Below are positions 1 through 64,000 of a stretch of 64,000 bases of DNA, one piece after another (the first letter of the stretch is position 1; every line of letters begins with the position of its first letter). Source of the DNA: Yuukianura sp. NJ FZ-2021 (lineage: Eukaryota); NCBI GenBank assembly GCA_046563655.1, contig CM102286.1, forward strand, positions 2,294,001-2,358,000, read 5' to 3'. The translations under genes were made by a program, and so were the position numbers. The notes beneath the pieces are model-generated. The model did not search any database, was not told the origin of the DNA, and was given only the letters and a program-made list of their open reading frames with translations.

Positions 1-798
1 ATGGATTTGAATTTTTAGCAGGAGAAAGCGATTTGTTTTAATTTTTTTGGCACGATATGATGGATCGATGGGTGAAGAAGATTCCAAGTACATATTCGGC
101 AGAACCAAAGAACCAAAAAAAGCTTCTCTTCAGCTTCAGTAGAAAGATGTGCAGTGAATTAGTAATGATTTCGACAGTACTTTTGTTGTTCATATCTTAA
201 CTTTCTTCACAAGACATAGCTAGAGTCTTTAATAACGTTGTGAAGCAGTGCTGTGAGTTAGCATATAACCTTAAGTTGTGAACATAAAGCTTCTGGTGCA
301 GCGGGAAGATTCAAAATCGGAATGTATTCCTTTGTGACTCTCCTTTCGTCTTTCCTGTTCGTTGGTTGACTGATTCCGACATTTCGCTTGCAGCTACATA
401 CTTTTTGTGTTGTAGAGAGCAAAAAGGCTCCAGCAGAGCAACATATTACGATGTACTGTCCTGTTGAATTCAAAATCTGCAAGCATCATGTTCACAAACG
501 AGGAAAAAATATTTTTGTATAATTTTGTTAGGTTGAACACAAGTTGAAATCATGTTTAGAAATCACAATTTGAGTAGTTTTGTAATTACAGTTTGTAATT
601 AATCGAAGTACAGTATGAGCAAAGTCAAAAATCAGTCAATAGGACCCAGAGGAAAGCTTTTTACGTAGTAGGATGTTTTTAGAAAAAGTTTTTTGAATTG
701 ACGCGGGCGGGTTTTTACTAAAAGTAATGGATTAGAGAAGCGAAACCTGAAACCCCGTTGCATCTGTTCTAATGAACCTCTTTTGTTATGTTTTTCAG

Positions 799-1184
799 GC
801 TGTTACTGCTGTTGCTGCCCAAGTACAAGTACAACATCCTCCTCAACACGGAAAAATTCAAAGGTCACGGTCAAAGGTCACACCAATCAGATCCAACAGG
901 CAGCTCCCGCTCCAGCATTTCAAGGACTGAGTAACTATGGAAACTTGTTCAATGTGATTCAACAGCAACAGCATCAGTTGCTAGGGGTGGAGAATTGTGG
1001 CCCTATTCAGCCCCACGGCGGTTCCCCCATGGATTCCAGCGCCCCACCACTTTTGCACCACCAACAGCAACAGCAGCGGAAGTGGCTCGGCTCTGTTACC
1101 ACGACACTTCTGACTGAAGGCCTCACTAGTTTCGCTGGTGGACCACAACTGGCCAGCACCTTTGGAAAACGCTACCAAGTTTGA
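799..1184 (+). CDS. Probable terminal coding exon of an upstream gene lying outside the window (Cys cluster, poly-Q, C-terminal RYQV)
   Basis: Polypyrimidine acceptor tttttcag ends at 798. The open frame reads GCYCCCCPSTS...QQQQQ...FGKRYQV* to 1184 and has higher GC than its flanks. No family recognised. Confidence 0.4.
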
Positions 1185-4100
1185 ATAACATGGGAATCAT
1201 ATGGACACACACAAATAGCGTATAAGCTATGCTAACTGGACGCACATGAGGGGAGAATCGTTCCAAAAGTTTTGAAATCTTATTTCGAAAATAGAAACTA
1301 CTTTTTGAATGTGCGTTGTTCAAAATAGAACAGAAGCAGAGGAGGAAGAGGGGGAAACGGACTGTAAATAGACTTGAATAAATCGATGATATTTTTTAGG
1401 ATTTTGTGACGTTCGTCGTCACAATTGGTTCCCTGCTGCCACACTACACGCTTCCAGCCTCCTTTCATTCATTTCCTAACTTATTCCAGCGCATACTGTC
1501 CCATTATGTTGCAAAAACTGTTTTCAAAATGCATTTTCAAAAAAAGTTTTTGTTAAAAACAAGAATTTTGTATACACGCTGAAAAATGTGTCCTCTTCAA
1601 TTCTTCGATTGCAATTCTCCGTAATTTACACTTCGAATTAACTGTTTTGTGCTTTGTGTAGTTTATCTGTTAATTTATTTTTAAGTCCAAAATCAACTAA
1701 AATTTGTAGTTTTTGGGGTAAAAATTGTAAAAGTGCCAGCCAATTTTTTGAAAATTCTTTGGAGGAGTAATACATATAAAAATAAGACTGAAATTTTGCT
1801 TAAGTAAGATTCGTGTTACACGAAAATAGAAAAAGAACATGGGTTTCCAGGATGTAACTTTAGGCTGTAATTACTTAACATGGGTTCCTCTGTTAACTTT
1901 TAGCTTGTAATTCACTTTAATTGTTCACAATTTTGTTGTTCAGTTTACATGTAACAATCACTGCCTAGATATTCTACTTTAAACATGGCAAAAGACTTTT
2001 TCTAAACATTATGTTTACAAATATACGTAAAATGCTGACGGAGTAATTTGTTTTTGTTCGGAAATTAATTTTAGTGCAGTACTTCCAAGTTCCTGTAAAA
2101 ATTGTTGAACTAAATTTGATTATAAATTGCATGTAATGAAAACTCATGGTTTTCTGTAACAAATTTTGGGAAAAGTTTCTGCAAATCTTTGGAAAACAAA
2201 TTTATGGTGACCGTTCTACTATTTAATTTTTAGTTTTAACTTTCAATCATGTTAAAAGTATGGTCAAGTCTCAGTTAAAAATATACGCTTATCCCCTTGT
2301 GGTCACTCCTCTGAACTCGGAATTTAGTTGAACAACGCTTCAGATGAACCACTGTTTAACTTAAATGTGTAATTAATTATTTGTATTATAGTAAATATAG
2401 TTTTTGTATATAAAAAGAAAGTAATGTCGTGGGAATCGATCGCCAGTAGGTATCAAAATAGACAAATACCTGACGGAAACATCAGTTTCAAATTGTGATG
2501 AACTATGCAAATATAATATTAAAAGTAAAAAAAAAAACAACCAAAATACATGAGTTATGCTATCATTCATTTCCATTTTTGAACTCTTTAGAGAAAGCAA
2601 AATCCATAAAGTGTTTCCGTGAAAGTTGAAAGTGGATAAGGTGAAAGGTGAAAAAATAAAATATCTGCAGTATTCTCAAGGTTAATTTAATTATTTAAAC
2701 TAACTTAATTATTTATAAATATAAATATAAATATAAATAAAATTTAATTATTTATAATTAACTTTTCTTCCAAATAATTTTTGTAAGCACTACAACGCTT
2801 TGATATGTTGCGCCATCTCAACTTTTTGAACTTGACTCTTCGTTATTGTATGGAGCAGTGGAGCTAAACACAATTCGTAGCGTGGGATGTCGCTTGCATC
2901 ACGGCTCGTGCAGAGTACCGTCAATTCCCGCTTATTGTACACCCATTTTATGTGCGCCCTGAACCGCTAAAATTTTAAATATTTTGTGTCCTTTCATGAT
3001 GAAATATTTTTTATTCACATTTGCTTAATTTTTGAGATTTACTAAATTTTAATCATCAAAACATTATCCAAAATTACTTCGGTTTTTGAAACTAAAATTT
3101 GAAGCCAGCAATACAGCATACATTTTAACTGTTCAGCTCTTACACCATGAGCTGATACCTAATGTTGTGTTGTATGTGGGAGCAATAACTTACACATTTA
3201 ATTAGTAATTTATCATCATATGATGTTAGAAATTAAAGAAGTTTAGTTTTGGGTTGAAGTAAACTTGGGCTTCTCATCTTCTGTAATTGTATCCACCCAT
3301 TGCACCCAGCCGATGGGTACATTTGTAGGCACCAATATGCAAAACAATACGGCAATTTAGCGGCAGCGAAGTAACCTCTGAATTTAATTTGGAAGGTTTC
3401 TTTACTGTTTGAATCAGTGAATGCACTTTCAGTTTCTCGTGCCGAAGCCGAGTTATCTAACTCTCTCTAGGAATAATTAAATCAAGCAATACATACTTCC
3501 AGCATGCATTCCAAAGTTAGCTTTTGGTCGCTAGTTAAACGTTGATTTGAATTGCTGTGGGTACGAATGCACCCATTCAATTTTGTAGCAGTTGTTTTAA
3601 CCCGGCTACATTATCTGGAGATTTATGGTAAATCCAAGCAAAACAGGTTATAGGCCTCTCCTTGTTCCCGTTTCTCACAAAAATAAACATCCTTCCTTGA
3701 TATAAAGACTCGATTGATTGAGTACTACAAACAAAGTGCGTATAAAGTAGTAAGTTGGCATTGGCAATAAATTTCCTTTGTTTAGTGTGTCCTCATTGTT
3801 CTTCTGCTCGGAGTGTCCAATATTAGCAACCATTGCAATCATCGGTAGCTCTACTTCATCGTCCTAACATAATCCACAACAACTTTTAACAGCCAACTTC
3901 CATTATGTAACCTGCTGACTTAACTACGTAACATTTATTATGTATTGACGTACCATATGTACCAAATACCGTAAGTTTAACATATGCTGCTGGGCATATA
4001 TAGTGTTGCCCTCTCACTAAACCACCTAAAAGTAAGTCATATGATAAATGTACCGTACAGTATTACCGTCACCGTATCAGACCATATTAAAGTAAAGTTC

Positions 4101-4751
4101 AAGTTTTTGTCTTTTCAGCAGAAGTCAAAGTATAAGACACGAGTTGGGGACCTTGGAGATTAGAACATCTTGGACCAGGGATTGATAGATAACCGCGAAT
4201 CATTCTGTTATTGGCTAACTGCAGAACGTCAGCATCTAACCATAGGATCATCAATCACGCAAGTCACGTATTTCATGTGAGTTTGTTTACCAATTGTCGC
4301 CCTCGCTCTGGTTTGGCGAGTATCAGACAAAAACAAAAGGCCAAAGGAGGTCAAATGAAAACTGCAGTAGGTTTAGCTTATATGGTATTCCTGTTTGTAA
4401 CATTTTCTTGTTATTCCTGACATGATAATAATAGTGTAAGTCGTCATGCTACTTCATACCAAGTTAACGTCATACTTCATACCAAGTCGTGATATACTAT
4501 ATAAAGGCATAGACGAAACGCGGAAGAGGTCATTCGAAATATTGACGCACGTACTCATTCTCGTAAACCTTGATTCTGTAGTTACTACAATGAACAAAAG
4601 CCCTCAGGTAGTGATGAAGTTTATCAACAAGTACACTGAGGGTATTGAACTCTTAAGGAGGAAAGTTACCAGTTACCTTGGATATCGGGAAACTGCCAGT
4701 AAATTTATACCTAACGAGTACAAGCCTAACGCAAGTATATGCTACAAAACC

Positions 4752-5083
4752 CAGTCTTCGGGGGGTTTTGGGTCAGCTCCCGATCATTTTGGCGTACCCT
4801 GCGCCTCTGCTCCCGATCATTTTGGCATAACCCCGAAACCCCCGTTTCGCTCTCATTCTTCTGATAAGATCAGAAGATTCTGATCTCTGATCTCGGTAGT
4901 TAACATTAGGAACGGGGATCGGGCGCATGAAATGATCGGAAAACAGCCTGCACGCGATGTCGCCGCTGCCGATCCTTGCCAGCTGTGGCGGGAACGGGAA
5001 CGAAATGGCGATCATTTAAATTATGAACAGGATCGGGGAATGCATAGGAATGGGGAACCGTAGTGGATTTCCCAGAACTCTGC
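4752..5083. mobile_element. Degenerate GC-rich MITE-like insertion
   Basis: GC-rich island with an internal duplicated gctcccgatcattttggc and many gatcgg motifs. Flanked by the direct repeat acaaaacc(c) at 4744 and 5084. The ends (cagtcttcggg / cccagaactctg) are only weakly inverted. Confidence 0.45.
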
Positions 5084-6261
5084 ACAAAACCCTACTAACA
5101 TCGTCTAATGTCAAATTATCTAAAGTCTGACGGTACTAAATTTAATCGTGGTTAGAATTTGGAAATAATGGAGAAATGGAAACGTTGGTTAGGCTGCATA
5201 GGTTAAGTATTTTTTTTATAACGTTCTGCCTACCCAATCTCACACCCCCTTCCCTACTCCCCTTACTACTACTTCCCTGCTCTTTTTTTTTGCATTAGAA
5301 CTTCCACTTCGCAATTCACAATTTAGCAATCTGCAGATTCAGCATGGTGGCCTGACTTATTCTGTTAATATAGCATGGTTTGTAGTTAACTCACTCGCAG
5401 TCGTTCTAAGTATTTCAGAGCGAGAACAGTAATAAGTCGGCAGAGTCCGTTAGGTTCAGCGTCAGCCGTTGCTAACTAAAGTCCAGCGACTCTACACTCT
5501 ATTGTGCTGCAATTGCTGGAAATTTTAGTCACTTGAATTTACTGGGTTCTGTGATATGTACAAAGTGTAAAGTGTCCTTCAATTCACTTGAACATTGCGT
5601 TACAAGATAAAAAGTTATCGTCCAAGGTCAGATCACTTCTTAGCAGCACTTTAGCTGTATGATCCGTTTTTTAGGCTACGAAACAGTTAATACTACAGGA
5701 AAAATCCTGGAAGCCCAGTTCCATTCTTACCTAGTGTACTATTTAAGTTGCGGTGATTTACGAAAAACTTATTTAATCAATCTACACCCGTCTCCTGATT
5801 ATCTCTCTCGGGATTGATATCGGCATAACGTAAGTGTCGGAATACCCTATATAATTTATCGTTACGCAAACGCAGTGTGACTAAAATGTTTCCGTTTGGA
5901 TCAAGCCAGTTTTTAGTGAAATATAAACAACCGTCTTGGTTTGATATTTGTTAGAAATTGTTAGTTTGGAAGTTTCAGTGTTAAGTTCCAACTAATTGGA
6001 TGTTTAGCAATTATTGGGAACATCACGGTACACGTATTTCTTATTCTGGAATTGCGTTTCTGGAAAAACTGTAGTTTGGAAATTATCTTTTTAAATACTA
6101 ATTAGTTTTTGTTTTGTATTTTTTTCAGAACGCAAACACCAAATTAACAAGTCCGGAACGTTCCTAAAAAAAGTCCAGTTGGAAACACTTAAACTTCGTT
6201 AGAATTCTAACCACTCCGAATTTCTTTGTTTGACAAGAACTTCAATCAACACACGAGTAAA

Positions 6262-9200
6262 ATGGACAAAGAAGACAATGACAAGAAGCCGAAAAGGTAA
6301 ACAATTGCTTCGAAATGTTAATAGTTTGACCTTTGACATGTACCACATTCGGTTTTTCCATAAATGGAAGTTTTGTGCTAGAATTTAGTAAAACCCCACT
6401 TAAAGTCAGGAGTCAGGATTTAAGTTGAACGTTTTATCAGTTAAACACATAGTCGAGCTTAGGATGGACGGCTTTTGCATTACTTAGCCATCGACTTCAA
6501 TTTGAACTGGGTAGTTTTCATTTCTTTAATGGAGAATCGCCATCGTGAAGTGAGGTTTCTTTTTAGACAGATGCGGTGGTAGATGCTGAATTAATCATCT
6601 TATATTTGCCATTTTGTGCCATTTCGCAGTTCTCCTCAATGTTGTTATTGTTATGTTGCATTTTTGATTGGGACGATTAACAATTGTGATGCTGAAGGTT
6701 TTTCTAACGTAAACAAAAAATAAGTCTCATCTCAAGGTTAAAACGGGCGTCGGCGTGAGTCAGCTCATCATTTATGTTCATCCAAGTGCAATTGAATGTA
6801 ATGTTTTTTGTTGTTGCTAAAAAGCTGTTTTGTTCTTTTGTTTGTCAGCTAATGTCGTCTGCTAAAATTTCCAATTCCGTTCATTGCGTTTTAACTCAAA
6901 GCTTAAAGTTTAAACAAACTTCTCGGGATTTAAAATGCGCTGTTCAGACGTAAATCGGTATTTTTTCGAAACTTTTTTTTCGTCTGGTGTTGTTGTTTAA
7001 AACTACTACGTAACATTTCTACGTACAGACCAATTAAATTGCATTTTTCTGTACCTTATCTTTAATACCATGCTCGTCCGGTTTGAATTTTTAAATAAAA
7101 CGGATGTTTACGTTTAAATTTGCCACACGTTGGATGAATTAGGTTAGGGACCTACGTTGTTATTCTGTAAAATAAAGTTATTCAGTTCAGCAATGATGCT
7201 AGATTAGGTTTCATGGCTTTTGTTTAATGTAGTGAGTGTCACATTTGGTAACTCCGTTGACGTTAGCAGAATAATTTACCAACTTATAACTATACTAGGC
7301 TAGAGCTTGGCAGTGGATACATTGCGGTCGAAACACGAGTAGGAGGCGGCGACACTTGACACCAAAATGTTTGTTGTTTTGAACTTTGAACTGTGAAACT
7401 CCAACATTGAACATCACATTGTTTGGTCGTGTAAACTTTCTATTTGTTCATCGACAATACGACAATCGTCTAACTTTAACAATACTAGTTTTCTCTGGTT
7501 CTGTAGAGTTTCCAAACTTCTACGATTTCCTAAATGACGCACATCAAATCATAACATGAAATTTCTAAAAGTCTTATTTTCTCAAGCTTACTGCAACTTT
7601 GGCTCATCATCAATAATTTACTGCTGTGACCTCGTTAATCCCTAATTTAAGTTAGTCAATGAAATGCAATTAAAGTTAATGGATGGAATCATAATTTATT
7701 TATAATGACAATTCACATTTGGTTACCCTTTTTATCTTACAGCAATGAGATCTTAAAAATGAAATTGATCGGGACATATTCTAAGTTGTTAAATTTTTGA
7801 TGATTAATCGATTGATTAATAATTGAGTTTGTTCGTTTTTTTTATAGTGGAGGGTCCAGAAATAGCGAGAAGCGACGGGAACGGTCGAAAGTAGCCGCAA
7901 GATGTCGTCGCGGAAAAGAGTCGGAAATATTTTCAGACCTTGCTTCCTGTTTACCACTTCCTGAACACCTTAGCAAAGCATTGGACAAGGCTTCAGTTGC
8001 ACGACTAGCCTTGACTCATCTTAAGCTTAATTGCATGATGTCGGAACGTGAGTATTTATTATTCACCACCTTTGACCTTCAAAATGTGCAGCATAAGGAA
8101 AAAAGTCCACATCATCATAATATGTGGTGTTTTTGTTTTCTAGTGTTTGGAAGCTCGTCAGAAGGCTGCGAGGAATCAGAGTTTGATAAATTTCTGAACC
8201 AAGCAATGGGTGGCTTTGTTTTTGTGGTTTCGGCTGATGCAGATCTTGTTTACGTTTCGGAAAGTGTGTCAAAGTGCTTGGGATTGGCACAGGCAAGTAA
8301 ACAATAAATGATTAGAGTTGAAAATATTTGCGTCATAATACCGTACATATGCTAAACCTGTTGACGTGTATGATACTTATCGAATTTTTACTTTGTTATT
8401 GCAGTGTGAAGTAATGGGTCAAAGCATATTCGAATTCACACACCCGTGTGACCATGACGATATTAAGGGGTTAATAGCCCTAAACAAAAGCACTCCCAAG
8501 GATCAACCAATCACACGCTCAGCATTTTTCCGAATGAAGTGTACAATTACGTCTAAAGGAAGAAATGTTCACCTTCGAGCTGCTTCGTACAAGGTAATTT
8601 GCCAGGAAGGTGAATAACCAGGGATGTCAAAAATATTTCAAATATTAAAAATTAAAAATATTTATTTTAGTCTCCATACCCGTAATGTTAACCCTAAATA
8701 ATATTTTAGTTTTTTTTGTTACTAAAAATATTGATTTATTTGCCCATGCCCTTAATGTTAAGTACGTAAATGTTTGGACATTTAAAAAAATTATAATTTT
8801 TTTTGTCAATATTTCGGGGGTTTTTAGCACATATTTTCGACATCCCTGCTCATAATCTATGTGATATCGGGATTACCGTAGCTTTTTTGGCAAAAAGTTT
8901 TTGTTTTTATTTGGAATGACTTGAATGGAATGAAATCTTTTTTCTTGTTTTTTTAGGGCGTTGCTTGTAACGGTCGCCTGTACTGGAACGAGGAGGATCC
9001 AAAGTCACGTTGGTTTGTTGGCATTGGAGAACCACTTTCAGATCCCACCGACGTAAATTTCCCACTGAACAAACAGGCATTTGTGACGCGACACTCGATG
9101 GACATGAAATGCGAAGATGTTGCTGGAAACGTTGAAGAGTTCGTGGGCTATGAACCGGAAGATTTGATTGGGAAATCGTTCTATGATTTCCATCATGCGG

Positions 9201-12200
9201 TTGATGGAGAATTCTTGTCAGGGAGCTTGAAAGCTTGTAAGTAAATGAACTTTAGAAACACATTTTTTGAAACAATTTTTGCATTTTTTTTTGTTTTGGT
9301 TTAGTATACTCAAAGGGGCAAATTCAGACGGACAAATACAGATTTTTGGCGAAAACTGGAGGCTGGGTGTGGTGTATCACACAAGCAACTGTACTCAAAT
9401 CCGAAAATGGATCCAAACCCAATGGCATCATTTGTCTCCACTTCGTTACTAGGTAAAATATATTATGTAATGTATTGGAAACTTTTTATGAAGTTTTAAG
9501 CTATTTCCAATCGTTTTCCAAAAAAAAATTTTTTTTTCGGTGGGATACTTCTGATTTAGAGAGAGCAGCTAACTGTTGCGCAATGAGAGGTTCCACTGTA
9601 TATCAATAACTTAACTCTTTTTGTTTGGTTTTCAGTGGAGTTGAAAACCAAGATGAAATAGTCTCCGTACTTCAATCGAAACCTGCTAATCTGTCCTTGG
9701 AGTCTGTCAACATCCAAACGGAAGCGCTCCAACTTCAAGATATCTTTCCCGGAGCTGGATTTAGCAACCCAACACCCAATACCGCGAAAATATTTGCACC
9801 AAAAACAGAAGATATGGATTCAGGGTTCCTTATGCCCTACGAGGATACGATGATTGGTAATTCAAAGTTTGAAAACTATAAATTGGGAAGGAATGGACCA
9901 AGTTTTTATTAATTTGTGCTTATTTTGAAAATTTCAGTGAGCAAGGAAGAACCGGAGGACTTGACACATTTGGCTCCCACGGCAGGAGAAGATTGTGTCC
10001 CACTCTGCGTTCCACTGCTGGATGATTTGCTTAGATCCTACGAAGAAGCTAACTTGTCCTTCACACAGTTTGGCAATTTCATTGATGTTGATGCACCGGA
10101 AATTCCGTTTTTCACGAATTATGACTCATCACTGCCAAGTAGCGCAGAATCATCATCTTCTGATGCTCCTCCTCTAATTGACCCAGTTTCACCTTCGTCC
10201 TTGTCACCACTTTTTCTGCACACGGATCCACAAATTACTAATGGTCTTGAGGAGCCTACTGTGTCGTATGTTCCATCCCCACCACAAATGTTCGTTTCGC
10301 CTGGTCCAGATAGTAGGCCATTAGTGTCAGATGAATCGCTGCGAGAGTATGGAACGCTGGAAGATGTGTGTTGTCCATGGGACCAAGACCTTGGCGGTCT
10401 CAAAACACCGGAATCTGGAGCAGACGAATCGATTTTGGACGAACTCTCAGAATTTCGAGCTCCGTATATTCCAACAGATAGTGGAGAAAAACTCTGTTCA
10501 GCGGCACCCATATTCAACATTTGGCCAGAACTTGAATTTCTGACGTAAGTTGTGCTGAAAATTATTTTGGATTTTATTCCACCCCATTTGAATTATTAAT
10601 GAAGCATTTTTTTTGGAAACAGGTCACAGAGAATTGAGCTGAATGATGAAGCATGTGTCCCACTGGCTCCACCTGGAATTGGAGGTGGGACGGGAGTAGA
10701 TACTGGCTTCTCAACGTAAGTTGTGTTAAAAGTTATTTTCAATAATTAATTGAACCGCATCGCGGAAAAATCATTAAACAGAAAGTTAAAAAAAGTTGTG
10801 CAGCTGGAAATCAGTACAAATCGTAAAACATGTACTCGTCGCCTTGGGGACGGGCTTTTTTAATACTATTTTCAAATTGTGCAAATTGGAAACAGTGTTA
10901 TCGGAGTAGCGTAAGTGAGTTGTTCTCGTTGAGTGAGACTTTTCATGAAATTAACGTTAGGGAGAAGTGTGAGTATAATAAGTTTCTTCCCTTCGTTTCC
11001 AGAAAAGTAGTGGATCCCTTTTCCGTTTTTTTTTTGAAGCGCTTAGTTTCGCACAGGATAACGCGTTATTTTAATGTATTGAAGAGGAGCAGTGTTGGTG
11101 GACGCTTAAACGTCCAGTGGCTTATTTGCCACTACCACTGGAAGAAATACACCGGAATGGATGAAACTTTTAGTGGACGGAAGAAATCAAGAATTTAGCG
11201 CGAAACTAAAAAAATCAAATTTAAAATTACAAAATAATACCCAATAGAGTTTCATTCATCGTTAAAATTAATTATTTATTCAAAACACATACAAAAACGA
11301 CACTTGCTTCGTTTTTGTACGGTATTTTGAATTTTTCAAGCTTTTTCTATTTAATTAATTCAAGCCCCGCGAGCAAAGCTCTGCCCCTTCGGATTCATTA
11401 ATTTCTTCCACTGGATATCCATCTGTGGACATCCAGTCCACAGATGGATATCCATACCTAACTGAATATCCATCTTCATAATTTTTGCAAAATTTCAAGA
11501 ATTCGAAAAAAAAATTTTTAAACACCATCACACCTTCTAACTTTCTAGCTTTTCACTTTTTGGAGAAAAGTGTATTTGTAAAACTTATGCAGAATTTAAA
11601 AAATTCCAAAATATTGTTTTTTTTTCAAACACCATCACACCTTCTAACTTTCTAGCTTTTCATTTTTTGGAAAAAAGTGTACTTTCAAAACTTATGCAGG
11701 ATTTAAAAAATTCCAAAATATTGTTTTTTTCAAACACGATCACAGCTTCCAACTTTCTAGCTTTTTACTTTTTGGAAAAAAGTGTACTTTCAAAACTTAT
11801 GCAGGATTTAAAAAATTCCAAAATATTGTTTTTTTTTCAAACACCATCACACCTTCTAACTTTCTAGCTTTTCATTTTTTGGAGGGAAGTGTATTTTCAA
11901 AACTTATGCAGAATTTCAAAAATTCCAACGTGTGGTTTTTTTTATCAAACACGATCACACCTTCCAACTTTCTAGCTTTTTACTTTTTGGAAAAAATTGT
12001 ATTTTCATAATTTATGCAGAATTTCAAAAATTCCAAAATTATTTCAAAAATTCCATGTATACATGATTTTGCGCATGCGCAACTCAACCCGCGCCGAACA
12101 AATCAAAAATATTAGATTTTGAGAATAAACAAAGGGTCTTGTGTTTTTAGACACACATTAAATTAAATCCAAGGCTTCTGTTCAAATCTACGGGTGACAG

Positions 12201-13173
12201 ACAGACAGACTGACGGAGAGCCTTTAAATCAATAAAACAGTTTACATGTCTATTATTTTAAACTTCCAAATTCTCTTGCAAGTTTGTTTACAAACAAATT
12301 TTGTGCAACTTAGGTTAAACCAAAAATCTGTTTAATGATTCTTCCGCGATACGGTTCAATTATTTTACACAATTTGAATTAATGAAACTTTTCTTTTGAA
12401 AACAGCCCACAGATAATTGAGCTCAGTGATGAAGTTTGTGTACCACTGGCTCCCCCTGGATTTGGAGATGGCACGGCAATAGATACTGGCTTGTCGACGG
12501 AACAAGCGCAAAGAACTTCAAAGTTCTCAGAACAGAACATAGATCAAATCACTTGGACGATGGACATTGGATCAATCTTTGCTGCTAGAAAGCCAGAGGA
12601 TAAACCTCGTGTCATGACGAAGTCTATTTTTTCAACTCTTGATTCTCCGCCAGTCAAAGTGCGGAAAGTGGCTACAGTTACGGCGATGCCACGTGAAGAT
12701 TTGGTCGAACACGCTGAAGCAAACACGGATATTCGGAAGTGTCCGTTTTTAGAGTCTTGTAGAACTTTGAGGAAAGCTGGAACTGGACCGGCAATGAAAA
12801 TTGCGAAGGTGGGTGTAGGAGATCCACCAATGAAGCCACCCCCAAGCGGAGACAGTTCCAAGGCATTTAGGATTCTGGGTGGAACTCAAGGCATCGGTTT
12901 GATACGCAAAGTAAGTGTAATTGAAACGGGTTTAAATCGAGAGTTTTTGAAAAATTGCTAACGTTTTTATGTTATTTTTTATAGCGTGATTTGGGTGGAT
13001 CGCTTGTACTGCCAGGAATCGATGGACGACTGCCAACATTTTATGAGTTGACGCAGCAGGACTACGAAATGATGGTTCCGCTTCTAGAAACGTCGCTGTT
13101 GCAAGGATCCGAGTTACTGAATGCTCTTGATTCAGTAAATGATACTGGCAGTGGATTTATCCCCAGCATGTAG
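6262..13173 (+). CDS. sima: Hypoxia-inducible factor alpha (bHLH-PAS, sima/HIF-1alpha homologue), 11 coding exons
   Basis: Hand-spliced exons: 6262-6296, 7848-8047, 8144-8292, 8405-8593, 8957-9236, 9305-9452, 9636-9856, 9938-10544, 10623-10715, 12406-12910, 12985-13173; phases are consistent. bHLH EKRRERSKVAARCRRGKESEIFSDLA..LPLP..LDKAS. PAS-A GQSIFEFTHPCDHDD, FFRMKCT. PAS-B FVTRHSMDMK, YSKGQ..YRFLAKTGGWVW. NODD EPEDLTHLAPTAG. CODD-like FRAPYIP. CTAD LTQQDYE..LLQGSELLNALD. Confidence 0.93.
8619..8848. mobile_element. MITE in HIF-alpha intron 4 (hAT-like CAGGG ends)
   Basis: 17-bp TIRs CAGGGATGTCAAAAATA / TATTTTCGACATCCCTG with one mismatch and an AT-rich interior. The TSD is decayed (tgaataac vs ctcataat). 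Confidence 0.7.
11090..11464 (-). mobile_element. Diverged copy of the hAT MITE family at 16038-16435, in opposite orientation
   Basis: Starts CAGTGTTGGTGGACGCTTAAACGTCCAGTGGCTTA, the reverse complement of the 16435 end. Internal blocks are shared (tttcttccactggatatcc, gcaaagctc.gcccctt). The far TIR is decayed. Confidence 0.7.
11480..12050. repeat. Tandem repeat, ~107-bp unit, about 5 copies
   Basis: The unit aacaccatcacaccttctaactttctagctttt...aaaattccaaaatattgttttttttca recurs at ~11521, 11628, 11732, 11840 and 11948. Confidence 0.9.
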
Positions 13174-13392
13174 AGAGAACTCTATCCTGGAAGTGGACAG
13201 TGTGAGACGTGGACGGACAAGCGTAGTGAAAAGAGTGTGGATAGGGCCTTCGGTGTTCATTTTTTTTAGTTTAAAGTAACCTTATGCGAAAATTAGAACC
13301 AATTGAAAAATTTTAGTTGGTTGCATGTTATTCTTAAAAAACAACTTATAATTTAGTTTAGTTTAGTTAACTTATAGTTTAAGTTGAGTTAT

Positions 13393-13711
13393 TAGGGAGT
13401 TTGCGTTATAAAGAGATTATAGAAATTATGAAAATTATAGAATTTAGGAAATCCCACCTCTTTCAGCCCACTGTCGTACGTGTTCTAAAACGGCTTGTGT
13501 GATTAGTCGATTTCAAATTTGTGACGTCACTTTACAAAATTTTCGCATTATCGAAATTATAGACCATGCTTATAAACTTTATTAATCATAAAAATTTGAA
13601 AAGTTACGTCATAAATTCTATAATTTCTATAATTCGCCCGCAATAAATTCTATAATTCCTATAATTCGCCCGCTATAAATTGTACAATCTTTTTATAACG
13701 CAAAGTCCCTA
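13393..13711. mobile_element. MITE (hAT-like TAGGG ends) between the convergent 3' ends of HIF-alpha and seipin
   Basis: 26-bp TIRs TAGGGAGTTTGCGTTATAAAGAGATT / AATCTTTTTATAACGCAAAGTCCCTA with two mismatches. Subterminal ttatagaa/ttctataa repeats. Partial flanking duplication ttgagt. Confidence 0.8.
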
Positions 13712-13970
13712 TTGAGTGGAGGTTGAGAGCATTACGAATGATAATATTTCGATCACGTTATTCAACCAATCGTAAACTGTTCAGACATCCTCTGTATTTG
13801 TCACTTGTAACAACCTTAATCGGTTTTTAATTAAACTTCACATTTATATTCTGGGTTTACATTTATATTGTGTGATTATATGCGTAAATCATGTGACCGA
13901 AGACTTAATTGAATTGACTAAGAGGTAAACAATCGTTACAGACGGACTAGAAATGAGAATTGTTAGCAGA

Positions 13971-15524
13971 TCACTTGGAATTCTTGCGTCTTCTAACATC
14001 CCCTTGACCTTTGTCCTGGTCGTCTTCAATGTGCTCAATCATATGTCTTTCCCGCTCTTCACCACTTCCTTCTTCCACGACTTCAAATTCACTAGAAGTT
14101 TTCCGATCAGAGATATCTTCACTGCTTGTGCTGCTGCTACTGCCGCTTATCTTGCCTTCTGGCAGTTTTGGTACGACTTGGTCACCATACTCGTCTTCAT
14201 CATCGTCTACAAGTTTTGGTGGTTCGTCATCCGGTTCGATCGACTCGGAGTCAGCATCTCCTTGTCCCTTTTCGAAGTAAGGGACATCCAAATCTTCCTT
14301 GTCGACTAATAGCGATGGCTTCCGTACTCGGACTGGTTCGGTCTCTGCAGCAGCCGTTTCTAGACAAAGAATTTCAGAATGAATCGTCTGGAACCATTAA
14401 TTATAATGGTTGTGTTCATAATCTTAATCTTACGACTCGCGCTCAGGAGGCGCTCCTTAGCCTTGGCATGACGGACGTCGAGGGTTCTGGACAGCGCCGT
14501 GTCATACCCGACATGGACACTGGGCTGACTAGGTTTGAAGAATTTGAACCAAGAGAGAAAAGCGATGATGCTGAGAAAGAACAGATTTGTGCAAGTTCCC
14601 ATTACGGCGGAAGTGAGTGGCCAGTGGAACATGAGGTATCGGAGACCAGTAAAATGGGCATGGATCTTGAGCGAAGCTTGGTAAACTTCGATGTTGTAGC
14701 TTTGGATTTCAATGAAGGCCTCGGTTACTGGATTGTTCTAAAAAAAATACGACATAGTTAGCGATTGATTACTTCTTAAGTGAGATAAACACAGAAGAAT
14801 TCATACCCGATCTTCCTGGAAGTTGGAGAACAATTCAATTGATAGAGTTTGTTTCTCTTCATAAGATCCAGCAAGGACGAGTGGGTAAAAGAAGATGGTG
14901 GAAAGCAAATGAAGGAAACTGGACTTGTATTGAATCAATGATGAGCGACATGACTGCTCCACCGATTCTCCATCTTTGCTCCGGAGACGAGCACAGGTCA
15001 TGAACATGCCTTGGTTCCTGTTGGCAGGAGATTCGGGCAGTTCCAGCTCCAGAAGTATCTTGTAAGGCTGACCAACCATCAGGAACTGCTCTCGCTTTGT
15101 TAGCGTTACATTTGCTGATGGAAAGTCGCACATGGCTCGGGAAGTTCGGTCGCACGATCTCCTGTTAAAGCACAAGTTAAAATTAAAAAAGTTAAAGTTA
15201 ATCTGTCGTCCTCATCACTAAAATTAAAGTCTTACGTAAACTGAAGATGAACTGGACGTGTATGTGATACAGGGGGAATGTAGGAGTAGTAAAAACTGGC
15301 GTACAGGAAAATGGACATCCATAGCAGTGCTGTCACTGTCAACAGTACGAGGATGGCCTTGTAAATCGTTTCCTGCAAAATGGCGAAAAAATACAACGTA
15401 AGAACCACGTAAGAACCAAAATTTAAATTACTACAGTTTAAAAGCCGTAAATATTAATTATGCTAACCTGTGTCCCGCTCAAGGTGTTAATTATGTTGTC
15501 TCTCAATTTCGTTAGCCCGAACAT
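13971..15524 (-). CDS. Seipin: Seipin (BSCL2 homologue), lipid-droplet biogenesis ER protein, 5 coding exons
   Basis: Minus-strand exons 15524-15468, 15372-15236, 15161-14807, 14737-14434, 14359-13971. TM1 [22 protein letters not shown]. Lumenal domain [35 protein letters not shown]2 [23 protein letters not shown]. Acidic C-terminal tail. Confidence 0.95.
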
Positions 15525-17127
15525 TGTTCCGTTGACTTTGACTACTATTATGTTTCAGAAGAAAGGTAAAATTAGAAATGTTTAACTAATTACTAATTGT
15601 ATGGTTTCTTCTACCTATTAGAGAAATTGGACTTCGATCAGCTGATCGTTGGACTCTGATGCTGTTATCTTATCAGTTAGTGATGAGTGGCTCTAACACA
15701 GTGGGCATCAGCTGATACGGCAGTATTTAGTCGTGCGGGGGTCAGGGGCAACGGCAAAGAGCAAGATGACCTTTGTCCATCGATTAATTAATCATTGCAA
15801 CTGTCTCTTCCTTAGCCCCTCTGGACACTGCGTTTGCAGTAATTAATTAACTTCCGATCCTGACTTTAAGTGGAGAATGAAGGTGTGAAGAATGTCAAAG
15901 TGTTACCAAACACCAAAGTGTTTAGGCCATGGGGGGCTTAAACGGGGGTGCTGAGGGGCGGGGCTAAATATGCAAATTAAGGCTCTACACAGCACATCGG
16001 GCATAGACTTTCCCTTTTTTCGCGTGTCTATTCAGAGCAGTGTTGGTGGATATCCACTTTTTCGACATTTCATCCACGGCTGGATATCCAGTGGAAGAAA
16101 TGGACGAAATGGATGAATCCAAAGGGGCGGAGCTTTGCCATCTGCATTTGAATTAATTGACTACAAAAAACTAAAAAACATGAAAACATAGTACAAAAAC
16201 TATGTAAATATCGTTTTTAAATATGTTTTAAATAATATATTAACTACAATGACGAAAGTAAAGCTTTCTGATATCATTTCGTAAATTTAAATTTGAATTG
16301 ATTTGAATTTCGCGCAAAATTTGTGATTTCTTCCATCCACTTTTAGTTTCGTCCATTTGGGGCGCGTTTCTTCCAGTGGATATCCACTGGAAGTGGCAAT
16401 TAAGCCACTGGACGTTTAAGCGTCCACCAACACTGATTCAGAGTTTTCATTCTCCCATTGTGCTATAGTATGCCTGTCTCTGCATGGATTTCCTTTGCCT
16501 CTCTCCTCCAACATCAGTTTTTGCCTGCACTCCCTCCCTTTAGTCCATTCATTTCACTGTGTAACTCGCATTTTCAAAAGTTATTTATTCAGTTTATAAA
16601 TAAACATCATCAACAACGGTGGAGTGTCAATAAGAGATGAGGATCACACTAATCCGACTGGAAATCACAGTGGAATAAAACCTACATGTAAGTCCATGAA
16701 ACAGACGACCCGACACACGGCGAAAGTGAAAAGGAAAGGTATGAACGGGATAAACCAGTTATCGATTACCTCTACACACTAAACAATCAAGTTACGTACG
16801 ACACACCTTCACCAACAAGCAACGGTGTTGACATTCTTACCTCTATTGTGCAAAAACGGTTTCCTGGAGGTGACGGGATCAATACATTGGCGAAAACGGA
16901 GTGTTGAAGATCGATTAAAAGGTTAGTCTAGTCATGTCGATCACATGAATCAAGAGCTGAAATCTACGTTGGTACATGGTGATTAACAGTTTCCTTTGTG
17001 TTAATTACAGGTACAGACGAGACAGTGGTTCGTTTCAAGTCATCGGTCGATAAGAAGAATTCGGGCGAGTATGAAGCTGTAGCGGAGTTATTGCACGACA
17101 ACACAAGTTGATCATTCGGTAACCACC
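15525..17127. promoter_or_regulatory. Divergent (head-to-head) seipin / MRCK intergenic region including MRCK 5' UTR
   Basis: The start codons of the two genes point away from each other across ~1.6 kb. A probable non-coding MRCK exon ends at the gttag donor near 16921, with acceptor ttacag at 17010. No TSS can be located from sequence alone. Confidence 0.45.
16038..16435. mobile_element. hAT-family MITE with perfect 8-bp TSD
   Basis: 13-bp TIRs CAGTGTTGGTGGA / TCCACCAACACTG. Exact TSD ATTCAGAG at 16030-16037 and 16436-16443. Subterminal tggatatcca palindromes. Confidence 0.92.
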
Positions 17128-28661
<11,534 letters not shown>

Positions 28662-30527
28662 TGTGGCGACAGCCAGACTGAAATTGTGAAATGATAACGC
28701 AAAGGCTGGAAAAAACCGGAATTCCAAAGCGGCTTTTTGTTTTGCGACGAAAGTGCACAAGAGTTGTGAGTTGTAGACGAAAGTAGAAGTGAAGTATTTA
28801 GAAGATTCTTCAAACGCAAGGTGAGAAGACACGTTTTAGCAATGTTTTTAAACGTGGTGATGCGATAGGCTACGACGTTGTTGTTTGATTTTTGGCCATA
28901 AACGGAGACAATACTATGCTCTGTATCTGCTCTTCCATTTGCAAAAACTTTGAAATACTCTGGATTTCTGTCTGGAAAAGTAGAAATCTAAAGTACCATG
29001 ACCTAATTTACTTACCTTATGCCTTACATTATGCTAAAATGTACACAATGAGCATTTAGGAGTCTTCTTCAGTTGACGTATTTGAAAAATGGCGGGCATT
29101 AGCAGTGTACATGGCGTAAGATTTAACACGGACAACGACGTAGCCGGTCTTTTAGGTAGAAAATGTTAGTCGTTCAAAGATCGTTTGTATACACCAGCCC
29201 AGGAGACACAGAATCACAAAAACGTAACTCGGGTATTTCCTAACTTTGTCAGAATTAATTATTATATTAATTAAATATTAGCATTATTTAATTAGTTTTG
29301 TTGAAATTCAATAGGATTTGTAAAAATCAAAGAATCTTTTTGTCTCCTATCGAATGTTTAAGGGGACTTTCGAACTGTACTTACGAGGTTACTTTTTGTT
29401 TCGAACAATTTATGAATTGAGAGTTAAACTTTTTTGACAAAACAATTAATTATGTATTTCAAGTCCTCTTTTTTAGCTTTACTTTGTGATATGTGATTTT
29501 TTTCTTAATTTGTATTGACGAAGATGCTGAGTTGATTGTGTTTTTGACTAAATGGGACGACAGAATGACCCAAGCAACACAAGTTCACAGGTCAAGTATT
29601 ACATATAGCCAGTTTGTATTATTGAAGAAATACCATTTGGATACTAATAGAGTTAATTTAATAAGATTTGAAAACTAGACTAAACTTTTCGTAGAATGTT
29701 CTTTAGGCAGTAATTAATTAAGTTTCTCTTGACGTTTCGTGTTATTATAGTTTTTTTTTTAATTTTCCTCACCGGAAAAGTTCTTGAAATAACACACGCT
29801 TACCTAATATCACAAATTACGTGAAGGAAATTGAAATAAAATAATAAATTGTTCGTAGAGATGTGAATCATTGGCGTAGTATTCAGTAATCAACATTTTT
29901 ACATCTTTTTTCTTAGCATGGGTAACAAGTCAATGAAACTTAACAAAAATACTTACTAACCAACCTTATTCTTTTTTTTTGTAGGTGTTAGCAGACCCGA
30001 GATTTGAAACTACATTCCAGAAAAGCAATTTTTCAAGGCTCGGCTATGAGCATCGACGGATACTGGATTTGAAAATGCGTTAATCACTCACTCATCTCCA
30101 AATCGTATTACTTGTTGGTTGCTGGTTGTAAACAATACTGTATTTACGTTTTTTTGTTTGGACATGTGTTTTCAGTTCTATCCAGTTCATTTTGTTCATG
30201 TGTGTGTAGTTTATTTTTTACGTTTTGCTCTTAACGATTTATTAGCGTATCTGCGACTCCGCCTATTTACACTTTTGTTGACAGGGATCGGCGGGGTTAC
30301 AAGTTTCGTGGAATGGGCTGCACGGATGTGATACGAGACGAGGAGGGGAGGGCTGAAGATATAGCAATAGTAGAGGAGAAAATCAAGGCGGCTTGCTAAT
30401 CAAGCTTTCAGTCAGATGTGAAGTAAAGCAGTTTGCGTCTGAGGTTGTATTGGCTAATTAATCAATCGTTTTAGGAAAGGGCTGCATTAACCGACGTGCT
30501 GGAACTCCAGCGATTGGGGAATGCGAA

Positions 30528-33500
30528 ATGGTATGCTTATTAGGATTTGTACTTCAAAAGGTATATTCGACCTTGTTGAAGAAGAAGCCGCTTTCTGCTT
30601 GTACGGGCGGAAAACGTTACACCTACGCTTTAACTACATAGTGAATTTATTTGTATGTTACAGCAAGAAAACGATCCGCCATATTTGACTGTTGGGACGG
30701 AAGTGAGTGCGAAGTACAAAGGGGCCTTCTGTGAAGCCAAGATCCGAAAAGTTGTGAGAGTCGTCAAATGCAAGGTAAATATGATTAACAATGATTTTAA
30801 ATGACGTTTTTCTATCAGTGACTAGTAAGTGAATACGAATATGATGAATCAGATGTTGGTAATAAGTGATTTGATCTTTCAGGTAACATTCAAGTCCGGA
30901 CTGGGCAGTGTTCTCTTGTCAGATGACCAAATCAAAGGAAGTCTTCGGGTAAAGTCATGCAAAGTGTCATGCTCATCCTGATTCTACTATGTACTATGAT
31001 AACTTTATAGGGCATTATTAACTAAAAAGATGTTCTATACAGGTAGGTGCAAACGTTGAAGCGAGACACCCCGACAAGAATGCATACATCGAAGCAGTAA
31101 TCAACAAAATACAAGACTGCAGTCAATACACAGTTGTTTTTGACGATGGAGATATAACAACTCTTCGTCGTTCTGCTTTATGTCTCAAAAGTGGACGACA
31201 TTTTAATGAGAGCGATACCTTGGATCATTTGCCACTGACACATCCAGAACATTTTAGTAATCCTGTTGTAGGAGGCAGGCGGAATGTTCGGAGGAGACGA
31301 GATGCATTGTGAGTCTTCTTTTTATTAACCTGATTCAACCATAAAACTGGTTCTTAAATTTGATTTCGGTTGCAGGTCGGATGATATTGGGGAAGGAGAT
31401 GACAGCGGAGATGATGAGTCGTTACCGTCAAGCACCAAAGGAATGTCGCAGTTCAATCAGGACGATGGAGACGTCGATATTGGAAAAGTAGTTTGTGTGG
31501 AAATCACGGACAAGAAGAAGGGAAAAGATAGCTGGTTCCCTGCTGTCATCGTCAGTCCTTCGGCTCAGGAGACTGTCAAGATTCGGACCAAAGATGAGTA
31601 CCTTGTCAGGTCTTTCCGAGATGGACGGTAGTAAGTGTATCTTGTTGACCTTAAGTTTCTTCGATGCATAATGTGACAATACTAATATCATCAACTTTTT
31701 AGTTATACAGTTCCGAAGAAGGAAATTACAAGTTTTTCGAAAGACAGCCACGGCCTAAAGAACGATGCGAATTCAAACATTCTCAAAACCGGTAAGGTTA
31801 TGGTTTAAACAGCACAAGAACAAAAAGTGAAACATTTTGTATATTGCTTCGTACTCCTTGTAGCTATTGAGAAGGCGATTCAATTCATTGACAAGAATGA
31901 GCTGCCAGCACATTGGGATAAGGACATCCTGTTTTCTGCTGTGGACGATCCGACTGAAGAAATTGAAGATCCCGGTGAGGGTTCCGACTCAGAGGTAAGC
32001 TTTCCTCTTTTTATTAAGAAACCCAATGAATTCTTAACTAAACTTCATGCATTTCGGACTTGTAGGATTCGGAGGAAGATTCTCAGGCGGAGGAGAAGGA
32101 CTTATTTGTGGCTAAATTGTACAAGTACATGGAGGACAGGGGAACACCAATCAACAAAGTACCTATAGTGTGTAACCGAGACCTGGATTTACACAAACTA
32201 TACAAAGTGGTAGTTGGACGTGGCGGCTACAACAAAGTGACTAATTCCAGTCAGTGGAAGTCCGTTACGGTTAAGATGGGATTCGGATCCATGCCAAGCA
32301 CGTCCACGATCAATCTCGTCAAGCAAGGATACAAAAAGTATGTAAAATATAATTCCTAAGTCTTTCATGACCAAGGATGTCGAAATTATTGCATTTCCTT
32401 CCATTATTTCCAGGTTTATCCACAACTTTGAAGAGTTTACGCGAAAATTGGGCTGTAATTTTCCTGCTGGAGGTTCTTCTACATCTGCACGAGCTAATCG
32501 AATTATGTTCAGAGATCGGCATACTTCTAGTTCGTCAAAGGAGTTGAAGAAAGCAGAGGAAGCCAAGGCTGCCCAAAAAGAAGCCATCAAAGAGCCTACT
32601 CCACCAGTGGAAGTTGTGGCTCCAACAATCGAGTCAACGCCTACGGTTGCCCCACCGACTCCGACCCCACCACAACCTTCTGTATCAGCAGCAACTGAAG
32701 ACATAGAAGCCAAGAAGGTCGATGATGCCGAAGAGATTCCACGGAGAGCTCGCAGTCGCCAAGAAAATCGACAGAAAACGAAGGAAGAAGATATGGAAGA
32801 GAAGGAAAAGGGAGAACAGACTCCGAGTCCTGTGAAAAAACGAAGACGAATGGCGAACAAGGACAAGGAAGAGAAATCGTTGCCAGTGGTCACTACACCA
32901 GTCGTGCGAGCAGTATCGGAACCAGCATCATCAACATCTTCAATATCTACGCCTATAATGGCTCCTGCTTCTCCCACGAAACGAAGTATTGGAAGAGGGA
33001 AGTACAAGAGGAAAGACGAGAAAAAGGAAATGCTGGAGCCAGTTATTCCACCCGAAGAGTATCCCACTGGCAGAGAATTTGTTGGGAAGGAGATTCAGAT
33101 ACAAATAGGCGATAAGCTCAGCGTTTACTATGGGAAGGAATCGGAGGGAAAGAAATACGAAGCTAAGGTAAGTAACTCAAAACTTGAATTTCAAAAATTT
33201 CATTCAGTACTTTTCAAAAATTACACTTCATCAGTTACTAACTTTCTGAAATTTGATAGGTTGTTGACCGAAACGAAAATCAAGAGCTGTTCTTTGTGCA
33301 TTATGCTGGCTGGAATACGCGTTATGATGAGTGGATCCCGCGCTATCGAATCGCTGAAAATTTAAGTTTAAGGACTGAACAAGTAACTTCAGTTCCACAA
33401 GGTTGGTACTTGCAAAGCTAATTTTTGTGAATTTGAATTGTAATTTCTAATCTGAATACTAATGTTACCTTAATTGCGACGGTTTTATTGGATTCATTCG

Positions 33501-36500
33501 TATTGCTTTGTGATCGTTTAAAATACGTTTAGTAGCTTTTTGCTTTTTTTAGCACTGTGTGGCTCTTCGCTTAGTGTCTTACTTTTATGCATTTTAGGTA
33601 GGATTTGTGCTTTGGTTAGTGTAGTAATGGTGTTGATGAATTTGCTATGTTGGTGTTCATGTAATTACTAACGCCTAATACTAACAATCGGGACTGAATT
33701 TCAGATGAGAGGAATGAAACTTGTCGAAGAGTAAATAGAAAATTTAACGCTTCTCTTAAAGGTCGCGGTCCATCTCAGTCGTCTACGTCTGATGGAACTG
33801 TGAGTGATTCAGGGACGCCTGGAAGCTTTAAGGGTCCAACCCCTGGGGCTAAACCTGCCAGAAAGAAACTAAAGCAGCCGACAATGTCAACTCCCGCCAG
33901 TGCAACCAAAACCAAATCCAATGTTACGCCGAGAAAACGTTTGTCAAGTGAAGGAGACGCGAAATTGACAAAGAGAACAAGGAAAAGAGGCAAGTTATTT
34001 TATCGCTAGCTCTTTTTGATTTTTTAAACAGTTTAAACAAAGTTCTCAGTTTTCTTATAAGTTAAATTTGTTTCAGCACTTTCAGGTGGAGAACCTACGG
34101 GAGATTCGTCAGAATCCGAAGGGAAAGCAAAACCTTTGAAACGCATTAGGAAACCAAAGAAAATCTATGACCCAGGAGAGGGTGATTGGAAAAACAGTGT
34201 TCCAAGTCCAGATATTTTGGACTTCTCTAATGAAGAAAGACGTAAAGAACCAACTCAGTCGAATCAAGTAATTGACTTGAATAAGCTACGATCCGAAATG
34301 AAAGGAATTGATAAAATGGTGAAAGTTTCGACTACTGTTGTACCGGAAATGGCCCAAGTCACTTCCGAACTTCCCGGAAAAGGGACTGAGTTGGACACAA
34401 AACTGGAGATTCGTGCTTTTTCGAAGGCAGCGACGCCTAGAGCTACTATCGAAGTGAAAGAAGAAACGAAATTGACGGGGGAAGTGCCACCGATTCTGCA
34501 AAATGCTGAAAAGAGTGTTGAAATTCCAAAGGATGAGAAAGGTGATGTTGGTGCTGATGCTGTAAAACAGGAGAAGATTGTTGAACGAGGGTCTAGTCTG
34601 AAGGAAACAACGAATTCCGACAAACTAAAGCTGTTGCCAGAAGTTGATGTGAAGGAGGAGGCTGAAGAGTCCAAGCCTAAGCCAGAGGCAAAGATGACGC
34701 AGAGGGACGTTTTGAAGAAAGATGTTAAACCTACGGGAGATACTGAAGTTGAAATTGGGAAGCCTGCGCAGATCGAAAAGGCGAAAAATAGTATAATGGA
34801 AACTATTGAGCAAGTATCGTCTAATACTGCTGGAGTTAATCAAGTCTCATCAATCGACATTATACCTGCACCGTCATCGAAACCTACGAAAACACTGGTG
34901 GAACCAATAACTAGTATTCCCCGTCCGCCACTGCCAGCACTACTGAGAGCATCTGCTCCGACACCAGTAAGTTAGCATTTTAACGTCAAATTGTTCATGA
35001 ATGCTGTATATGCGACGATCCTATGTATAGAATGCTTTTATGATTGGTTTTCTGTTTCAGATTTTACCAAATTTGATTCCGCCGGTTCGAAGCACAACAC
35101 CAATTACAATTACAATTCCACCGCGAGCTCAACGACCAATTTTAATCAAATGTCCAACTCCTACAAGTTCATCTATTGCGGTTCCTACTACAATAACAAT
35201 CTCTACACCTTCTTCAGCTCCAGCTCCAACGCCACCACAGCTGATAATAGCCAAACCTTTGATTACTATCCCGAAGAGTCTACCAGCCACTGCGAAACTG
35301 ACAGGAATGGACGAAAACGAGAAAGATTCTGTGCAGGTCCAGCAACAACAACAAATTCAGACACTAGCATCTCCTATCACACCAAAGACTTCATTGGAGA
35401 AGGTGTCACCTACTATAACCTTGATCACCACAACTTCACCTGTAAAAGGAGCTACGTTAGCTGCTGCACAAAGTACTCCAACGGTCCATGTTCGGCCAAA
35501 ACTGACAGAAACTGGGCCTAAACTGGCTTCTTACCCGACAGCACGCATTCGTGCGCCTACTGGAGTAAGTTCTGGCCAACTACTTCCATTAACTCCTGGA
35601 TTTGGCGGTGTTAAGAAGCGGAGGAAGGTCAAGAGTAAACAAATTGTCGAGTCTTCTGGCTCCTCGGATGAACAGGAAGCGAAGAGACAAAAACGACAAG
35701 TTTATGCTCCCAAGACTTTTAAGCAAGTTACCTTGCAAGTTAACCAGCCACCGAAAACTTCACAAGGAAGTTCTGTAACTCCGGCAGCAACTACGACTAT
35801 TTCTACTACAATAGGTGCAGTAGTTGCCTCAGCATCGACTTCATCTTCAACTTTGACTGGTGCACCGCAAACTCTTGCACAAAAGAAGCAACAAATTCCT
35901 TCTGCCAAGGTGACACCAATTTTGAAAGTGCAGTATGGCTCGGAGAAGAGACCGATGTCGCCAGGAGGGAAAATTGTTTCTGGAAAATATACAAGAGTGG
36001 AACCTCTGCTTAAAGTTGTCAAGAAACCGACATCTTCTACGTCTAAATCAGCACAACCGCCAGCATCCAGTACTCAAGTATCGCAGGCTCAACAGCCACT
36101 TGCCAAAAAAGTACTACCAGTGGCAGTATCTTCGCCAGCACAAGCACCAATGACTCCAATATCGCGAACCACTCTGCTGTCGGAGTCCGAGCAATTAAAA
36201 ACCTCCGTCATTGCTCCGCCTATCCAACGGTCACCTTCCCCGCCAACAATACAACTTCCTGAACTGGAGTCTCCGATGGAAGAGCAAGAGCCGTTTGTTC
36301 CGTTCAAATCGTTGTTGCCACTCATTGACACCACCGCGACTCCACCAACAGTCGTTCCTGACACGTTCAATGTTAATGTGTTGAATGTCAAGAGTGATGT
36401 TACTCTGGAGGTCAAGAAGGAAATTGTCGCAGAGGGAGCCAAAAACTTTCCAGTTTCGGTTTTTGAATCACGTGGGCCGTTTGGAACTGAAAACGAAAAC

Positions 36501-37961
36501 GAAGATGTGCATGACACGAAGGCAATAATCTCTACTGGGCCAATGGAACTACCAGCTCCAGGAGAGGAATCTTGTCACTCGTTGCTTTGCGAAGAAGAAA
36601 TTCCTGGAAGTCCAACCCCAGGAGCAGATTCCAAACCGTTTCTATTTGAAGACACGAATGCCATGGAGTTCCCACCGCACAAGATGACTCTACCGGTTGG
36701 CAGAGCTGAAAGTGTGCTGAACCAAAGCATATTTTCTTCACCGCTATCAGTAGTGCCACCGACGGAGAAAGCACTTGGATCGTTTCCGGTGACAACGTCG
36801 GCTACTCCAACCAAAACTGGTGATTCAGTGCTTGAGACGACATCGACCACAGTTTCAACGGCATCTGTGGCGCAAGAGAGAGCATTTACGGCAGTTAGCT
36901 CGATATCGGCCCTTTATAGGCATGCATTTGACAAGGATTTGGTGAAACCGAAACAACTTTCCAGTGGAGAGGAAAACCAGGTTGAAAATTCACCGCTGCC
37001 AATGTCATCGACTAGCAGCATTTCGACGGGATCTCCTCGCGCGTTAGTTTTAATGTTAACTTCAACCGTATAGTGGTGTAGTTAAGTTTATGTTAACCTT
37101 TGAATTTCTTAAATTACAGGGGAGACGGTGAGACTAAGCTGAGCAGTGGAGAAAACAAGTCCAAAGAGCCCTCGGATACTGACAGCATTGACTGTTTACC
37201 AAAATGTGAAGACATCGTTGACGGTAAGCTACTAAACAGGCGCATGCATAATGTTTAATTGTTTGTGTATTTTGATTTATATGTTCATTTGTCACTTAGA
37301 AATAGAAAATACGAGCTCTGATGAAGACGATCATGATGGTGACAAGTACGGTGGACGTTCGTTGTACGAGAAATCTTCTGGCAGAAGCCGAAGTCCATCT
37401 TCGTCACCAAGGAAACGACGGCTTGCCCGTCGAGATTCTCCGGACGACTCTCCACCAAGGTCGTACAGGATGGGGCATCGATCTTCTGTTAAACGAGGTA
37501 CGTTTATTGAGTTTTTAAAACGTTGTGGTGAATGGGGTAAAGTGAGAAAATACTCCAATTGTGCTGATGCAGGACTCGACGCCGACTATGGACGAATGCC
37601 ACCACCGCAGCCTCCGGTGAACTTGGGAAAACCTCCCTATTCTGAAAGATATAACTTCATTCCTGTCCTGAGTAAGTTTTAGTTAACGTTAATTAAGCTT
37701 AGTTTAGTGTTAGCTTTTTGGTTTTCTAAAACAGTTGTCTAAGTTTTTTATTCTAAAATAGCGGATTCAATGTCATCCGAAGAACGTGTTGATCTGTGTA
37801 TGACAAGTATGACCAATTTGCGAGAAAAGTGGAGGGAACTGAAAGCGGAACTGAGTTTCTACGACAGAAAGAAGAAGCGAATTCGGAAACGAAAAAGGGA
37901 GCAGGAGAAGCGCGAAAAAGAAGCGCTTCTGAAAAATTCGGCATCGACTACGAACGGTTAG
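30528..37961 (+). CDS. ARID4B: AT-rich interactive domain protein 4 (ARID4A/B, hat-trick homologue), multi-exon
   Basis: ATG immediately before a donor at 30528-30530, then [26 protein letters not shown] (Tudor). [29 protein letters not shown]1[49 protein letters not shown]. Chromo-barrel [13 protein letters not shown]-terminal coiled coil [21 protein letters not shown]. Confidence 0.93.
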
Positions 37962-40900
37962 GTCCAGAAAGTTAGGAAACGTTTTTTATGATTGACTTCA
38001 TACTTTTTTTTGTACTTATCAAGACCATCTCCACACTGTTTTTAGCTAGGTAAAGTTTAGGTAATGTTATTTTTAAAATTGTGACAACTCTATGGTGGTA
38101 GATTTTGAAAACGTAAGTACTACGAATTTACAGATTCATTGATAATGCATTTAACATGCAGACTTGTTAAGTAAATACTTTCTCTATGTTAAAGCTTTGG
38201 TTAATCGTTTTTACAGGGGGTAATGCGATGGTTACCAAAAAGTTAATGACCTACTCCAGAACAACCCATCCCATCTTCCCATCCTGAGTACCAGCAGATC
38301 CAATTTTAATCCGAATTGCTAAGGAATTGAGAGTAGATTTTGGCCAACAGCAGCAAAAATGACGACAAGACATGGAGATGGGGATTCTGTAAATGGGCTG
38401 ACTGGGTTGTGCAGTAACTGCGTGGGAATCAGCAGTACTAGACGTAGAAGGCCAACGTTCAGTTGTTCTATTTCTTCATACCGTCGTTGGAATTTGTGCC
38501 GGAGCCGGATATGTCCGAACTTTACCTTGTCGAGGTAAGTTAATCACTATTCCCTTGTTTTAGCAGCTTTGAACATTCAGAATTTTAATGGAATACCAAC
38601 GAAGTTAGCATATAAATGGATCAATGCGTTGCACTAGTGGCGCTGCTGGTACCGTAGGGTGTCAGTTGTACAGTACAACTTTACACTACTGTGGGAATGT
38701 ACTAGAACGTAAACGCATTCCTCGGAAGAGAATGCACATGTTCACAAGTTTGAAAATGCTATTAGACGAACGGCGGCATGACGAAGGCTGAGACGGAGCG
38801 GGGAAAAAGGAAATTTCATGTTTGGGGGTTAGGTTGTAATTGTAAACTGTTTACGTTTAAACTATTTAAAACTCATTTAATTCATGATTATAGAATTAAG
38901 GATTTATTCTACTTATCAAGATCAACTGTGAGTGACCATCTCGTATTAACATTGTAATAGTAAATACAGAAACATATGATGTCATTTATTTCCCGCTATG
39001 TTTTTGTTGTGCTTTAGGTGACTGGAAAGTGCCGATAGTTGAGCTCAAAAGTCGGACAAGAGGAGAGGAAATCCAGCCAGAAGACCCCACAGCAGCAGCC
39101 AACCGATCCCTTTGTTTTGTATGAGAAGAAAAAAGTCTGCTCTGAATCTGCTCTTCTGCTGTTGTCATTCATTGGTGTTGTTCTACTGAAAACAGGACAG
39201 GACATACGAAAGTTGTAACTGAATTCATTACAGTTAGATTCTGTTTAGTTAGCAGTTTATTAGTTGGAGGTTGTGCTACTAAAGTAGTGTTAGTTTACAG
39301 TGAAGTGACTACTGTCACGTAAGCAATCGGTTTCAAAACATTTCACGAAGACATACGAAAAGCGAAAAGGGACTCGGAATCGGAATCACCGAAAAAGGAC
39401 AGGTAATGTTTACTTTATCAGGCCCTTTATAACGTTTTAATCTAGAAGTAGCAGTCCAGCACGGTAAGTAAGTGACCTTTCTACTTTGAACATCAGTGGC
39501 AAGTAAGCTGACTTGGGATAATGTATACTGGCTAGCCGGTGAGTCGTTTAGTGTTTACATTCACTTATTATGTGCAAATCGATACTTTTGGGATCATTCG
39601 ATCATTGTCATTATCGGTAGTTCATCAGCTGGTGGCTTCCCGGAAAGCAATTACATAGAATAAGTTATAACGATAAGGCAGTTGACGGTTGTACAAGTAT
39701 CAATGCACTAACAATTCGGCAGCACTATATTCCAGCACCCTATCTTATCTAGGAGAACGTGGGGAACGTTGTCATTGCGGACGGAGTGGAGGTGTCATGT
39801 AGAACAAATCAAGCAGCAAGTGGACTAAACTGTTTATAGTCTTGGATATTTCTTCAGGCATTGAGTGTCGCTATCGTTTTTCATCATGGGAAACGGCAAG
39901 ATTTGCGACTGTTGCATGGAGTTTACATCCCTTCTGCAATCATGTAAGTACATTGCATCTTTGTATCGTTTTTTTAACATAAACCGTGTCCAGTGTTAAC
40001 TAAACTTACTTTGATGGATTGTTTTTCAGATGATTCCAAAAGAGCGCAACTGTCAAGCATCGACGACATCAATATAAGCCGTGAGGAAATTGAAACCGTG
40101 ATTTTGTACATGCAGTCATGGACTCAGCGTCAATGCAGTTGCTGTTTCCGTGATAGTCGAAACTTTGAGCGATACAACTGGGCTCTTCAGGTTCTTATCC
40201 TTGTGGCAGTGGAAATTCTCAAGCACTATCACGACAAGTCAGATTTGACACCCAAGGATACAAAACCCGCCACTACTTCGGGGGAAAGCGATGAACCTGT
40301 GTCTATCGTCGAGGATACTGCTGGGGGTGAACGCCAAAACGCTGTCTGGGACATCGATGAAAAGGACAAGTTGATCCACTTTGTCTCGAAGGTTTTCCAG
40401 AGTAATTTCCAAACTTACATTGCGTTCAAGCAGCATATACAGATGAGAGCTGAGGAAGTATCCCAGCAGGAAATTCAGTCATTTGGATTGTTTTGTGAAC
40501 TGAACGAACCTGATGTGTCGCCATACCTGTATCGGAATATCACGCTATTTTGCAAAGTAAGATTCGCAACTTTAGTTTACTACTATGCTTTTGCTAAACA
40601 TAAGTCACGTAAAGTTATAAAGCCAATGTTATTTTTTGTCTTTTTAGAACGGGGGACTGGTGGCTATTCAGCAGTTTATGAAAAATCAAACACCGGAATC
40701 GTTGCCACTTCATCTGGCGAACATGATTGTTGGTTTAGCCACAACTGTGAAGGCATGGCTAAACTTCCCTGCATTGCTGAATTTTTTTGTGCCATTCCGG
40801 TCAAGTGTGCTGTCTTATTTGAACAAGTTGGTGGACACGGAATTGAAGACAACATCGGCCAGAAACATGAACGGTGAGCAGTAATTGTGAATTTTTCGAC

Positions 40901-43900
40901 GTTTCTAACACGTTTCTACGAAATACTAAAAATTGTGTTCGTAAAAGTGCGAAATGAAGGCTTATTGGCATGCTTTATTTATAGAGTTTATTTGGAGTGC
41001 TGTGAAGGATCCTATTGATGCTCATTTGTCTTTCGATCGAGATGGACTTGATCTCGCTTTCAAGTACTTCCTCAGTTCTACACTTACCATGAGACTGTCC
41101 GGCGTGACGCAGATTACGAACCACATTAATCTCCTAAATGAACTTCTCAACTCGGACAGTATTTTGGATTCGGAGAGCTTGGATCATCACCTTAACCTTT
41201 GGCTCATGGAGAACCAAATACTGGAACACATGTTTGGCCCAAATCTACACGTAGAAGTTATCAAACAAAGTAATACACTGCTTACTTACTTGGCCATTGA
41301 AGGAAAAATTACAAAAGAGCACATTGACATCATGTGGTCAGCGGCCCAGTTGAAACATTGTTCCAGAACTGTCTACGATGTTCTCTCCATGCTCATTGGC
41401 AACTTGGAACCTCAGCTGATTCTTCATCTCAGAGATTTACTTCTCAAATTGGAACCAAAAGAACACACTGAAGCGGTAAGTACTAAAATGTTTGAACTTT
41501 TAGATTTACATATCGATAATTCGATCATGGTTTGCTTATTTCCAGAGTCTTTTTCTCACATCGAACTTGACGAAGTTCATGTGGAACAATGCTGCCGTTC
41601 CGGTCGAATCCCCGGTCCTTGTGGCACCAACAAAGTACACTCATCGTTTGCGCCAATTGAGTAACATGGTGGAAAGTTCTAGTGAAAATTCTGTCAGTAT
41701 TGGCGGAAGTCACTCAGAAGATGAAATTCAGGTATACTTGCAAACTTTTCTTTTTTATTTTCAAAATACTCCCATGTTCATTTTGTTTACACTGTAGCCT
41801 TTGCAACTTCCGCGAGTACTTGATACATGTAACATGGTGCCCCACCTTGTCCGAGACGATGGAGTGCCAAACAGTAGCAAGTTACGTATCAGCAGTCGCA
41901 TTTCGCAGGCTCGCTTACGACACTTGGCCCGAGTCGTTGCAGAAGACTCTTCGGATGATGATTCAGTTGAAATCAGTGTAGGTGACAGTGGCAAGTCAGA
42001 GGATCAAGAGAATCAACAAGTCAGTTCTTCAGGATACGTAGAATCACACAGTGATTCAGATGCGGATGCCGAAAAGTCTGGGAACGAAGAGACTCATAAT
42101 AAGGAAAGACGACGAAAACGTGTACTGCGACGTCGTAAGAGCAAGAGCAAGTCACAAGGAGGTTCTCTGGAGAACATCGGACCGAAAATTGGAAGTCCAG
42201 CTACCCCAGGAGTAGTAAGTGGAACACGACTGGATGTCACGGCTGATGACACTGGCTTACTCAATACATTGAGTGACAAGGAAAACGATTCGAGTCAAGC
42301 TACAAAGATGGATCTTAGTTCCGGAAGTGGAAGTGTGCCGGATCTACTAGAGCCTAATGCAGTTATGCACGAGTTGAGCAATTTAGTACAGATGACGGAG
42401 TCACCGATGACTCAAGAAATTGTGCCTAACTTGCATGTAAATAGTGATGCTGGAAGCTACTCGTCGCGTATGAGCACAAAATCGGAGAAGAATATGGCGG
42501 ATTTTGATGGAGAGGAGGAGTCTATTTGTGAAGATGAGATTATGCAGTCTCTTTCCCAGAACCAATTGGCAGAAATAGCAGCACGTAGCGGAGACTCCGT
42601 AAGTTTTGTGTCTATGTTTCTAAATATTTCGATTAGAGGTTTCAATTAGTTTAATCTTGTTCGTTTTTGTAGGTCCGACTTACCGGGATTGGGCCAATTT
42701 TTGGTCCTAGGCCAGTCCGCCCATTCAGTCGTCGTCGAAGAGGAGTTTCTTCAAATGATGGATTCAATTTTCAAATAGACGACGTTTGTTCTCCGGGTCA
42801 AACAATTTTGTGGGATCTAATTCAAGATGATAAAATTGTAAAGTTAAATAAGAAGAATGTACTATTTTGTACTATTTTTAGCTTGTAATGTTAATTTTTT
42901 AATTCTGTTGCATGTTTCTAGACTCAGCTTCCAGACGGCCTCGCGCTAGAAGTTCAGAAAGCGCTTTCCACACTGCTCTGCTACAACAGTGACAAACGAA
43001 TCAAATACAAGTTCATTGAACATTGCATCCAAAACCTTACGGAGAATAAGTAAGTCCAAATACTAAATTGAAATATGATATGACTCGGAAGCACCGAGGT
43101 GAATTAACTTTTTTCTTTGTCTCGTCTCTGTGCAGATCGATTGTGATTTCTCTGCGTTTGTTGCCAAAACTCTTTCCTAATTACCCACAGCCAAGAACTG
43201 CAGAAACATACCAGGTAAATTGTATTCTACTTTGAATTTTTCATTCAGGATGAGGGAATATGAACTAATACTGACTATGTTTTGTAGATGACGCTATGGG
43301 TGGATCGAGAATTTCAAATGCGAAACAAGTTTTTTGAAAACTTGAAAATCTTCAAGAATCAGGACACAGTTTGGTTTCCATTTCCGTACCAAGCACATCT
43401 CCAAGTCCGTTTCGAGTTCCTTTCAGTCCTGTTTACCAGCATGACGTCGCCAGAGGATTTCAGGTAAGAGAAAATATCACTTTGTGTGTGAATTTCTTAA
43501 ATTAATTATGTAATTATGAACTAGGCTTAGCATTGATCACATGATCAATGATCCCAGATCAATGATCACATGATCCCAGAGGATATCCACATGTGTGGAT
43601 ATCCTCTGGGACTGCTTGGCAACTGATCCTCGCTCGGCTGACGATCTATTTATTTGGATGCTGGGCCAAGTGCGGATTCGAGATCAGCATGCGCTGTCTC
43701 CTGCAGCTCTTCGTCACATATTTATCAAGAAGCTTCCATCACTTCCACCCGAAGCTGTCACGATGCATGCTTTGAACTTGTTCCAGCAACTTTGCAACAT
43801 TGCACGTAACTCCGGAGAGCAAGATGTTGAAGCGGCTGCTGCCAGCATGGATTATCTCTGGATAATTGCACTTTGTGCTCTTAGAACTGGTAAGTAGGAA

Positions 43901-46900
43901 ACAATTTTTAGTCTTAATTTTGTATTTTGAGTAAATAATTTTCAAATTACTTTGTCAATTACTTTCTCTAATTTTCAAATTAATTTTTCTAGATGTGAGC
44001 TTGACAGCAATTCAGTGCTTGAACGACTACTACGTCAGTCTCCAGTTGGAAAAGGAAGATGAGTTCATTCAGCGATGTATGAGTCACCTTGCAGAAGCTA
44101 CGGAGGAGTTGAGTCATTGTACTCCCTCAGATGAAGCACCGCTGCTCAGAATTCAAAGGGCGCTGCTTCTGGAGAAAGCTACGTTGGAACTACAGTCGAC
44201 AGATTATGTGGCGGATTTGAGAGCCGAAGTTGTAAAGTGGTGGGAAAGTTTACAGGTAAACTGATCAAAAGTTGCCGAAAATTGAACCGAACCTTGGAAC
44301 CTTACATGAATTGGACGATTGGACGATAATTGCAACGCGATGTTCTTGATTTTGAAGGGTCATGGAACTGTAGAGAAAAACACTTCCACTCCTGTTCTAG
44401 GATCTCTTCTGACCGAAGGTCCTATTCGGATGATCACAAATGGAATTGAATTGTCAGCAGAGTATGATGAGAAATGTATAAGCGAAGTTCCTATCAAGGA
44501 TATGCAGGTGATTTATTACATTCAGAAGCACAGAATTTTGGAGGAAGATTTGCTTTAGTTTACGTACTTTAATAAACTTTGTTACATATTTTAGCTTGTC
44601 TATGTATCGCCTGGAGCGGGAAGATCGCATAAGAAGAAGGACAATGCAGAGTATTCGTCCTCACTTCTACCACCTCCAAGAGACAAGTTACCGGTTACCC
44701 TGTTGCTTCAAATGCCATACTTTGAGCAGCTTTTTTCACTTACGCAGTCACTTGCAACTTTGAAATCGTCGGATCGCTCAGGAGTAAGTATTTTATACAG
44801 TAAACCATCGACATATAGCTAATTTACACATCCGTGGTTTGTAGGAGTCGCAGCCACACACAAAAGGACAAGTCTTGTCCAGGCGCGTCTGGGATATTCT
44901 GATGCTGCTTCCTACTAATCCCGCCATACACGAAGGAATTGCAAATTCAATGCAGACGGAAGAAAACTTTTTCAGGACACTCCTTGATCCTGCGTCACCG
45001 CAAAAACTCATGTACTCTTTCTACATTGTTGAAGCTCTCGTCAAGAACAGCCCATCGAAGGTAAAAGATGTAAGTTATCGTGGAACTGGAACTGAGGAAA
45101 TAATAGATAAGTCAACTGCGATACTGTATTGAAGAATTTGTGTTTTTCAGGGTCAAAGTTCAGATTCCACTGCTTGGCGTCAAAACTTCATTGAGAGAGG
45201 TGGCCTGCGTCACTTATTTGACATCTTTGCTTCTGGTAAGGAGAACACGAGTTGAAAGTTTTGGAAATATGAATCTTAGTTATGTTATTTGGTTTAGGCG
45301 TTCTTGAGTCGATGGAAGGAGGAGACTGGAGTGAATGGAAACAAGACTGTTTGGCATCTCTTCTCAAGATTCTTTGTTTCTTGGGAATAATGACCGAAGA
45401 TACGGATTTTCTCAACGAACAACTGTATGACGTTAATGAAGTATCGCGGAAGAAGGCGAAGCGTCGAAAATGTTCAAATGATAAGTCTCCTATTCCAAGG
45501 CTGAATGACGTAAGTTCTTACGACATAAACAATTTACCTCAACCACGACAGATTATTATCAAAAGCTGGTTGATTTGCAGACAATGTTGGCAATGATGGA
45601 TGTTGGACAAGTGATGGCACGTTTGACGAATATATTTCAAGCATGTTCTCTGCCACGAGATCCAAATCACTACAAAACTGGGTTTTGGGGTCGTGCTCAG
45701 GTGAATAATCGTTAATTTACTGATTAGTGATTACTTTTAGAGAAATTGAATGATGTTCTAATTCACAAGGTTGTGCATTATGCCATGGCCCTATTGGTCT
45801 GCTGGGCTTTCTCTCGGGATGAGGTCAAGGCTGCTTTGTACTCTCAGAAAGATTTCCCAAATTGGCTCAGACGATTAGTACTGGAAGATCCAGAGCCAGC
45901 TGTACGGCGTGAAGTTTGTACGGGATTGTACAGACTCTGCTTTGGACCTTCTTCACTCTTTGAAAGCTTCACTTACTATAAAACCACAACAAAAACAAGA
46001 GGTAAGACTAACATATTTCTCATTAATTGAAGTTGATTCGCAATGTGAGACACTTTTGGTATTTTTTCCCATGCAGGTTCCAGTGCAGAACTTCGACGAT
46101 GGAAAGGAGCCGTACGGGCCTGCTTGCCGAGACTATTTTTGGCTTCTTGGAAGACTGCTGGATTGCTTGGAGGAAGATTTTGTTAAAGGTAAATTCAAAA
46201 AAAAAAAAAATTAGAATTAGTAAGAATTTGAAATATTTTGACACGCAGAGAGCAATGAAAATCCGGATACTTGTGTGATTGACCTGGATGGACTAGCTCG
46301 GACTCTGAGCAAAGCCATAATCAACAGAGAATACTACGAAACGCGACACAACACAGTTACAGATGACGCCCTTGTGGGTCTTCTCAACACTTGTACGATG
46401 ATCATGAAGCACAATCCTCCGTTCAAAACAAGTAAACAGGGTCAAGACTTTCTGAAGGAGGTCAGTTTCCTATTACTAATCTCAGCTGATTAATACGTAT
46501 TGAGGGAGGTTGTTAACATGTTGTGTTTTTGGCTATGAACAGATTTTTGACTGCCTGTTCGCATTGCCTTCTCCACAAATGCGTTACCTTCCGAAATGCA
46601 AGTCGCTACTTTGCAGATCTGCGGCCTTTGATTTGCTCACAGAAATGGCTAGATCAGCTGTTCAGAACTACTATCTTCTCCAAAACCTACTCATTGGACA
46701 GCATCAATCGAGTATGAAAGTACAAGTAATAGAGCAAGAGCATATTCTCCTAACTGAATTGACGTTCTTTTTATGTTTTTTTGATAGTATCACACACCTA
46801 CGGTTGGGATTATTGGCCACATGAAGACGGACGTTCGTCATGTGGATATGTTGGACTGACGAATCTTGGAGCAACTTGTTACATGGCGTCGTGCATGCAA

Positions 46901-48334
46901 CATAAGAGCTGCCATTCTCGGAGCTAAATTCTACTCGCAGAATAAGCATGAGCAAACGCTGCGTGAACTTCAAAGAATGTTTGCTTATTTGATGGTAAGT
47001 TATCTAAATGGTATTGGAGGAGTTACAGAAGTACTAAAAACGATTTATTCCATGTTCCAGGAAAGTGAGCGAAAAGCATATAATCCTCGCAGCTTTTGCA
47101 AAGTTTACCAAATGGATCATCAGCCGCTAAACACTGGTGAGATTTTTCATCATAAGACTTTCATTGAAATGTTGAAAACATGTTAATTCTTTTGTTATTC
47201 AAAATGTTGAAAATACTTTCTTGAAACTTAAAGGTGAACAGAAGGACATGGCGGAGTTCTTCATTGACCTTGTCTCAAAATTGGAGGAGATGACACCTGA
47301 ATTGCAGAAGCTAATCAAGACTTTGTTTTGTGGAGTGACGAGTAACAACGTCGTTTCCCTTGTAAGTATGACAAAAGATTTACAATTTGATTTAAAGTGA
47401 AAGTTTTCATAAGGAATTTTAATATTTTTACAGGATTGCCCACATGTGAGTCGAACATTAGAGGAATTTTACACGGTTCGTTGCCAAGTCTCAGATATGC
47501 GTACGCTCTTTGACTCTCTAAATGAAGTAACGGTGAGTGCTTTAACTTAACTTGGTGTTGACCATCATCGTTCCATCATACTTTATGATATCTTGTTTAC
47601 TATGTTTGGAATTAGGTGAAGGATACTCTGGAAGGAGACAACATGTACACTTGCTCTCAATGCGGCAAGAAAGTGAGAGCAGAGAAAAGAGCTTGCTTCA
47701 AGAAACTACCGAAGATCCTCTGCTTCAATACTATGCGTTACACCTTCAACATGATTACAATGACCAAGGAAAAAGTCAATACTCACTTTTCGTTTCCACT
47801 TCATCTGGACATGTCTGGATACTACTGGGTCTCCCCAGACCGACGAAAAAAAAATGAGATTGTGCAGCTTTTCCATTTTGATGCACCAAAAAAAAACAGG
47901 TTTCTTTGGCGATGTACAATTTTTTAAGGCCACTTCCCACACCTTTTTTTTGCGCGTTTCAGAATAACGAAATTTCTAAATGACAAGTGGGAAATTGAGT
48001 ATGGATATTCTGGTTTTAATTAGCATACTTGTTTCAGGGTTGACTATAGTGCTGTCTGAGTTTGAGTTCACCAAATTCAGAGACGAGATTAAGTTTAATG
48101 CATTGCAAAACCAGTTTGTTAGTATGCAAATTTTTGCCTGATTATTCTAGTTACACCATTTGAAAGCGCCTATTACCATGCAATTGATCAAACAGTACTT
48201 CAACCTCTTTCAGTTGTGTGAACACTTTCGAGTTAACTATTACCTTATTCCTTGCGTGCAGCCAGTTGAAATCTTAACTTGTGAATACGCTCTGAACACA
48301 CTAGGCATACGTGCATTACGTAACAACTAGTGAA

Positions 48335-51334
48335 ATGGATTGCCAGAAGACGGAAATCTTATTATTAATTCTTATTCTCCAATTCTCAATTGGCTCAATG
48401 TCCCCTCCAATTCAGCCATCGGCCGTTCCTACAGGGACTCTAACACCGTCGAGCTCAACTACAAACACGGATCAGTGCTTGCGCCTTATAAACGAGATCA
48501 ATTTCGCAATGTTCGGTGCAACTTCAAAAATGTTTCTAGAGATTGCATTGTCTTGTAAGACACAACTTGTTGGGGATATTCTTATCACAAAAACGTTCGC
48601 AATGTTTATTGACATTTTAAGTCGGACACCTACTTCAATAGTAGACCTCAGCACGGAAAGAGTAAACAGCAACGGCGCATCAGGCGTTGCTCTATTTACA
48701 GTTGGGAACTACCGTGATTCAACAATCAACTTAGTTCTGCAATCCACTGTTACACCTCTCTCTGATAGGCCGACTTTAGTATTGCTGCTGTTTGTTCCAG
48801 ATTGGTCGGCGTCTAGATTCAGATCCGTCACGTCGCTGCCAGAATGGTTAAATAAACCTATTGATGATGGTAATCATATTAACAGAAATCGAAACAGAAT
48901 CGAATTATTTTTAACAAATATGGTCTCTCTACAGGAAGGAAGATTAATGCACTTAAGTTGGTTGCCGTCGACAAAATTGCGTATGGGAATATATGTGATT
49001 CTTTTTGTTTGGAATTCGTCTCGCAAATCTGGAAGGAATTCAAAGTTGATGTGGATCTGCTTCCCACTTCAGTCACGAGAGAAACACCACAAATAGATTC
49101 AGATGGCCATCCCATTGATATGTCCGTCAGTTATTGCGGGCCTATAACAAGAAAAAATCTAAAAGCGAAAGATCTCCAATTAACATTGCCGTCTCCTGGT
49201 GCACCAAATTTGTGTCAACAAAATTTGCATCAGCCCTTCAGTTTCGCAGGACACCCATTGCACGCTGATGCTCAAAAAATGATCGTTAATGCCTACAAGC
49301 TGTACGAGGCGATCGGCATCCCAGAGAAGTTACTTACAATTCCCCAAGTGACAATCTCGAAGGCTGTAGCAAAAACCGTAAACGTTCACGCTGCATCAGT
49401 GTACAAGGTCATAAAAAAGCACAACAGAGGAGAAACCCTGTCAACTCCAAAGAATATTAAATTTCGTTTGGGAAGCGTGCGAAAGCATATCGAAAGCTTC
49501 GAGGCTGACCATATACGCAGAATTATTATTGAGTTCTACAAAAACAACATCGCTCCAACGTTGCAACAGATTTTCAACGAGTTCATGCGTACCCGCCCTG
49601 GCTTTGTCTGCAGCAAACAAACGTTTCGCAAGATTTTACGGGGACTGAATTTTAGATACAAACGAATAAATCGCCGAGCCATGCTGATTCAACGAATGGA
49701 AGTGATCACATTAAGAGCAAAATACTTGCAAAAATTTATTCCAAACACGGAAAAGCCCGAAAGCGCTCAAGATGACTACATTTTTCTTGATGAAACGTAT
49801 TAATAAAGAATTTAAATTCTTAAACAAATCACACTGTTTATGAGAAATTTAACTGTTTTCACAAACTTTACAGATGGATTGATCCTTACTCCCGAATCGG
49901 TAAAGGTTGGATGCCTCGCCAATTGTTATCATTCAAGGAGACAAGCAACTTCGCATACTCTACTGAGAAAGGCACGGACACGCCGCGGCTAATTGTTTTG
50001 GCAGCTGTTGCTCCCGATGGAATTATAAAGGAAAGCATTCTTGCATACCACGTCTCTAAATCGAAAAAAAGCGCGGATTACCACGATAATATAAACTCCG
50101 CAAAATTTATGCAATGGTTCGAGCTTCTACTGCCTGTACTGGCACGAAGACAAATTGAAACAGGGCGCAAGCAAGTAGTTGTTATGGACAATGCTCCGGT
50201 AAGGAAAAATGTTTACGATTGGTAGTATTGATTTTAACGAGTCATTATGCGTTTCACAGTATCACTCGAGCTCCAACGCGCCTTTATTAAACGCAAACAA
50301 AGCAGCTCTGCAGGAGTTTTTAAAGAATGAGGTAGACAAACTGGCTGGTAGGCTCGGAGCAGATCCGTTACGGGCAATAAATGATATGCGCGTACCTCAG
50401 CTCAAGGCTTATGTCAGAGAGTTGAAAAAGCGATTCAACTACTACACTATTGATGCAATTGCTAAGCTGCATAACATTGAATTGATACGACAACCACCCT
50501 GGTAAGAAAGCAAACTGCTGAAAGTAATTCATGCATTTCAGTTCTAAATTTATAAATACGCATAATGGTTGACAGGAACCCGGATTTAAATGTAATCGAG
50601 TACATCTGGAACGACATCAAAAGGATCACGCGGTCACGGAATGAAAACATGAGTCGTGTGCAGCTTTTGGCTATAGTGATAGAGGAACTTCAAAAGTACC
50701 CTGCATCTGAAGTGGCGAAGAAATACGCACATGTTGCTCGGTAACGCCGTAAATTAATCTAAACGACTTAACACCTTTTTCATAACTTTGAACTTAATAA
50801 CTTCGTGTAGCGTAGCGAAGCAGTTCTACGTCGAGGATAACATTTTCTTTGAACCACCGCCTCACCCTCCTGTTGTGGTATGTTTATCACAGGGTAATTG
50901 GTTATACGCCAATACGTTCAGTCGTTTTTGTCTTTGGTTACAGATATGCCTAGGCGAAGATGAAGATGAGGACGATGATGGAATTCAGGAGGATGAACCC
51001 TTGATGATGCCGACGTTGGTGGAAGAGAGAGCATTATACGACGAGGACGAACCCACAGAAGACACTTACGAAAATATAGTAATGCCCGAACTGCAAATGG
51101 AGAATCCCATCTGGGAAGCAGAGCTGGCTATGAAGTAAGTGTAACTAACTAATAACAATTTATAAAATAAAATTCATCAATTATTAATCTTTTTAAAGGT
51201 TAACTTACGACTTATTTCATGGTCAAGCCGATGGAATTGCGGTTACGGATGTCCTGGATTGGGAGGAAATAGATAAACAGCAACACAAAAGGGCTAGGCA
51301 GGAGTACACATGTCCGTATTTCCCACCAGAATAG
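48335..51334 (+). CDS. Intron-containing DD91E transposase, 8 exons, ~840 aa
   Basis: Exons 48335-48869, 48935-49796, 49874-50198, 50260-50501, 50576-50740, 50811-50877, 50944-51134 and 51199-51334 join through GT-AG introns into one 2523-nt frame. HTH-like region VAKTVNVHAASVYKVIK...PTLQQIF..CSKQTFRKILRGLNFRYK. Catalytic motifs IFLDETW, DYHDNIN, VVVMDNAPYH, RQPPWNPDLNVIEYIW. The start codon and the last exon are the least certain parts. Confidence 0.8.
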
Positions 51335-51597
51335 AATGCATTTTTTTTATACATTATTAAACATTTTAAATTTTTTGTTACGTTTTTTTTAGTACTTTGT
51401 TTTTTTTTTTAAGTAATTCTAAAAGTAATTATGAAATTAGTTTATTTAATGCATGTCCATCTATGTTTGGGTGCACTATGTGACAGGTGAGCACAATACT
51501 GGGAACCCACTCTTAGGTTGATTAACAAGAGAAATCCAAAAGTACGTTTTCATTTCAGTTTGTTTCTGGACAACAGTGTGCTAGGGTCGAAGGAAAA

Positions 51598-51900
51598 ATG
51601 GCTAATTGCCACGAAATTGTTACACCAATCGTTTGTGTAATGAACAAATGTGGCTGGGACGGTTCCTCATGCATTGAGAAGAAGACTATCTCTGAGATAG
51701 TCGGAAACAACGTAATCATTTACAAAGATAACGACGAAGTACTTTCAAAATCTGAGTTGGTCTATTCCGTATTGAGTAAGTCATATAAAACGTTGTTGAT
51801 AGTTAAGGTTCATTCCTTCATTTTTAAACCTAATGACGTCATTTTTAAACCTAATGACTTTAGTATGTCGAGAAAACGTTGATGCCACAGCAGTATCAAG
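51598..51900 (+). CDS. 5' fragment of a second, unidentified gene inside the transposon insert
   Basis: ATG at 51598 (aaaaATGG), exon to a gtaagt donor at 51776, acceptor tttag at 51863. The frame continues ICRENVDATAVSR up to the junction with USP34 sequence. No family recognised. Confidence 0.4.
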
Positions 51901-54033
51901 GTGTGGAGAAAAATAGTTTTTTGCTCGCCATACTTTCGGATTTTGAATTCAATCATAACAAGTTTTTGTTTTGTAAACAGAAGAGAAACTGAAGAAAATG
52001 CCAGTTAAGAAGGAGGGTGAAGAGGAAGTAATTCCGGCTGCAACAGCTGAAGTCGAGGAAGACGACGAGGATTGTCTGGAGTATGATTTGATTGGAGTCA
52101 CTGTCCACACTGGAACTGCTGATGGAGGTCACTACTACTCTTTTATTCGAGATCGCGTTTCCCCTAACAAGGACAAATGGTATTTGTTCAATGATGCTGA
52201 AGTGAAACCTTTCGACCCTAATCAAATTGCTGCCGAGTGCTTTGGTGGAGAAATGAGCGTAAGTCGTAATCGAAATTATTGAACTTTGAACTGATTTTCT
52301 TTGTTTAGATCTTGTTTCCATAATCTGAAATGAATTTGATCTGGTCACGGACAAGTTTATGGATTTTAGTTTCGAGAAAACGAATAGCGCTTGCATGCTG
52401 TTCTATGAAAGACGCACCTCTTCAGCTCAATTCGTACCTGGGACATTGGTACCGGCTTTACCTGGTGGATCTTCTCAGCGTCACCACCAATCACAAATTG
52501 TGCCTACACAAACTTTCGAACTAAGCAAGGAACTGGAAGACTGGATTTGGCAAGATAATACGCACTTTCTGAGAGACAAGAATATTTTTGAGCATACCTA
52601 CTTCAAGTAAGGGCCGTGGGGTTGAATTGTGGAGTTTGGAGTTACAGGATTTGGTCAATGGAAATTTATGTTTCAGTTTTATGTGGCAAATTTGTGGATA
52701 CATTCCACAATCACTGGTAGCCGAGGAGGACGTGTCCCTACTCGCTGCCAAGCTGTCTGTTACGTTCTTCTTGGAGACTTTCATTCATGCCAAGGAGAAA
52801 CCGACAATGGTGCAATGGGTCGAACATTTGACAAAGCAGCTCTCAGCGTCGCAAAGTGCAGCGGCGTGGTTTCTAGATCATATGGGTGAAACGGATTGGT
52901 GGCCAGTTCAAATCCTGCTGAAGTGTTCTAAATCAAATTGTGCGACAAATGTTTCAACGTCTCTGCATTCATGATGTGCAGCAAGTCAGGTAAGATGTTA
53001 TAGTTTTAAGCTGAATTTTCTGAAAATAAATTATGCAATTGCAATGTTTTTGCAGCCGAGCCCACCATGTTTCTCTTCTGTATCCGAAACCATTTGTGGA
53101 TCAGCCTGGGGATCCAGATGCCCTCACTATTGCGGAATACACAAACTATTCTTGCATTACAAGATTCATCAAACGATTACTTTCATTGGTAAGAACCAAA
53201 TACAGGAATTATATGAGATAGAGGTGTATAGTACGCGTGTGAAACTAAAATACAATGTTTTTTGATGCAGTTGGAACATGGTGCCAAGCAGTACTTGAAG
53301 AACTTGACTGAATACTTTACGCTATTACACGACTTTAGCAAGTTGGGAGATGAAGAGTGCCTTTTCTGATAAACATGGATGCTAACACGGTCATGGTCAA
53401 CTTTTATTTGGGAAAGAAGGAGGATCCGGTAAGCAAATCTTCGTCTTTTAGGAAAAAAATTTTCAAGTGCAATTTTTTTCGTAATTTAATTCAGATTGAA
53501 CATGGAAGCGAAGAAGAAGAGGAAGAGGAGGAAGTGGTGTGTATTCCTGCAGAAAAGAACAAAGTGACTTCTCTGGAAAAGATGATTGCATTAGTTGCAA
53601 TTTTAGTGTAGAAATCTCGGGATGATTCAAATCATCTTAAATTGTCACCGAATGATATGAACTCTCTCACTGGAAATGTGAAAGGACCGCCAGATCAGGT
53701 AAAGCCTTCCTTGGATTGAAAATTTATGTAAAACGCGTGTTTCTGAATTCTTGTTTTTTTCTTTAAATTGTAGAAGTTCCAGTTTATTCTTCAGCAAATT
53801 CGAGATGGAATTACTTTGCAAAGTACAAGGAATAGGATCTTCTCGCTGTGTCGCTGGAATGAACCATTAGCAAGAGATATTGTTGGTGCCATTATTAGTA
53901 CCATACGGAAGTTTTAATTTTGGAGGGAACGTATGTTTCAGTTTATCGGCTTATTTTTTACGATTGTTTTTTTTTTTGGTTAATTTTTTTTTGGTGCGAA
54001 ACAAAAGTAATTAGATAATTAAATGGAATTAAC

Positions 54034-54140
54034 TAATATTAATATATATATATTATATATATATATATCTATATTAATATATATATATTATATATATATA
54101 TATCTATATTAATATATATATATTATATATATATATATAT
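54034..54140. repeat. AT microsatellite-rich tract with ~35-bp higher-order unit
   Basis: tattaatatatatatattatatatatatatatcta is repeated about 3 times. Confidence 0.9.
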
Positions 54141-54250
54141 CTGCGCACAACCTGCGCAACAGCACACAAACTGCGCAACAGCGCACAACCTGCGCAACAG
54201 CCCACAAACTGCGCAACAGCGCACAACCTGCGCATGACAAGTTTTCACTT
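54141..54250. repeat. 19-bp minisatellite tract (copy 1)
   Basis: Unit caacctgcgcaacagcgca, about 5 copies, ending in atgacaagttttcactt. Confidence 0.9.
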
Positions 54251-55347
54251 GTTTATATTTTTATGGGAATATTTTTTTGGGAATATTTTTTGACTCGATT
54301 TTGACAACGTAAAATTCTTATCTAGGCGCTCCATAATTTACATACTATGCATCACGAAGCTACCGCTTGCCATGTGACTGGAGAAATTGTTGACCTTCTG
54401 AATCTGATCAGCAGCATTCTGCATAGTTTTCGAGCCAGAGATGTTCCTCAGCCAGTGCAGGTTTACGGGTCCAGTGAAGCAGTACAGATTCACAAGATTA
54501 TTGGGGCTTGTAAGGAGTGGCCAGAAGTTTTACGGAAGCTTGCTACTTTCCTCAACACTTACAACAGTGCTGAACTCAGGGTAGCTGCCATTGGTGAGTT
54601 TAGTTACTAGTACGTAGCTTACGACACGATCCTCTCCCGTTTATAATGTTTTCATTTGCCTTTTTTGCAGATACTATGACTGAATTCCTTTACCTGATGC
54701 CCTTGGACACGCTAAAGACGTTAGTTCCGTTGATGAGTCATTGTCACAGTGCTTACCAAGATGCTCAAAATACCGGGATGGGACCAGCTCTTGGTCCTAC
54801 CTTTCCAAAACGGACTCATCATACACACGGAGTCCCCATCAAGCCGTCCGTGAGACCGCCGCGGCCTATGCTCCAAATGGCTATACCACATCTAAACAGA
54901 GATTCTAGCAGAGAGCGGGCAGGATATAAGGTGATAACAGATTTTACATTGGTGAGGAATGTTGGTATAACTTTTTAACGGGGTACGGAATTCTTTTTAG
55001 GGATTTGAGGATGAATACGATCACCAACTTCGGGAATTTTATGCTCCATATCATGTCTTCGTAGACTTGATGTGTCGCTTTGCCTTCTTGAAGGATTTCA
55101 TTACCCAAGAATTAATCGCGTTGAGTGCAATGGTAGGCTACGAAGGGGCTCCACTTCGTATGGTCCACTTCCCAAAGTTGTGGACGGAAGTCAAAAAATC
55201 TCCGGTAACAAGCTCGCGAAACACATATCTGATATCAGTGAAGCTAAACTAGCGTTATTTGTTGAATATTTTCAGAATATTGACCGAAAGTACTTGCAAA
55301 TACTAGTCAACACAACCCATTTTACTGACTATGTCGAACTATGTCGA

Positions 55348-55500
55348 ACACAACCTGCGCAACAGCGCACAACCTGCGCAACAGCGCACAACCTGCGCAA
55401 CAGCGCACAACCTGCGCAACAGCGCACAACCTGCGCAACAGCGCACAACCTGCGCAACAGCGCACAAACTGCGCATGACAAGTATGACAAGTTTTCACTT
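55348..55500. repeat. 19-bp minisatellite tract (copy 2)
   Basis: The same unit at 55351, 55370, 55389, 55408, 55427 and 55446, also ending in atgacaagttttcactt. Confidence 0.9.
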
Positions 55501-56465
55501 AAGTTTTCCTCTATTTTCAGATTTGCAATCCCTTCTTCAAAGTGCTTACTTTGTTGTCTGAATTGGGAGGAATGCCACCAGGAATGCCGCCGTTTACTGA
55601 CTTCATCTTAGGCAAGATTTTGGATGTAATCGAGTGTTGTGCGTATCCAACACTGGAGTGGTTGGCCTCACAGGTTCGGTTTCATCTTCTTGTTAAAAAT
55701 TATAAAATAGAACATGTGAAATGCTTATAATAACGAATTTCTTCTCCTTTTACAGGTTCCACGGAACAAAACTGTTCAAGCCTGGTGTCTCGACACAATG
55801 GGGACTTGGACGGAACATTTTCTTCTAAGTCATTCGCAACAACGTGTCAGAAATGGTAATGCGATTGAAAAACCTCCATGATGACATGAGACAATGTACT
55901 AATACCTTCTTTTTTAATAAATCTGTTACTGGGAACTAGGAGCCGCATCACTTCTTGTGTCTGTTGTGCCAAATCAGGCATTCCGTCAAGGGTTCCGCAG
56001 TTCTAAAATATTCACGGGTCACCATTGCAGGGAAAATTACTCTCTGAGTCCAGAAGCTCTCGGTATTTTGCATACCGTAAGTTATTGTTATGTGCTATAT
56101 ATGGTTATATCGTGTGAGTTTTAAGTGATGTGAAGATGAATATGTTTCTCTTTGTTTATCTGTTACAGATTTATTTGAGACTATTGAATCTACTGAAGCC
56201 TGCAAAACATTACACGGATCCAGCAACCCATGGAACGACAAAGCTCACTGGTTACTTTGCCGTCCTCTCCTCACCTACTTTACCATTTCGAAGGCAGAAA
56301 GGCTGCTCGTAAGTTAGACAATAAGCTGTCACCATTAGAAAGCGCGGCTTTTCATGCATAGCTGATTTATTTTGTTGCAGTTTGGCCAGTATTTCTTGGA
56401 TTTGTGGAACCTCTTCCACCCGAAATTATCTGAACCTGCAATTTCATATTGCAGTGCATGCAGTT

Positions 56466-59400
56466 ATTTGAAGTGTGAAGGTGGCTTTAGTGAAAAAATC
56501 TCAAATGACGCATTTTTTGAAGTGTGAAAGTGGCTTTAGTGAAAAAATCTCAAATGACACATTTCTTGAAGTGTGAAAGTGGCTTTAGTGAAACTAAACG
56601 CGTTGCAGCTTAAAGGCTAACACAAACAACAGCATCAACATAGGCTAACCATAGCCATAACATAGCAACAACATAGGTTAAACATAGCCATAACATAGCA
56701 ACAACATTGGCTGAACATAGCCATAACATAGCGACAACATTGGCTATACATAGCCATAACATAGCAACAACATTGGCTATACATACCCATAACATAGCAA
56801 CAACATTGGCTGAACATAGCCATAACATAGCAACAACATTGGCTATACCAAGGCAACTAAACAAAATGACACACCGCATTATAAGGTAGTCTCACGAGCG
56901 GTTTTTTCAGCTTTTTTTGCGATATTTTTTAGTGGGGCGGATTTGCTAAGTTTCCAAGGAAATAAGAATTTATAAAATTCGTGCAAAGGTTGGTTGAGGT
57001 AACAATGAGGTGTTACCTGCAACCAGTGTTTAGTATTCAACACAAAATCGACAATTTGCCATTGACCTGCATTGAATTCTTAGCAATTATAAGCATAAAA
57101 CTGATATTATTGCATCTTCTAATCCTAAAACAAGTCTAAGCCATTGGTCCGACGATTGGTTGGACTGGGTGGTTACAATAGAGCAATTTACTTTGTATTT
57201 CGACCAAGGAGTGCACGAAAGAAAACGTTGTCACAGAAAACTTAAAAACAAACAATCCGCCCCACTATAAATTTACACAAAAAAAGCCGAAAAAACCGCT
57301 CGTGAGACTACCTTAGTAATGCGGTGTGTCTTTTTGTTTAGTTGCCTTGGGCTATACATACCCATAACATAGCAACAACATTGGCTGAACATAGCCATAA
57401 CATAGCAACAACATTGGCTGAACATAGCCATAACATAGCAACAACATTGGCTGAACATAGCCATAACATAGCAACAACATAGCCACAACATAGCCACAAC
57501 ATAGTCACAACATAGTCTAAACACAGCCACAACATAGTCAGAGCACAGCATAGTTAAGAGCTCAAGGTGCACAACATTTTTATGGAAACGGTTTTTTCAC
57601 ATTTGGTGCAATTGTGCACAAAAAGGCCCCACATCTGAACTGAAAATTATGAGCGACGTTTCGTTGCTTAAATCTCGTGAAAAAGGCTTCCTAATATTTT
57701 CCTTGAACCGGTTCACGGACAGCCGGTCTAGAAGCCGTATCAATTGTCAACGCCCTTCAGAAGAAAAATGCTCAACCCTTGAGCATCACCCTACCTTGTT
57801 CTGAAGTGTGAAAGTGGCTTTAGTGAAAAAATCTCAAATGACGCATTTTTTGAAGTGTGAAGGTGGCTTTAGTGAAAAAATCTCAAATGACGCATTTTTT
57901 GAAGTGTGAAGGTGGCTTTAGTGAAAAAATCTCAAATGACGCATTTTTTGAAGTGTGAAAGTGGCTTTAGTGAAAAAATCTCAAATGACACATTTCTTGA
58001 AGTGTGAAAGTGGCTTTAGTGAAACTAAACGGGTTGCAGCTTAAAGGCTAACACAAACAACAGCATCAACATAGGCTAACCATAGCCATAACATAGCAAC
58101 AACATAGGTTAAACATAGCCATAACATAGCAACCACATTGGCTGAACATAGCCATAACATAGCGACAACATTGGCTATACATAGCCATAACATAGCAACA
58201 ACATAGCCACAACATAGTCACAACATAGCAACAACATTGGCTAAACATAGCCATAACATAGCAACAACATTGGCTATACATACCCATAACATAGCAACAA
58301 CATTGGCTGAACATAGCCATAACATAGCAACAACATTGGCTGAACATAGCCATAACATAGCAACAACATTGGCTGAACATAGCCATAACATAGCAACAAC
58401 ATAGCCACAACATAGTCACAACACAGTCTAAACACAGCCACAACATAGTCAGAGCACAGCATAGTTAAGAGCTCAAGGTGCACAACATTTTTATGGAAAC
58501 GGTTTTTTCACATTTGGTGCAATTGTGCACAAAAAGGCCCCACATCTGAACTGAAAATTATGAGCGACGTTTCGTTGCTTAAATCTCGTGAAAAAGGCTT
58601 CCTAATATTTTCCTTGAACCGGTTTACGGACAGCCGGTCTAGAAGCCGTATCAATTGTCAACGCCCTTCAGAAGAAAAATGCTCAACCCTTGAGCATCAC
58701 CCTACCTTGTTCTGAAGTGTGAAAGTGGCTTTAGTGAAAAAATCTCAAATGACGCATTTTTTGAAGTGTGAAGGTGGCTTTAGTGAAAAAATCTCAAATG
58801 ACGCATTTTTTGAAGTGTGAAGGTGGCTTTAGTGAAAAAATCTCAAATGACGCATTTTTTGAAGTGTGAAAGTGGCTTTAGTGAAAAAATCTCAAATGAC
58901 GCATTTTTTGAAGTGTGAAAGTGGCTTTAGTGAAAAAATCTCAAATGACACATTTCTTGAAGTGTGAAAGTGGCTTTAGTGAAACTAAACGGGTTGCAGC
59001 TTAAAGGCTAACACAAACAACAGCATCAACATAGGCTAACCATAGCCATAACATAGCAACAACATAGGTTAAACATAGCCATAACATAGCAACAACATTG
59101 GCTGAACATAGCCATAACATAGCGACAACATTGGCTATACATAGCCATAACATAGCAACAACATAGCCACAACATAGTCACAACATAGCAACAACATTGG
59201 CTAAACATAGCCATAACATAGCAACAACATTGGCTATACATACCCATAACATAGCAACAACATTGGCTGAACATAGCCATAACATAGCAACAACATTGGC
59301 TGAACATAGCCATAACATAGCAACAACATTGGCTGAACATAGCCATAACATAGCAACAACATAGCCACAACATAGTCACAACACAGTCTAAACACAGCCA

Positions 59401-62400
59401 CAACATAGTCAGAGCACAGCATAGTTAAGAGCTCAAGGTGCACAACATTTTTATGGAAACGGTTTTTTCACATTTGGTGCAATTGTGCACAAAAAGGCCC
59501 CACATCTGAACTGAAAATTATGAGCGACGTTTCGTTGCTTAAATCTCGTGAAAAAGGCTTCCTAATATTTTCCTTGAACCGGTTTACGGACAGCCGGTCT
59601 AGAAGCCGTATCAATTGTCAACGCCCTTCAGAAGAAAAATGCTCAACCCTTGAGCATCACCCTACCTTGTTCTGAAGTGTGAAAGTGGCTTTAGTGAAAA
59701 AATCTCAAATGACGCATTTTTTGAAGTGTGAAGGTGGCTTTAGTGAAAAAATCTCAAATGACGCATTTTTTGAAGTGTGAAGGTGGCTTTAGTGAAAAAA
59801 TCTCAAATGACGCATTTTTTGAAGTGTGAAGGTGGCTTTAGTGAAAAAATCTCAAATGACGCATTTTTTGAAGTGTGAAAGTGGCTTTAGTGAAAAAATC
59901 TCAAATGACACATTTCTTGAAGTGTGAAAGTGGCTTTAGTGAAACTAAACGGGTTGCAGCTTAAAGGCTAACACAAACAACAGCATCAACATAGGCTAAC
60001 CATAGCCATAACATAGCAACAACATAGGTTAAACATAGCCATAACATAGCAACAACATTGGCTGAACATAGCCATAACATAGCGACAACATTGGCTATAC
60101 ATAGCCATAACATAGCAACAACATAGCCACAACATAGTCACAACATAGTCACAACATAGCAACAACATTGGCTAAACATAGCCATAACATAGCAACAACA
60201 TTGGCTATACATACCCATAACATAGCAACAACATTGGCTGAACATAGCCATAACATAGCAACAACATAGCCACAACATAGTCACAACATAGTCTAAACAC
60301 AGCCACAACATAGTCAGAGCACAGCTTAGTTAAGAGCTCAAGGTGCACAACATTTTTATGGAAACGGTTTTTTCACATTTGGTGCAATTGTGCACAAAAA
60401 GGCCCCACATCTGAACTGAAAATTATGAGCGACGTTTCGTTGCTTAAATCTCGTGAAAAAGGCTTCCTAATATTTTCCTTGAACCGGTTTACGGACAGCC
60501 GGTCTAGAAGCCGTATCAATTGTCAACGCCCTTCAGAAGAAAAATGCTCAACCCTTGAGCATCACCCTACCTTGTTCTGAAGTGTGAAAGTGGCTTTAGT
60601 GAAAAAATCTCAAATGACGCATTTTTTGAAGTGTGAAGGTGGCTTTAGTGAAAAAATCTCAAATGACGCATTTTTTGAAGTGTGAAGGTGGCTTTAGTGA
60701 AAAAATCTCAAATGACGCATTTTTTGAAGTGTGAAAGTGGCTTTAGTGAAAAAATCTCAAATGACGCATTTTTTGAAGTGTGAAAGTGGCTTTAGTGAAA
60801 AAATCTCAAATGACACATTTCTTGAAGTGTGAAAGTGGCTTTAGTGAAAAAATCTCAAATGACGCATTTTTTGAAGTGTGAAAGTGGCTTTAGTGAAAAA
60901 ATCTCAAATGACACATTTCTTGAAGTGTGAAAGTGGCTTTAGTGAAACTAAACGGGTTGCAGCTTAAAGGCTAACACAAACAACAGCATCAACATAGGCT
61001 AACCATAGCCATAACATAGCAACAACATAGGTTAAACATAGCCATAACATAGCAACAACATTGGCTGAACATAGCCATAACATAGCAACAACATTGGCTG
61101 AACATAGCCATAACATAGCAACAACATAGCCACAACATAGTCACAACATAGTCACAACATAGTCTAAACACAGCCACAACATAGTCAGAGCACAGCATAG
61201 TTAAGAGCTCAAGGTGCACAACATTTTTATGGAAACGGTTTTTTCACATTTGGTGCAATTGTGCACAAAAAGGCCCCACATCTGAACTGAAAATTATGAG
61301 CGACGTTTCGTTGCTTAAATCTCGTGAAAAAGGCTTCCTAATATTTTCCTTGAACCGGTTTACGGACAGCCGGTCTAGAAGCCGTATCAATTGTCAACGC
61401 CCTTCAGAAGAAAAATGCTCAACCCTTGAGCATCACCCTACCTTGTTCTGAAGTGTGAAAGTGGCTTTAGTGAAAAAATCTCAAATGACGCATTTTTTGA
61501 AGTGTGAAGGTGGCTTTAGTGAAAAAATCTCAAATGACGCATTTTTTGAAGTGTGAAGGTGGCTTTAGTGAAAAAATCTCAAATGACGCATTTTTTGAAG
61601 TGTGAAAGTGGCTTTAGTGAAAAAATCTCAAATGACACATTTCTTGAAGTGTGAAAGTGGCTTTAGTGAAACTAAACGGGTTGCAGCTTAAAGGCTAACA
61701 CAAACAACAGCATCAACATAGGCTAACCATAGCCATAACATAGCAACAACATAGGTTAAACATAGCCATAACATAGCAACATTGGCTGAACATAGCCATA
61801 ACATAGCGACAACATTGGCTATACATAGCCATAACATAGCAACAACATAGCCACAACATAGTCACAACATAGTCACAACATAGCAACAACATTGGCTAAA
61901 CATAGCCATAACATAGCAACAACATTGGCTGAACATAGCCATAACATAGCAACAACATAGCCACAACATAGTCACAACATAGTCTAAACACAGCCACAAC
62001 ATAGTCAGAGCACAGCATAGTTAAGAGCTCAAGGTGCACAACATTTTTATGGAAACGGTTTTTTCACATTTGGTGCAATTGTGCACAAAAAGGCCCCACA
62101 TCTGAACTGAAAATTATGAGCGACGTTTCGTTGCTTAAATCTCGTGAAAAAGGCTTCCTAATATTTTCCTTGAACCGGTTTACGGACAGCCGGTCTAGAA
62201 GCCGTATCAATTGTCAACGCCCTTCAGAAGAAAAATGCTCAACCCTTGAGCATCACCCTACCTTGTTCTGAAGTGTGAAAGTGGCTTTAGTGAAAAAATC
62301 TCAAATGACGCATTTTTTGAAGTGTGAAGGTGGCTTTAGTGAAAAAATCTCAAATGACGCATTTTTTGAAGTGTGAAGGTGGCTTTAGTGAAAAAATCTC

Positions 62401-64000
62401 AAATGACGCATTTTTTGAAGTGTGAAAGTGGCTTTAGTGAAAAAATCTCAAATGACGCATTTTTTGAAGTGTGAAAGTGGCTTTAGTGAAAAAATCTCAA
62501 ATGACACATTTCTTGAAGCGTGAAAGTGGCTTTAGTGAAACTAAACGGGTTGCAGCTTAAAGGCTAACACAAACAACAGCATCAACATAGGCTAACCATA
62601 GCCATAACATAGCAACAACATAGGTTAAACATAGCCATAACATAGCAACAACATTGGCTGAACATAGCCATAACATAGCGACAACATTGGCTATACATAG
62701 CCATAACATAGCAACAACATAGCCACAACATAGTCACAACATAGTCACAACATAGCAACAACATTGGCTAAACATAGCCATAACATAGCAACAACATTGG
62801 CTATACATACCCATAACATAGCAACAACATTGGCTGAACATAGCCATAACATAGCAACAACATTGGCTGAACATAGCCATAACATAGCAACAACATTGGC
62901 TGAACATAGCCATAACATAGCAACAACATAGCCACAACATAGTCACAACATAGTCTAAACACAGCCACAACATAGTCAGAGCACAGCATAGTTAAGAGCT
63001 CAAGGTGCACAACATTTTTATGGAAACGGTTTTTTCACATTTGGTGCAATTGTGCACAAAAAGGCCCCACATCTGAACTGAAAATTATGAGCGACGTTTC
63101 GTTGCTTAAATCTCGTGAAAAAGGCTTCCTAATATTTTCCTTGAACCGGTTTACGGACAGCCGGTCTAGAAGCCGTATCAATTGTCAACGCCCTTCAGAA
63201 GAAAAATGCTCAACCCTTGAGCATCACCCTACCTTGTTCTGAAGTGTGAAAGTGGCTTTAGTGAAAAAATCTCAAATGACGCATTTTTTGAAGTGTGAAG
63301 GTGGCTTTAGTGAAAAAATCTCAAATGACGCATTTTTTGAAGTGTGAAGGTGGCTTTAGTGAAAAAATCTCAAATGACGCATTTTTTGAAGTGTGAAAGT
63401 GGCTTTAGTGAAAAAATCTCAAATGACACATTTCTTGAAGTGTGAAAGTGGCTTTAGTGAAACTAAACGGGTTGCAGCTTAAAGGCTAACACAAACAACA
63501 GCATCAACATAGGCTAACCATAGCCATAACATAGCAACAACATAGGTTAAACATAGCCATAACATAGCAACAACATAGGTTAAACATAGCCATAACATAG
63601 CAACAACATTGGCTGAACATAGCCATAACATAGCGACAACATTGGCTATACATAGCCATAACATAGCAACAACATAGCCACAACATAGTCACAACATAGC
63701 AACAACATTGGCTAAACATAGCCATAACATAGCAACAACATTGGCTATACATACCCATAACATAGCAACAACATTGGCTGAACATAGCCATAACATAGCA
63801 ACAACATTGGCTGAACATAGCCATAACATAGCAACAACATTGGCTGAACATAGCCATAACATAGCAACAACATAGCCACAACATAGTCACAACATAGTCT
63901 AAACACAGCCACAACATAGTCAGAGCACAGCATAGTTAAGAGCTCAAGGTGCACAACATTTTTATGGAAACGGTTTTTTCACATTTGGTGCAATTGTGCA
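56466..64000. repeat. Hierarchical tandem satellite, 820-971-bp higher-order units, running off the window
   Basis: Each unit has several copies of a 49-bp repeat (gaagtgtgaa[a/g]gtggctttagtgaaaaaatctcaaatgacgcatttttt), an array of 33-bp repeats built from 11-mers (aacatagccat / aacatagcaac / aacattggctg), and a ~260-bp non-repetitive spacer. The marker gagctcaaggtgc occurs at 57558, 58469, 59429, 60334, 61205, 62025, 62996 and 63940. Confidence 0.97.
56849..57349. mobile_element. MITE with ~65-bp TIRs and 8-bp TSD (P-superfamily-like CAAGG ends) inserted in the first satellite unit
   Basis: TIRs CAAGGCAACTAAACAAAATGACACACCGCATTATAAGGTAGTCTCACGAGCGGTTTTTTC... and the near-perfect reverse complement ending at 57349. 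Exact TSD GGCTATAC at 56841-56848 and 57350-57357. Confidence 0.88.

Follow-up and report, generated by a model that had tools for sequence, protein, structure and literature searches.

The question raised by this locus is whether an intron-rich transposase gene that lies inside a host gene and has no inverted repeats is a transposon or part of the host. A textbook element of the Tc1/mariner group consists of a one-exon transposase gene between inverted repeats, and to our knowledge those relatives of this group that have introns and lack the repeats have until now been interpreted as domesticated genes. Such a gene was analysed here in a 64-kb stretch of DNA (the window), in which a preliminary description had placed an apparently intact, Sailor-like DD91E transposase. 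The reading that we prefer, and consider probable, is that of a cut-and-paste IS630-Tc1-mariner transposon, which belongs to a clade with long proteins inside Sailor (DD82E type) or adjacent to it, carries an eight-exon transposase gene and was inserted as DNA into a TA of a USP34 exon.

Insert borders and the USP34 target site

The insert, its ends and the interrupted exon are composed of the following features:

47616..47821, + strand: USP34 exon before the insert (ending FSFPLHLDMSG), with 91-94% identity to three orthologues of USP34 across 47616-47822
47820..47821, + strand: left copy of the duplicated target TA (joint 47819->51864, two letters of which fit either side)
47822..51863, + strand: inserted element of 4042 bp (empty-site contigs in X1, X2, X4 and X5 skip 4044 nt)
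47822..47967, + strand: left terminal region, which copies with internal deletions retain and which has no inverted partner (joints 47967->51582 and 47975->51737)
51582..51863, + strand: right terminal region, kept in the deleted copies (joints in contigs)
51818..51858, + strand: two 20-nt direct repeats (TCATTTTTAAACCTAATGAC) separated by a single base, the second stopping 5 nt short of the element end
51864..51865, + strand: right copy of the duplicated TA
51864..51900, + strand: USP34 exon after the insert (YVEKTLMPQQYQ), with the donor GT at 51901 (empty allele)

Public contigs from four sets were compared with the window; X1, X2 and X4 are from one sample, apparently that of the window, and X5 is from a second organism (organism B). 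All four sets hold an exact empty site, in which 47819 is joined to 51864 with 4044 nt skipped and two letters shared; record 10 of X2 runs from 47347 to 47819 and then directly from 51864 onward for 97 letters. The empty site has a single TA and the target duplication is this 2-bp TA. In the empty allele the USP34 exon is whole (LDMSGYVEKTLMPQQYQ, followed by the donor GT), with the next exon starting at 51981 in matching phase; what the insert interrupts is coding sequence of USP34 and not an intron. Two internal-deletion joints, 47967->51582 (with an added A) and 47975->51737, were seen in three or four runs and keep both ends. The left end furthermore abuts three other flanks, unlike one another, with matches starting at 47819 or 47820 and all preceded by TA, while the right end is seen in the window copy only; among the loose ends listed, those from other copies depart from the window sequence before 51863. 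The presence of an empty site, of deleted copies and of the left end in other flanks leads us to read the locus as a recent DNA-mediated insertion of the Tc1/mariner type and not as a fixed host gene. It should be noted that the contigs possibly derive from the same sample as the window assembly and are therefore not independent proof, and that a paralogue or the second haplotype, instead of a population polymorphism, may account for the empty form.

The proposed sequence of events is that the element entered a TA in the coding exon of one USP34 copy, presumably as DNA since the introns came along, and that the target TA was duplicated on insertion; copies shortened by internal deletions, which keep these ends, lie elsewhere in the genome. 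A domesticated transposase, i.e., a fixed host gene merely lying in a large USP34 intron, would be an alternative of the kind proposed for the TLEWI genes, whose features in the available part of that report (10.1101/656579) include introns, an absence of inverted ends, an intact frame and an apparently low copy number. With the site empty in contigs of the same sample and of organism B, the borders exact to the base inside a coding exon, and deleted copies in other flanks, we regard domestication as very unlikely.

Even less credence is given to an assembly artefact of a repeat-rich, heterochromatin-like region as the source of the insert or of the lesions around it. The window does differ from all contigs at 46903 (20 nt) and from X1 and X2 at 52930 (1 nt), and its USP34 pieces are out of order and followed by a satellite array; however, a contig of 3479 nt covers 47971-51449 with five differences from the window, record 4 of X1 crosses the right junction (51687-51991) with none, and the left junction can be deduced from flank contigs stopping at 47821. 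The five differing sites between window and contigs in the element are four non-coding positions and one synonymous one. The depth in X1 is 45.9 for the inner part, represented by a single contig, and 46.6 for the window-type flank contig.

The USP34 copy of the window carries frameshifts at 46903 and around 52928, and its C-terminal pieces are scrambled; a long satellite array follows these out-of-order pieces. The same sample holds USP34 contigs without those lesions at the places examined. The best matches of the host USP34 are arthropod proteins, at about 60%. Disruption of a coding exon in an otherwise decaying copy may be a sign that this part of the genome does not recombine or is duplicated. 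Against these data the preliminary description was right in calling the element recently mobile, as seen from the single-TA empty site, the deletion derivatives and the three other left-end flanks, and the fixed domesticated gene that it had named as a contrary outcome is contradicted by the empty-site contigs of the same sample and organism B. Recency itself stands, but the empty site is better evidence for it than the contrast between an intact insert and a damaged host gene on which it had been based. Similarly, USP34 is dead in the copy of the window only, other contigs of the sample being free of its lesions at the places examined, and the span first given, 47823..51902, has to be replaced by 47822-51863, with 51864-51900 being the rest of the USP34 exon.

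The termini read CTAC... on the left and ...TTAG on the right, so that the inverted likeness CTA...TAG amounts to 3 nt only. No inverted repeats, terminal or subterminal, were found in the element (best inverted local score 19 against a shuffle mean of 18.9), inverted matches between the two retained ends at k=9-14 numbered 0, fewer than in shuffles, and direct-repeat likeness between the ends did not exceed that of shuffles (score 26; shuffle mean 23.8, maximum 44). A search for inverted repeats and TA duplications, as first suggested, thus gave TA on both sides but no inverted repeats. A 12-nt palindrome, AATGACGTCATT, spans the junction of the two 20-nt direct repeats near the right end. 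No second copy of the element was found within the 64-kb window, and no DNA likeness to its ends among 80 metagenome loci. An insertion of this type raises the question of end recognition; because there are no inverted repeats, we infer that the transposase would recognise two unlike ends.

Gene model and encoded protein

The transposase gene is predicted to be organised as follows:

47822..48334, + strand: 5' non-coding part, presumed promoter/UTR (no frame continuous with exon 1)
48335..48869, + strand: exon 1, hydrophobic start and first stretch of a family-specific N-terminal domain (C..LINE..F.E...C; alignment with L049)
48935..49796, + strand: exon 2, remaining N-terminal domain (with the motifs S.S.C and P..N.C), putative helix-turn-helix region and first catalytic D (DET)
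49874..50198, + strand: exon 3, catalytic core to the second D (DNAP), DYH.N motif (DDE_3 profile positions 41-89)
50260..50501, + strand: exon 4, long D-to-E spacer
50576..50740, + strand: exon 5, catalytic E663 (NPDLNVIEYIW; DDE_3 positions 117-137)
50811..50877, + strand: exon 6 (flanking introns 5 and 6 equal L049 introns 4 and 5 in column and phase)
50944..51134, + strand: exon 7, acidic tail
51199..51334, + strand: exon 8, tail end with a basic patch (KRAR) and the stop at 51332-51334

The eight exons (48335-51334) join into a coding sequence of 2523 nt for 840 aa plus stop, with no internal stops, and an in-frame stop at 48302-48304 lies upstream of the ATG at 48335. The catalytic triad is formed by D464 (DETW), D571 (DNAP) and E663 (IEYIW), with 106 residues between the first two and 91 between the second and third (DD91E). 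The seven introns all begin with GT and end with AG, measure 65, 77, 61, 74, 70, 66 and 64 nt, and have a GC content of 0.283 compared to 0.436 for the exons; three of them adjoin catalytic motifs, at DE-T|W (phase 2), DNAP|YH (phase 0) and PP-W|N (phase 2). The introns of USP34 and the seven short AT-rich introns of the element are in the same size range. Retention of six of the seven would introduce stops or a frameshift; intron 6 (66 nt) is the one that leaves the frame open. The frame of about 840 aa with a complete triad, the count of 91 residues and the introns next to catalytic motifs all agree with what had first been described. Splicing of the seven introns is predicted from their sequence. 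The gene model is beyond chance because the spliced protein aligns with its nearest relative, the metagenome element L049, across all eight exons (identical/aligned residues 47/169, 102/276, 53/109, 32/75, 20/55, 3/23, 20/60 and 14/35 for exons 1 to 8).

Membership of the transposase family is seen in 15 of 16 family-invariant columns kept (13-sequence alignment). Speaking against the preferred reading, the window protein differs at 39 of the 105 columns invariant in the three full-length relatives, and its NPIE motif reads NVIE. Single exons give DDE_3 (Pfam) scores of 13.2 and 17.8 bits, both below the cut-off of 28.6, in line with the early remark that an ORF-based scan would miss the element. 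On exon 2 the Pfam matches to helix-turn-helix families are weak (HTH_Tnp_Tc3_2, E 0.043; HTH_33, E 0.14); HTH_23 matched 3 of 20 family members (best E 8.9e-5), helices are predicted at this region in the relative P0032, and the search bearing on exon 2 returned 275 proteins at E<=0.001. The N-terminal domain matched no Pfam family among 20 members. A lamin-tail-like motif in it is no more than an impression; lamin-tail-domain proteins were dropped as its kin, the Atlas score of 0.79 being below a meaningful level. A hydrophobic start is odd for a transposase. The basic patch of the tail end is also present in the relatives P0032 and P0035. A PDB sequence search returned SB100X alone (E 0.24), and in 47700-52000 neither Rfam families at E<=1 nor tRNA genes were found. 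The protein would probably consist of an N-terminal domain specific to the family (about 300 aa), a putative helix-turn-helix region, a DDE_3 core and an acidic tail with a basic patch, as part of the overall reading.

The 4-kb unit could also be mobile without its protein being the mover, either through another transposase acting on the unlike ends or through break repair with 2-nt microhomology, the gene being a passenger with a possibly host-like function. We judge this unlikely. The absence of inverted repeats, the host-like architecture with seven short AT-rich introns sized like those of USP34, the hydrophobic start, and a full-length form found as a single contig with the depth of one haplotype, in contrast to ends spread over more contigs, would all fit a passenger; on the other hand TA on either side is the signature of the superfamily to which the encoded protein itself belongs, the left end is found next to three other flanks, all with a TA before it, the two different internal deletions spare both ends, as would be expected of abortive gap repair in a cut-and-paste element, and the triad and 15 of the 16 family-invariant columns are kept. 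The preferred reading remains that of a transposon whose own encoded protein would have moved this copy.

Relatives, introns and the clade

Three relatives are full-length and colinear with the window protein, i.e., P0032 (866 aa), P0035 (815 aa, Allacma fusca) and L049 (at least 1047 aa), of which the last is the nearest with 36% identity over 802 aligned columns and 45-46% in the core. DDE_3 exceeds the Pfam cut-off in P0032 (46.8 bits) and P0035 (50.4 bits). L049 has five introns of 66-76 nt, no inverted repeat of at least 18 nt in its 6-kb contig, and an added viral-type PLA2-like domain (PF08398, 36.5 bits against a cut-off of 23.9) which is absent from the window protein. The AlphaFold model of P0032 has the Mos1 mariner transposase as its best Foldseek match (E 2e-4, probability 0.99), the AlphaFold models being weak (mean pLDDT 58 for P0032 and 53 for a second model), and the third catalytic motif of the relatives aligns to DLNPIE of SB100X, at E 0.24 only. 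Loci were searched with a three-row alignment (A2), a first alignment (A1) being too diverse; in viral contigs 26 pattern matches to the family yielded 0 confirmed relatives. The metagenome elements L001 and L002 are of the P0032 type, L049 being of the P0001 type; they are intronless, about 4.7 kb long, and have inverted ends of 43 and 54 nt which start with GT and follow TATA. Because of these two intronless elements with inverted ends the clade is taken to consist of real transposons.

For phylogeny the window protein was compared with homologues found in this work; the 50 Sailor-type rows are proteins of at least 370 aa (39 of the 75 matches of one search and 11 from another). The triad was readable in 47 of these 50 (in an earlier reading in 13 of 153 proteins), with DD79-85E spacing in 44 of the 47 and an apparent spacing of 36 in the other three, and 43 of the 47 have a DYH motif before the second D. 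The name of this motif is that of the preliminary description and not of the Sailor paper. The nine clade rows, window included, are separated from the 50 DD79-85E rows by one branch (SH-aLRT 100). In a tree rooted on IS630, with 36 of the 50 Sailor-type rows, five of the nine clade rows and one IS630 row, the clade falls among Sailor-type rows (nesting support 82-87; root branch length 4.7); the root rests on one row because the IS630 loci L082 (split gene) and L083 (two stops) were left out. These trees support the window element as part of a distinct clade, characterised by the N-terminal extension of about 300 aa, with Sailor-type proteins as its apparent nearest ordinary relatives. The term Sailor-like of the preliminary description holds for the spacing, given the DD79-85E homologues and the DD91E and DD92E entries of the Sailor table, but not for TATA, inverted ends or protein length.

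The number of introns in the clade is 0 in L001 and L002, 2 in L018, 5 in L049 and 7 in the window element, mostly at different positions. Two of the seven window introns, 5 and 6, are common to L049 (its introns 4 and 5) in position and phase, and this includes intron 6 despite its read-through frame. In a contig of organism B the match begins at exon 5 and is preceded by unlike letters ending in a pyrimidine run and AG. The introns are mutually unlike (best pairwise local score 13; shuffle mean 8.3, maximum 17), and an introner-like origin was ruled out because they show no likeness to one another.

It is possible, and we suggest it tentatively as something less than an even chance, that the clade has turned gene-like, with introns gained piecemeal, inverted ends absent and accessory N-terminal domains (in the sister lineage one of them a phospholipase A2 of viral type), and yet still transposes. 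Were this so, two unlike ends would be recognised, perhaps via the added N-terminal domain, and the numbers 0, 2, 5 and 7 (L001/L002, L018, L049, window) would form a dated series of intron gain. A gene-like element with signs of recent insertion weakens the use of introns plus missing inverted repeats as a criterion of domestication, ORF-based transposon scans miss the whole long-protein clade, and members with 0-7 introns, two of them shared by the nearest members, are a natural series for the study of intron gain.

Comparison with known systems

Classical Tc1/mariner elements have a DD34E or DD34D triad, a one-exon gene for about 340-360 aa and clear inverted ends. With Mos1 and Sleeping Beauty the window element shares the TA duplication and a putative helix-turn-helix plus a DDE/D RNase-H-like core. 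Literature searches on DD85E, DD86E, DD90E, DD91E, DD92E and DD111E found the Sailor paper as the only relevant one, and searches on phospholipase A2 with a transposase (DNA transposon, parvovirus) found nothing relevant.

According to the available part of the Sailor report, this superfamily extends from DD78E to DD111E with spacers above 90 in arthropods, duplicates a 4-bp TATA, has inverted ends starting with GT or CC, and encodes transposases of 323-676 aa with extra residues between the first two D; its table includes a DD91E element of the springtail Tomocerus qinae and a DD92E element of Eupelmus (666 aa) in which no TIR was found (PMC8533490). The window spacer of 91 residues falls inside the range of 78-111, the additional residues separating the first two D are likewise in common with Sailor, and the clade members L001 and L002 share TATA flanks and GT-starting inverted ends with Sailor (PMC8533490). 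The window element differs by its protein of 840 aa (Sailor maximum 676), by a 2-bp TA duplication instead of TATA and the absence of inverted ends, by the N-terminal extension of its clade, none being mentioned for Sailor in the part available, and by its seven introns, whereas the Sailor main text has the word intron in a reference title only and one supplementary file never (PMC8533490).

The TLEWI genes, in what is available of their description, are Tc1-like, DD36E, restricted to pteriomorph bivalves, and encode 322-378 aa in 3-6 exons with spliceosomal introns; they are argued to be domesticated (10.1101/656579). They resemble the window element in being ITm transposase genes with introns, no inverted repeats, a low copy number and a gene-like look, but the window has DD91E and 840 aa, and an empty site, flanking TA and deleted copies are found here, in contrast to TLEWI, for which the accessible text reports that no TSDs were found (10.1101/656579).

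Within the clade, L001, L002 and L049 have the domain order of the window protein from end to end; the first two differ in being intronless and in having inverted ends, of which the window element with its introns has none, while L049 is intron-rich like the window element and differs in its extra PLA2-like domain.

Insertion into a coding exon of USP34

Public contigs were aligned to positions 46500-53500, and matches came from four sequencing runs. X1, X2 and X4 derive from a single sample of organism A, and X5 derives from organism B. An empty-site joint, in which 47819 is followed by 51864, is present in contigs of all four runs; 4044 nt are skipped and two letters fit either side. The filled form reads ...TCTGGA-TA-CTACTGGG...GACTTTAG-TA-TGTCGAG... 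and the empty form ...TCTGGA-TA-TGTCGAG..., with a single TA. The two forms thus delimit an insert of 4042 bp (47822-51863) with a TA on each side, a duplication of the target as made by the Tc1/mariner group. In the empty form the USP34 exon (LDMSGYVEKTLMPQQYQ) is uninterrupted; a GT donor comes next, at 51901, and the acceptor at 51980/51981 is in phase with it. The element therefore lies inside a coding exon and not in an intron. The right border of 51902 in the preliminary description has to be moved, its last 39 bases (51864-51902) being USP34 and outside the element.

That the element was mobile recently, as had been proposed, is supported by the empty site, the TA on both sides, internally deleted copies and the occurrence of its left end in other flanks. 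Two different internal deletions, each with both ends kept, are represented by the contig joints 47967->51582, where an A is added, and 47975->51737; contig matches begin at 47819/47820 in three unrelated flanks. Over the right junction, a contig of 305 nt agrees with the window at every position. Since introns are present in the inserted copy, movement was through DNA and not mRNA. In X1 the inner part of the element forms one 3479-nt contig at depth 45.9, against 46.6 for the window-type right flank, 141.4 for the collapsed left flank and 81.7 for the empty joint, each depth being a single value for a whole contig, which does not give a copy number; the filled form is a minority in this run. 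No second near-identical full-length copy is apparent from the X1 contigs and depths, and a more distant copy is found in X2 (record 14, with 58 differences over 421 nt). Some 90 nt of the 3' part (51406-51494) occur in 5-8 contigs with other continuations and may represent an independent repeat that lies within the element; in the deleted copies the sequence resumes only past this segment, at 51582 or 51737.

Of the two features for which a search had been proposed, the TA duplication was found but no terminal or subterminal inverted repeat was found in the element, the two ends having only CTA...TAG in common. At the right end, a 20-nt sequence is repeated directly after a gap of one base, the second copy stopping 5 nt short of the tip; a 12-nt palindrome is also present there, and the left end has nothing comparable. 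The missing inverted ends are not clade-wide, since the metagenome contigs L001 (which encodes the relative P0032) and L002 (protein 69% identical) hold elements of ~4.7 kb with inverted ends of 43 nt in L001 and 54 nt in L002, the arms being 100% and 94% complementary, respectively. Their printed arms start with TATA and then GT, exactly as set out for Sailor (PMC8533490). The 6-kb metagenome contig L049, on which the ends of the element are not defined, contains no inverted repeat of >=18 nt.

The transposase gene and its relatives

The transposase gene (48335-51334, + strand) is modelled with eight exons and seven GT..AG introns of 61-77 nt; the exons join, as previously read, into one frame of 2523 nt without internal stop (840 codons and a stop). 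The triad consists of D464 (DETW), D571 (DNAP) and E663 (IEYIW), with 106 residues between the first two and 91 between the second D and E, the same count as before; introns 2, 3 and 4 do lie beside the catalytic motifs, cutting (slash) at DE-T/W, DNAP/YH and PP-W/N, respectively. G+C is 43.6% in exons vs 28.3% in introns. If retained, six of the introns would introduce stops or a change of frame, and only intron 6 would keep the frame open. When exons were taken singly, Pfam gave only sub-threshold DDE_3 matches (13.2 and 17.8 bits, cut-off 28.6) and a weak HTH_Tnp_Tc3_2 match (E 0.043), so that an ORF-based scan would miss the gene, as had been foreseen. Residues 1-25 (48335-48410) form a hydrophobic stretch, EILLLILILQFSIG, which resembles a signal sequence or an anchor and is odd for a nuclear enzyme; the proteins P0035 and P0008 also have hydrophobic starts.

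An exhaustive phmmer search with exon 2 returned 275 proteins at E<=0.001, the best match having 38% identity. Over all eight exons the spliced window protein is colinear with three long relatives.

Colinear relatives, and the order of elements common to them and the window protein
P0032: 866 aa, metagenome, contig L001
P0035: 815 aa, springtail Allacma fusca, named 'Tc1-like transposase DDE domain-containing protein'
L049 gene: metagenome contig, nearest to the window protein
Element 1: N-terminal domain with C..LINE..F.E...C motif
Element 2: S.SRC and TPG..N.C motifs
Element 3: helical, putatively DNA-binding region
Element 4: DDE core
Element 5: acidic tail, then final basic patch

Identical over aligned residues against L049 number 47/169, 102/276, 53/109 and 32/75 for exons 1-4, and 20/55, 3/23, 20/60 and 14/35 for exons 5-8. 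The window protein retains 15 of the 16 columns invariant in 13 family members and 66 of the 105 invariant in the three full-length relatives. Both P0032 and P0035 pass the Pfam cut-off for DDE_3, and the AlphaFold model of P0032 (mean pLDDT only 58) best matches the Mos1 mariner transposase (E 2e-4, probability 0.99). On these comparisons the gene model is real. Ahead of the shared N-terminal domain, L049 (1987-2679) encodes a parvovirus-type phospholipase A2-like domain (PF08398, 36.5 bits vs cut-off 23.9) with YCGPG and HD..Y motifs, a domain also seen in protein P0001 but not in the window protein; the L049 frame is open 5' of its annotated start.

Introns vary across the long-protein clade, nine proteins with an N-terminal extension of ~300 aa. 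L001 and L002 have none, and metagenome contig L018 has at least two, one of them two codons past the position of window intron 4 in the same phase. Of the five introns of L049 (66-76 nt), numbers 4 and 5 share alignment column and phase with window introns 5 and 6; its other three are private, as are five of the seven in the window. In an organism B contig the match starts at exon 5, preceded by unlike letters ending in a pyrimidine run and AG, and in a divergent X2 copy both sides of intron 2 match while its inside does not; these sequences, both of low depth, fit conserved intron positions with diverged interiors. Introner copies were ruled out as the source of the seven introns, which are not alike.

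The USP34 copies and the rest of the window

The host gene matches named USP34 orthologues at ~60% identity, the best being from an arthropod. It had been called dead, and the window copy is indeed damaged, but a version present in the same sample lacks these lesions wherever it was examined. At 46903, directly after the catalytic Cys box (GATCYM), the window lacks 20 nt of coding exon which are present in all X1, X4 and X5 contigs aligned and in X2 at 298/683 of the depth; once they are included the frame continues. Near a second frameshift at about 52928 (52926-52931) the X1 and X2 contigs have one letter fewer at 52930, and for a 79-nt stretch at an exon border (52263-52343) the X1, X4 and X5 contigs have 92 other letters. 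The C-terminal pieces are out of order within 54311-56443, orthologue residues ~1289-1533 (54326-55338) standing ahead of ~917-1120 (55491-56443). Some of these lesions may be assembly errors. At ~54078-54293 and ~55307-55561 there are simple repeats whose units are of the AQPAQQRTTCATAHNLRNS type.

Across 52105-52228 the alternative USP34 and the window disagree at ten sites, whose distances from one another are multiples of three. These are third codon positions, and the alternative letters also occur in organism B, which indicates two old, once-constrained USP34 versions to the right of the insert. Over the left flank (46500-47821) the two differ by 1 letter and 20 gap positions. They may be alleles, paralogues or sex-linked copies.

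Other features of the window
7.8-10.5 kb: open frames, presumably of a bHLH-PAS protein
11541-12010: ~107-nt tandem repeat, giving repeated open frames LSSFSLFGEKC...KFQNIVFFSNTITPSNFLAF
14.8-15.4 kb, - strand: open frames which we take to be a seipin-like gene
17-28 kb: open frames, presumably of an MRCK-type kinase
31-38 kb: open frames which we assume to encode an ARID4-like protein
56600-64000: long satellite after the USP34 pieces, a tandem array of ~820-960-nt units, each with an 88-aa open frame shared by all (SEHSIVKSSRCTTFLW..., + strand) and, on the - strand, a short repeat of the CCCYVMAMFSQ type

Judged from open frames only, the introns of the neighbour genes within 7800-38000 are all of similar short size.

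Family placement and comparison with known elements

The triad pattern was readable in 13 of the 153 proteins from the first searches; 11 are DD81-83E proteins of 380-538 aa, and the other two are P0032 (DD92E) and P0035 (DD85E). The catalytic part of P0032, run against shorter proteins, gave 75 matches, nearly all with DDE_3 and PF27940 in the database's precomputed domain list; D..E was readable in 47 of 50 such rows, with 79-85 residues between in 44 of the 47. In a maximum likelihood tree of 59 rows a branch with SH-aLRT 100 separates the nine long proteins, that of the window included, from all other rows, and the window protein pairs with L049 (support 99). With a single IS630 transposase as root (root branch 4.7), the long proteins nest among the DD79-85E rows at no more than 82-87 support, in trees built without named Sailor, Tc1, mariner or pogo references.

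In the Sailor study (PMC8533490) the spacing ranges from DD78E to DD111E, and the supplementary table includes Tomocerus qinae, a springtail, with DD91E and Eupelmus with DD92E (666 aa, no TIR found). The element is therefore filed here among the Sailor-like elements of the IS630-Tc1-mariner group. The earlier assignment as Sailor-like DD91E holds for the spacing and the nearest relatives outside its clade, which are DD79-85E, but the element departs from Sailor in protein length, 4-bp duplication and inverted ends. A literature search covering few subscription journals, for long D-to-E spacings as well as for transposases with a phospholipase A2 domain, found no description of the long-protein clade. 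Overall, what the preliminary description observed is confirmed, and its interpretation is supported, with its borders corrected.

The TLEWI elements of bivalves (10.1101/656579) are intron-bearing, TIR-less Tc1-like elements of the DD36E type with 3-6 exons and proteins of 322-378 aa, and were proposed to be domesticated. The window element resembles them in bearing introns and in being TIR-less, but differs in belonging to another clade and in having an empty site.
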